Source: Nemertoderma westbladi (taxonomy: Eukaryota > Animalia > Xenacoelomorpha). From it: a stretch of 64,000 nucleotides of DNA. A program made the translations under genes and the position numbers. Under the pieces are notes generated by a model. The model worked only from the letters and a program-made list of their open reading frames with translations. It was not told the origin of the DNA and ran no database searches. Numbering within the stretch: the first letter of the stretch is position 1; the number at the start of each line of letters is the position of its first letter. The stretch lies in assembly GCA_032718475.1 (NCBI GenBank), contig JAUCBJ010007028.1, positions 167,186 to 231,185 of the forward strand. The letters are read 5' to 3'. Shown one piece after another: positions 1 through 64,000 of the stretch.

Positions 1-263
1 TTTCGTTTGTGTAAAACATTATTTATCACAACTCTACAATGTCAAAGACAACTCTCCTACTCTTAGCTATGGCAGCTTATTTAGCTGTGGAGTGCAATGG
101 AAACAACAACGAGGACTCCAACAAATTAGTTGAAAGAGACACTGTAAGTTTGTTCTCAAAGCAGATTTGTCATATGTTTAGCTGTATAACAATAATGTTT
201 GTAAAATCCCAGTAGGTCTAACTACACTTAGAACTAACTACAGTATTATTGTTAAAGTACTGT

Positions 264-1122
264 CCTCTGAACCATCTCTGTGTACCAACTCCTCTGTGAG
301 CTTCCATACCCTCTTTGTTTACCAACTCCGCTCTGAGCTTCCATACCCTGTCTGTGTACCAACTCCTCTCTGAGCTTCCATACCTCCCTTTGTACGAATT
401 CCTATCTGGCCTCCGTACCATCTCTGTGTACCAACTCCTCTCTGAGCTTCCATCTCTGTGTACCAACTCCTCTCTGAGCTTCCATTACCCTCTCTGAGTA
501 GGCCTACGAATTCCTATCTGGCCTCCGTACCAGCTCTGTGTACCAACTCCTCTCTGAGCTTCCATACCCTGTCTGTGTACCAACTCCTCTCTGAGCTTCC
601 ATACCCTCTCTGAGTAGGCCTACGAATTCCTATCTGGCCTCCGTACCATCTCTGTGTACCAACTCCTCTCTGAGCTTCCATACCCTCTCTGTGTACCAAC
701 TCCTCTCTGAGCTTCCATACCCTCTCTGTGGACGAATTCCTATCTGTCCTCCGTACCATCTCTGTGTACCAACTACTCTCTAAGCTTCCATACCCTCTTT
801 GTGTACCAACTCCTCTTTGAGCATCCATACCCTCTCCTCTCTGTGTACGATTTCCTATCTGGCCTCCTTACCATCTTTGTGTACAAACTCCTCTCTGAGC
901 TTCCATACCCTCTTTGTTTACCAACGCATCTCTGAGCTTCCATATTCTCTCTGAATACGAATTCCTATCTGGCCTCCGTACCATCTCTGTGTACCAACTC
1001 CTCTCTGAGCCTTCATACCCTCTCTGTTAACCAACTCCTCTCTGAGCTTCCATACCCTCTCTGTGTACCAACTCCTCTCTAAGCTTCCATACCCTCTCTG
1101 TGTACCAACTCCTCTCTGAGCT
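264..1122. repeat. 36-bp minisatellite (CTCTGTGTACCAACTCCTCTCTGAGCTTCCATACCC) with interspersed variant block GAATTCCTATCTGGCCTCCGTACCAT
   Basis: Unit visibly repeated; explains the repetitive ORFs in all frames. Confidence 0.95.
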
Positions 1123-1680
1123 TTTTGGTGAAAAAACAGCACGTCGTAATCCACCATGGCCAAATTTATAAACTGAATTTGAAGGCAATTCTTCAGGAGA
1201 GATATGAAAATCATTATTCGAATGATTTTTGAATTTATTGTACCACGCCGTTCCACATACAGATCTTGTAGCCGCTGAATCAATAATTGCCGACCTTTCA
1301 GAAATTATTTTGTCATTTGTGAAGGTAACATATGCATTTTCAATATGAAAAATATCCTCTGTATTTTCATTAATATCATGCATTCCTGGACTATAAATAC
1401 TGCTCAAATTGATATACTCACTTCTCTCTCCCTTGGCATTGCAATTATTAATAAATGGTAAATACTGCCACATCCCAAACAATTCATGGGTGTATTCATT
1501 CGTCTGTAAATTGGGTTAGGTTCCCTGGAAAAATTTGACGGTCCAGCATATTTGTTGAAACCGGGCCTACCAAACACATTAGAACTTTGACGGAGAGGAT
1601 TCCTTTGAAAACGTTTCACACCCCGTTGGGTAGCTATAAAAGCACATTCTAAAGCCTGCATATTATCTTTATCTGACAAA
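1123..1680 (-). pseudogene. LTR-retrotransposon gag/protease remnant, Copia (GalEa-like)
   Basis: CLGCGSIYHL..NC zinc knuckle split by a frameshift, then an aspartic-protease-like motif AIIDSAATRSVCGTAW and YKFGHG; cut off by the minisatellite. Confidence 0.65.
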
Positions 1681-1994
1681 TCCTGTGTTCGCGGTATTTC
1701 AACTTTTCATAAAGCGAGTTGAATATTTTTCGGATTTATTTATAATGAATATTCCAATATCAGTACTGGGTGCGGAAACATGGAATTTGGGTATTTTCAA
1801 TGGACTGGGGTGATTCACAGGCGAATATTGGGGCGACTTACGGGGTACGGGACTCATATCAGAGATTTAAGGGCCAAGGGTGGGAGGCAAAATCAAGCAG
1901 TACTCAGGTTTACCTGAATACTATTAGGCCTAGCCAACTTCCTGCTGCCTGTAGAGGTGGATTTGGTAACTTGCTAGGCCTAGGGACAAGGTCT

Positions 1995-2720
1995 GCCCTT
2001 AGTGGTCCCTGGCCAACAACAGTTATTACGAGCCTGAATAAGGACTCGGAAAGTCTGCTGATTGTGTTGGGGATTTGCAACAGGAACCGACAGACAGATC
2101 CTTAGCGGTCCCTGGTCACCGGCAGTTATTACGAGCCTGAATAAGGACTTGGAAAGCTTGCCGACTGCACCGGGGACTTGCGACGGATCGACCGACTAAA
2201 CAGAGGAAGGGTTCTACGAGGACTGCCTTCCTGGAGTGGGTTCCACGACCGGCGTTAGTACGAGCCTGAATAAGGACTTGGAAAACTACCAACAGTTGGG
2301 ACTCACGACGGGCTGACAGACCCCTTGCCAAGCCGTACCGCTTTCCTGATGACCAATCCCTTCGGGGTTTGGGAAGGGTGTGACGGACACGCAACGGGGT
2401 AGAAAGACAAAGGACCGGACTTTACTGGCCTACCGACTGTTCGGAGCAGCTTCTCGGCTACCGAAGCGACTACGAGCCTGAAAAGGATTCGGAAAGCTTA
2501 GGTGGTTGGGTCCCTGTGATGAACCGACAGACCCCTAGCCAAGCCGTACCGCTTTCCTGATGACCGATCCCTTCGGGGTTCGGGAAGGGTGGGACGGAAA
2601 CCAACCGGGTCTACCGACTTGACCGACCCTTAGCCAAGCCGTACCGCTTTCCTGATGACCGATCCCTTCGGGGTTCGGGAAGGGTGGGACGGACACGCAA
2701 CAGGGTCGACCGACAGCGAC
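1995..2720 (+). other. Array of about 7-8 GC-rich long hairpins of two types with GAC(A/C)GAC linkers; putative structured RNA
   Basis: Four copies of ACGAGCCTGAA(T)AAGGAYTYGGAAA and three of CCGTACCGCTTTCCTGATGACCRATCCCTTCGGGGTTYGGGAAGGG; complementary arms, with cUUCGg and GAAA/GAAUA loops. Confidence 0.6.
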
Positions 2721-2879
2721 ACTACGGTACCGAGACTAGGATCAAGGGAAAATGGGGAACATTAGTTAGTTTAAAATCTAAAGCGAACAGTGGGTAATTA
2801 AATAATGTACTGTAGGAATTTATATTGTCGTATATTATTGTGAATATTTGGTGTATATTGATGTGGGGAAGCCCAACTT

Positions 2880-5515
2880 ATTCTCAATCAAGATTCAACT
2901 ACAGTAAAGGTTTCTGATCTACAAGCGTATAGACGTGTGTGCTTTGAGTTTGACAAGGCAATCCGTTCCTTTCACATGCAACAAGAATTGAAAATTCTAT
3001 CTAGTAAAAATAAAAAAGCATTATTTAAATACGCTAAGAGCCGTACAACAAATCGTAGCTCTATAGCCCCCTTAAAGAAAAAGGATGGTTCCCTAGCAAC
3101 CACTGACAAAGAAAAATGTGATTGTCTGATAACTCAACACTCATCTGTCGGTAATGTAGATAATGGTGAATTTCCTGTATTTAACCAGCAAACTGACGAA
3201 ACTTTTGACATTCATTGCATTTCTGAATCTAAAGTTATTGATATCCTTGCTAAATTACAGTATAACTTTGGAGATACGCCAGACGACATTCCTGTTGCTA
3301 CCTTAAAAATATTTAGATTTGAATTATGTTATCCATTGTGCATATTATTTAATGAATTACTCTTAACTGCTGCATTACCGAAGTGTTGGAAACAGGCCGA
3401 TATTACATCTGTCTACAAAAAAGGCGATGCGTCCATTGGTGCTAATTATCGCCCTATTTCCATCACTTCTTCAGTCTGTCGTGTTCTAGTACAAATCATA
3501 GTTCATGAAATGTCGGGTTTTTTAAAAAGGAACAATTTAATAACAGATGAACAATACGGATTTATTAAGGGCCGTAGCACTACCACTCAACTTTTAGACT
3601 GCACCTATAATTGGGCAACTGCCCTTAATGCAAAATGTTTTACTGATGTACAGTAGTATACACAGACTATGCCAAGGCATTTGACTCTGTTGTGCCTAGT
3701 AAATTGTTAATTAAACTTAAATGTTATGGAATTACAGGTAATTTGAATCGCTGGTTTGCCAGCTATTTAACTGATCGTGTTCAGCGAGTGAAAATAGGTG
3801 AAAGCTTTTCTAATTTTCACAAAGTTATATCGGGTATAGCACAGGGTTCGTGTGTCGGTCCCCTATTATTTATTATTTTCATTAATGATATGCCTACGCA
3901 CCTTTTAGGTATTAATTCTAGGCTCTTTGCTGACGATACCAAGATATTTTGTGCTTTTCGTAATATTGATAACCGTTTATTACTGCAGAAAAATTCCAGT
4001 TGGTCTAGTGATTGGCAGTTGAATTTAGAAGAAACAAAATGTAAAAGCCTCACCCTTGGTAATGTAGCTATGCCTTCATCATATAGAATTAATGATACGC
4101 AACTTGCAAATGTTAATTCGTATCGCGATCTTGGAGTGATTGTGGATAAGGATCTTAAATTTACAGAACATGTAATGACTATTACATCCTCTGCTTATCG
4201 GTCTATAAATAAAATATTTTGATGCTTTTTAACTTCTAACGTTCAGGCATTATTATGTGCATATACAGCGTTTGTTAGACCCATTCTAGAGTACGCTAGC
4301 TGTGTCTGGAACCCATTTTATTCTGGCGCGCCATTTCTCGGCCTTACTGACAAAATTGAAGCGACTCAACGTTATTTCACTCGTAGACAATTCTATGGGT
4401 GTAAGTTGGATTGTGACATGTGTTATGTAGATAGGCTTTCATTTTTAAATTTGCAACCGCTGGAAATACGTAGGATCCATATTGATTTGGTGTACACTTA
4501 TAAAATAATGCATAATCTTTTAGACCTTGATCCTGAAAAATACTTCCAGCGATCACTTTCAATTACTCGTGGCCACTCATATAAACTTCGAGGCACCGAG
4601 AATTAATCGGAAACTTAAGGTCCGATTATTTAGAGCAGCAGTAGTTCCAGTACTCCTCTACGGGAGTCCATGCTGGGCTCTAACTGCTGAGGACACCAAA
4701 TCTCTGGATGGCACATTCACAAGAATGCTACGCCGGGTTCATTGTGTCAAGTACAATGCACACATCTCCAACCAGACACTATATAACATTGGAGGTGTCT
4801 CATTGGTTCCCCCAAGCTTGTCACTAGAACAAAATCGGCTCCGCTTCGCAGGACATTGCTTTCGCCGTGAGGACCAGCCAGTGCATAATCTTGTACTTTG
4901 GCAGCCTCATAGAGTGAATAAGCATGGTGGACAGCCCATGACTTTCTTGAGACGCATCTTAAAATACACTGGCCTTAAAGATGCGGATGATCTAGCAAAT
5001 GTCATGGGTGATAGGGAGTTGTGGCGGTGCAATTTTGTTGACAAGCCGGCACAGCATTCTTAAAAATGCAGCTGCAATGCAGCATGCCGATCCCAGTAGT
5101 AGTAGTCGAGGCATTAAATGTGCTACTAACCCAATATCGAATATGTTCTTTATTCGAGTTGTAAATATCTGGAATGACCTCACCGATGATATTGTTACCA
5201 GTATTTCTGTGGAGCAATTTAAACTAAAACTTATTGAATGCGATCTCACTAAATACTGCAATTTTGATAGGAATTTGTAACTTGTTTCGTTGTAAATTTT
5301 TATTTCATTTAAATACTTTGTGCAATGCGTTGCATATTTTATATTAATTGATATTTACTTAAGCTAGAGAATCAGTCGCCTCGTTTACCGTGTTAACCTT
5401 TTTACTTTTGTCCTGGTCGGTACATTGTGCCTTTTATTGTGATTTTTAATGTTGTGTGTGCTCTACTCTAACTGGAGTTATATCCGAATAATATATCTTA
5501 TCTTATCTTATCTTA
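2880..5515 (+). mobile_element. 5'-truncated, decayed CR1-group LINE (RT and C-terminus)
   Basis: NYRPISITS, QYGF, DYAKAFD, GIAQGS, LFADD, TRGHSYKL, RVVNIWNDL motifs with stops; (TCTTA)n tail at about 5496-5515. Confidence 0.9.
4596..5105 (+). mobile_element. 5'-truncated RTE-clade LINE inserted in the CR1
   Basis: VLLYG..W and RLRFAGHC.R motifs; (TAG)n tail; 8-bp TSD TCGAGGCA at 4588-4595 and 5106-5113; highly similar to 10348-10860 reversed. Confidence 0.92.
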
Positions 5516-5519
5516 ATCC

Positions 5520-7832
5520 TATTTCTGAAACTCTGATGACTAAATACTTAGGGCTGTAGATTGATTCTGACATGTCTTGGAAAACACACACTAACTATAT
5601 AGTATATACACAAAAAAATATCAAAATCTATTGGAATATTTTACAAGTTACGTTATGTCCTTACGCGGCAAATATTGCGTATGCTTTACTTTACATTAAT
5701 CCATCCTTACATCTTTTTTATGCTCTTATAGTTTGGGGTAACACATCATTCTTTCATTCACCCACTCAAGGTGTGTGTTAATAAAGTACTAAGAGATATA
5801 TTTTCCGTCTCCCGATCCTCAGCTACTCAAATTTATAAAGAACTATGGATTCTACCAATTGAAAAGTTATACATACAGCAAGTAGCTACGGTAATGTTTG
5901 ATATATCCAACAATCCCGGCAATTCAAGTCTCTCTAATTTATTTTCAAAGGTCTCTGACATTCACCCATATAATACGAGAGCGACATGACAATATCGAAA
6001 AATTACTATCTCCCTAATGTCCGTCTCATTGTCGCTCATCGCTCTTTACTATCTCCCTAATGTCCATCTCGTTGTCGCTCATCGCTCTTTACTATCTCCC
6101 TAATGTCCATCTCGTTGTCGCTCATCGCTCTTTACTATCTCCCTAATGTCCGTCTCATTGTCGCTCATCGCTCTTTACTATCTCCCTAATGTCCGTCTTG
6201 TTGTCGCTCATCGCTCTTTAATATCTCCCTAATGTCCGTCTTGTTGTTGCTCATCGCTCTTTACTATCTCCCTAATGTCCGTATCGTTGTTGCTCATCGC
6301 TCTTTACTACCTCCCTGATGTCCGTCTCGTTGTTGCTCATCGCTCTTTACTATCTCCCTAATGTCCGTTTCGTTGTTGCTCATCGCTCTTTACTATCTCC
6401 CTAATGTCCGTCTCATTGTCGCTCATCGCTCTTTACTATTTCCCGAATGTCTGTCTCGTTGTTGCTCATCGCTCTTTACTATCTCCCTAATGTCAGTCTC
6501 GTTGTCGCTCATCGCTCTTTACTACCTCCCTAATGTCCGTCTCGTTGTCGCTCATCGCTCTTTACTATCTCCCTAATGTCTGTCTCGTTGTCGCTCATCG
6601 CTCTTTACTATTTCCCGAATGTCTGTCTCGTTGTCGCTCATCGCTCTTTACTATCTCACTAATGTCCGTCTCGTTGTCGCTCATCGCTCTTTACTATCTC
6701 CCTAATGTCCGTCTCGTTGTCGCTTATCGCTCTTTACTATCTCCCTAATGTCTGTCTCGTTGTCGCTCATCGCTCTTTACTATCTCCCTAATGTCCGTCT
6801 CGTTGTGGCTCATCGCTCTCTTTACTATTTCCCGAATGTCTGTCTCGTTGTCGCACATCTCTCTTTACTATCTCCCTAATGTCCGTCTTGTTGTCGCTCA
6901 TCGCTCTTTACTACCTCCCTAATGTCTGTCTCGTTGTCGCTCATCGCTCTTTACTATCTCCCTAATGTCCGTCTCATTGTCGCTCATCGCTCTTTACTAT
7001 CTTCCTAATGTCTCTCTCATTGTTGCTCATCGCTCTTTACTATCTCCCTAATGTCCGTCTCGTTGTCGCTCATCGCTCTTTACTATCTCCCTAATGTCTG
7101 TCTCGTTGTCGCTCATCGCTCTTTACTATCTCCCTAATGTTGGTCTCATTGTCGCTCATCGCTCTTTCAAATTTCAGGGTGTCAAAATCTGGAATGACCT
7201 TCCCGAAAATATTCGGGCTTCCAAATTGAAATATATAATATTTACAAAACTTTTAAAAAAATACCTTCTTGATATGACTAATTCTTAAATACAATATTTA
7301 TTTCTGATTATTTAGTGTTCCAGTTCAGTATTTTTCATTCGTATATATCAGTCAGTATATGTCAATTCAGTTCAATTTATACGCCTAATAAGTATTTACG
7401 GTACATATATATACAGTATATACACAGAATACATATATTTTGAATACAATTTGGTATCCTAAATTCACGGTGGTTTTCGTCTTCGTTTTTATTATTTTTT
7501 CTCTATTTGCCTTCTATGCAATTTCTGTTTCGTGTTGATTGAGTTTGCCTCCTTTGTACAGTAAGTTGTCTTATAGATTTAACTTTATTTAACTTTATAT
7601 TTTCACTAATTTTATATGTTAAATTACTTATGGACGCGTCGCAGTCCAGCACACTATTTCGAGTATTTGCGTGATACCCACGAACTAGTGGCACAAGCTA
7701 CTATGTGGAGCTCACACGAATTCGGATTCACACCATAAATATTGTAAATCTATCTATCTTGTGCTTGTTATTATGTTGGTGTTGGGTCTATCGCTCCTTA
7801 TTATGTTGGAATAAAATAAAATCAATCAATTA
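5520..7832 (+). mobile_element. Decayed 3' fragment of an L2/Crack-like LINE
   Basis: KYLG..IDS.MSW..H, HPYNTR and SFKFQGVKIWNDLP motifs; AT-rich 3' UTR ending AATAAAATAAAATCAATCAAT. Confidence 0.75.
6003..7166. repeat. 43-bp minisatellite, about 27 copies (TACTATCTCCCTAATGTCCGTCTCGTTGTCGCTCATCGCTCTT)
   Basis: Period counted directly (6004 to 6047). Confidence 0.97.
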
Positions 7833-9745
7833 AACAAAACAATCTACACTTTTGGGTTGCCCAGACCACCGCTATAAACATCTCCAACTCGACTATGGCG
7901 TAGCGGGATTCTGTTTCGTTCACAAACCAACTACAGCATTCAACGAGACGCAAATCTTCGCCATGGAGTTGGAGTGTACCCAAGGCCATGATTCCGGGAA
8001 GCATCTATTTGGAGCTGAATTTTCTTAGTGGGGTCGAATGATGCTAGAATAGGCCACGAAATCAGTCCGGCCTTAGTCGCAATGAATGCGCGTTCGTGGT
8101 CTGGAGTCCATATAAATGGAGACCTCGCGCTTAATAGGGGACGCAGTGGAGTTAAATGTGATACCAAGTCATGTGAGAAAGGGTCCAATTGTGTTACCGC
8201 AAGTAAGAAAGACCCAACCTTGGGACGTCACTCGATATGAAGATATGCGGTAGCGGTAATTTGAAGACCAACAATTTATTATCTACATTTTGATCACACA
8301 AACAAAGGCGTTATGGAGGGAAACATCAAGAAAACAACCGTTTCATTCACATAGGAATGCAGGAGACACCTGCTACTCACAAGCCAAGTCAAACAATAAA
8401 GGAACTTACCACTTCCACAGTCAGACAGCATACAATTAATTATGGATCTGTTTGTTACCTGTAATTTGTAGTAGTTCGACCTGTCCTTTACTCAAATAGA
8501 TGAATAATTACCGGTCTGCCGGTAAGTGTATGCTGATACTGTAAGATTAGTGACTCTATGAGCTGACCGAAAATATTGCTACAGCCAGAAATCATAAATC
8601 GGGGCAGAAATTACACCCATGAGCTGCGCTAAGTTTAGTAGGGCCTAATTAGCGGACCTAGCTAAACTTTCGGGAACACAGAACAGATAAGGCTGTAAGG
8701 TGTCTGACTGAATGTCGAAAAGAAAGTAAGCGTCAGCTTCCAGTCAGTAGGTATAATAATATATCAGAATAATTATGCAATTCCTTAGTTCAGTAGGTTG
8801 AATTTACACAAATTTACAGATTGATGTACATCCTCATAAAAAACATAGATTTGAAGGCCCTTCTGGTCTTCTTACCGCATATCCATAACACAGCACAATA
8901 ATTAGACAGGCAGACAGGATCCGTTACAGTATGTAGTACTGTAGTACCGTGGTTTTATGCTTATGCCCTGGCCTATCCAGCCCTTCCTTTCACCAAGTCC
9001 TCTCTAGCTCTCAAAATCCCATTCACTCTTTAAAAGAGCCAATGAGCGGCAAGAAATCACAAGCCATAAAGAAAAATAATTGCACAGCGGTAAATTTAAA
9101 TATAAATTGCATTAAGCACTGCTGTGAACAAAAAATATAAATGTTGACAATATACTGTAAGTATAACAATCGATTTGCTTCAACAAATTGTTCGACTAAC
9201 CCAACAAAACTTCTCAAGTCTGTTATGTTAGTTGGACATGGAAAACTTGAGATCACTCGAAGTTTCATTGGATCTGGTTTTATTCCCGATTCTCCCACTA
9301 GAAATCCGGCATATTTAACTTCCGACTTAGCAAATTGTATCTTCTCTGGGTGAACAATTTTTCCTCACGACAGCGTTGCAGTACAACCCTAATCTGGGAG
9401 ATATGTTCTTCAAGATTGGCTCCGTAGATCAGTAGGTCATCAACCAACTTGACCACTTTGGGAATACCCTGCAAAGCTGCAATGCGTTGTCTCCACTACG
9501 ATTATATTCATCGCCACTCGAGATGAGGCCCATTTCACTACGTCGATGTACGTAGCGTCCCATGGTGTGGTAAATGTTGTGAGAAGTTGGCTTTCTGAGT
9601 CCAGGGGAATCTGCCAATTTCCGTGTGCTGCATCGAATACTGTGAAACATTTCGAGGAAGCCGGAATATTAGCAATTACACTGCGTGGAGAAGGTGTGGG
9701 AGACTGTGGACGTTTAACCTGGTTATTAACCTGGTTATTAAGGTA
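7833..9745 (-). pseudogene. Ty3/Gypsy pol remnant (RT-RNase H), split by a solo LTR
   Basis: WQIPLD..SQ.LTTF.TPW, MGLISSGDEYN, LRSFVGLVEQ|LDPFS, IDAS and ESRYAIVELE motifs with many frameshifts. Confidence 0.88.
8192..9185. mobile_element. Solo LTR (994 bp)
   Basis: TGTT...AACA termini; 5-bp TSD AATTG at 8187-8191 and 9186-9190; removing it rejoins Gypsy EQ-LDPFS. Confidence 0.88.
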
Positions 9746-9806
9746 TTCTCCATGTTCTGAGATGCTTTGTTAGTGGAATTATCTGGATAGATTTTGTTTG
9801 GAAAAT

Positions 9807-9906
9807 TATGCCTCACTGATGCCCAGACTATGCATCACAGAGGCCCAGACTATGCCTCACTGAAGCCCAGACTATGCCTCACTGAGGCCCAGGCTATGCC
9901 TCACTG
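9807..9906. repeat. 22-bp tandem repeat, about 4.5 copies
   Basis: CTATGCCTCACTGAGGCCCAGA repeated. Confidence 0.9.
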
Positions 9907-10038
9907 TCAGTGTCGGCACCTACCTACCGGTACTACTGTAGTTTACAGTTATCACTTTTACAAATATCTTAATAATTCTTCAATCTAATTTTTGTAATTA
10001 TTATCCTGCATTCTTTGCTTCTTTTTATGGTTTGTTTA

Positions 10039-10075
10039 TCCCTGATGATGGCTACTGTGTAGTTGAAACGTTGGA
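10039..10075 (+). ncRNA. Minimal type I hammerhead ribozyme (Penelope-like element type)
   Basis: UCC-CUGAUGA-U-GGCUAC-UGU-GUAGUU-GAAA-CG-UU-GGA: core intact, stem I UCC/GGA, stem II GGCUAC/GUAGUU, palindromic loop-less stem III AACGUU. Confidence 0.75.
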
Positions 10076-10347
10076 AATTATATAATACTGTAATCTAATA
10101 TATTAATATAGCGGAATAATTGAAATATGTAATTATTTTCAGTATGTTTACTACTCACCTTTCTGAGCCGTCTTCACCTTCGCTCAAAAAATAATGGGGG
10201 TGTGCAGTAATATAAAAATAAAGGTTTTCAGGATTTAAACACTGTACCCAGGGAAACACAGCTCCATCGTCAGCTGTGTACTTTTGAATCCCTATCCCTA
10301 TTTACTGTAAATACAGCATTGCACGAATTGACCAATATTACAGGAAA

Positions 10348-12243
10348 CTACTACTACTAGGATCGGCAGGCTGCATTGCAGCTGCATTTTTAAGAATGCT
10401 GTGCCGGCTTATCGAGAAAATTGCACCGCCACAACTCCCTATCACCAATGACATTTGCTAGATCATCCGCATCTTCAAGGCCAGTGTCCTTTAAGATGCG
10501 TCTCAAGAAAGTCATGGGCTGTCCACCATGCTTATTCACTCCATGAGGCTGCCAAAGTACAAGATTATGCACTGGCTGGTCTTCACGGCGAAAGCAATGT
10601 CCTACAAAGCGGAGGCGATTTTGTTCTAGTGTCAAGCTTGGGGGAACCAATGAGACACCTCCAATGTTATATAGTGTCTGGTTGGAGATGTGTGCATTGT
10701 ACTTGACACAATGAACCCGGCGTAGCATTCTTGTAAATGTGCCATCCAGAGATTTGGTGTCCTCAGCAGTTAGAGCCCAGTATGTACTCCCATAGAGGAG
10801 TACTGGAACTACTGCTGCTCTAAATATCCGGACCTTAAGTTTTCGATTAATTCTCGGTGACTTCCAAATCCTGGAAAGCCTTTCCCTTACGTATTCGACT
10901 ACTTACTGACTTCCGGATCCATGATCCCAGGTAACAGAAATCATCCACATGCTCAAGCATACCATCGTTTGAGCTCATGCTCATCCAATCAGAGACTTGA
11001 TGAGGACTTTCAAAGTTAACTGTCTAAATTTTGGTCTTTCTGGAGTTAATAAAAAGACCAACACTAGAAGCAGCATGTTCTAATGAGCTGAAGTGATTCT
11101 GAGAGTACTCCTAAGTCATCAGCAAAGTCTAGATCAGTTAGGTACTTGGCAGGATTTCCTCGACTTCTGGGGCCAGTAGGTGGAGTTATCATCACCCCAT
11201 CATCATTATGATGACCTAAGGACATGCGTAGAACATAGTCAACAACAATTATGAACGAGAATGGTGCAAGTGTGTCTCCCTAGAGGACGCCCCATAACAC
11301 TTCAACAAATTTTTCTGTGTCACCGTCAACAGTAGACACAAATGTTGTCGAACCATCGTATACTGATCTGATTGCTGCAATAATTTCATCAGGAATCCCA
11401 TTTAATGAAAGTATGCTGAACATACGCGAGCGAGAGACTGAATCAAAGGCCTTGAAGAAGTCAACAAAGATAAAAGCCAGATGCCTGTCTTTCTTTTTTG
11501 ATAACTCTTCAATTATCCTTCTAAGTGCCAGAGAGTTCCGTTATCCTTCTAGAGTGTTAGGTTGCCCTTCTTGGGAACTGGCACCAACTTATTTGTTTTC
11601 ATTTCTTGTGGGACTCTTGTTGTACGGTACATGTCTACTATGATGGGATAGATGAGCTTTAAACACTCAGGTATTATAAAGAACTTAGGGGGAAAACCAT
11701 CTACTCCACTGGCACGATTGCAGCAGCCTTTACTTCTGCAAAGGAGATATCACCAATGGGAATGTCTGGGAGTATAGACGCAGACACTTTTACTTCTATA
11801 AAGTTATCAGGCAATACCCTGTCATTATTGAGGAGCTTTTCAAAGTGGGCCTTCCAACCATTGAGGCGATCGGCTGGTGATTCAGCCTTAACCTTGGTGG
11901 TTGGTTGGCTTTTTCGACCAGCAAGCAAGTTGATAGATCTCCATGCCTGGGATGATTGCCTGTTGTCGTCAGCATCATTGATGGCATCAACCTGTTGGTT
12001 TATTAGTTCCTGTAAATTAACAGAGTACTGCCTGTTCAGGGACCTAGATGCAGCCTTAACTGCATTCTTGGCCGCTGTAGTCTGTTTGAGTCGGGACTAT
12101 TTCTGCGCCTTGTAGAGGTCATTTAGGCACTTCTGAATTTTGTTGTCAATCCAGGGGGCCCGTTTCCTGTTTCGAGGGTATACAGGAACTGTTTCTGCAG
12201 CTGCTAACTTAACTGCCTCTGTGAAGGCAGTATAGCCCTCACA
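10348..12243 (-). mobile_element. Decayed RTE-clade LINE (RT region and 3' end)
   Basis: FVDFFKAFDS, G.TLAPF, LDFADDL and LLYG..W remnants; (TAG)n tail at 10348-10360; same family as 4596-5105. Confidence 0.9.
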
Positions 12244-14030
12244 GTGACCTGCCGCCTCAGAGGCATGAACCTCATACCTCTGTTGCTTAGCTGTAGTGTG
12301 AAGCTGGATCTCACACTTGGCTGTTGCAACAGAGAGGACCAGCCAAGTATATGGGTCCTTAATCCAGGACCAAGGGCGTCCTTATCCCAGAACGAAGGGG
12401 GTCCTAGTTACAGGACCAGATTTTCCCTAGTAAGAGGGTCTATGCAGCTACAGGTGGCACCTCCTTTATGCTGCATGGAGGTGGCAAGTTTTCTTGATCA
12501 ATGACCTAGAATACCTGACCTGACCTTACAGGAAACGCAAAAGAATAGGTAGGCCTACTGAAATACAGAAATAAAAGAAATCAGACTGTTGTGTCCCCTA
12601 CGGTAGGGACTACCCTACGGCCTACAAATCTACTAATCAGAAGCTATAGAATATCTCTAACCGTAGAGTCCAGTAGTATACCGCTTACCAGATCCTAGTA
12701 ACGATGTATCTTACTATAAGACTCTAGTAATGAAACGGGCTCGTACAGTATCTGACAACAAATCCCAGTCCAGGATATCTAAACAAACAGATACAATACA
12801 CAAACTACTACTGGCGAGGAGACTGTACGTGAGCGGGTCTAATGCCTACGAACTAGACAAAAGGATACCTGTCCTCTAACCGGTATGGCAGATGTACAGT
12901 TACAGTAACAGACCAAACTTACGGGAAAACAATCCCCGCGCAGCGAATCCTAACTATCGCTGACAGTCCTAAATACCGTAACTTGCCGCGGTGTGATTTA
13001 TATGGTTTATATACGAGCTAAGTGGGTTACAGACCTAGCGTAACAATAACTGATCCCCCTGTACGAAATCAGTCTAAAGAGGGTCGTGCCTAATGTAACG
13101 ATACTGCTGGGTAGAAAACAACAGTTTTATAACGAATAATGAAATACTCCATGCCATAACTAAATATCAGATCCGAATTCTACAAATACAGATAAATTCT
13201 GCCTAAATCTAAAGTGCGCTATAACTAGTAGGAACTCTAAGGGTCAATATGTTTTAGGGCGTGTGTGTGTGGGTGTGTTACAATTAATAAAACAATTTGG
13301 TGTATATCATTTACTAGGTTTTAGTGATTTTCTGACTGAAATAATACCGTGCGCTAGCTACTAAAATAAACTAGTTGCGTTTGTAGAACTTTATACTCAC
13401 AAATGACGTCAAAGCTCTCTCCTTCCTATCCACAACTCAACTGGGCAACCACGGTGTTAGTAACTACACCCGTGATCGGCACAAATACCAGATTCTGGTT
13501 GTAAGATAAGAAATAGGGGTTAATTGCTACCGTACGTTAGCTGATGTGGTATACAAATTTGATTCTAGAATTTTGTTGCTGCGGTAGTTAGCAGCAAATA
13601 CCTATCAGTACGTGGCAAGGCGCGGTAGGATATTAATAAACCTCCCTAGGCCAAGCGGTGTGCTGGTAGCAGAAATACTCCTTGCCAGATCAAATAACTA
13701 ACTCCAGGTAGGAGGGGGGGGGGGGGGGGGGGGGGGGGTACTAATGTATGTTCCACAAAGCGAACCGGTACCAAACAGTCAGTACTAACAAATCACTAAA
13801 TTATGGAACGTATGCTGTCCGTACATAATATGTACTTGCGTACTGACGAACGGCAATAGCTCGCACCTGTGAGGTATACAGGTAACCCAGGGGTTTGCAG
13901 GACTGACAAAGGGGGGGGGGGGGGGGGGGGGGGGTTCCACCTGAAATATAATTATTTGATCCTAAATTTTGCGGCGTCCCAGGACGGCATCACACTTACC
14001 CTGATCTATAGGTCTTACGTCGGGCAAGGG

Positions 14031-15216
14031 TGTTTGCGCTTTTAGACCTTTAGAAGTTTAACCCGCTAATTTCAGATGTCTTTTAGTTTGTAAATCGACT
14101 TTAGCCTATGACAAGTATTTGATACACTACATTAGCCGAAGCCAGCCTATGCGCGACCATTCACCCGCTGGATATACCCGGGAGACTGGATTAGGATGCT
14201 TTGACCTTATTGCAGTGTAAGCCTACTGTATTATTCGATTGATCGTTAATATATAATCTCTGACAAACATTATTCACTTTCGGGAAATATTAACAGTTCC
14301 TTTAGGATGTGGCGCTCTAAATATGTAAACAGAGTTATGACTTATACTAAACACAATGGTATGGCTTATGATTCACGTATAAGGCGCATTGTTTAGAAGA
14401 TGCTTTGTTATCAGTCACACTCCTGCACACTACCGGTACCGCACAATACTGCACACTGATCTGCCGACCGTCACTGAATTTGATCATACATAAAGAGAAC
14501 AGCAATTGACTCATGTAGTGCCTATGAAATAGCATTAGATTCACTCCAAACCAATATAATTTAAGTCGCAATTGCTATATGTAACCAATCTCTAACCTTC
14601 AGTATATCAAGAAGATTGGGGTTTTATGGTTATTTATCGATATTCTCCAAATATAACAATATTCCATCAACTGATACAATTAATAACCGACAGTAAATAG
14701 CAGTAAAATAATGCGGTGTGTACTGGTACTGGTACCGATTGTTGAGGTATGGTATGATATGTTTGTTTGAGCCAGGTGCCAGGTGCCAGGATAACAGTTA
14801 TACGTTTCTATAATCAAAGCCTACTAATGTTTGGCTAAAGTCTGAAACTTAAAATAATTCCACAGCCGATGTTCTGGCATCAGGAAGTTGGAAAAAACCA
14901 ACACTGAACTCGCCCAGCACGATTTGCAGAGTTATCTCCACACATAAAATGAAAATCGCCCTGATTGGCTGCTAAGCCGAACAAAGAACCCATAGGGCCA
15001 ACGGCCGTTTCCATGTCAGCAAACCAGCTGGTAGATGTCGTAATCTGAGTCATCAAGGCTACACTGTGCTAAGAGGATTTTGGCGTATTGCGGCATTAGT
15101 GGCTTGTTATGTCCGCCAAAGTACACATACAGAAAGAACAGCTTTTATGTCCGCTAAAACACCTACACGGTACTTTGCGGGCAAAGGGACTGATTATATC
15201 CGCAAAAGCTTTTACA
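14031..15216 (-). repeat. 3' LTR of element A
   Basis: Minus strand TGTAAAAGCTTTTG...GCGCAAACA; preceded by PPT GGGAGCGG (15217-15224); inverted homologue of 55139-56349. Confidence 0.85.
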
Positions 15217-15294
15217 CCGCTCCCAGAAAATGGGATTCAAGTCTATGAAATATACGAAATCACAGTTTCTAAAATACAAAAATACTCTAAACAG

Positions 15295-18200
15295 TTAGTC
15301 TTTCTTGCGTGGACGGCGTTTACGCAGTTTTTTAAAGCTAGCAAGAGTCTTTTTCTCTTTGGGGCGAGCCACTTTACTAGGAGGGCTATAACTCCTGGGT
15401 GAAGGGTGCAATATGATTGCATCAGAAGGTGTAGGATTATGGTCGGTGTATCTGCCGGTCGAAGTGCCTGGTTGGTCGACGTCAACTTCGGTGGAGAGAG
15501 GTCTAACGGCCTTTAGAGCGCGTTTCAGGACAGCAGCTCTTACGGGTCCTTGACGAGTGGTCTGAACGAGAGCCGTGGGCGGACCATAGGCAGTGAGAAA
15601 CTTCCTTGGTTTAATGGTTCTTTCCAACTCGCGTTCTCGGGCTCGATATTCGTAGGGCCGTCGATATACTTCCTGTAACTATGGATGCGAGTTGATAAAT
15701 AAATCGCCATATTCTGGATCTTGACGGATAAAATTGATCAAGTTATAGGAATGAATATCGTTAGGATTAACGCTCCTAAGAAATTTGCGTACAAATTTGG
15801 TTGAAATACATTCTCCGACACGCTTCATTAGTTCGTAACTCAGTGTGCGTGATTTCTGTTCGACGGACGCGAATAGATAAGGATGGAACACATAAACTCC
15901 TTCGTAGGCGCGTCCAGGGTAATAGCGATGGCGTGAATCACAATGTAAATCAGCGTTCGCTTCCCAAGCTCGAATGTAACGTAGTGTAATCAATTCATCT
16001 ACGCTTTCTAGATCGTGATTGAAAGGGCAATCAAAACTGGCATGTCCTTTTAGTTGACAATGGTGGCATTGAGTCATAAATTGGGGGCAGACTGCAAAAC
16101 TGTGCAAGTTATTGAGTCTGCAATATGCACAATAGATTTCCATTGCTGGTTGTTTGTGGAAATAGGAGCAGGGTACGTTTGAGTCCATGGGCGTAATATG
16201 GTCTCTCGATGCGCATAACCGACAACGTTGAATAACAGAGGAGTGTAAGTTCTGTATACAAATATCTTTGAAAATTGCAAATCCAGCGCTATCTAACTTC
16301 TCCGCAGCTGAGTCTCTTAGGCTGAGCTTGGTCAATGCGCGGTCCTTGAATTGGCTATCAACGTTACGGAACGGGGTTAAAAAACAGCTGAAACATTCGA
16401 AGCGGATGAATTTATTATGTTCATCTAGCTTAGAGAGTTTGGTTCCAAGTATTAATGGATGGGCGCGTATAGTACGACTGCACACATCAGCTAGCCAACC
16501 GGCAAGTGTGGTGTTTTCAAAGATTGTGTATATAGCCAGGGAAGGCCGAAGTGGAACACTCATGAAGCTATACACGACGCCAGGTGCGGGCAATGGTCCG
16601 TCAAAGTATAATCGAGAATAATGGTCTCCATATACTTGTTGATAGTTGATAGGATTTCCGACTTTGAAATTCCATCCGTATTCCTGAAAGGCAAGATGTC
16701 CGATGGAAGTTCGTTGTACTTTAGTGATGCTGCTGGACGTATTGGCATACATTGTGCGGAAGAAACCTCGGCCTTCTGCCCAGGGAGCAATCAGCTGAGT
16801 ATCCACGAAAGGATATTTTCGGATATTATTTTCGGATATTAAGGATTCTTTCGTTGAACAACATCTCGAGCACGGGCTGGGGTAACATCGATCCATTGAT
16901 ACCCATGGCCGGTTTGCGCTCGGTGTCTATGACATAACGCTGCGCGAGTTCGAATTGTCCATGTCGGAGATTCTTTTGTATTTTGGTGAGAGTCTCAAAA
17001 GAATAATCAATCACATCGGAACACGCTCGAGTAAACACGTGGGTAGAACCTGCTAATCCTCGTATATGTATCATGCGCGTAGTTCCTAATTTTCCGACCG
17101 GAACGCTACCTTCGTTATCGTAGGTGACAACTCCATACATTTCAATGACATTAAGAGTTTTGTTCCACTCTTTGGTGGCGTTCTCTAGGGTCATCCCTAC
17201 TGGATGCCACAAAGTGGCGCATTGGCTAGCGTCAGGGAGATCACTATACTTCAGGTACTGAGTGGTATACGTCTCCACATTTCCATATCTTTGTATTCTC
17301 TCTTCTTCGAATAATACGTCGAGATTCCAATGGACTAATCGAGTTTTAATAAATCCATTGAGATTATACGGAGGTGTTGTATCCTTCTCGATTCTAGAAA
17401 CGTTGTATGGTTTTCTGAAGGAGTTTACTTTCACTAACTGATCCAGATGTTTCTGCAATTGTTTGAGTTTGACAAGGTCGAGAGGATTTATTAGCGGTAG
17501 AAACCTTAGATTATGCGTCGGGTCTTCAGGTTTTACCATATAATATTGAGTCAGATTGACATAATAAGGGTGGTCTTTAATCCCATAAAACGAGTTCGGT
17601 AAAGGTCTAGCGTGTATGATGACATCGTGCACCATACAACGGACAAGATCCGCTCGATTGTCCGGAGGTTCAATGAGTATACCGTCAACATAAGCGGCCT
17701 CGATTGGCGGACACTGTAACATAGGAGCGTCAGCGATAAGATTTCGTGATCTTATGTTGATATCAACCGGTTGGGGTTGTATCGTCGCGAAGAGTTTGTC
17801 TCCGAAATGGGGAACCATCGAGGGATGAAGGACGGTTTTAGAGTAGAGATCCGTCATAAGGATTTGAGCTTCGGGTTGGGCTAAAGTGGCTTCTTCTCTC
17901 TCATCCATTTCAGTGTGTTTCTCCTTGAGTTGGTTTTCCTCAACTTGTCGCTGTAGGCGTTCATCTAAAAACTCTTGTAGAGAATACGTGCGTCCAAGCT
18001 CGATGTCTTCCTCGAGGTTTTGGATTTCTCGATCAAACTGTGGCAAGGCCAACTCCTTCACCGATTGGACTTGTTGCTGTAATTTACGTTTCTCTAAACA
18101 ATCTTGCATTCCTTTTCCAATCTTCTGCCGAATAGCGTCTAACGCGTTTCTTATAACGCTCTCCTCGACTTCAGTGGTGGGTTGCATTGGGGTTAAACCT

Positions 18201-18483
18201 GGACGATTGTAAGGATTAAACGGTGATATTAGATGCCCGCGTCCCAATCCGGCTAGGTAGAATGGGCGAATATCTAACGAACCCACTACCGGGGTGCCAC
18301 CGGTTAATTGTTCGGGTAACACTAAATCTTTGAACAGTGAATATAGTTCGGGAGGATCCGTGATACTGTTAGGATCAAGAGTTTGAGGTCTCACTGGGGA
18401 ATGAGGAGGCCTGACAAAGTATTCCGGAACTCTGATCATGGGTTTATTTAGTGATCGTTTGAGGCGAGCGATCGTAGGTGATA
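15295..18483 (-). pseudogene. Element A ORF3, central and C-terminal part: DEDD/EXD-like 3'-5' exonuclease, three CCHC knuckles, basic tail
   Basis: ORFs 16826-18439, 15679-16896 and 15295-15627; VTYDNEG, IHIR..G.THVF, LPQPVLEML, PFVDTQL; CRLC..RDH...C, CAYC...H...C, CHHC..KGH...C; colinear with B ORF3. Confidence 0.75.
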
Positions 18484-18701
18484 TATTATATTATATAATT
18501 ATAGACTTAAAATTATAGCACAAATAAATTTCCCGACGTAATCATAAGTCCTTAAAAGAATGTGAAAATATCGGACTAAGCAAAATAATAATTACAAATT
18601 CAAATTCACTACACAAGTAAGAAAATAAATTTATTTTATTTTACAGGAAGAAACATTTGTTAGAGTAATTGTATTACTAAAATTAATAGAAGACGTAGTA
18701 A

Positions 18702-21690
18702 TCAATTGTACACAGTTAGTGTATCGTAGACCCTTTTTGCTAGAGTTCGATAATCCGAATCGTGTTCCATGATTCCATGCAAATCGCTACGTTCGCCGTC
18801 AATATGTAGATGTTCTGTTAATTTACAATGGAACAAAACATGTTTCTCATCTTGCACGTCGCCTGAACCACAACAACAGGTTCGTTGTTTCCGATCAATT
18901 CTACTCCACCTCCCTGTTTCGACGCGCAAGCGGTGAGCCGAAACTCTGAATCGCGTTAAGGCGAGACGATGCTCCTCGAATAGACTTTTGTTTAGATTGA
19001 GGTTGTAACAACTGAACGGTGTAAGCGTTGGGTTGATCTCCAGGTAGGTTCGTAGCTTTGTGTGCAACGGCGCCAGCTGACAAATTCGCTGCTGACGAGC
19101 AACGAAATCCTCAGTAATGTAGTTTCTATTAGAGCCGATTAAACGATTGACTGCGCGAACCATAGGAGAGTTTATTCTCGACCCAGCGCTGAACGCAATG
19201 TAAAATGGATCTGTGACATCCCATGAACCCATTTTCTTCAGTAACCATACTCGCTGTTTCTCATGAATCATGGCAGACAAACTGGGAAATCCTGATTCGA
19301 TGAGACAAGCATCATTATTTGTTTGTGTGCGAACTCCTAATAGCGACTTGATAACGCGTATGTATTGTACTTCAAGTGGTTTATAAGACGAACAAATCCA
19401 GGTTTCGCAACCATAGTACAGCGATGCAAATAGAGCGGCGTTGCATACCATCCGTTTAATGCAGAAAGGCATATTGCGATTAGCAATAATGAAAGCATAA
19501 AACTTATTGACATGTTTTTGGTTAGACTCGTATTGTAGCTTCAGCGTACTGGACATTTTACCGTCACCAGAAATATGGTTACCCAGATAAACGTACTCGG
19601 TACATGGCTTGATTACAACACCAGATGGTAAAACAAAAGTTGATTTATCGTAGTCATTTCCATTGATTACCATTAGTTTTGTTTTCTTGACGTTAATTGA
19701 CATACCGGACCAATTACAAAAATCAAACAAAATGAGCGCCTTCTTAATGATACCATCACGTGTAGTTGATAGTAAGACAGCGTCATCCATTAAGAGGAAG
19801 ATGTGTAGAGCACCAAGAAAACCATCATTGGAGCATAGATCACTTAACATTTGTACCAGGCGATTCATAAACAAAATGAATAATATGCAGCTGGAGGGTG
19901 CGCCTTGGCGAACTCCAAGCGTCGCAACAATAACGACAGCGTTAATGAACATAACTGACACTTTATATAAAATCGCTATGGCCATTATCATTAAACGTCC
20001 ACATCCTAAGTCTCGGAGAACTTCCAAAAGTCTCTTTCTTGACACTTTATCGTATGCCTTCTGAAAGTCAACGTATAGAATAAACAGTTTGCATTTACTA
20101 TGTTTTGAAATATCAATCAAGAGTCTGAGGGCGAATATTTGCTCTTGGCAATCACGACCTTCCTGAGCTCCTGCCTGACATCGATCCAGTTTTGCCCATT
20201 TTGATAAACGTTTTCGAATAATTTCATCAAACACCTTTGCTATCGTGTCCATGATGGCGATACCCCGGTAATTATCCGTTACAGACTTATGGCCGCGCTT
20301 GAACAGGATGACGAGTTTAGAACCACACCAACGCAATGGTATACGTATACATGAGTTGTTGAAGACTAAGTTGAACAACGTAACCAATAAGAGAATGAAC
20401 GTACCACCGATAGTAGCTATTTTCAGAAGTGTTGGCGGAGCCCCAATATAAGATTTATTAGATTTCAATTTACAGACGGCATCTTCCACTTCTTCTTGAC
20501 TAATGGGGTTGTCCAGTTCAGGCACGATGGGTATATTTGAAATGTCTATTAAGACATCGGCGACGTCATTCCTCTCTGGATTCAGTAAATTAGTAAAGTG
20601 GGTAGCAAACACATCATCTGATGGAAATCCCGAATGATCTGTCTCCAATGTACCTTTCCATGAGATCATTTGCCAGAGCGATTTTGGATCTTGCGATTTA
20701 GCGATCTCCATCCAATGTTTGTAGATCGTTATATTGTTACCGTCTTGGATATTCATTATGTTTGTAGATACCAACTTCGGTAAACGGCTGACTTTCTCGG
20801 TCTGAGAAAGTAGCCAATATAACTGATCGTCGAAGACTTGTGGGTCTGTAATGTCGGAGAATCGTGCAGCGTTTTTATCAATGAAATCTACAACTTTTCT
20901 AGTGTCTAAGTTTGTGTTGCGAATTTTACAACATTTCGGAGGTGGGTTCGAGTATACCGATTTACCAAGATCTGATGCTCTTTCCAGAAGAATCGCTCCA
21001 CTAATTTCACACTGTAGCTCAACTGAGACTTCCAGGGGTGAGTGATCAGACGGGAAGCTGAGATTCTGGTTGTTGTTGAATGATGTGACAGTAATTGAGT
21101 TTTGGTTACTAACAAAACAATAATCAATCTGTGAGATCCATCTTTCTTTTTTTCGGAATGTGTAGTTATAAGAAAAGTCGCCCAACGGACCCAAAAGTTT
21201 ACAGCCAGTATCTTTTATTATAGCGTTCAGCGTCTTTCCGTTCTTGTTAACTTTATTAACAACATGTGCGTTGAAGTCTCCAATAAACAAAAAGGAATCA
21301 CTATCTTCTTTTAAATAGCCCTGAATAACACCAAATGTTTCCGTTTTGAAGTACAGTGAGTCTGATGGAGCTATATAACAACCAATAAAACAGACATTCG
21401 GATATTGTTTAAATTTAACAGCCATAATGCCTTCAATATTGATCGATATTTTTGAGACATCGCGGTATAACGAGTTGCGGATACACATAGCAGTTCCACC
21501 TCGACCGGGGGTGGATTTATCGGGAATGGAAAGTACTTTAAAACCGGGTAGCGACAGCTGAAGTGCAGTCTTGATTTCATACAGGAAAACTAAGTCGAAA
21601 TTTTGAAAATAGTTTATGAGCCAGTTTAAACGGAGTTTGTCTCGAACATCACAGATATTAAATGAACAAATTGACAGATGATTACGCGGG
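18702..21690 (-). CDS. LINE ORF2: APE endonuclease, reverse transcriptase and C-terminal Cys/His motif (one frameshift near the 5' end)
   Basis: GDFNA, IDY, SDH; NYRGI, VDFQKAYD, GVRQG, LMDD; RVETGR..R.C..DEKHVLFHC; 928 aa open from 21488. Confidence 0.93.
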
Positions 21691-21695
21691 CCTCC

Positions 21696-22240
21696 CTATT
21701 TAAAGTAAGTGGGCATATATCGATCTACAATGACATTATTTCGTAGTATTACGCCAGCTTTAGTGTCATATTTAATCGGTACGCCTACATTCTCGGGGTT
21801 GTTTTTGAGTTTTCTCTCTTCCTGTTGAAGTCGTTGAATTTCGCGTCTCGTAGCAGGATGTACGTCTTTTTTAACATAAATATCTTTCAGATCTTTCTTG
21901 TTGTTGTCCTTTAAATGTTGACAATTACTAAGAACTTTATCTCGACTCTTCTTGTCTTTAGTGTTTATCATGATCGGGCGAGAATAAGGTTTACCATTTG
22001 TGTAATTACCTGGTTTCCACTCACCGATGCGTTCCGCGGTAAACTCAATCTCATCACATTTAATTTCTTTGAAAAGCATTTCGACTTTATCACTAACCGA
22101 GCCGGGGAGCACCTCATGATTCTCATCTTCAGGAACTCCTAAGATAACAAGCTTTGCATAACGTTTCTCTTGGTCGATTGCTTCCATAAAGATTTGTTGT
22201 TGTCGCAAAGTGTTGTGAACGGTACGTAATTCGTTGTTCA
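21696..22240 (-). CDS. LINE ORF1 C-terminal part (coiled coil plus RRM-like)
   Basis: LVILGVPE, RIG, RPI.I and IYVKKD motifs typical of LINE ORF1; ends just before ORF2. Confidence 0.75.
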
Positions 22241-22244
22241 GATA

Positions 22245-22983
22245 ACATCGATACATCGATACATCGAACAGATTTTGCTCAAAACTCCCGTAAGTATAGC
22301 AAGTAAAATTGTGTTTAGCGCAACGTCTCTGCGGATGTTTATGTCTTTCCGTTTGTTGGTTGGGTCTAGGGCATTCATCACAATAATACCAAAGACGCAC
22401 GTCCTGTAGAGGAAACGTGGGTGATCGTTCTCCAGTTTTACAATATTCCTCCATCTGTTCAAAGCTATCCGGGACAACAGGTAGTGGACAATTGGCGGTG
22501 AGATACATCATAGTGAAATAGAGCCGTTTGAGTTCTACCATGGGGTCATGATGTATACCTTGAGGATATCGAGTTTCTAGATTCTGTTGACTGGCAATAT
22601 TGAGATAGGTTTCTCTCAAGAATTCTAGATAATCGTTGAAGTCGCTGCATTTATCCGGTTCTTCAACGTCTTCTCTTTCAAGTCGGTTCCGAATAGAATT
22701 CTCGTGTTCTATTCTCGGTTTATCGTTACGACTCCGCTGGGTATGATATTTAAATAAAACCATTTCCCTTTTGGTGTCTACATCGTCCATATCGTGTAAA
22801 TCGATAGGATGGCCAGTAGTTAAGAAGTCCATATATGACCATATATGTACCATTATGATGCGTATAGCGAGCGGTGAATTTTCTATAGTCCAATTCACGC
22901 ATAAGTTGCTCCTGGAACATTGGCGGTTTGATATAACGACCATCGTCCTCCGTAGTAGTTGGATCAGCTTTGCCGCGTATCAA
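22245..22983 (-). pseudogene. Element A ORF3 N-terminal part (CxxC..CxxH finger)
   Basis: ELKRLYFTMMYL..PLPVVPDSFE and YCDEC..RCAKHNF align with B 33528-34265 EFARLYHMNMYL..PLPAVRDQFD and YKCGEC..RCPAHQF. Confidence 0.8.
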
Positions 22984-23849
22984 GCTATCAACAAACGCTT
23001 AAAGGTAGAGTATATCGCTCCCTGATACCGAGATCATCTTCTATCAACTCAGTCATATCTGCTATATGAGTTTATTAATATTATAATAAGTTTGTATTTA
23101 GGCTAGCGGGCGTCGCCGCCTACCCCTCTCTGCCCCCGGACAGTGCAAGATCTTCAGCACCGATGTACCGTCGTCGCTGTGTTTTCGCCAACATGTAGCT
23201 ACACAACGACAATGATAACCGGCACAAGTCACTCCACTGTCCGTCCCAAAGGCTTAGATTCACTTCAGGTTCTTACGGTAGAGTTAGGGCTACTTTCACA
23301 ATTGCGACTCGCTACTGTAAACACACTTGAGTAGTAACATTCGCCTATAAATGCACAAATTCTACACAACTGTCACCAATTGTACACATACGGGCCATTT
23401 GTCCGTTAGTCAGTGCCTTCCAGAATGCCACGTTATTATTATGTATCCTTGGATACTAACAGTGTGCTATTTATTCCCTATGCTATTCAATGGGGCAAAC
23501 TTTCTATTGTTCTTTTAACTCACTTCTAATTCTAGCGTGGTTGTTGCTATGGTGACATTATGGAAAGCTAGTAGTAGAATTAGGGTAATTCTCATGCATA
23601 CAGATCTGGGATGCTATTTAATAGTAATTCTTTAATTGTCAATATCCTTTGGAGATCTTTGGAGATGTAATGGCCCTGTAATTGTCCCACAAAATTACTG
23701 ATTACTTTACTGAGTACCATGAGTAAGGCACTAAGAGTAGAGTAAGTATACTTAGTAGTATGCGTGCTTACTGACTGCCAGACTGCTTGACGCCACTTGG
23801 ACGGAAATTGGCAGCTAATCGCCACACGCGTTTGCTTAGTTGATCTTAG

Positions 23850-26800
23850 ATGGCAGCTTGTTGTGGCTGCAACGGGAAGACTGGTCGGTGCAGGAAGTGC
23901 GTCTGCGCGAAAGCACATAGAGACTGTAGTATCAGCTGCGCCGCGAGGAAGAACGGGAATTGTGAAAACGTCGGTACGTCGTTAGTTCAGCCGTCATCTT
24001 CCCAGCCACTGCCGGACCGGGGCTGTGCTGTTCAGTTAACGCGGACGTTCTTTTCTCAGCCATTAGATACATGTTCTCCGTCGGCAGATGAAACCTGGTT
24101 GGACAATGATGGAACGTTATTATCTCTCTCATCTTCATCTGTTGGCGTTAAGTCTGGGGCAATTCCTAGTCACGCTGGTGCTGGTCCCGAGCTGTCTGGT
24201 GCCTGTACTGGTCAGTCTGGTGTTGGCCCATGTTTGTCTGGGATGTCTACCGCGTCCTCGCCTGGACCCACGATGTCTACTGCGTCCCCGCCTGGACCCA
24301 CTACGTCTACCGCGCCCCCGCCTGGACCCACGATGTCTACCGCGTCCCCGCCTGGACCCACAATGTCTACCGCGTTCCCGCCTGGACCCACGATGTCTAC
24401 CGCGTCCCCGCCTGGACCCACGATGTCTACCGCGTCCCCGCCAGGACCCACGATGTCTACCGCGTCCCCTCCTGGACCCACGATGTCTACCGCGTCCCCG
24501 TCTGGACCTACACTGGCTTTAGTGGGTTGGTGTAATGGTAGATTCCCTGTTCACCAGTTAGATACCTCAATAAGACACGTATACGAAAATATTGTACATT
24601 GGAGGGCTAACTTGTTCCTGGTCCCCCCAGGTGCTATAGGTAGAGAACTGGTAAGCGAAATGTCGAGAATAGTGGGTCTAGCAACTATGGATAACCCACT
24701 ACGAAATGTTGCCCTATCGGCGTTGATGATACTGCCGGCGCTGCTCCTGCAGAAACCCAGCCGGACGTCTACAACGCCCACTCACAGGAGCGTGCTGGTG
24801 CGGAGGCTGGCGAGTTGGAAGAGGGCTGAGTTCCACGAACTGCTGGTCGAGGCTAGGGTTATCCAGTCTCATCGCCCAAAACGGCCGCGTCCGGAGTCTC
24901 AGAACGTCGCGCTCCAGAAAGCTTTTGTCCGCCATATGCTGACAGGGAACATCTCGGCAGCGACGAGGTGCCTGGGTCAGAAGATACGTTCACTGACAAA
25001 GATGGAGAGACAAAGGTGGTACGAGATGTGCTGCTAGATAAGCACCCACCCGCCAAACCGGCAGACGAGTCAATTCTGTTGGATGAGTTCGAGGGAGCAC
25101 CCGAGCACCACCCGGTAGTGTTTGAACAGCTGAATGGGCCATTAATCTTGACCAGCTTGTTAAGGATGAAGGGAAACGCCGCAGGTCCCTCTGGTATGGA
25201 TGTGCAGGGATGGAAACACCTTCTGACGAAGTTCCGCACTCAGTCCAACGAGTTATGCGATCAGTTAGCGCAGTTGGGCAGCGTAATGTCGCAGTCTCTC
25301 GTACCATCCGGTTCCCTGTCAGCTCTATTGTCTGCTCGACTCATCGCGTTGGACAAGAATCCAGGCGTCCGGCCCATCGGGATCGGAGAGGTTCTACGGC
25401 GGGTTATTGGGAAGGCGGCGATCCGGTGTATTCGCGAGGATCTCGAAGCTGTCGGCGGGTCCGTGCAGCTATGCCTTGGACAGAAGTCAGGGATCGAGTT
25501 CGCTGTCCATAGCCTTAACGACGCCTTTGACCGTGATGACTGTGATGGTGTTCTCCAAGTTGATGCCACTAACGCGTTTAACGCCCTCAACCGCCAGGGG
25601 GCGCTTCATAATATCCGCGTGGTGTGTCCCGGACTCCACACAATTGTATCAAATTGTTATAGCGAGCCGGCGCGGCTTTTTGTGGGTGGGGAAACCTTAC
25701 TGTCAGAGGAGGGAACGACTCAAGGGGACCCCGTAGCGATGGCCATGTATGGGTGTGGGGGAATGCCTTTGGTGAACGAGTTGGAACAGGGGTGCACCAC
25801 GGAGCAGCGGTGGTTCGCGGATGACGGGAACGCAGCGGGGAGTCTAACCGAACTCAGAAAGTTCTTCGACATCATCGCAGCGCGGGGGCCGCATTATGGG
25901 TATTACCCCACCAAGTACTGCCTCACGGTGAAGTCGGACAGGTTACTGGAGGCGGAGGATTTGTTCGCCGGCACCAACATTGCAATTAATATCGTTGGAA
26001 GTAAACTTCTCGGTGGCGTCATTGGCACTGAGGAGTTCCGTCGGCAGTTCCTTTTAGAGAAGGTCGCAGAGTTCGCAGCCGAGGTCGATCGGCTAGCAGA
26101 TATAGCCGCGGTGGATCCCCACTGCGCCTACGTGGGACTAGCGTTCGGGCTGGCCTGCTGGTGGCGGTACATAGCGCGGGTCGTACCGGGGGCGACGGAG
26201 CAGTTCGGGAAGCTTGAGGAGTCTGTAGGGCGGTTTCTCTGTCGCCTCACCGACCGGGCAGTTATTCTGACGGAGGAGCGAGAGTTGTTGTCGCTGCCGG
26301 TTCGCGACGGGGGGCTGAATGTCCCGGTCCCTCGGGATCTCGAGTCTCAATACCAGAACTCCCGCCGAGTCTGCGAACCGTTCGTAGGGGCCACCGCAGA
26401 TACGATGTCGGAAGTTCGGGAAGAGCAGATCGACATCATAAAGACGCTCAAAATAGTGACAGCAGCTGCAAACAAAGAAAACAAGGAAGAAGTGTGCAGT
26501 AAGCTGCCACAGAATCAACAGCAACTGTGTGATCTAGTGGGAGAGAAAGGAGCTTCAGCCTGGCTAAACTGTAAACCTATGACCTTACAGGATACTCACC
26601 TCGATAAGGAAGGGTTCCATGATTCCCTGTGCCTCCGCTACGGGTGGACGCCGCAAAATTTACCGTCTCGTTGTGCCTGTGGGGTGCGATTTACTTCGTC
26701 CCACGTGCTGTCGTGCCCCACCGGAGGGTTCCCCTACATACGGCACAACGAGATTCGCGATTTCGTCGCCGATACCCTGACGGAAGTGGCACACAATGTC

Positions 26801-27482
26801 GGGGTGGAACCGCTTCTGCAGCCACTATCGGGCGAGACGTTTAGCCATCGGTCGACATCGACGGACCAGCAGGCGAGGCTGGATGTGTCGGTGAGCGGAT
26901 TCTGGGGAAACCGTTTCCGGAAAACGTTCATCGACGTGTCTGTCTTCAACCCGCTGGCGGACACCAACGCCACGATGTCCCTTCCGGCATCCCACCTACA
27001 CCATGAGTCTCGCAAGAGGCTCAAATACGAAGAGCGGTTGAGGGAGGTGGAGCACGCCAGCTTCACTCCCCTTATATTCTCTGCGTTTGGTGGAGCTTCA
27101 CCGTCAGCCACACAGTTTATCAAGCGTCTCGCGTTGAAACTGGCTGACAAACGCGAGGTCCGCTATTCAGAGTGTGTTGTGTGGGTTCGCAGGAGGTTGA
27201 GTTTCGCCCTTTTGCGGTCAGCCCTCCTGTGCCTTCGCGGCTGTCGATCAGCTAAGCGGCGTCCGGTTCGGTGCGACGTGGAGTCGATCATCCACAGCAA
27301 TGCCGACTGCAACCCGGCGTAGGCGACTGTGGATAACAACCCTCCAAGTTTGGAGGACAGTCAGACAGTATCATATATTAACTGTAGTATTAATTTAACA
27401 GTGTATATTTGTCTGGTTGTTGGTGGTGGTTGCTATGCGATCTGATGTGCATCAGCTGTTTTTACAAGCTTTAATAATAAAT
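23850..27482 (+). mobile_element. CRE-like RLE-type non-LTR retrotransposon; single ORF broken by one frameshift near 25000
   Basis: Cys-rich N-terminus; RT motifs VRPIGIGE, DATNAFN, GTTQGDP, FADD; C-terminal CACG..H..C, RHN, RLDV..FIDV..E..K..KY restriction-like endonuclease; AATAATAAA end. 5' boundary not determined. Confidence 0.88.
24242..24510 (+). repeat. 30-bp coding tandem repeat x9 (TMSTASPPGP)
   Basis: CGATGTCTACCGCGTCCCCGCCTGGACCCA repeated in frame. Confidence 0.95.
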
Positions 27483-28381
27483 ATACGGCTATAGTCAATA
27501 TCCTCTTTATACATGATTTTATGAATTTTATCGGCTATTGACTATATATTGGAGATTCTCGAACTCTAATACACTTAATAGGGTGAATCTCCGCTCCCGT
27601 GATCTATTATTTAATGGAATTTTGGGGATATTATAAATTGTATAAAATGACAATTTATCAAATTCATTAAAAGAGATGAATTTAAATTTACTCCCATAAA
27701 TTTTATTATTTGATGTTGGAATAGACACAATTTTATTCCAGAACTTGTCTGGGGACGTTAACCACTGACTCTAAATTATTGTCTTTCAAGTATATCGGTG
27801 GGTACTGCAATATCTTAATCGACTAGAATTACAGATGGTCAAAAGGTTTAACAGGTTTATTTTGCGTTTTTCGCTACTGTTAAAGGGACATCACGCTACT
27901 ATATGTATTATTTAATATACGGTATGAGAGCAATATCGCACGAAGCAATGTCAGTGTGAAGAGGCAAGTTGTTTCCAAGGTCTACCCAGAGCTTGGTTTA
28001 GCCGAGACACGAGGATCTGAACTTTGCATTCCTAATACTCTGCCTACCAATAATACTTAAATATAGTAGGAGCTTTATTGTACTTTAATAAGTACGGACA
28101 TTTCATCTTACTGTAGTCTCGCATTTATAATATAATACGGACAGTAAGGAAAGAGAAAAAGAATTATTTCTCGCCGTCGCACTAAATATATAATATATAA
28201 GTAATTAAGTAATAAACACTAATATATATTGCACTAATCTACTAAACAATCGCTAAAATAACATAAATAAAATTAAAGAAAAACGATTATAATAAATTTA
28301 CATAATAATACATACCGGTACATAAATATAAAATAATAAAATAGATGAAATAATATAGTCACACACCCACTCCTGACGTTA

Positions 28382-28765
28382 TTACGTTGGGGAGCCCCTA
28401 GATGTTGGTTGGATTAGGGAAGTGGTCGTGGGAAGAGTATCTTGCTTACCATAGTTTCCGGAGAGTTCTCTGTCTCTTTCCAGTAAACATAAACGACCAA
28501 TTGGGCGGTTGAGCTGTTGCGTCTCGAAGACAATTCCCGGTTTCTTAAAGTTACGTCGCATGACAACGAGTTCTACCGATCGCACTAAACCATCATCTGA
28601 GATATGAGTCTTGATGATACGACCTGTCTGCCACCGCTTACGTGGAAGATCTAAATCCACAATAAGGTCCATGTCTCCGGCGCTGACGTTTTCTTGCTGC
28701 GCAAACCACTTTGTTCGAAGTTGTAGTGTGGGCAGATAATGTGTTTTCGAATTGGTCAGCAAAAC
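28382..28765 (-). pseudogene. Element A integrase C-terminus
   Basis: YLPTLQLRTKW, W..GRI...DGLVRSV, RPI..LC; continues the 46836 sequence across the TSD. Confidence 0.9.
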
Positions 28766-28770
28766 GACGG

Positions 28771-30286
28771 TGATAAACAACCGCGACACCTATACTAACA
28801 GCAGAACTGTTGAACAGACAAATACCCGTATACTTCTCTGCCAACCTAATGAGCTCTCGCCTAACCAATAAGACACAAAGACTGCCCTACTGTTAAGTAA
28901 AGGGGATCAGGAGCATGCTATTACTAAATGTAGGGCTGCTAAATACAATACCGCTACTTACCGTTAGATGGCGCTAATCTGCCGTCCGCTAATATATTTT
29001 ACTAAATTTACACGGCTCCTGCAAAATCGCTTGTTCCTTTCTCTACCGATTGCTCGATAGAGAGCTAACTGTTCGAATCTATGAGCCACGCGGGAATAAC
29101 CAAAACAATAAACCCGAGTCGGCTCCCTAAGCTTACTTAAGACGAGTGCGAGAGGCTTTGCACTCAGAGTATTCTTACGCCTAATGTTATCACTATCGAA
29201 GCACGCTATTGCCTACGCCTTTTCTAATCGCGAATACTGGGGGTTCCCTAACGGAATGTATGAATGCGAGAATATTTAAATAATCAAAATGATACAGTAA
29301 TTTGTCTCTACGTGGATAATACCATTCTGGGTCTAAACTTGCCTGCAGCTGGCTTTAGGCCAGCAAATTACTAGTGTGTTGTGCATACTGAATAATGCGA
29401 TCTAGCTTATTGCCCACTAATGCAAATAACCGCTTAGCGTGAATAGTTTACAGTACCCTAATTATTACTTTAGCTATTCTCCGCTATGCTGCGTACTAAT
29501 TCTTAATTTTACTAATCAATTACAGTCACAAATATGTAACAGCGTACTAATTACTAAGAGTTCCAGAATCCGTAATTCTAATTTATTACACAACAGGTTT
29601 CGCTAGTAATAGCCTAAAATGCCGTATTACTTTGACCTAATCAGTGATTAATTGTTGTAACTAAGAAATACGTAACAGATAGCAAAAATGGATTGAGTTG
29701 GAAGGTGGTGGTGGAACTACAGCTCTACCGGCAAACCGCCAATTTATAGGTGATCCGAGTGGGGTGATGCAATAAGGGTGACGCAATCGCTCTCCTATTG
29801 GCTCTCCAGTCCGCGCTAGCATTAGACCAACCTGGAAGCAGTTAGTCCAATAAGAAGGCCGGATTGTAGCCCTATTGCTTCCCAAACCCTCAAATTATTA
29901 CCATATATGGTAATGGATCATGTCCCTGGCTGCGGAATGGTCAGGATAGCGTCCCTATATGCTAGCCCTATCGAAGCTAATAACAGCAAGCACATATCCA
30001 GGGTCCAACTGAACTCGCTAACCTGGAACTATCTACCTATATCTTAATACAAAATTACGTAGGTAGGGCTACATACTATACAAAATGGATGAATTCAAAA
30101 TATATGGGCGTTTCAATTTCCCTATCTAAATATCACTGCGCTATTATGCCTTATCTAAAATATTATACTGCACAACGGACTAATATTGCATACAGTATAA
30201 CGGACTAATATATTATACTGCATAATGGACCAATATATTATACTGTATAATGGCTAATAATGTGTACAGCGCCATATACCGTAACA
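28771..30286 (-). repeat. 3' LTR of B (1516 bp, lacks a 696-bp segment)
   Basis: Direct repeat of 44619-46830, roughly 98% identical by eye outside the gap. Confidence 0.95.
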
Positions 30287-30955
30287 CCGCTCCAAGGGAA
30301 ATCATACAATGTTTCCCTCCAATTGTAGAAGAGTATAAGGTGATGTATACAAACAAAATAAATTTCTTCCAAATAATCTAAATACTTGATACTATAAATC
30401 CTATTAGTTACAAAATATTGCCATAGATATTGCATAATGAATTGCATACAAATTAAATTTTACAAATATTAACTCTCTCACTGTTTAACGATTATTACAT
30501 ACAAATTAAGTTTACAAAATATTGTTTCTCGTTCGTACTACATAATGATTACTACATACAAGATCGAATATAAAAAATTTTGCTAGGGCAAGTGAAAGGA
30601 GTAAGCCAAACCCGCAGGTTTGTCTCCCAATCACCTCCTTTGCCTCTCTCATAATATAAATTCAAAACAGCTCAACTAGTGTATATGAGTCTAGTCGGAT
30701 ATTTCTAGAATGCTACAATATACATCAGAGCAACAATGATGTATATATCTAGAGTCTGTCGCCCTGTGCTATAATGTATTATCGACCCGCTCCTGGGTTC
30801 TTTGGGCTCGCTACCCTCTTTCGCCCTCTTCCCAGATACACCAGTCTACCCCCTGTAGACTCTGTTGACGGCGTCCATTAGGCGTCACTCCCCGGAACCG
30901 GTGACGATGTTCCCTGATCCTTGACAGACTCCCGGCTGGTACTTCTACCTCGGCC

Positions 30956-33900
30956 TCATCCCAATCGAGCTCCTGTGGTCGCTTCCGCCAACTCCTCCTT
31001 CTGCAGTTGCACTCGCGCTTTTTTCGACGCCCCCTGCGCCTTGCGCTGCAACCTCTGCGCTTCTATAATAGAGTGATAGTGGTCGTCCTTGACTTGACGC
31101 TTGTCTTGGACCTCTCCTCCTGGTTCTTTCCGCAAGCCTTGAGCTCCAGCGGTCGTCGCTGTGGTTGCTGCGATCCTCTGTTCCTGTATCCTCTCAGCGG
31201 TCAATGACCCCACTGGCACATAAGTCAACAAGAATTCGTTGCGGTATTGAATAGCCGCCATCCTCCAATTGCCTCTCGCGCGTACCACCTTTCTAGTCTC
31301 CGAAAATACACCCTTTGTGATTCGATCGCAAATAGCAACGAAGTTCCAAGTGTACTTCTTATCCATATTTAGTTGTCTAAAGTATTCCCGGACTACGATA
31401 ACACCAGTGTTTTGTGGAAGGTCTTGAGCAGTTAGGATGAGCTCCTGATATTGTGGTAACGACTGTAGATATGGCTCGTACGCAACATGTGATGGGTCTA
31501 CCGCCCAAAATCCATATCCCGCTTTAAATGGTAACCAACGCATCTGCGCTTGAATATGGTAGTCGGCCACACTCTCCCACTTATCTAACATCTCCCGAAG
31601 TAGGTTAGCGCTATGGTTTTGGAAGGAATCATCTCGCAGCTGACATCTCGCGCTACGATGTCCCTTTACTCCACAATATCCGCATTGAGAAATGAAGACG
31701 GTGCACGTGTGAAAAGAATGGTCGGTCTCATTACACCAACGGCAGACCTTATGCGCCGCCTCTACTACTGCGTCGCACGACTTTTGATTGTGCCTTGTGC
31801 TGCCGCACAACTTACACCTACGCGCTTGTGGAAACCAGGCCCTCTCGTATATGAGGTCTCCAATCGGTTTCGCACTTCCTTCTTTCCCAATGTCTAATAC
31901 GATGTCGTCCTCTCCGGTCAGCGGAACAAAGTAAACATCCTCGCCCTTGTCCTCTATCTCCAATATTTCCTCCCGCGTTCGTTTCGGATATGTCTTCTCC
32001 ACCGGAAGATCTACTCCGAACACCTCTACTAACGTCTCCGGCCAACCCTCCTTAACGGGTCTATCAGCCTCCGAGTGGAAGGGAGTACCAAACCCGCGGG
32101 TTTGATTCCCAAACCACTTCTCCAAAGCCTCTGGCGTCGGATACTCCATCGACGGTCGGTCTCCCAAATCTCCGATGTTCTGTCGATATACTCCTTCGAA
32201 TATCGCTAATCCTCTCCTAACCATCAACGTATTCTCTAACGATTGGTTGAAGAACGGGGTTAAGAAACGCTTCATCACGTCGGATTGGATTCCCCCTTTC
32301 GAGCGAACGTATTGATCTCCTCCGAATACCAATGGATGACGCTTCAAAACTCGCGCAACAATATCCGCTAATAAACAAGTTACCATGTTCGACTCAAGCA
32401 CCAAATAATATTGTAGTGACGCACGGGGTGGCACGCAAATGTTCCAATACACTAACGCTTGCCGCTTGAAGTGGGATTTGAACTCCGCTCCCGGCGGCGT
32501 GTTGTATTCGACATACGCCTCCTCGTATTTCTTCTGCGTCTTTATCTTAAAGTCCCAATTATACAACAAATATGCTATAAAGCCCATACCAGTCTTGGCA
32601 GAGTTGGGATACTCCCTATAAATTCCCATATCCTGTGCCCATAGCAACAATAGCATGGTGTCGACAAATGGTCTCGGCAATCTATCTTCCAAGTCAGTCA
32701 TGGCGTTGAAGTCACTCTCCAAATCGCTCTGGACTCCCGATCCCACCTTGACGTAATCTTGGTTGAGAATAGCCTCTCTAACCTTCTTGGGTAACGCTCC
32801 GCTCCGTGCATACCTCCTCGCCTGCATACCTCCAAAATCTGCTCCCTAGGATCCTTCCCCCTCCGATATTGTGTCGTTATGATCGGCTCCGGTCTCTCTC
32901 GATCCGCCCTCACGCGCATAAACACATGAGTCACACCATTGGCCGCACGAATTTGAATGCACTTGCTAGTCAAACATTCCTGATGGGACCCTCCTTCATT
33001 GTCATAGAACATCACTCTCCAATCCTGCAGTGATTCCTCCGTTTTCCTCCACTGACGCTGAATCTCGTCTGATGGGGTCCACATGCGCTCGATAGCCTTG
33101 TGGTCATCATATCGGGTGTAAGAACGCTTCCTCCTCAGCCACGTCTGGTCTACCTCCTTGTCGTCTGGGAATGTAGCCACCACAACCCATACTTTGATGT
33201 ACTTGTCCAACCATCCAAACAGTTTGCTCTCCTTCCCTGGAGCTCCAATCTTATCCAATGTGTCATAATCCGTGATCTGCATTGGGACATCACGCAAGAA
33301 CTTCGCACATAAAACTTCCCGTAGACAGTCAACGTTCCAATGATCCGCCATTCTTACCATCGGCAAGAATTTTATCGCTTCTCGCGACTCCGGATGATCT
33401 ACCAATATCGCAGGTTCGTTGCTGTCGGAATAATACACCGGTCGGGGTTGAGATACGACCTGTGGAACAAATCCGGTCACTCTCCTCGTCTCCTCTTGAT
33501 GTCTATCCGCGGTCTTTTTATACTCCGCTATCCGCTTCTCAAATAACTCTTTCGCCTTCGCCGCTCGCTCCTCCTGCGCAACGCGTCTATGTCGTCCTGA
33601 TGCTCAGGCATGAGGCTTCTCACTCGGTGAGGCGAAGTAAACGCAGTCCAGGGACTCGAGAGCTCCAAACCCGCGGGTTTGGTACCTGAGTCCCGTGCCG
33701 CTTCACGCCGCGCCTCTAGATCCTTATAGGATCGGTACAGCGAAATGGCCGCTGCCGTCTCTATCAAACTGGGTGTCGAATAGGGTTTAATCTCCGTATA
33801 CGGATCTAATGTCGTAACGGTCGGCGTAATGGGTCTTGGAGGTCGCTTTCCGCTGAAGTCGATACTGATCATCGGGTTGCTCATCGGGTAACCTCCCTCG

Positions 33901-34425
33901 TTATATCTAAGGAACTGGTGAGCTGGACATCGCGTTAATATCGGTTCTGGATGTTGCTTGTCTAGTCGGTCGGGAATCGCCACGTCTTGTTTATTCATGC
34001 ATTCACCGCATTTGTAGAACAGCTTGTACATGCTGAAGATTTTCGGCGTCTCCTGATCCTCGCCTCGAGTCCTCCGGTACAGATGCATTCCGTCGAACTG
34101 ATCTCGGACTGCAGGTAGCGGCTCTTCGTGTCGTAAATACATATTCATATGGTACAGCCGTGCGAATTCCTCGTCCGGGTCTGCACTAATGCACTGTACG
34201 GTCCCCCAACGCTCTAATTCTTTCCCTCCGTAATTCCTTATCATAAGTGGGTTTGTATTTCCCATTTAGCTCCATCACCGACCGCCCATGGTAGTAAACG
34301 TTCGAATCTTTACATCCCGGTCGCGCAAATGGTAGCTCCGCCTCCTCTCTGGCAGTAAATCCTCTGCGCGGTTGCACTCTAATATCCTTCTCCATTATGC
34401 CCGCGTATATACATATATATCCCAA
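30956..34425 (-). pseudogene. Element B ORF3: Zn finger, DEDD/EXD-like exonuclease, three CCHC knuckles (frameshifted)
   Basis: ORFs 34186-34425, 33528-34265, 32698-33480 and 30956-32827; FYDNEG, CIQIR, LPKKVREAIL..YVKVGSGVQSDL, PFVDT, GMGFIAY, W..P..SLQYYLVLE; CKLCGSTRHNQKSC, CRWCNETDHSFHTC, CGYCGVKGHRSARC. Confidence 0.8.
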
Positions 34426-35111
34426 TAAGTGTTCCGTTACGTAACCAATTACACTGTGGGTAAATCAGTTAGATGTTGCCGAAAGACAGACCTCCCGAAC
34501 CCCCCCCCCCCCCCCCCCCCCCCGCTGCCTTCCAGCAGTTCAGGTTCCACTCTCTAGATCCCGTCTCTTCCTAACTAACTATCCTCTAACCTATTCCCAT
34601 GCATAGCGCAAAAACTTTGGAGATAAACTGGCCGTGACCAACTACTTTTTGATGCCCAAACTACTCCCATTATTCGTACTAAACTACAGTAGTTAGAAAG
34701 GACTATGGCCACAATACTCGACTATACCAAACCCACAGGTTTGATAATCGAATATCACACATCACTGCAAACTACTGAGTGGGGTCCATGTACGCCTCTG
34801 GTGCTACTAACCTTTAGCACCTTAGTTGTACTGTTGGCACCAATCTGTGGAAGTTGCTAAACTCAATTTACACTCCTACGTAATATAGCCGTCACCATCT
34901 AATTCTAAAACACGTCTATGTACAGCGTCTGGAATTGTCTTGGGTTCACTTCTAATTTTTTAAAATTTTAAATTTTCCAAAATTTTTTAAAATAAAATTT
35001 TGTTTTGATACCCACCAGACAAAACTCAACGCAAATCACCGCCAACCCGCTCCTATGCATTTCCTAGTATTTGCATACGAGGAATGCATACGAAGTGAGT
35101 TGCGTCTAACA

Positions 35112-38100
35112 CTAATTCTGTTTTGAGGCAGGAGACAAATTATAATCTCCCGTCTCGATGCGTGTCTCCTCTAATAACACGATATCCTGGACCGGTCGGT
35201 CCAAGGTGTGTAAACCATTAGTTTTACACTTCTTTGGGTGCGGACACTTGCACCTAATTTTCACCGTGACTGTGCGCATTATATTTTGCACGTCTGGGTG
35301 TGTATGCAAGATCACACCTGTCTCCCAATACTTTTTCTTGACAATCGGCTCGGTTATCAATACGTAATCTCCCCTTTGGAGACTCTGAACCGTTTTGTAC
35401 CACTTTGTTCTGGTGGATATGGTGGGAAGATAGTATTCCCGCCAATATTCCCAGAATGTGTACGCCACAAATTGAGTCATTTTCCAGCTTTTACGACTAT
35501 ATAGGTCGGCACTAATGGGTTCTGATGCCGGCACAAGAAACGCTGGATTCTGCATTAGCAAATGATTCGGCGTTAATGCAACACCGTCCGGTAACATAGC
35601 TATCGGCCTCGAGTTTAGTGTATGCTCGATTTCGATGAAAGCTGTGACCAGTTTGTCGTCGGTAAGTTGTTTGTTCACAGGCAACGTTTTTGCAATGGCC
35701 TGCTTTACAGAGCGAACCAAACGCTCCCAACTTCCTCCTCTCTAAGGACTTTCTGGAGTATTAAATCTCCACTCTACTCTTTGCGGCAAAAGTGCTGCAG
35801 AAATTTCTTTATTCTGCGCCGCCCTATGAGCCGCGTTTAACTCGCTGTTCCCCCCGACAAAGTTTGTACCCTTATCGGAGTAGAACGCCTTTACTAGTCC
35901 TCTCCTGGCCATAAATCTCTTTAAGGCCAGGAGCAGAGATTTGGTCGACATGTCTGCCACACGCTCAATGTGTATGGCTCTACTACCCATGCATGTCAGT
36001 AGCAGACCCCATCGCTTGTGGGTCAGCCGTCCACTATTTGCCTCAATCGGACCAAAACAATCCACCCCCGTGTTCGTAAAGGGTGGGTCATATGCCTGCA
36101 CTCTCACTTCCGGGAGTTCAGCCATCTCCTGTTCCAATACTCTGGCGTTCACTCTCTTGCAAACCAGACAGGCGTCGTACATAGTGCCGACTGCCCTGCT
36201 TGGCTGCAATAGAATGAATCGCTGCCTCGCTGCCGACAAACAGTGTAACTTTCCCGCATGATGCAACCTCTTGTGTATATCCCATAGAATCGCTCTTTGC
36301 AATTCTATTGGGTGACTAGGGATTATCACTGGGAACCGAAACTGTGAGTTTATGTCAACAGTCTGGATTCTCGATCTATGACAAATCAAACCCTTATGGA
36401 TTAATGGACTCCATTTTCTAAGGGGTTTATAGAGAACTGGTCGTTGAGCCGATAATAGATGGAATTCTTTGGGGAAGGCACATATTTTATAATGCTTCAA
36501 ATGCTTTAATTCCGCTTGATCAATCTCATCCTCTGTCAGAGGTTGTTTCAATTTCTGAATTCTCTCACTATTAGTGCTCGTTTGTTCTCCCAAATGTTTC
36601 GAATGTTTCAAACAAAGGTACAAAATGTATCAGCTTAACCACGCAGTTCTTTTACAAATTGTCAGCCAAGAGGCAGACAAATTTAGTAATTTGTCATAAA
36701 TACTGCATGACTCTAAAGCCAGCGACGGTTGTCCGCTAACTAATGGAAGTTTCGAATCCAAACCCACAGGTTTGGAAACCAAAGGATCCATTATGTCGGT
36801 CATTTTCTGTCCGTCACTTACCAACTGTGACCCTGGTGTACTCTGTAAGGGTGGTTTTATGTCATAACTTACCCTTCCGGACCTAGTAGTCACATAAGTC
36901 TGTTGGTCTGACAGGTCTCCGGGCCGCTCCAATGACTCTTCAGGCCGCTCCAATGACTCTTCAGGCCGCTCCAATGACTTAAGTTTGGCTTTAGACTTCG
37001 ACTTAGAGACTTTATCCACCTTGACTTCTGCATCTTCAGGCATCGGATTGGTCACTATCTTTAGTTGCTTTGGCCAATGTTCCTGTGTCCTCGTTAGAAA
37101 ATCAGGTCCATGCAACCAAAACTCCTGCGACTCTTCCTGACAGAATTCCGCCGGCATTGCACCTCTCGAAGTTATGTTGGCCGGGTTTAACACTCCCGGA
37201 CAATGTCTCCATTATTCCTTCGTCAAAAAGTCGACGATCTGAGCGCGTCTGTTGGCCACAAATGTCTTTAGTGCAATATTGTCAGCCGCAATGTATACTA
37301 ACACTAAGGATGCGTCCGTCCAATAGAATAAGGTCAATGTCGTGTCTAACTCCTCAGTTATCTGCTTACTTACCTCGACTGAAACCACAGCCGCCTGTAA
37401 CTCTGCACGAGGGACAGTCATGTATTTGACCAGCATTGTCTTTGATCTAGAAGTCACAAAGGCCGTCTCAAATTTATCCTGACTCACCTCTCGGCGAAGG
37501 TAGGCTACCATACCAAAGCCGGTGTCACTTGCGTCACTAAATAGGTGGAGTTTGAGATCAGCTGGGAATAGCAGCTGATTCGGAAAGTAGGAACGGGGTA
37601 CATCTATATTTTTCAATAGATGTAACTCGGCTTCCCACTCCCGCCACTGCTTTGCATGTATAGGAGATATTGGTTCGTCCCACTCTATGTCGGACAACCA
37701 AATTTTCCTCATGCACGCTCGTGCCTGTAATATTACCGGACTGATAAAGTTCATCGGGTCAAATAGTCTACTTAATGTCGATAAGCAGATTCTCTTAGTC
37801 AAAATTTTGTCTGGGCTACTGGGCTCAAATCTAACTCTTACCTGGAACTTATCTGAGTTCGGATTCCAAGCGAGTCCCAGTACTCGCGCCATGGGAATTG
37901 GTTCTACCCCCAATTCTATGTCTCCGCTCCCGCGATCCTTCACCGGGAACGACTCTAATAGGGCCTCCGAGTTCGTAGTGAACTTGGTCAGAGGAAATCC
38001 CCCTGTAGCCAAGCACTCCTGTAGGCCGTGAGCCACTTCTATGGCTTGTTCCGCCGTGTCCTTGGACACCAATCCGTCGTCCATATAGAAGTTTCTCAAG

Positions 38101-39760
38101 ATGGACTCGATTACTTCTACTGGATACTTACCAATCTGGGCTGTTGCCGTTTTCTTTAAAACAAACAGCGTGCCATTCGGACTATCGCGGGCGCCAAATA
38201 TCCTAACGTACATCTGGTATGTAACCACTGGGCGGATAAGTCTTCATTCTCATACCAGAGAAAGCGAAGGCTATCCTGGTCTGCCTTACAAGCTCTTACC
38301 TGGTGGAACATCGCCTCGATGTCACAAGTAAATGCAAATCGCCGCTGTCTAAAACGTAACAGTATTCCAATCAAGTTATTTAGGTTGGGACCATCCATCA
38401 ACTCTGAATTCAGGGACATGCCTCTATAGACTGCTGCGCAGTCGTTGACTACTCGGACTTTGTCTGGTTTGTCAGGGTGAGTCACATAGTGGTGTGGAAG
38501 GTAATAAGTCTGGTCTGTCACTAAGTCAGGGTCCTCTACCTTCCCAGCAAATCCCTTAGCGAAATAGTTGTTGATCTGGGCGCAATATTTCTCCCTAATG
38601 TCCGGATTCTTTATCAACCGAGCCCTTACTCTGTTCAATCTTTTCAAGGCTAAGCTGTAGTTGTTCTCCAACTTAGGTGGTTGTCGACGCCACAACATTC
38701 CAACTTCAAAATGTCCAGTCGGTAGTAGACGTATGGTATCTTCCATCATCTCCAGCGACCGCTTCTCATCAGTAGACATGGCTAGGTCATATCCACCGGG
38801 TTCCATTGCGTCCCTATCCAGCCATTCGACGGTTCTGGCTCCTGTCTCGAGGTCCTGGCATATCAATTCCCTCTGTAACTCCTCCTCACTGTATTGGAAA
38901 ATGTCTAGGTCTCGATATTTAGCCACTTGACCCTCCACTATGTCGGTATAAGTCAAAACGTTAGTCAGATAAGTAGCGTGGGCCGCTGAACCAGACCCAC
39001 GGGTCTGATAACAGTAGTCCTCGGGTTCACTATCTGTCCGGTCGTTGTGAAGTGGTTCCGACAACCTAACATTATCGGGAATCAACTCCTCGTCCGACTC
39101 GCTAAAGTCACTATAGTGGTCAATACAGGTTCTCCTAAACTCGTCTATATCTGGTGGTTCTACTAACGGTGGTTGAGTTATAGGCTGTAATTCATCGTAT
39201 CTCTCCATTGGCTTGTCGCCACCTGTAAACTCATAAGACATGGGTACTCTTGTATACCAACCTAGTATGGTCGGTCCTATGGGCATGTGGTCCATTGACA
39301 TGCGGCTCAGCTGGTCTCGTTTCCCATATCTGGTGTGCGATCAGCTGTTCTGCACCAATTAATATAGAAACATTCCTATAACCTACCTGGTGTCTCGGTA
39401 CTCTGAGCTTGTCAAAATACTCCTGTGCTATGGGACTCATTGGCGGCACCTTACCTAACTGCCTGCCGAATCCCTTCATAGCTAGACACTTAAATCCATC
39501 CAATGGCAAAGCTTTTCGTTCTTGTCGAGTATGTTGGTCTCTCGGAAGTAGGGAATCTAGTTCTACAGATATCCTGTGTCCCTTGAAGTCTCCTACCCCG
39601 TGCATAGACTTCAACTCTATTTGGATCTCCTCAGCGTTCTGGAAGCTAGAAACGGCTCTCGCCACTTCCTCGTCGATATACGACAATGTGGACGCAGTGT
39701 CCAACATCACATATATTTGCTTCGATCCCTTATCTCCAGTGAGTTTCACCGGAATCACGC
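35112..39760 (-). pseudogene. Element B pol (protease, RT, RNase H, integrase) with several frameshifts and stops
   Basis: MLDTAS; YYLPHH, KVRVVND, DIEAMF, YMDD; FSDAS, PRAEL; H..H..C..C, VDCFGP, SDKGTNF. Confidence 0.93.
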
Positions 39761-42700
39761 TAAATATTTCCGACGTTGCCGATGATAAATACGTCCGCAC
39801 GCTGGTCGATGAACTATCCGCGGTGAAACCTTGGCAGGTCACTTCTCTTGCGCTCGATTTGCCATCCTCGTCCGACGAACCTGGTTGGTAACCGTCGTCC
39901 TGGATGCCAGTGAACGTATTCCTCCTAATTGATACGGGTTCTTTGCTCCCCTTCCTGTGAGGATTTCGCTGTAAGTAACGGTCTGTTGGCGTATGGAAAT
40001 CCGCATGTAGCAACTTGTGATGTAGTCTGCCGCATTCCATGCATCTGTCCTTGCTGTTCGGGCACTGCCGCCGTACATGACCTGGCGCAAGACAAGCCCA
40101 ACAGGTGTCCAATGTCCGCACTTGAACTCTTCTCTGTTCCGAATTTAATTCTTTGAACCGTCTGCAACTATCCAACTTATGGTCGTCAGATCTTACCTCC
40201 TTTAGTAAGCAGAATTGGCAACCTACAAATCCATCCGGCAACTCCTGTTGCTTTATCCTAGGTCTATCTAACCGCTCACCTGACCATACTCGCGAGTCTG
40301 ATCTGAAGGCTGGGGTGCTCGAATTATATCTGTCTACTGAGTTAAATGTCACAGTGGTCCTGTCATCGTCAAAACTTACCATAGACTTACTGGTAACAGG
40401 TTTAGACTCTCTCATATTCTCCTCTGAGAAGTTTGATTTCATTTCTGCTACTGCGTCTGTGGCTATCATGTCATGAATGTGCTGAAGTATCAATACTTTA
40501 CCTTGGCCCTCCAACTTATTCTCTAATTTGCACCATTTATGTCTGTAACGCATGTTTAAACGTCTTATTACGCTTTTCAAAACTTCGGCGTGATCACCAT
40601 GATGAGGTAGATTCACCGTCCTCAAGATGTCCAATGCGTTCGAAATAGCGTTCGCTAAGTTCAACAGCTCTAACGGAGTTGTAATCCTTCCGCCCTTATC
40701 CAAGTCTTCCACTATCGACTGTGCCATCTTGGTTTTATTCCCGTAGATGTCGCTAAGCGTCTTCATTGCTAACTCGAATGCTCTTTCATCGCCAACGAAG
40801 TTGTCAGCAATGGCTCTAGGTTCTTGATGGAGCATCTGAAGCAAATAGTTGAACTTCTCGTTGGGAGTAAAGGTGCTGCTGGTTAACTGCTCGTCGACAT
40901 AGGTTTTAAAAGTCCTCCAGTGCTTGTGGTTACCCATAAACTTCTGGGGTTGTTGCGTTGGCAGTCCTTGCCTAGCAGCAAACTTACCTATGTCCCTAAG
41001 GGTTGCGTCGTTCCGGGTTAACAAATGGTTTAGTTCCGCAGGGTTGTTAAGTCTGGTCCTTTCCCGGTGGTTCAAACTTACCTGCTCCGCGTCCGTCCTT
41101 CTTTCCTTATAGTTTCGGGACTTCTGACGTCTCATTTCTTCCTCTTCATCGCTTGATTCGGTGTCAGTCCTTAGCGCTCGCGATGGTTTGCGCGCCGAGG
41201 CCCTGACCCAAGCCTCCTCAATAAATTTCTTGGCTGAGTTTTCGAAATTGGGATTATGGATATTCGGGACAGGCGTCCTTACCTGAGGTCTATGTGGTAT
41301 AGTCTCCTCTGATATGCGTACTCGTTGACTAGGTTGGACTTTGTCTAACTCAGGCCTGCTAAGATTAGAATTACTTCTTACCTGGGCTGCTTCCTTTAAT
41401 CGTAGGTTGCTAAGCATGTCCGTTATAGGTTGGATGTGCGGCGATATAGCTTGCGCTAAACTAGCACTCAACTCATCCCTCGTAATAAATTCCTGGCTAG
41501 GGTTCTGTTGCATAGTCGGCTCTATCTGAGTAACCCGCTGTCTCTCATATGATCCCTCTTCCGGTTTAACCCGGAAGTTCTCCGTCAAACTGGGTCGGCG
41601 CTCCGGTCGTGTATTCCAAACCCGCGGGTTCGGTTCGCCAAATACTCGGCCCGTCGAGTTTCTCCTCTAAATTCTTCGTTGTCGCGTTCGGTGTATAGTG
41701 GTGCGGTGTTCCGATGACGTGGATCCTGGGCGATGGGTGAAGCACTAATACCAACTGGCGTGCGATATGTAGAGAACGGTTTAGCGATCCGTGTACTCGT
41801 AATAGCTGGACCGGGTATAGGAATTCTGGTCGTCGTCGACTCGCATATGGTCGGAGTTCTCGCTTCCTGTTCAGCCATCTGCAGTGCGAACAGTTCTCGC
41901 AACTCTGTCCCTACACTCGCCCCACATTCTTCGATCATTCGCATCCCCTTCTCAGCGATTTCGTTCGCCTTCCTAGTCCGTTCTTCGCTCTCTAAACTTA
42001 ATCTCGCACTTTCCAACTGCACCAGTTTACGTTCTTCTTCTTCCCTCGCTCGTCTCGCTGCGCTCTCTTCTTCCACTCGCTCCTTTTCTTCATACAATGC
42101 GCGTCTTCTTTTCTCAATCTCGAGTTCGCGTTCCTTACGTTCGCGTTCGAGTTGAAGCTCGCATTCCTTCTGTTCACGTTCGAGTTTCTTGCGTTTGCGT
42201 TCAGCTTGGAGTTCGCATTTCTTCACTTCCTGTTCGCGTTCGAGTTGGAGTTCGCGTTTCTTTGCTTCCCGTTCGCGTTCAAGTTGGAGTTCGCGTTCTC
42301 TCTGTTCGCGTTCGAGTTCCTCGCGTTGGCGCTCGGGTTGGAGTTTGCATTCCTTTTGCTCGCGTTCCGCTCGCTCGCGCTTACTTATCTCTTCCAACTC
42401 TCGTAACTCCGCGTCCAACCTACGTGTGCGCTCCCGTTCCCGCTCGGCTTCCTTCCGTGCTTCCGATGCATGCAAAACTTCCGCCTGTTGTTCATCCAGT
42501 CGGCGTCTTCTCTCCTCCGCCGAGTTGCGAGAAACAAGGGATCGAGCACATATAACTTTCCCTCACGCGTGACTAACCTGGGAATCACCGCTGTCTCTGG
42601 ATGCATCGTCGGGTGGAGTCAACGTCCTCTGTTGAATGTTCTCCGTCGTCGGTAGCACCTGGCCTGGTACCACCACTCCACTCTGCATCAGCCAGCTAAT

Positions 42701-43526
42701 AACTTCCCTCTGATAACGGCGCTCTTCCTTATCTTGGATCTCTTCCCGCTCCACTAAGTCTCTTAACTCTACGTCACTCACCTGAGTCGCCTGCAATTGT
42801 GATGCCCATAGCAGCCAGTTCTCCGTCCTAACTCGCCGAAGTCGCTCTGATAACGCGCGGTGCTCCAACAGGGCTGCCAAAACCCTATCATAAACCCTCG
42901 TCGCCACGTCGCTCGACTGAGACTCTACTGCCTTCTTCGCTAGGACTGCAAGCTCCTCCGTCTGCTTGAATAACGCTGAGTTATATCCTCTTCTAATCTC
43001 TACTAACTCTACCCTCCCGATGTTCGCTGAATCAGCTAACATCTTCCTTACCTTGTCCATCGTCCGAGTTATATGTCCAGCGTGCGTGTGAAGTTTCTTC
43101 TTTATCGCAATGTCTAGTTCTCTCTCGCTTACCTGACTTACACTTGGTGGACTTGAAGGATTATTTCGGGAACTACGGGTACTCCTTACAGCCGTTGGGA
43201 CCACGGCACTTACCATACCCACAGGTCTGGAAACCGGGCTCGGGCTCTCGCTTCTGCTACACTACCCTCCCTTCACTCACCTCTGTCCGGGCTGCTGTGC
43301 GGTCCTTCCTTACGGTAGTGGTAGGGGATCCTAATAATATTACTTGAGGTTGTTGTTCTTCCTCACTGGTCACTGTCTCGTCCTCCTGTTTGCTTACGTC
43401 AGCGTCGCTCGCTGCGTCGTCATAGTCGGCATTGTCGTCAACAGTAATATTTACGCTATCGTCAGTCGGCGGTCCAGCCGCCGTCTCATAGCTGTCCTCT
43501 AGTGCCTCCTTGTCTGAGGCACTCAT
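39761..43526 (-). pseudogene. Element B gag (long E/R coiled coil, capsid-like domain, BEL triple Cys/His array)
   Basis: ORFs 43257-43526, 42563-43222, 41585-42475 and part of 39231-41588; KF.G...W..F, EKFNYL; CQFC..H....C, CWACL..GH....C, CMECG..HH.LLH. Confidence 0.88.
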
Positions 43527-44618
43527 AGTCTAAATAATGTTTGCCTTCCGGCAAAAATCTCGCAAAATTTCGAGATATAATTATAATTTAACCAAAAATA
43601 CGGTCAAATTATTTGTCTAATAATCAGTTGGTCCAAAATGTCAAATAAATTCGCAATGCAATATTGTGAATTTAATGGGTTATATAGTTATAGCAAATAC
43701 TAGCACAATATTTAAACAAAAATATTATTATATAGCTACTATAGCAATTAAATACCGGTATGACACAAAATAACTTTTGAATCTAATACAAAATATTCAA
43801 AATAAACTTGCCACCCGAATATTTCTAATTTTACATATATAGCTCTAATCAACGTAATTTTAATTTCAAATATTATATGTATCCACTAACGCGTGGCTAC
43901 ATCTTCGGGTTGCGACTCTCTCTAACTCTCTCTCTAACTTGAGCGATTCAAAAAACCATGGCCGGCTAAACCTAAATATCCTAACTAATAAATTGAGTTC
44001 AGCTTCGCAGTTAAACAACCGATAATATTTTACTGCTTCCACAAACACAATGGTGCCAACAGAACAACCAACCTTGTTTGCTGTGAGATTCCACGTCCGC
44101 GTCCAAAGTTTCAGTTCCTTCGCTGATTGCAAACCGAACCCGCAGACCCACACGAACCCCAAACTTAGAAGCTCCGTCTTGCCATGTATCTCCAGATGGT
44201 ATAAAATAACTAAGCGGTTACCTAACATACCGGTACAAAACTCTAGAATTTTACAAATAATTTTGACCAAAACTGAATTCTCGCAAACCTAGCTAAAATT
44301 TTCAAAAAACTTACTAATTACAGTTTGCCCTAAGGCCTAAGGAACTGCTGTATTCGCAATTAGTAAAAACGCAATACCGTACATCCACTGTACGCAGTAC
44401 AGTAAGTAAAACAGTACACCAACCTAACAGCGTAATTGATACTGTGTGTGGTACGGCAAAACAAATGTCCCTTCTACCGTACGCAGTAACAGCAATCAGC
44501 CTAATGTACTACTGTACTATTGTATGCAACCAGTGAATACAGTAATCTAAACTAATCAGCCTAAGAATACTCTATTTACTGTACGCTACAGCCTACAGCA
44601 AACAAAAACACGTATTAC

Positions 44619-46830
44619 TGATAAACAACCGCGACACCTATACTAACAGCAGAACTGTTGAACAGACAAATACCCGTATACTTCTCTGCCAACCTAATGA
44701 GCTCTCGCCTAACCAAAAAGACACAAAGACTGCCCTACTGTTAAGTAAAGGGGATCAGGAGCGTGCTATTACTAAATGTAGGGCTGCTAAATACAATACC
44801 GCTACTTACCGTTAGATGGCGCTAATCTGCCATCCGCTAATATATTTCACTAAATTTACACGGCTCCTGCAAAATCGCTTGTTCCTTTCTCTACCGATCG
44901 CTCGATAGAGAGCTAACTGTTCGAATTTATGAGCCACGCGGGAATAACCAAAACAATAAACCTGAGTCGGCTCCCTAAGCTTACTTAAGACGAGTGCGAG
45001 AGGCTTTGCACTCAGAGTATTCTTACGCCTAATTTTATCACTATCGAAGCACGCTATTGCCTACGCCTTTTCTAATCGCGAATACGGGGGGTTCCCTAAC
45101 AGAATGTATGAATGCGAGAATATTTAAATAATCAAAATGATACAGTAATTTGTCTCTAAGTGGATAATACAGCTCTGGGTCTAAACTTGCCTGCAGCTGG
45201 CTTTAGGCCAGCAAATTACTAGTGTGTTGTGCGTACTGAATAATGCGATCTAGCTTATTGCCCGCTAATGCAAATAACCGCTTAGCGTGAATAGTTTACA
45301 GTACCCTAATTATTACTTTAGCTATTCTCCGCTATGCTGCGTACTAATTCTTAATTTTACTAATCAATTACAGTCACAAATATGTAACAGCGTACTAATT
45401 ACTAAGAGTTCCAGAATGCGTAATTCTAATTTATTACACAACAGGTTTCGCTAGTAATAGCCTAAAATGCCGTATTACTTTGACCTAATCAGTGATTAAT
45501 TGTTGTAACTAAGAAATTGAAATCAATCAAAGAGAAAGGCGCCTACCTAAGCATTCGTAATCATAGGCACACTTCAGTAACACACCAATCAGCGTCAGCA
45601 ATCACAGCTCGCAATTATGCAGTTAACTACTGTGTAGCCCACAGTTGTGCGATTCACTCTTCGTACTCCACACTTCACTCTGTAATACGTGCAGGCCTCT
45701 CCCGGGTACATCTAGGCTTCCTAACCAACCCGATTCCTGCCCCCCTAATACTAAATAGAGACGAAACCTGGATCATCAGCCCCCTAATTACTGTACCGGC
45801 GAATGGTCTGCATGCTACAGTGCGAAACGCCCGACCGCAACGGTGACCCCCCGCCAGCGTTGCCCGCCTTTGAATCCTCCGCTCTCCCTTAGTCGCCCAA
45901 CCCCCCGATGCGCCCACCGCCTACCGGCACCTTAGCCCTTCATTTATTTGAATAGCTACCGTAGCGGCGCATGCAAAATCACAAAAGTCTGACAGTCTCA
46001 GAAAATCCCTTAGGATTATTGCGTAGAAATGAATCACATAGAACCATTAACAAAAGAGGTAGAAATCATAGTTCCGATTGTAATTAGCAGTAATCGACAG
46101 GATTGATTGAGAAACGCAATTGAGAATAGTAGCACTAACTAATCATTTCAAGAAATTAATCAAAAAATAGCAAATTGCAGAATTACGCAAAATTATACTT
46201 CTAACTTAATGGTACGTAACAGATAGCAAAAATGGATTGAGTTGGAAGGTGGTGGTGGAACTACAGCTCTACCGGCAAACTGCCAATTTATAGGTGATCC
46301 GAGTGGGGTGATGCAATAAGGGTGACGCAATCGCTCTCCTATTGGCTCTCCAGTCCGCGCTAGCATTAGACCAACCTGGAAGCAGTTAGTCCAATAAGAA
46401 GGCCGGATTTTAGCCCTATTGCTTCTCAAACCCTCAAATTATTACCATATATGGTAATGGATCATGTCCCTGGCTGCGGAATGGTCAGGATAGCGTCCCT
46501 ATATGCTAGCCCTATCGAAGCTAATAACAGCAAGCACATATCCAGGGTCCAACTGAACTCGCTACCCTGGAACTATCTACCTATATCTTAATACAAAATT
46601 ACGTAGGTAGGGCTACATACTATACAAAATGGATGAATTCAAAATATATGGGCGTTTCAATTTCCATATCTAAATATCACTGCGCTATTATGCCTTATCT
46701 AAAATATTATACTGCACAACGGACTAATATTGCGTACAGTATAACGGACTAATATATTATACTGCATAATGGACCAATATATTATACTGTATAATGGCTA
46801 ATAATGTGTACAGCGCCATATACCGTAACA
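44619..46830 (-). repeat. 5' LTR of B (2212 bp)
   Basis: Minus strand TGTTACGG...GTTTATCA; direct repeat of 28771-30286. Confidence 0.95.
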
Positions 46831-46835
46831 GACGG

Positions 46836-49800
46836 GATAACAACTGCATAAGTTGCCAAGTTTGCCGGCAGTATTCGTCTCCGTCTATGATTTCCGATCG
46901 TGGGAGCATGGCTACAGGTTTTTCCAGTAGGAAGTGCGCGGGTGTTAGCGCTTCCAGGGAATCGGGACTCGATGAGACTGGCATAAGCGGTCTCTCGTTG
47001 AGATAGGCAGCGATTTCCTCCATTAACGTCCGCAAAAGTTTGTCGGTGAGATACGCGCGGCACGGCACTATAAAGTGAAATGCGGTCTTCACACTCCTGA
47101 TTAATCTCTCCCAACTTCCTCCCCACCAAGGGGCGTCGGCAGCTTGAAGGTCCAGCTAGACGCTGTTACCCTTAGCTGATCGTCCACCTGTCTTTGGTTC
47201 CAATCTTTGATGTAAGCCTTGATTTCATTGTTGGCACCAATGAAGTTCGTTCCCTTATCAGATTTCATCGTGTTACTAGTTCCAAAGCGAGCGATCTGTC
47301 TGCGTAAGCTCAACATGAAGCTATTGGTAGATAAATCGTTCACCATATCGAGATGGATAGCTCTACAAGTCATGCAGACAAAGATGACACCCCATCTCTT
47401 GACTATAATCCTAGCACGATATACTTCAATAGGGCCAAATAAATCCACACCGGTATTAGTAAAGGGTGGTTCATAGAAGCTTACTCGTTCCCTAGGTAAT
47501 TCTGCCTCTCGCTGTTTTAAAGGCCTACTGAATGCTTTCCTACAGGGTATGCAGTTCCTAAGAACTTGATTCAGAGCTCTACGGGGTTTATAAAAATAAT
47601 AGCGAGTTCGAATTTTGCTAAGAACTCGTTCTCTACCAGCATGATAAAGTTTACTGTGAACATCTACAATCATCTTGATTTGTATTTCAAGATTTCGAAT
47701 GAGTATGGGAAACTTAGTGTCAAAGGATAATGGAGCATTAGTGAGTCTTCCTCCAACACGTATTAACCCATCTATCATTGTGCTAGAGAAACGATCCCTT
47801 AAGCGCATCTGTGGATTTCTCAACAACAGGAAATACAGGAAATACAGGAAATACAGTATCTGCTTATTGGTTTCTTCATGCTCCTGGTAACTGATCTTCT
47901 CCTTCAGAAACCTGTCGGATATCTTGTATTTGGGTAGATCTTTAACAACATGGACCTGCGTAAATGTCAGTGGAGCAGTATCACTAGTGGTCTTCGTCCT
48001 GGAGTAGTGATGATGAAAACATCACTTTAAATATGTAACGGCCTTACAGAGCCGATTCCAGGAACTATAGTGATGTATCGCTCTCTGCAGCAGGGGTGAG
48101 AGTCCTTGCGAGACGTTTGGCGTTCCAGATTTCCAATCTCTCTCTCTGATTTCCACAACAGACTTATTTGTGGCGGGGGATTGTGGATCCAAAGCGTCGT
48201 CTCCAGAAGTGTGTAGTACCGACAGATCTATCACAGGTTTAAATAACTTCGATTTACTCACCCGGGTTTTAGGTTTGACTTTCTCCGCTCCCTTGGCTTG
48301 TCTAATCTCCACCGTAGTAAGGTGAGGAGGCCATTCATCCTCTTCCTGGCTCAGGAAGTCGGGTCCACCCAACCAGTCTGGAGTATCTATCAGTTCCTGT
48401 GGAGTTGCTCCCCTGGAGGCGATGTCGGCTGGATTAATCGTACCAGGGCAATGTCTCCATTGATCTATCTTCGTGCGACTAAGAATAATGGCTACTCTGT
48501 TGGTAACAAAGACGCTGAACTGACAGACTTCATTGGTTATATACTCCAACACGAGTAAAGCATCGGTCCAATAAACAGTTTTCTCCAGTGGATAATCGAT
48601 CTGTTCTGTTACATTCCGGCCGATGGCTGTAGCGTATAGAGCCGCTTTTAACTCCGCTTGAGGAACCTTCAACTTGTTGTTAATCAAGCCTTAGAGGTAA
48701 CCAAGGCGACTTTGATTCCATCCAGAGTTTCAACTCTCAGGTATGATACTATACCTATTCCCATATCGCTGGCGTCTCCAAACACATGGAGTTGATAGGA
48801 ATACGTAGGGAGAACATGACCAAAATATGAACGTGAAATTATAAAGTTCTCGATTGATGGTAGAGAATCTTCCCATTTCATCCACTTCTTTAATAGTTCT
48901 CCCTTAAGTGGATCGTCCCATGAGTGGTTTTCGAGCCACATTTGTTGTACTAAACTCCGAGCAATCAATATAACTGGGCTAATAAATCCCAATGGATCGA
49001 AATAAGTGCTCAGGATACTTAAACAAATCCGTTTAGTCCGAACTGGATTATCTCGCTGTTTTAGCTGAAAAAACAGGATATCTCTCTCTCTGTCCCATTT
49101 CAAACCAAGCGTCTTGGTTTCTAGAAGATCATCCTTGATCAGGTCTAGATCCTTTGCTCCTCGGTCTTCTACCGGAATCGATTCCAGAAACTCACGGGAG
49201 TTGCTGGTGAATTTAGTCAATCAAAATCCACCTCTTTTCAAGCACTCTACCGTTCCTTTGGCGACATCAATGGCTTCTTCTACTGATGGGAGGGACTTTA
49301 AATTGTCCTCCATGTATATATCCCGTTTGATGTTGTCGATCACCTCTTTAGAGAAGGCGTCCCGGTTGTCATCAGCAGTGGTCCGCACTACTGAGCAGGC
49401 GTTTGAAGGGCTTGAGATGATCCCAAAAGCCTGGATGGTCATCCAGTACTCCACCGGTTTCTGGTTGAGGTCTCCTTCATGCCACCACAGAAATCTTAGG
49501 CTGTCTCTATCCCTATCCAGCGCCTTGACTTGTAAGAAAATTCCTTCTATATCGGAGGCGAAAGCGATGGAATATTGTCGTAATCTTAAGAGTATTCCCA
49601 ACAAGGATTGGAGTAAGTTGGGTCCTGGTAACAACTCGGAATTGAGGGATTGGCCCATGTATAGGGTGGAGCCGTCAAATACGACACGGACTTCATGGGG
49701 TTTACCGGGTTTGGGAACGTAATGATGTGTTAGATAGTACGTTCTCTCAGTTATGGGTGTTTCTTCCAGTACTCGCTCCGCATATCCTTTGTTAATAAGT

Positions 49801-51041
49801 TTCTTCAACTGAGTTTTGTACATTTCTTTAGCTGAAGCATTTGCCGTAATGCGTCGATGTAGTTGCCCAATTCTTTTCTCTGCCAAGGGTCGATTGTTTA
49901 TAAATTTAGGTTCTCGCTTTCGAAATGCTAGACTGATTTCATATCTACCTTGATCTTTAAGAAAACGTGTAGTTGTCTCCTGGATCTGCTTGGCTCTTTC
50001 TTCTTCTACCGATAGGGCCTTATCGTAGGAATTGGGCTCTACAGACTCTTGAGTAAAGAATCGTACGGCGTGTTCATCTCGAGTCCTCGCGTTGTAGCGA
50101 TCTATCACGTCATTCAGTTCGTCGTTATAGTTGATTTGTCCTGATGGACGAATGAGTTGACATAGGTTCACTTGGTTTTGCCAAGTTTCGTTTTCCGTAA
50201 GGAGGTCGATTCCATTCTCTTTGTCGAAGAGTTGGTGGATATCGTCATTATCTGAGGAGTATGGTGTTCCCTCAGTTGGGTCGTCCACCTCACTGCTCTC
50301 CTCTTCCCATTCCTTTACTTGGTAGACCCGTTCTTTGGGTAACCTTTCCATGAGAGTTCTACGGGAAGGGCCAGTAAAGTACCAACCTACTCTAGTTCTT
50401 CCCGCATAGGTTTGTAGTGGTTGCGGTTGAGCAGGCCGTTTCTCCAATGTCTCTAGTGCCTCATGCGCGTTTTGGCCGATGAGTATTTGCACTCCAGGGT
50501 AGTTTGTGTTGAATCTAGGTATCTTAAGCTGCTGGGTGCACTCGTCCTCGTCCCAGTTATAAGGTTCCACTTGGCTGATAACGAAGTTCTTTATCGCCAC
50601 CATTTTTACTGACCTTATACTGTGTTCTCCTAATTCATCCTGGGGGGTAGACAATGCACCTACATAATAATCTGCAATTGTTGTAGATTTCGAAACCTGC
50701 ATAATTCCTGACATGTTTATCTTAGTTCGGAACTTGGGTTGTCCAGCAAAGATGTCTTCGGCTAGTTCTTTGTCGATGAATGTTCCTGTGCTGCCAGAGT
50801 CAAGGAGGGCGTTCACTATAAAACTTTTGTCAGGACCGTGGACTCTCAACTGCACTACGGGAAATTCTCGGATTCCTACGTTTGAAGTTGGTGCTTTCCA
50901 AGATGGTTGTCTGTCAAGAGTAGTTAGGGGGGACTCAATGTCGGTGTCCTTTTCATACGTAAGTGCTCGATACACTGCGGTATTTATTAAGTAACAGGAT
51001 TCGTTTTCATTGGAGAATTCGTCCGTATAGAATCCTTCCAT
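46836..51041 (-). pseudogene. Element A pol (protease, RT, RNase H, integrase), disrupted
   Basis: LLDSGS; YYLTHH, VRVVFD, DIEGIF, YMED (catalytic DD altered); FGDAS; NPAD..SRG; VDLFGP, SDKGTNF. Confidence 0.93.
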
Positions 51042-54000
51042 CTCAGAACTTTGGCAGTGTCATTCACATCACTGAATTGGACATGTAGTTCGGACTCACT
51101 TACCTGACTCGGGCTGTTTCGTTTGAATTCACTGTGCAACAAGATATGATGTTTTGCACCGCACTTTGCACACCTTGCGTCGGAGTAACAGGTTCGCCGT
51201 TGGTGTCCTTGTCTGAGGCAATTATAACATAACCGCTTATCCCACATGACTTCACGTCTGTCTATCAGGGATTTCTTTAGGAATTCAGCACACACACTCA
51301 AACGGTGGGGCCCGTCGCACAGCGCACATTTTGGTTTGATGTTACTCACTTTACCTTGGGTAACGTTATGCACTCTCGTTCTTTCCTCGGGCTTTCTTCC
51401 GTGAATTCTGTTAGGAGACGTAGGAGGAGTTTTGGTAACCTGTTCTCTCCTGTCATTGGTTCGAGACTTGAATTTACTTACGTCTTTAGGCGTTTTGTTG
51501 ACATAGTAAGATCTTTCAGTGTCTTTCCTGCTGTTCTCTTCTTGAGAAGCTTGGCTTTCGCCGTCGTCGATATAACACACTGGTGTTACCTTTCTCCTAG
51601 AAACAGGTTTCTCACTTACCTTATTTTCCGGTGTTTTCTCTCTGGACTGCATTAGGAGTTGTAATTTTACTTCTCCATCTAAGAATGACATGAGATCAGC
51701 CATGGTAGGGTCTCGTTGTTGTTGCTCCATCATATATAACGCTTTCTTGTCCCAGCGTGTACCTACTCCACCCTTTGGTAAAGTAGAGGCCACGGCTCCA
51801 ATAACCATGGAACTCTGATATTCATGAGACTTGCCTATCCAATCTAATTGTCTACAGACCTCCTGAATCTTATCGGAAAACTCTATAATCCTGCTACTAA
51901 TGAACTTTCGGGTGGCTACCAATTTTGCATACAAATACCTAGCTATGTTATTCCTATTACCATACCGTCCTGATGTTTAATGTATCCCAAACTTGTCTTA
52001 ATCCATCTGGATGTTCAATAAACTTTAACGCCATTAACTTGGGAGGTCCTTCCAAACACTCGATGAGGAATCTAAGTTTCTCTCCGTTAGATAGTACAGA
52101 GTTCTGTATGTTATCTTTGTAATATTCATTAAAAGGTAACCATTTAATCTCATCTCCATTGAACTTGACGATCTCTCCCACTTTGACCGTTTGACGGGCT
52201 TCAGTTCTAGCCATTTGACGCGCAAAACTTTCTTGGGCCATTGTGTTATTTAATATCGAATTATCGGTATATAAATTTCTCGGATTATTATCAGGTCTAT
52301 ATGAAATATTATTATCAACAGGTTTATAATTACCCTTAATAGGGTTTACTATAGGAGTTTCTACTTCACTAGCAGTATAGATGCGTGTAGGCTCCACACC
52401 TTGCGCATGAAATACTTCAGACCTAACAGGTTGACACATGGTTACAGGGGGTGGTGGTATACCCTTTTGTATATTTACTAATTTATCGCGTTCTAACGCG
52501 ATACTTTGCTGCACTTCTTGCAACTCTAACCTACTTTCCCTTACTGTGCCCTTGAACTGCTGAACAGTCTCCTGCATCTGCCCGAGCAGGAGATCCATCC
52601 CCCGCCGTCTCTCATCCACCCACTCGACCGCTGAAGCGGGATTCGCCAACAAAGTAGCGGGTGGACGGGAAACAACGGGCGACAAATCATGGATATTTCG
52701 CTCGGAGTCCAGGACAGGAACTGTCTCATGGGCTGTTCCGCTGGGTACAGGCAATTTAGTGCTATGCAAAGGGAATTTAGAGGTAGGTTCGGGGAGTACA
52801 GGTGTCTCTATCACCAAAGGGGTGGCTTCGAGAACAGGCCTAATTATTTCAGGCTCATCTACTATAGTAGGGAGTCTTACTGCCCTAATAATTTGGTCTG
52901 TGGGTTCTGTACTTCCTAAGTCTGTGCTAGCTATTTGCCTTCTAACAGCTGGAGGCAAATTAGGCAATTTCTGACGGTGAGACGTTCTTCTACGCCTACT
53001 TAGACGAGATCTATGTCCTCCGCCTTCAGGATCGGTGGTATCGCCTTCATCAGAGGATGTAAATCCCTGTCGTTTGGGATTAGATCGACTCATCATCTGC
53101 ATTTGACTAGCTGTTAACTGTTTATTTATGCAGTCTTGATTCTCTTGAATATTTTCCAACTCTAGTTGGGTGGTCTCTTCAGACGCTCTCCGTTCTGCTT
53201 CTGCCACTTTTCTTTCCGCTTCTGCCTCTGCCACTGCCGCTTTTCTTTTCGCTTCTGCCGCTGCCATCGCCGCTTTTCTTTCCGCTTCTGCCACTGCCAT
53301 CGCCGCCTTTCTTTCCGCTTCTGCCTCTGCCGCTGCTGCTGTCTTTCTGTCTTCTATACGTTTTTTCTTCACTTGTTCTTCTTGGACTCTAGCGATGCGG
53401 AGGCGTTCATCAAATTTAGCTTGGTTTGCAGCTAACATTTCCAAATCTATTGCGTCCAACACAAGCTTGGCTCCTTCACTATTAGGGCGAAGTCCATCCA
53501 GCCATCTCCTCAACTCTTCATCACCTAGAAATCTTTGATAGTCTGACAGATAGATGTCTATAGCGTTCCTCGTCTGCGGTTTCTCTGCTGTCACTTCGCT
53601 TTCCACTTGAGAGAAGGTAGCGTCTGTTGATTCTCCATGGGCTGAGCGTTCAGCCAGCTGAGATTTCCACTGGGTCGTTCCTTGAACTTTGAGACTCACC
53701 CGTTGGAACCAAGTCTTGACGGCCACTTGCAACGACGTGTCTTGGGTTCTTTTCGAAGCTTCCTCAAATAGCCGATAGGATTAGTCTGATTCATAGAGTT
53801 CTTTCTCGAACTTGATAAAGCAGCTCTCCCTGCTCTTGAGGTCCTTGGAGTTGTCAAAACAGTTGTTCTTCTAGTTGCTCCAAAGAGCTGAAGAATCCCT
53901 GTACATATCCTGCTGCCGACCTCTTCCACACAGCTGGATCCCTGGTTTCTTTTGTCACTCACATCCTTTATATGTCTTCCCAGGCAGCTTCTGATAAGTC

Positions 54001-54519
54001 AAACGGGAGTCTGGGTCCGGGGAAGTTCCATTGTGACTCGACAATAGACTTCAGTTCCTCCCTTGTATAACTATCCTTGGTCGATCGCCTACCTCTCGCC
54101 CAATCAATTTGGTGTTCCTCCACCGCAATCAATAACCTAGTGAGTACGGCTGCAAGAAGGATGAGAAGGGGATCCGAATAAACCGCATCTGCCATCTTTG
54201 CTCTGCGCTCGGGTGTCAGCTCTACAGTATCCAAACTACTGGAGCTGTCGGGCCGCTGAGAAATAAGTTCCTGGCTAGGGTGTTGCTGCTGTTTGACAGC
54301 TGCTTCTGCTTCTTGATCTCGCTTGACTTGAGCCCGAGTGCCTATGATAGACCTATGGTGTTGGATTAGCCTAGGGTCTGATACTACTACTGGAGGGATG
54401 ACCTTTCTTACAGTAGGAGGTGAGTTGAACTTTGGTCTCACACGTTCTACACTCCTGTCTGGGTCACAGATGGTTATATCTAGGAGACTGACTGACAGGT
54501 TCTGCTTTGTGTCAGACAT
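50987..54519 (-). pseudogene. Element A gag, frameshifted
   Basis: KFNGD...W..F, EKLRFL; CALC..H....C, CYNCL..GH....C, CAKCG..HH.LLH; A/E/R-rich coiled coil. Confidence 0.88.
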
Positions 54520-55138
54520 GTTTGTTTGTACAGTTGAATGCCTACTGCTATAATTACAGTTAAAGCAAGTCTAGTAATTCAGTATGACTGTTAGCCTAGT
54601 AATTAATTATCGATACTGTGACTCAGTGTAACGTGATATATATACACAATATTTTAGAATACCGGTATACACTTATAGTATATATAAGTATTATTACAGA
54701 CTAGGTTTGTCACAGAATACCGGTATATAATTTCAGCACAAATATATATAAATATATAATAAGCCTATCGTGAATACAGGTATACAGCTTACACTTATAG
54801 TATATATAAGTATAATTATAGACTAGAATTAATTACAGAATACCGGTATATAATTTCAGCTTAGATTTATAGAATAAATATAATAAGCCTATTGTAAATA
54901 CCGGTATGTCAATTATTTTAGAATAATTGAATTTCTGAATTTTAAGGGTTACTTAGTTACTTTACTTTACTTTATTACCGTTATTTAAGCAGTAGTCCAA
55001 CTGATATTAAGACCAAATTGTTGTATGACAGGCCTACTATTTTGTAAATCTATTTGAGTTGATTTATAATATATATATATACCCGTTTAATGGGTTTTGT
55101 TACAATATTTGAAATAAATGTTATTATTTCTGGGAAGG

Positions 55139-56349
55139 TGTAAAAGCTTTTGGGGGATATAACTGGCCCTTTTGCTTCGCAATCCAGTTTCCCCCAAGGT
55201 GCTCAAATACTCTAAAAAGCTCCCTAACTCAAAGGATGCAAGCTAGCGGCTGATTGGCTGATTTGCTGTACGTAGGGCCTCTTTGTTCTGTTTGATCAAC
55301 CAACCAGAGCAACGGTCAACCAAGCAGAGTGATTCATCCAGTGTGTTGGCTAAGGGCTGCAAAAACCCGAATAGTTCGGCATTTAGACATTCATGGAATC
55401 TGTGGAATTTGGAGCTCTGCCAATGAGAGCTATTCCTCTCTGTGTGTGAAAGCTACCTGCAACAACCCACCGAGTTCAGTGTGAGTGTTGGTTTTCCTAT
55501 GCCAGAACATCGGCTGTGGAATTATTCTGTTTTCAGACTTTAGCAAAACATTAGTAGGCTTTGATTATAGAAACGTATAACTGTTATCAAGTCATATCAT
55601 AACTCATTGCAACTCAAAACTCACTTATCATACAAAACAGTGCATATCTTAACTTACTTATACCGCATTATTTTACTGCTATTTACTGTCGGTTATTAAT
55701 TGTATCAGTTGATGGAATATTGTTATATTCGGAGAATATCGATAAATAATCATAAAACCCCAATCTTCTTGATACACTAAATGTTAGAGAGACCTGTTAC
55801 ATATAGCAATTGCAACTTACATTATCGTGGTTTGTAGTGAATCTAATGCTATTTCATAGGCTCTACATGAATCAATTGCTGCTCTCTTTATGTATGATCA
55901 AATTCAGTAACGGTCGGCAGATCAGTGTGCAGTATTGTGCGGTACCGGTAGTGTGCATGAGTGTGACTGATAACTAAGCATCTCCTAAAGAATGCGCCTT
56001 ATACATGAATCATAAGCCGTACCGTTGTGTTTAGTATAAGTCATAACTCTGTTTACATATTTAGAGCGCCACATCCTAAAGGAACTGTTAATATTTCCCG
56101 AAAGTGAATAATATTTGTCAGAGATTATATATTAACGATCAATCGAATAATACAGTAGGCTTACACCGCAATAAGGTCAGAGCATCCGAATCCAGTCTCC
56201 CGGGTATATCCAGCGGGTGAATGATCGTGCATCGGCTGGCTTCGGCTAATGCAGTGCATCAAATACTTGTCATAGGCTAAAGTCGATTTACAAACTAAAG
56301 GACATATAAATTAGCGGGTTAAACTGCTAAAGCTCTAAAAGCGCGAACA
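55139..56349 (+). repeat. 5' LTR of A'
   Basis: TGTAAAAGCTTTTG...GCGCGAACA; both ends match the A 3' LTR. Confidence 0.85.
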
Positions 56350-56675
56350 ATAACAGTTATTGCTTCTTTATTGCAACGTAAGCAATAAAGTCAAAAGTAC
56401 CGGTCGAATGGTAACCTGTACCGGTACTGCTGTAGGCCTGTAGGCCCAACTGCCCGAACCGGTACTGCTGTAGGCCTGTAGGCCCAACTGCCCGAAGCGG
56501 TACTTATAGTACAGGTACTAGTATTATTTTGATTGTGATATATTATATATTGTAGGCTGTTAGGGGATTAGGGATTGATCACCCCTTATTCCTTTGTATA
56601 GTTTACTTATTTCTGTCAGTTTTATTTACGTGTAAGTTAATAGTGAGCAGAAGACGTGTAAGTCTGCTCAGATTG

Positions 56676-57542
56676 TTCAGATAATTGTAGGCTGGACTGT
56701 TGTCTGACTGTTGTTAGGTCTGAAGGGATTGCGGTGTGTGTAGAGTCTGTCCGATAAAGTACCAGTTAGGAATGTAGGGGCATCTTGAGTTGTAATGTAA
56801 ACCCCCTCTGAAAGAATAAGTCGTCCTACTCGGTTAGAATGCATACTAACTAACCATTTCGGAATCTGCATATACTGTAGTTTATTTAGGCTTGATAGTA
56901 GTCTGCCAGCGTTTAGTCTGTATTTGTTTGTGTAGTCTGTTCAGGTACCGTAATATTATTCAGATAATTTGTAGGCTGGATTGTTGTCTGGCTGTTGTTA
57001 GGTCTGAAGAGATTGCGGCGTGTGTAGAGTCTGTCCGATAAAGTACCAGTTAGGAACGTAGGGGTATCTTGAGTTGTAAGGTAAACCCCCTCCGAAAGAA
57101 TAAGTCGTCCTACTCGGTTAGAACGCGTACTAACTAACCATTTCGGAATCTGCACATACTGTAGTTTATTTAGGCTTGATAGTAGTCTGCCAGTGTTTGG
57201 TTTGTATTTTGTTTGAGTATTCTGTACGGGTAGCGTAATATTTCTTATTTAGATAATTTGTAGGCTGGATTGTTGTCTGGCTGTTGTTAGGTCTGACGGG
57301 ACTGCCGTGTGTGTAAAGCATCTGTCCGATAAAGTGCTAGTTAGGAACGTGGGGGCATCTTGAGTTGTAAGGTAAACCCCCCTGAAAGAATAAGTCGTAC
57401 TACTAGGTTAGAACGCATACTAACTAACCATTTCGGAGACTGCATATACTGTAGTTTATTTAGGCTTGATAGTAGTCTGCCAGCGTTTGGTTTATATTTT
57501 GTTTGAGTATTCTGTACGGGTAGCGTAATATTTATTATTCAG
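56676..57542. repeat. Three tandem copies of an approximately 285-bp unit in the A' leader
   Basis: AGATAATT(T)GTAGGCTGGA...CTTGATAGTAGTCTGCCAG repeated near 56678, 56960 and 57250. Confidence 0.92.
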
Positions 57543-58710
57543 AGTTTATGCGATTACTCGCAACATTCATACCCCCAAGTTTATTCCTACAGTAATTGTG
57601 CTTGTTATACATACCGTTATAGTTAAATTAACCCCGGTACTACACGGGCTGCTTGGCGTAGGTAAAGACTGGTGATTTTGTGCCCCGGTCACTCCAGCAG
57701 ATACTGTGGTTCTTTTAACTGTTCAAGTATATTTAACTGCTGGTTATCTGTTATATAATTACTTGTACCTAATTTAGGGTTTAGTGTACAGTGCTTTCCA
57801 AAAGTAATTAGTGTGTAGGCAGTATATTTGTGTTGTAAAGTGGTTGATAGGCACGTTGGATCTGGTAGTCCGCAGTAATTAACCTCTAGGTAGGAACACT
57901 CCGTGAAACATAACGTAGTACTTATAGCGATACGGCTATAAGTCGTCAGACGGTGGTATTTTTCCTATCTGGACAACGCAGTATATTTTCTACTGCTTTA
58001 TTATTTTCTAATACCGTAGTATCCTGTCCGTTGTAATAACCAGAAACTAACCCTCTGTTAAGCTGGTTGGTCGTTCCCTGTCAAATTACCCTAAAAATTT
58101 GTATGTATAATTTTGTGTGTTTATTTAGAGATTGTAATCTCACCCTGTATTGTACGTAATTCGTAGATAAGTAACTTAGGCCAGTAGAATTATTTGTTTT
58201 AGTGTCCAATAAGTAGCACTTCACTGAGAGCGCACAGCTTCTGTGTAGTGATTACTTCCCAGAAATAATAACATCTATTTCAATATTGTAACAAAACCCC
58301 TCATACGGGTATATATATTATAAATCAACCCAAATCGATTTATAAAATAGTAGGCCTGTCATACAACAATTAGGTCTTAATATTAGTTGGACTACTGCTT
58401 GAATAACAGTAATAAAGTAAATTAAAGTAACTAAGTAACCCTTAAATTTCAGAAATTCAATTATTCCAAATTAATTGACATACCGGTATCTATAATAGGC
58501 TTATTATATATTTGTATATATTTGCGCTGAAGTTATATACCGGTATTCTGTGACAAACCTAGTCTGACATTATACTTATATACATACTATAAGTGTATAC
58601 TGGTATTCTAATATATTGTAATTAATTACTAGGCTAACACAGTCATACTGAATTACTAGACTTGCTTTAGCTGTAACTATAGCAGTAGGCACTCAACTGT
58701 ATAAACAAAT

Positions 58711-59690
58711 ATGTCTGACACAAAGCAAAACCTGTCAGACAGTCTAATAGATGCAACCATCTGTGACCCAGACAGGAGTGTGGAACGTTTAAGACCGAAG
58801 TTCAGCTCACCTCCTACTGTAAGAAAAGTCATCCCTCCAGTAGTAGTATCAGACCCTAGGCTAATCCAACACCGTAGGTCTATCATCGGCACTCGGGCCC
58901 AAGTCAAGCGGAATCAAGAAGCAGCTGTCCAACAGCAGCAACATCCTAGCCAAGAACTTAGTTCTCAGCGGCCCGATAGCTCCAGTAGTTCTGCTACTGT
59001 AGAGCTGACACCTGAATGTGGAGCAAAGATAGCGGATACGGTTTATTCGGATCCCCTTCTCATTCTTCCTGCAGCAGACAAACTACGGTATTGATTGCGG
59101 TGGAGGAACACCAAGTCGATTGGGCGAGAAGTAAGCGATCGACCAAAGACAGTTATGCGGGATACGCAAGGGAGGAACTGATGTCTATTGTCGAGTCGCA
59201 ATGGAACTTCCCCGGACCCGGACTCCCGTTTGACTTATCAGAAGCTACCTGGGAAGACATACACAGGATGGGAGTGACAAAAGATACAATGGATCCAGCT
59301 GTTTGGAAGAGGTCGGCAGCAGGATATGTACAGGGATTCTTCGGCTCTTTGGAGCGATTAGAGGAACAACTGTTTCGACAACCCCAAGGACCTCAAGAGC
59401 AGGAAGAGCTGCTTTATCAAGTAAGCGAAAGAACTCTGCGCATTAGACTAATCCTATCGGCCTTTGAGGAGGCTTCGAAAAGAAGACAGGACACGTCGTT
59501 GCAAGTTGCTGTCAAGACTTGGTTCCAGCGGGTGGGTCTCAAGGTTCAAGAAACGGCCCAGTAGAAATCTCTGCTGGCTGAGCGCCCAACCTATGGAGAA
59601 TCAACCGACGCCACCTCTTCTCAAGTGGAAAGCGAAGTGACAGCAGAGAAACCGCAAACGAGAGACGCTATTGACATCTATCTGTCAGAC
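58711..59690 (+). pseudogene. A' gag N-terminus (frameshift, stop, truncated)
   Basis: MSDTKQNLS... paralogous to 53968-54519. Confidence 0.88.
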
Positions 59691-59915
59691 TATTGGTAGT
59701 TCACTCATTTCTTGGTGTCCTATCCGCGCGTCCACCTTCTTACAAATCATACAGTTCCGTGTTACCAAACTCAGTGCCTTGCTAGGCCTAATCAGTACAA
59801 ACCTCGATCGTAAATGCGACAGACAGTGATTTCTACCCACGTGTTTGAGTTGTACATGTGCGTCCAGTATCATAGCGTGCTGTAACTCATGGTGTTGCGG
59901 TATGATGATAGGAGT
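59685..59915 (-). pseudogene. Orphan BEL integrase HHCC fragment
   Basis: PIIIP..H, HVQLKHVG...CMICKK..QEMSELP; resembles but differs from the B integrase. Confidence 0.8.
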
Positions 59916-60424
59916 AGTATATGTTTGTATGACACTGGATAATGGTCACCCATAGCCCATCATTACCATCCATTTCTAGTACTGCATCCAATCAGAAGCC
60001 ACCATTTCAACCTTTAGCAGTGGTCGTTATTATTTCAACCAATCAGATGTCAGCATTTCATCCATAACCATGGTAACTTCTCATGTTCCCGCTTATTCCG
60101 CTAGAGGCGTTATTAGTCACCCAACGCTAGTACTGCATCCAATCACCAACCTTTATTTTACAGGTGTTCGGGTGTCTACACTTAGCATCAGGTAACTTCT
60201 ACTATTTTTCAAATCGCAATTTTTCACCAACCTTTATTTTACAGGTGTTCGGGTGTCTACAGGTAACGTCTACTATTTTTCAAATCGCTATTTTTCACCA
60301 ACCAGTATTTTTCATATTCACCAACCTTTATTTTACAGACGCTAGAGGTATCTACAGGTAACTTCTACTATTTTTCACCAGTAACTAAATTTAATTTTGC
60401 AATTTTTCAGATAACAAAATATTC

Positions 60425-60497
60425 AACCGGATTCGAACTCAGGATCGTTATAACTCCCCACATTTCTCCACTCACTCTCCCATCCAACCACGAGAGA
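60425..60497 (-). other. Possible tRNA-derived (SINE-like) Pol III head
   Basis: A-box-like TGGTTGGATGG and B-box GAGTTCGAATCC; no complete cloverleaf. Confidence 0.35.
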
Positions 60498-61194
60498 AAA
60501 AGGCGATAAATATTCGAGTTATAGCTGTTGAATGCCAAGTAATAATTATTCAATATCGATTTATTCATCATAACTGGTCGCAGATGTTTACAAATAGCTT
60601 GTGGTAGTATCAATTATAAATTATTATTCATTGAATTCTATACTATAGCATATGTCACCAACGAGATCCAATTATTCTAATGATTTCGATAGCATAAAAT
60701 GCATATTAATTAATACGAAATACATCTAACTAATAATAATAATCTACTTGTTCTACATACATTATCAGTACAATATTGACAGGTTAATTACGTTTGAATA
60801 TAAGATGGAATGATAATTAATGTTTAGATGTAGGGTATTGATTGTTGTGAGTATGTGCTAGATATAGCAGTAATAGTGTTATTCGATATGTAACATTATG
60901 AAACAATGTCTCATGTATACACTGTAGTGTTGCAACTATGTGTAGGTAAGTCAATGTGTCAGTCTTAATATAGTATATTACATTTTTTTATAATATATTG
61001 GTTCTACAGAGTGATGCTGGGTTTTAGCACTATTAATTTGACATTTTTTTATTGCGAAATTAGATTCACTGAAAAATTCCATGAATAAACTTTGCGAGAC
61101 ATTCCTTAACTATTCTTTGACAACAAATTGTCTATCTATCTATTTTGAGTAAAAAATGTGAAAATTAAAATGCAAGTCTTAAAAACTGAGTTAA

Positions 61195-64000
61195 GTGCTG
61201 TTATATTTATTTAAAAATATGAAATTTCGTCAGTAAATGCGAGACTGCTGTAATCATCTATTTTTTAGTAAAAAATAATAAACTTACTGTATATATGTTG
61301 AAAACCAAGCATCATGCTACAGAAAAAATATTAACTTAAAATTCTTCACAAACTTATTAACTGAAAATAGTATCTAGCATATATCCAACGTTTAATTTTA
61401 CATTTTTTTAGTCAAAGGTAGATTCACTGACATTGTTCTAGAACTTAATAGAATTTGCTGTCATCCTTCATATGCTGCCTATGGCGACTGATTTCACTTC
61501 TCTGCAAAATATTACACGTATTTCCAGCATTTTTGAAATTTAGGTCTCCAGTTGTGATACTCGGAGCCAGCTTAAAAACGATTCCTAGCCATATGACTTC
61601 TGTTGGATCGGTTGTAATACCTGTTGTCATAGGTTATGTCACATTGGTCATTACTGGGGTACGAGGTATGTTCAGATTGGTCTCTTAGATGAGGGTTTGG
61701 GAAGTGTTGATGTGGATAATCGTGTCTACTCACTCTGTGCTTCTGATACTGCTGGTATGTTTGACTTTGGTGTCGAGACGATTCTGGGGTATGTCTCCAA
61801 GAGTTCCTCACATACTCCGTATGCCTATTATTATCTTGCGGGATAGATTTATATTGATTACCATTATAGTTGGCTTGATTGTTATTGTGCCAGTATGAAT
61901 CCCTAGAGGTTTTGTAGTGTAGATCAAACCCTTTATTATTCCGCTTCATATCTGTGCTGCTTCTACTGCTTCCGTTTGTTGGAAGGGGTGCTTCGTTGGG
62001 TTTCTTGTTCGTATCTCATTTGATGTTGCTTAAAGTTGTTGTGTTCATTCTTGCTACTACCTTGTGATTTTCTTAGATTGACAGTTTCTTTGGAAACATT
62101 ATTTAGATTCGCCAAGAAATCAGTCTGTTGTTGTAGAAGTATGGTAATTTTAGTATCATTATCTAGTTCACTATATTTGTTTTCAGTCTTAATGTTGTGC
62201 TGCATCTGGATCTTTGATTTGAAGGTTGGTTTGGCAGGTCTTATTGGTTCTTGCCAGGTGTCATTGTTTTTGAGGACTTGTTCTAGAGTAGAGGGACATT
62301 TCACTGATGGGTTTGTGATTATTACAGAGTCTTTTCTTATGTTTGTTGGTACCTGACTTCCTTGCAGGGATTCACCATTATTTTCCTTTATGCTTTATGA
62401 GTAAGTAGGATCCACTTCAGTTTTATTTGAATTGTCTGATATATTATCTACTGTTATATACTCATCAGTCTCTGATGGCGAAGATATGTCAGTTGTAGAA
62501 GTTGTGGACTTCTAGATATGTCAGTTGTAGAAGTTGTGGACTTTTTCTAAGCCAAGTGGCACTAGGGACCTAGCAAAAATTTCTTTTGGATTTTGCATGA
62601 TGCTCTCCACCCTGGCTGTTTCAATGAATTCATATGATGTCATAGCTTTGCTGAGTTTTGTCAGAGTCATATTCATTGCCTCTGTTGATGTTTCCTTTGG
62701 TTGTGTCTTCGGGGAATTCATAGTGGGATTCCTCGGATTTGGTTCTTGATAAATAAACTGCTGCCTGAGCCTAATATTATTATGTGCTTCACTGTCACAG
62801 CCGATTTCAATAGCAACAGGCTTTGTGCAGGGAAGGTTATCTAATGAATTGGTGCGACGATGATTGCGTTGGTTAATCTTGCTAGCCTTTCTAGTGTTAT
62901 GATGTTCCGTTCCCTTCTTTTGGGAAGCAGATTGAGAAGTGTATACTGGTTGTGTAATTCGAACATCTTTCATACATGTTCTTAGCCACCCAGTTTCGAA
63001 CAGCTATGCTTCTTTCCTTGGGATTGATTGGAGGGCAAGATGAATGGCTTTTCAAGAAGAATGAATTTTTTTTGGCTTATGAAATTTCTTCAGTAAATGC
63101 GAGACTGCTGTAATCATCTATTTTTTTTAGTAAAAAATAATAAACTTACAGTATATATGTTAAAAACCAAACATCACGCTACAGAAAAAAATATTAACTT
63201 AAAATTTTTCACAAACTTATTAACTGTAAACAGTATCTAGCATATATCCAACGTTTAATTTTACATTTATTTTTAGTCAAAGGTAGATTCACTGACATTG
63301 ATCTAGAAATTAATAGAAATGTGAGCTAGACATTGAAGCACTATCTTAAGGTAGGTGTGACAATGTGTAAAATTTAATTCATGTATTATGATTAAGTGAG
63401 ATATTGTTATGATTATAAAAGCTAGTTTGTTTGTTTAGTTAATAAAATAAGGTTTTAATAGTTAATAATAATAATTAATTCAATAAGTTTATGAAGTCAT
63501 ATTATAAGATTATAAGGTTATAAGATCGGTCATTCCATAATCGATACACAAATAGTATGTTACAACTGGAAATGCAAGTGTTAACTACATTTGTCGTGGA
63601 AGATAAATAATCCACACACAGGAAGATGTTCTATTTACACAACCTAGAGAAATGAATAATTTGGCAATTATCAAAGATGAAATACACTCTGCTCCCGCTG
63701 GGTGGCTTTATCCTGAATAAATTTAGAAACGCCTTCAAAGGGAACATGAATCTAACTTTGACTAAAAAAAAATGTTAAATTTAATGTTGCCTATATATAA
63801 TGCTAGATACTGTTTTCAGTTAATAAGTTTGTGAAGAATTTTAAGTAAATTGTATACAAGTTAATATTGTTTCTATAGGGTGATGTTTGGTTTTAAACAT
63901 ATATACTGTAAGATTATTATTTTTTACTAAAAAAAATAGCTGATTACAACAGTCTCACATTTACTGACGAAATTTCATATTTTTGAATAATATAACAGTG
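61195..64000. repeat. AT-rich 240-260-bp repeat in three copies: direct at 61195-61453 and 63077-63320, inverted at about 63725-64000
   Basis: TATGAAATTT..CAGTAAATGCGAGACTG...TAGCATATAT seen twice forward and once reverse-complemented; TIR/MITE-like; may extend beyond the window. Confidence 0.75.
61445..62973 (-). pseudogene. Fragmented low-complexity ORF, possibly a LINE ORF1 remnant
   Basis: Four same-strand ORF pieces, Q/N/S/T-rich with a coiled-coil-like stretch; C-terminal WLGIVFKLAPSITTGD..SKF weakly RRM-like. Confidence 0.3.

Follow-up and report, generated by a model that had tools for sequence, protein, structure and literature searches.

A selected third gene behind pol in a broad group of BEL/Pao retrotransposons, with a predicted DnaQ-like exonuclease domain and three CCHC knuckles

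BEL/Pao retrotransposons are described in the ICTV profile with gag, pol and an optional env only (PMC8742986). In the stretch of Nemertoderma westbladi DNA analysed here (the window, 64,000 nucleotides), two such elements, A and B, carry a further long open reading frame, ORF3, behind pol, which raises the question of whether ORF3 is a gene of these elements and what its protein may do.

The first-pass annotation had claimed two divergent BEL/Pao elements, and the Pfam domains of both pols agree (Peptidase_A17, DUF5641 and Integrase_H2C2, with DUF1759 in gag; Table 1). Both A and B have the PR-RT-RH-IN order and a Pao RNase H, and TG...CA ends and a purine tract were found at the LTRs, with a target duplication for B. 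An env-like third gene and a genome of 4-10 kb, also counted among BEL/Pao features, were not found, since B spans 18 kb and ORF3 has no hydrophobic segment; these features are optional, and the pol-based assignment stands. B (28771-46830, ~18 kb) is nested in the integrase of A with a 5-bp target duplication. A had been described as split by a LINE, and this is confirmed; the gap from its integrase tail to its ORF3 holds another, second non-LTR element (23850-27319). The 5' edge of the LINE is approximate, and contigs from the sequencing runs diverge from the window at 18483. Pairing of the LTRs of A as direct repeats was rejected, the partner of its clear 3' LTR being inverted, and no target duplication is legible for A. 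The summed contig depth over both regions suggests abundant families, of which the two window copies are dead remnants.

Table 1. Positions of the elements, the ORF3 parts and their lesions in the window.
Feature	Position	Strand	Basis or remark
3' LTR of A	14031..15216	-	TG...CA; purine tract GGGAGCGG precedes; 89% alike to inverted copy 55139-56349
A ORF3, 3' part	15298..18482	-	motifs, tblastn, contig comparison
A late stop	near 15680	-	
A knuckles	16027-16224	-	
A ExoIII	16516-16530	-	
A lesion, ExoII block missing	~16835	-	
A ExoI	17033-17122	-	rank 1/522 pieces, 1/300 shuffles
LINE inside A ORF3	18483..22270	-	ORF1 remnant, APE endonuclease and RT; Pfam RVT_1, Exo_endo_phos
A ORF3, 5' piece	22270..23056	-	likely ATG 23056, Cys block 22305-22526; motifs, tblastn
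Integrase tail of A, past B insertion	28385..28770	-	DUF5641 E 5e-16
3' LTR of B	28771..30286	-	98-99% match to 5' LTR; 5-bp target duplication
ORF3 of B, ~1,146 codons	30959..34395	-	three frame changes near 34250, 33576, 32795
B knuckles, three CX2CX4HX4C, and WESVADYH block	31556..31816	-	homologue alignment
B ExoIII (W..P...QYYLVLE), final acid E	32393..32449	-	profile E 3e-12, C-terminal part of domain
B ExoII (KVGSGVQSD)	32723..32749	-	aligns with ExoII D of homologues
B ExoI (YDNEG) and next two strands	32920..33006	-	rank 3/522 pieces, 8/300 shuffles; register of homologue D-x-E
B N-terminal block C-x2-C-x21-C-x2-H (putative Zn site)	33912..34160	-	36% identity to A block
gag-pol of B (BEL/Pao), broken	35115..43530	-	DUF1759, Peptidase_A17, Integrase_H2C2, DUF5641
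5' LTR of B	44619..46830	-	696 nt longer than B 3' LTR
gag-pol of A, as far as B insertion point	46831..53780	-	Pfam domains

The two ORF3 proteins were said to be colinear without DNA similarity, and this is what we find. Searching the window by tblastn with the A pieces gives four colinear blocks in B, namely the N-terminal Cys block (E 1.6e-7, 42%), the YDNEG block (E 2.8e-6, 30%), the PFVDT-FLTPF block (E 1e-16, 30%) and the knuckle block (E 1e-12, 25%); the best remaining non-self match has E 0.013, and blastn of A against B gave no match below E 0.18. The listed motifs were all found where claimed, on the minus strand, with corrections. The start of A ORF3 had been placed at 22983, and the likely start codon lies upstream of it. 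The ExoII motif KVG.G...D had been reported in both elements and stands for B, whose acids read D-E-D-E, but not for A. ExoIII keeps its acid in A and B, as in the homologues P0007 and P0008, in these four as E (Y-x3-E) and not as the canonical D. Three knuckles are present in each protein, and the spacing C-x2-C-x4-H-x4-C is exact for 3/3 in B but 1/3 in A, where two are longer.

ORF3 has a length of about 1,150-1,300 codons in A and B and is broken in both. A is interrupted by a frame change near the start, the LINE, the lesion at 16835 and a late stop, while the B copy of the window differs from other copies at two of its three frame changes (33576 and 32795). The stretch from LP to PFVDT counts ~20 residues in A and 41 in B, and the break in A carries a 13-nt tandem duplication. 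Three DNA runs each have 12-14 contigs that diverge from the window at 16835, so this lesion looks copy-specific. Fixed differences between the window and other copies (the best 40 rows of each listing, out of ~390 and ~710) were synonymous in 15/37 cases in A and 3/18 in B, a share near the 21-29% expected; these differences are decay of the copies and no measure of selection. The N-terminal Cys block found no match among homologues, Pfam or PDB, and the putative zinc finger occurs in A and B only.

Seven natural homologues with the same two-domain order, exonuclease motifs and three CCHC knuckles, were found among 1.84 billion proteins. The knuckle ligands are nearly invariant across the homologue alignment, and Pfam zf-CCHC matches P0005 (E 9e-4). 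A word-indexed homologue search returned nothing for the C-terminal piece of B, and a profile query returned P0007 alone; the related-locus search with P0005 or the RT/RNase H piece of B gave no match, and the knuckle motif had 0 matches in viral contigs. A scan with this motif, in which knuckle retention is therefore built in, yielded 84 informative loci, many of which share accession series and may stem from a small number of hosts. A BEL integrase in the same orientation immediately precedes ORF3 in 47 of the 84, and all 13 related pols tested are BEL/Pao, which bears out the linkage to BEL pol. Most of the other loci end at a contig edge, while L008, L012, L032, L052 and L075 have at least 1.5 kb upstream yet no BEL match.

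The exonuclease domain shows dN/dS of 0.04-0.56 in 39 of 40 computable pairs, in agreement with the protein-level selection proposed earlier. An overlapping gene, considered because ORF3 dS is lower than pol dS, was rejected: high GC3 (~0.8 versus 0.67) accounts for the difference and there is no conserved overlapping frame. Given the high GC3 and lower dS, the dN/dS values are probably upper bounds. ORF3 also tracks pol (Mantel rho 0.81, 0/2000 permutations, n=24), in a comparison among ORF3-bearing elements. The motifs, the place behind pol, the co-inheritance and the purifying selection show that ORF3 is a selected accessory gene across a broad BEL/Pao group. A captured host passenger gene, or an envelope-like gene, might be expected from the env slot that ORF3 occupies, and in the available text of PMC5408684 the rotifer ORF3s show no clear departure from neutrality. 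Yet the homologues are single-exon ORFs, and dozens of divergent families have them downstream of a BEL pol. In addition, no envelope-type transmembrane anchor was detected in A or B (maximum 19-residue hydropathy 1.47 over seven pieces), and a transmembrane-like segment is absent in 38 of 41 long homologues. This reading is largely refuted by selection, pol linkage and congruence, and we consider it very improbable.

The DnaQ-like DEDD fold proposed in the first-pass annotation was recovered for the homologue P0007, but not for the broken proteins of A and B, which have no Pfam DEDD match and no PDB sequence match; the model of the window's own piece, without the ExoI strands, has pLDDT 47 and no fold match. 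The AF2 model of P0007 (mean pLDDT 52; 65-85 in the domain core) aligns with the Nibbler EXO domain (Z 14.2, rmsd 3.3, 194 aligned), RNase D (Z 13.5, rmsd 3.7, 181 aligned), WRN (Z 13.2, rmsd 3.5, 177 aligned) and Trypanosoma brucei RNase D (Z 12.2, rmsd 3.9, 202 aligned), and Foldseek matches it to Egalitarian, EXD2, NrnC, Exd1 and Rrp6 (E 8e-6 to 2e-4). The C-terminal piece of B matches a 60-sequence domain profile (E 3e-12), and it is by homology with P0007 through this link that a DnaQ-like fold is predicted for A and B. YDNEG of both falls in register with ExoI of 31 homologues, neither having been used as a query, although the score of B is modest; local HMMs missed both ExoI pieces (hhalign P 0.48). 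ESM Atlas placed the C-terminal part of B with PF01612 clusters at 0.84, which we take as a lead only, and gave nothing useful for its ExoI part. The knuckles are predicted to bind zinc and RNA. Against PDB, a seven-sequence profile found the Lin28 knuckles best (3e-6) and also EXD2 (0.0045), and the knuckle profile matched T. brucei RNase D (E 1e-4).

Is ORF3 a nuclease, as had been supposed? All four acids are kept in 28 of 60 domains from divergent lineages (median identity 18%), for which the term may hold, but 18/60 lack the ExoI acids, a loss that falls in one clade (1 change on the tree), and the domain is absent in L047 and L059. The clade is nevertheless constrained (dN/dS 0.04-0.44 in 15 pairs without acids). 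The ExoIII column is D in 37/60 homologues, and as fourth acid A and B have E, which only 2 of the 28 intact homologues share, so that the activity of the window families is uncertain. Purifying selection on acid-less domains would suit a mainly non-catalytic RNA adaptor similar to Egalitarian, Exd1 or Maelstrom, which localises or packages the element RNA and for which cutting is incidental. The top Foldseek matches of P0007 are indeed Egalitarian-BicD RNA complexes, and Egalitarian can bind RNA and function without its putative catalytic residues, according to the accessible part of PMC13186709. We find an adaptor quite unlikely, as the four acids persist across such divergent lineages, the loss is confined to a single clade, and the Z value of Egalitarian is tied with those of many active enzymes.

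Our best guess, offered tentatively as possible rather than probable, is that ORF3 is a DnaQ-like (DEDDy) exonuclease joined to a triple-knuckle RNA binder, which guards the element against host RNA silencing or decay. The protein would grip single-stranded RNA and trim or shield its 3' end, and the element would thereby be spared. In acid-bearing members, including the family of B, the knuckles may feed RNA to the active site by analogy with T. brucei RNase D, in which an Exo domain is followed by a C-terminal zinc-finger domain and which reduces guide RNAs (PMC7797062, in the text available). It might act on small guide RNAs, or on tails by which the element transcript is marked, and in the acid-less clade RNA binding alone would do the job. 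Because ORF3 has its own ATG in A and B, ~720 nt behind pol in B, it would be made there from a separate message.

A single stop separates ORF3 from pol in the same frame at 12 of the 42 linked loci, where ORF3 would be made as a Gag-Pol extension by stop readthrough; TGA-C follows pol in 10 of these 12 versus 4 of the 30 others. The fused protein would enter particles together with Pol, and readthrough thus fits, at least as well as protection from silencing, a role inside the virus-like particle, where ORF3 might act as a second nucleocapsid-like chaperone and an exonuclease tidying primer or cDNA 3' ends. Its knuckles are like those of nucleocapsid, and in A and B the TGG start of the 18-nt tRNA primer-binding site expected in BEL/Pao is absent after the 5' LTR. 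However, the ORF3-bearing relatives L033 and L006 have an ordinary TGGCGCC site, and PMC8742986 names no such gene as needed. The readthrough context is also concentrated in the acid-less clade (11/16), where TGA-C after pol is a candidate readthrough signature, while most acid-bearing members have a separate ORF3 (2/19 TGA-C). Both a C that follows the stop codon and CAR-YYA are recognised signals for readthrough, but the Tca2 stop context was insufficient in yeast (both from the accessible text of PMC2194720). The constraint on the acid-less clade and the domain loss in L047 and L059 make it less likely that reverse transcription depends on ORF3 for an obligate step. We regard the particle role as somewhat unlikely.

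Third ORFs of this kind have precedents. The first-pass annotation named DEDDy ORFs in LTR elements of bdelloid rotifers, and they are indeed reported there (PMC5408684). The RNase D-like DEDDy ORF3s of Juno, Vesta and Athena/Terminon lie behind pol without transmembrane segments (available parts of PMC5408684, PMC6431247 and PMC5718144), and they too include a changed acid pattern (DEED), with activity likewise putative (PMC5408684, same text). Unlike A and B, Juno and Vesta are not placed in BEL/Pao in that text, where, in a comparison by description, CCHC has 0 occurrences, purifying selection is not shown, and a pseudo-enzyme clade or readthrough is undescribed. T. brucei RNase D (PDB 7c42/7c45) likewise joins a DEDDy exonuclease to a CCHC zinc-finger domain but is cellular and trims guide RNAs (PMC7797062, as above), and its likeness to ORF3 is one of fold and knuckle profile. 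Nibbler/Mut-7, EXD2, WRN exonuclease, Exd1 and Egalitarian share the fold and the motif order, the last two paralleling the acid-less clade, but they are host genes with ~14-18% identity to ORF3, and since the Z values are tied, no single host donor stands out. SIRE1 also has a third ORF past one in-frame pol stop, but this plant element carries env-like cargo, whereas the cargo is of nuclease fold in relatives of A and B, though not in A or B themselves (PMC2194720, accessible text). Dada DNA transposons encode a DEDDy exonuclease with all four acids, but inside the transposase and with DNA-end processing proposed (PMC3706591, text available). We found no paper on a DEDD ORF3 in BEL/Pao, although annotation in Repbase, GyDB, supplements or subscription journals is possible; 'exonuclease' has 0 occurrences in the accessible portions of PMC3118150, PMC13524379 and PMC12241861, and PMC6338049 cites a DEDD domain in passing only. 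What seems new here is the tie of ORF3 to BEL pol, with an acid-less clade and readthrough versions, DEDDy ORF3s being already known in rotifer LTR elements.

It may be, although we think it unlikely, that a deep BEL/Pao lineage has its own RNA 3'-end enzyme against silencing by small RNAs or tailing, and that one branch turned it into a dead RNA binder loaded into particles by readthrough. If true, this branch would be a transposon-side parallel of host DEDD pseudo-nucleases. Long conserved and Pfam-dark, ORF3 is a third gene of predicted enzyme fold in dozens of divergent BEL families, and the knuckle motif is a handle on a BEL/Pao lineage that standard annotation misses. Its intact enzyme-like, dead and readthrough versions make the role of a retrotransposon DEDDy exonuclease testable.

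Both BEL/Pao elements of the window, A and B, lie on the minus strand and owe their assignment to Pfam matches of their pols (table below). ORF3, the extra gene that each carries between integrase and 3' LTR, is broken in A and in B. The ORF3 pieces share four colinear protein blocks (E 1.6e-7, 2.8e-6, 1e-16, and 1e-12) and no DNA similarity, as the first-pass annotation had claimed; the exonuclease motif order that it read in both elements holds for B, which has the ExoII block, but not fully for A, whose copy lacks it. Three DNA runs on two samples gave contigs that span both ORF3 regions end to end at great summed depth. Because these contigs depart from the window at the B breaks near 33576 and 32795, and at the 16835 lesion and the 18483 LINE edge of A, the lesions appear to be copy-specific. 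The N-terminal 500–700 residues of A and B, including the Cys block, matched none of the ORF3 loci.

Elements A and B and associated features in the window
Feature	Position	Strand	Remarks
Element B	28771-46830	-	LTRs 98-99% alike; 5-bp target duplication; inserted in A's integrase
A gag start	53780	-	A continues from there through pol
A integrase tail	28385-28770	-	
Non-LTR element	23850-27319	+	RT (Pfam E 0.0013) behind a Cys-rich N-terminus; separates A's integrase tail from its ORF3
A 3' LTR	14031-15216	-	Follows A's ORF3
A partner LTR	55139-56349	inverted	Within inverted duplication of A's leader

The inverted duplication comprises A's leader and gag start around the inverted LTR (window 53538-59693), and the 5' LTR of A may have been turned by inversion or by an assembly flip. 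No TGG primer-binding site was seen after the 5' LTR in either family (window 44609-44618 and 56350-56360). The initial 10–11 nt past the 5' LTR are complementary to an LTR-internal site (2 and 3 of 2000 shuffles in a post hoc search), which in B falls in the portion that its 3' LTR lacks. This complementarity may hint at tRNA-independent priming, with the sites as candidate transcript starts. Tandem arrays with units of about 37 nt and 43 nt occupy window 250-1140 and 5874-7293.

Pfam and PDB sequence searches found no exonuclease in the window's ORF3 pieces, and none of 15 ORF3 proteins had a Pfam family at E 0.01. A full HMMER scan with B's C-terminal piece against 1.84 billion representatives returned seven proteins at E up to 0.001, all with the knuckle domain; five have, in order, D-x-E, VGS/A..I..D, DT, G[LIMV]G, and Y-x3-D/E, one is N-terminally cut and one is degenerate. 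The homologue P0002 has the triple-knuckle domain twice together with a degenerate exonuclease. Against the PDB, the profile of the seven matched Lin28 knuckles, Trypanosoma brucei RNase D (TbRND), and EXD2. Residues 15–279 of the AF2 model of another homologue, P0007 (mean pLDDT 52; domain core 65–85), aligned with Nibbler EXO at Z 14.2 (rmsd 3.3, 194 residues), followed by RNase D (13.5), WRN (13.2), Rrp6 (13.1), Exd1 (12.8), and TbRND and Egalitarian (both 12.2), and Foldseek was concordant. The DnaQ-like fold is predicted from a homologue model; the window's own C-terminal piece, in which the ExoI strands are missing, gave a poor fold prediction and no structural match. By sequence, window ORF3 is tied to the exonuclease family through this piece of B (E 3e-12 against a domain profile built from 60 sequences). 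The ExoI pieces of A and B, which local HMMs missed and hhalign found weakly, rank 1 and 3 of 522 window pieces in a two-block matrix built from 31 homologues, with D and E in register with the homologues (1 and 8 of 300 shuffles).

When the knuckle motif common to the seven homologues was turned into a DNA pattern, at least 120 metagenome and 12 genome loci matched, of which 40 of 663 nt or less were left out and 92 kept. Among the matches listed, 84 of the 92 matched the ORF3 profiles; BEL integrase lies upstream on the same strand in 42 of these 84, and in five more when 14 of the other 42 were searched by tblastn, which upholds the linkage of ORF3 to BEL pol. Most remaining loci without a BEL match, among the matches listed, have less than 1 kb of sequence ahead of ORF3; a further five, in which 1.5 kb or more is available, showed no BEL match (BEL and LINE queries), and two of the five have upstream frames that resemble more ORF3 pieces. 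Peptidase_A17 and DUF5641 were above cut-off in 13 of 13 long pols tested, exonuclease and pol distances are congruent (Mantel rho 0.81, n=24, 0/2000 permutations), and A pairs with B as its sister on a long branch. Since many loci have accession series in common, they may stem from few host species. Six loci (L123, L124, L127, L128, L130, L132) are BEL contigs binned with bacterial genomes, which most likely reflects contamination by eukaryotic DNA. L124:3542-9538 (-) encodes a BEL gag-pol with a deoxynucleoside kinase domain before RT (Pfam dNK E 6e-46). In L132:250-3780 (+), the N-terminal part of ORF3, before exonuclease and knuckles, is GDSL/SGNH-like by eye, with no Pfam match; GDSL/SGNH and exonuclease domains in one ORF3 are reported for a rotifer element too.

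Domain dN/dS was 0.04–0.56 in 39 of 40 pairs above 55% identity, the other being saturated (a Nei-Gojobori type count; pairs non-independent), far below 1. Third-position GC is about 0.8 in ORF3 versus 0.64–0.73 in pol of the same elements. Among 60 domains (median identity 18%), 26 have the four acids as DEDD and two as DEDE; no ExoII aligns in four, the ExoI acids are missing from 18, and the other 10 are truncated or degraded. The 11 acid-less rows having pol form a single clade (SH-aLRT 100, one change) and are still constrained (dN/dS 0.04–0.44); in the BEL ORF3s L047:3341-6529 and L059:6880-9648, the knuckle domain was found and the exonuclease domain not detected. A pure RNA adaptor resembling Egalitarian (available text of PMC13186709) is a rival reading of ORF3 that, with all four acids kept in 28 domains, we consider rather unlikely.

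Among the matches listed, ORF3 continues in the pol frame past one stop in 12 of 42 linked loci; the stop is TGA-C in 10 of the 12 (three TGA CAA TT) versus 4 of the other 30. This context occurs in 11 of 16 acid-less versus 2 of 19 acid-bearing loci, a trait common to kin. The stop contexts resemble known readthrough signals (PMC2194720, available portion), consistent with putative readthrough. ORF3 of B has its own ATG and is set off from pol by 720 nt of non-coding DNA, which suggests a separate message.

The literature has DEDDy ORF3s in the rotifer elements Juno/Vesta and Athena (PMC5408684, accessible part), in agreement with the first-pass annotation, and Dada transposases are described with a DEDDy domain as well (PMC3706591, likewise in part). 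The ICTV profile gives only gag, pol, and env as BEL/Pao genes (PMC8742986), and a search of freely accessible main texts found no BEL/Pao case of an exonuclease ORF3. We conclude that ORF3 in BEL/Pao is real, selected, and apparently undescribed for this family.

Host cells tag transposon transcripts with 3' tails. Because putative catalysis is kept in many lineages and dispensable in one, and the gene is absent from the ICTV profile, we tentatively favor an accessory function on RNA 3' ends; that ORF3 is a replication aid inside the particle seems less likely. TbRND, with an Exo domain, a C-terminal zinc-finger domain, and guide RNAs as substrate (PMC7797062, available text), is the closest working model for the mechanism. 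In its accessory role, ORF3 would act on RNA 3' ends to counter host silencing or decay.

Follow-up and report, generated by a model that had tools for sequence, protein, structure and literature searches.

The 64-kb window, that is, the whole stretch of DNA analysed here, is animal DNA rich in mobile elements, and its nest of insertions was resolved by self-comparison and ORF analysis. Two LTR retrotransposon families, A and B, are described; family A is an abundant mobile element of this animal genome. The parts of the nest are as follows.

14031..15216 (-): 3' LTR of copy A, 1186 bp, preceded by a purine tract (15224-15217)
15679..18490 (-): ORF3 of A, in two frames, predicted to hold a DEDDy-like exonuclease domain and zinc knuckles
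28770-28382 (-): integrase remainder of copy A, continuing past insertion B
28771..46830 (-): family B element, within the integrase of A, with a 5-bp target duplication (CCGTC)
46830-44619 and 30286-28771 (-): LTRs of B, the 3' LTR without 697 bp
30956..34265 (-): ORF3 of B, spread over three frames; homologous to that of A
46831..55138 (-): copy A: leader (truncated at 55138), gag (ATG 54519), and pol interrupted by stops and frameshifts
55139..56349 (+): 5' LTR of copy A', TGT...ACA, 1211 bp, its end set by the A 3' LTR and the X5 contig
56361..59693 (+): leader (to 58710) and gag start (ATG 58711) of A'; similarity to A ends at 59693

Purine tract, leader and gag lie as described in the preliminary description, and a reversed orientation was ruled out. 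The start of A' directly adjoins an antisense piece of A leader that resembles the purine tract of the family (55128-55139; 8-nt match), so that pairing of the leader with sequence preceding the polypurine tract (PPT) is conceivable; insertion at this point by chance, or a junction formed through microhomology, may account for the position. The A' leader contains about three tandem copies of a 284-290-nt unit (56685-57499). Inside copy A lie a LINE with endonuclease and RT (18702-22979, -) and a segment (23850-27322, +) that by eye resembles a restriction-endonuclease-type non-LTR retrotransposon. Elsewhere in the window, 516-nt inverted repeats (96%; 4591-5106 and 10347-10862) flank a 43-nt minisatellite array (5874-7293), and an AT-rich repeat of about 240 nt is present in three copies, one inverted, at 61198-63998. 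No tRNA gene was found in the 64-kb window, and no Rfam family scored above threshold in 55100-58800.

By sequence, A and B are BEL/Pao (Belpaoviridae) elements: LTR-flanked gag-pol in the order PR-RT-RH-IN, with BEL-type domains. The pol of B matched Pfam DUF1759 (E 6e-10), Peptidase_A17 (the Pao peptidase; E 2e-38) and Integrase_H2C2. For A, Integrase_H2C2 was the one Pfam match, but its RT, RH and IN motifs stand in order, and a homologue carries Peptidase_A17. Comparison of A with B gave 38% for RT and 24% and 27% for the ORF3 pieces, and in a quick tree the two join on long branches, so that their placement relative to the spliced-primer families described below is not firm. LTRs with TG...CA, a polypurine tract and a 5-bp target duplication were found as in BEL/Pao; the duplication is seen for B only, because A and A' are each without one end. 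The Belpaoviridae profile has LTRs of 0.2-1.2 kb, genomes of 4.2-10 kb, an env-like third gene and an 18-nt PBS for tRNA-Arg or tRNA-Gly, BEL/Pao being primed by host tRNA (PMC8742986). The present elements are like Belpaoviridae (Semotivirus) in the order LTR-gag-PR-RT-RH-IN-extra ORF-PPT-LTR, in the DUF1759 and Pao peptidase of B and in the 5-bp duplication (PMC8742986). They are unlike the profile in that neither A' nor B has the 18-nt tRNA PBS, in the 2.2-kb LTR and 18-kb span of B, and in an exonuclease-like ORF3.

An ORF3 profile search retrieved seven proteins at E up to 1e-3, four of which align with the C-terminal ORF3 pieces of A/B at an hhalign probability of 98.9%. The ORF3 domain profile matched B at E 3e-15 and A at E 6e-6, and reported none of three control proteins and one further ORF3 piece. 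For the low-confidence model of one homologue, P0005 (pLDDT 33), the Foldseek rows listed were all DEDDy-fold (EXD2, Rrp6, Egalitarian and WRN; best E 1.9e-3). Matches to Pfam PF01612 and to a PHROG exonuclease were weak (E 0.2 in both cases), and the ExoI DxE of A aligns in register, below significance. These profile and model matches make a DEDDy-type exonuclease, joined to zinc knuckles, the likely but still putative product of ORF3 in A and B. An ORF3 word search gave no match and a search with A5 only P0005 itself; the N-terminal ORF3 pieces had no hhalign match to A5, PDB sequence searches gave zinc-knuckle or chance matches only, and NCBIfam gave none. ORF3-type proteins with a DEDDy-like exonuclease and a zinc knuckle were seen in BEL elements (P0004, P0005, P0008, P0009 and P0010); in P0008 the ORF3 domain is fused behind a BEL gag-protease, and no RT domain was reported by Pfam. 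According to passages of PMC5408684, the bdelloid rotifer LTR elements Juno and Vesta have a DEDDy-exonuclease ORF3, and A and B are like them in carrying, after pol, a third ORF, here with a predicted DEDDy-like 3'-5' exonuclease. Unlike theirs, the ORF3 of A/B stands in BEL/Pao, joined to zinc knuckles and alongside a non-tRNA PBS. The terms 'PBS' and 'self-prim' are absent from the available text of PMC5408684.

The positions that bear on priming in family A are given below.

14791..14801 (-): 11-nt complement in the A 3' LTR, identical site kept
55420..55480 (+): candidate upstream promoter, with CCAAT (55420) and TCAGT (55476)
55531..55588 (+): conserved block, 57/58 identical between A and A', ending one base past the complement; TATAGAAA at 55566
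55577..55587 (+): LTR-internal 11-nt complement (LTR positions 439-449), candidate self-primer
55589..55661 (+): variable G-poor, A/C-rich stretch, with other letters in A and in contigs of three runs
56350..56360 (+): primer-binding position of A', no TGG, interrupted palindrome
56366..56390 (+): predicted hairpin of 9 bp just past the PBS, with a common 2-nt deletion at 56376 in its loop

The A' LTR had been described as ending at 56349, and this was borne out, as were all the other coordinates: the last letters are GCGAACA, the A 3' LTR runs on into unrelated sequence and the match of a contig from run X5 stops there. Since both end at 56349, a later CA (56355) was ruled out as the LTR end. 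The PBS at 56350-56360 is the exact reverse complement of 55577-55587, as had been claimed, and the 11-nt pairing is flush with the LTR boundary and not extendable by one base on either side. The complement is kept in the 3' LTR of A. The reported lack of TGG at the PBS was also found: the first TGG is at 56409, 59 nt past the LTR end, and 56408-56409 differs in most family contigs. The proposed shuffle test was run, and a flush complement of at least 11 nt was obtained in 4/5000 shuffles of the LTR keeping 2-mers and in 18, 57 and 226 of 5000 keeping 3-, 4- and 5-mers, respectively. Complementarity to the A' LTR was found for 49/115070 window 11-mers; one of 2320 positions of the A' leader also has an 11-nt complement, and no other inverted repeat in 55139-56500 is as long as the A' pair. 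For A, a longer duplex upstream of the 11 nt was ruled out (1051/2000 shuffles).

The caveat that the motif is nearly palindromic stands, for A alone. The site is an interrupted palindrome and thus also a 10-of-11 direct repeat, so that a duplicated binding site is possible for A alone. With the terminal CA of the LTR, the palindrome of the A PBS extends to 15 nt (56348-56362) and, on structural prediction, could form a hairpin competing with the primer duplex. No enrichment of CNGTTA was found in the window (65 sites, about the composition expectation by a hand estimate), and the exact 26-nt LTR-PBS pattern had no match in the metagenome contigs.

Contigs of four sequencing runs were placed on 55050-56800, and the post-LTR site was covered in 4/4 runs. 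No variant fell in either 11-nt site among the 40 of 375 variant rows listed. The LTRs of A and A' had been said to diverge right after the complement. A divergence of about 73 nt (42/64 identical) was indeed found, but one more base is shared before it, and the two LTRs then re-converge (649/685). With near-identity up to the site and divergence after it, the conserved block ends at the 3' edge of the site. At the start of the variable stretch, 1-3 nt past the complement, G-poor replacement letters were found in five contigs of three runs; among the joints listed (15 of 24), four start at 55588-55590. The variable stretch of A and its counterpart in B (46192-46261) are both G-poor and A/C-rich, with sharp 5' edges, and that of the A 3' LTR shows short tandem duplications. 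These hypervariable stretches may be scars left by template ends. That A and A' arose by fold-back of a single RNA was ruled out (U3 only 199/275 identical).

Family B was analysed in the same way, at the positions that follow.

44609..44618 (-): primer-binding position of B (10 nt), without TGG; a hairpin is predicted next to it, at 44606-44571
45682..45691 (-): LTR-internal complement of B, 10 nt, 11 with G-U
46192..46292 (-): TATA box of B (46292) and variable G-poor stretch, which begins at 46261

The first TGG is 86 nt past the B LTR end, and the 10-nt flush complement, which is non-palindromic, was reached in 14/5000 shuffles. Against 45517-46213, the B 3' LTR is without 697 bp (at 29669), the complement included; the LTRs are otherwise 98-99% identical. 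The segment is covered in X1, X3 and X5, and its loss is thus a deletion in this B copy. Two of twelve B joints, from diverged contigs, begin at 45690/45691 and replace 45602/45616-45690 with the complement included, which counts against self-priming. The preliminary description had treated the two families as independent cases with the same geometry, and neither point was supported in that form. A and B are related through RT and ORF3, and therefore provide two coincidences but probably one origin. The B match is 10 nt (11 with G-U) and lies 1063 nt from the LTR end, as against 762 nt in A; its complement is missing from the 3' LTR through the deletion. In B, TATAAA is followed after 30 nt by the variable stretch, which precedes the complement by 570 nt. 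Judged from its sequence, B supports the PBS-LTR relation but not an identical geometry.

Metagenome contigs were scanned by RT alignment, and 79 loci were kept from 511 confirmed BEL stretches. A long direct repeat was found in 35 of the 79 and a shared LTR 3' end in 16; 11 families were left after dropping four duplicates and L069, the end of which lies at a contig edge (L017, too, stops at a contig edge, and the start of the L023 LTR was placed by eye). In all eight families without TGG (L004, L009, L012, L016, L023, L035, L042 and L046), sequence 0-3 nt from the LTR end has a complement of 11-15 nt within the family's own LTR that spans a GT-AG junction; the PBS finds its partner only where the exons flanking an LTR intron are joined. 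A splice junction exists only in RNA. The spliced complements were matched by 0-4 of 300 shuffles each, whereas none of the three TGG families had one (at most 7 nt). Not all eight are independent (L004 is kin to L012, and L042 to L046). The predicted primer end lies 5-7 nt past the acceptor; an A[AT]TAAA poly(A) signal follows it in 7/8, and in 4/8 the 40 nt that come next resemble A, with A/C making up half or more and 3-7 G. Each of the eight PBSs, which are without the A-type palindrome, matches only its own or a close relative's LTR. Of 12 foreign PBSs, none reached a 10-nt match to the A' LTR, even when splicing and an offset of 0-3 were permitted; two, mutually related, did so on the 2.2-kb LTR of B in a permissive search, which counts against self-priming. 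A splice-built primer was ruled out for A (best 7 nt; 139/300 shuffles) and for B (best 8 nt; 134/300). Fourteen further loci without a fixed LTR end gave seven spliced and three contiguous candidates, which were left out of the counts because no null was computed. Viral-contig scans with RT gave no relative.

We take CCAAT (55420) and TCAGT (55476) to be candidate upstream promoter motifs of A'. The promoter motifs of this LTR would permit RNA starts at 55479, 55577 or about 55596. The predicted pair probability of the A' duplex was 0.78-0.90 for an RNA starting at 55560-55577 and 0.22-0.79 for a start at 55550. It was 0.00-0.09 for starts at 55479 (the TCAGT candidate), 55510 and 55537, which counts against self-priming. 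For an RNA folded from 55577, the 36 nt directly following the duplex are predicted to be unpaired. For B the predicted probability was about 1.0 from starts at 45692-45751 and 0.0 from 45950 or from the TATA-predicted start at 46262, the latter again counting against self-priming. Long-range folds are fragile, so folding says only that a 5' end near the site favours pairing. Two further observations count against self-priming: read by the TATA+30 logic of B, the A complement would end just upstream of the start, in U3, and no canonical AATAAA follows the site in A.

The geometry had been compared to that of Tf1, the primer of which is the first 11 bases of its own RNA, cut by RNase H (passages of PMC7175516, PMC4600332, PMC5341516 and PMC10085805). 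One part of the comparison stood: A has a flush PBS complement of 11 nt in its own LTR. In Tf1 and Tf2 of Schizosaccharomyces pombe, in Tj1 and in the Tf1/sushi group a tRNA PBS is likewise missing, and the roughly 11 nt that follow the 5' LTR have their complement at an LTR site (passages of PMC7175516, PMC4600332 and PMC5341516). The other part did not: the two flanking pretzel duplexes of Tf1 (in the passages of PMC10085805) were not above shuffles in A or B, the best being reached by 13 to 295 of 300 shuffles in nine tests, of which the 13/300 case is one weak duplex. In Tf1 the first 11 nt of the RNA are the primer; in A the loop would be 762 nt, and the site may lie elsewhere than at the first 11 nt of the RNA. 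Unlike the Tf1/sushi elements, which are Ty3/gypsy chromoviruses, A has a BEL-type pol, and Pfam reported no chromodomain in the integrase pieces scanned. As far as these sequences tell, the A element likely works like Tf1 but is no member of the Tf1/sushi group. Self-priming has also been predicted for the plant lineages TAR (copia) and Tcn1 (gypsy), and by the rule applied there, complementarity over at least 10 bp that begins 0-5 bp past the 5' LTR, A would be classed with them (passages of PMC6317226). It differs in belonging to another superfamily; the TAR and Tcn1 cases are themselves predictions, and BEL/Pao does not appear in the passages of PMC6317226.

Taken together, family A is a BEL/Pao element without a tRNA primer site that is probably self-primed by its own RNA, with the primer end at 55587. 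RNA 55577-55587 would pair with the PBS at 56350-56360, and a cut after 55587 would place the primer end flush with the LTR boundary. The site would lie in R, near the 5' end of the RNA, and by analogy with Tf1 the cut would be made by the RNase H of the element. Minus-strand DNA would then stop at 55588 and jump to the 3' LTR, and the variable G-poor stretch may mark this junction or serve as an unpaired spacer. In each cycle the PBS would be rewritten when plus-strand synthesis copies the primer, and the pair would thereby stay perfect while its sequence drifts between families. The earlier claims that the complement exceeds chance and that a tRNA-type PBS is missing were supported, and self-priming is the best reading of them, backed by the 8/8 non-TGG BEL families.

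A chance match in AT-rich sequence is very improbable. It is favoured by the shuffles keeping 4-mers and 5-mers that reach 11 nt, by the one leader position with an equal complement and by the very many windows read in the scan; the same relation in B and in 8/8 non-TGG families but in 0/3 TGG families, with conservation ending at the site edge, speaks against it. That the pairing or palindrome has another job (RNA switch, packaging or dimer signal, or doubled transcription-factor site), and that an unknown host RNA such as a tRNA fragment primes, is unlikely. In its favour, the palindrome at the A site could fold into a local hairpin together with the LTR end (56300-56400, z -3.2), and half-tRNA primers exist in copia lineages (passages of PMC6317226). 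Against this, TAACNGTTA occurs only three times in the 64 kb, always at these PBS/LTR sites and with the complementary middle base; B and the eight other families are not palindromic in this manner, each matching only its own or a close relative's LTR, and a structural role predicts no end flush with the LTR.

It is rather unlikely that the RNA starts in the variable stretch, so that the complement, as the end of U3, occurs only in the RNA's 3' LTR or in a short transcript of the LTR and pairs with the PBS from there, and that the ORF3 exonuclease trims the unpaired tail to the duplex, making the primer end. In its favour, TATAGAAA lies 23 nt before the variable stretch of A, and the B stretch begins 30 nt after TATAAA; ORF3 of A/B matches homologues (98.9%; E 3e-15 and 6e-6) whose model retrieves DEDDy-fold nucleases, and the stretch after the site is G-poor and predicted to be unpaired. 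Against it, the B complement lies 570 nt inside the predicted transcript, and exonuclease activity is only predicted (model pLDDT 33, best E 2e-3). An ORF3 relative was found in 0/79 metagenome BEL loci, the spliced-primer families included, so that self-priming there does without ORF3. The broader proposal, that the ORF3-bearing BEL/Pao lineage makes its primer with its own DEDDy exonuclease and zinc knuckles, trimming a G-poor tail to the LTR-PBS duplex, is distinctly unlikely on the present sequences. If trimming did take place, it would add a third mode of priming for LTR reverse transcription and give the DEDDy ORF3s of retrotransposons their first function.

Searches of the literature, mainly of open-access main texts, listed no paper on self-priming in BEL/Pao. 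Term look-up found no primer passage in the available text of PMC3118150 and PMC12440569, and the passages of PMC3601003 and PMC13524379 hold nothing on BEL/Pao self-priming. Self-priming is known from Tf1 and DEDDy ORF3s from rotifer elements; what is likely new here is the candidate for self-priming in BEL/Pao. If such priming is common in the superfamily (A, B and 8/11 readable families), independence from tRNA would not be peculiar to the Tf1 group. Self-priming elements would then escape control by tRNA fragments and go unseen by PBS-based annotation. With the exonuclease-like ORF3, a specific role can be proposed for an accessory gene of unknown function. Contiguous (A and B) and splice-built (metagenome) candidate primers within one superfamily would allow tests of how primers are made and inherited.
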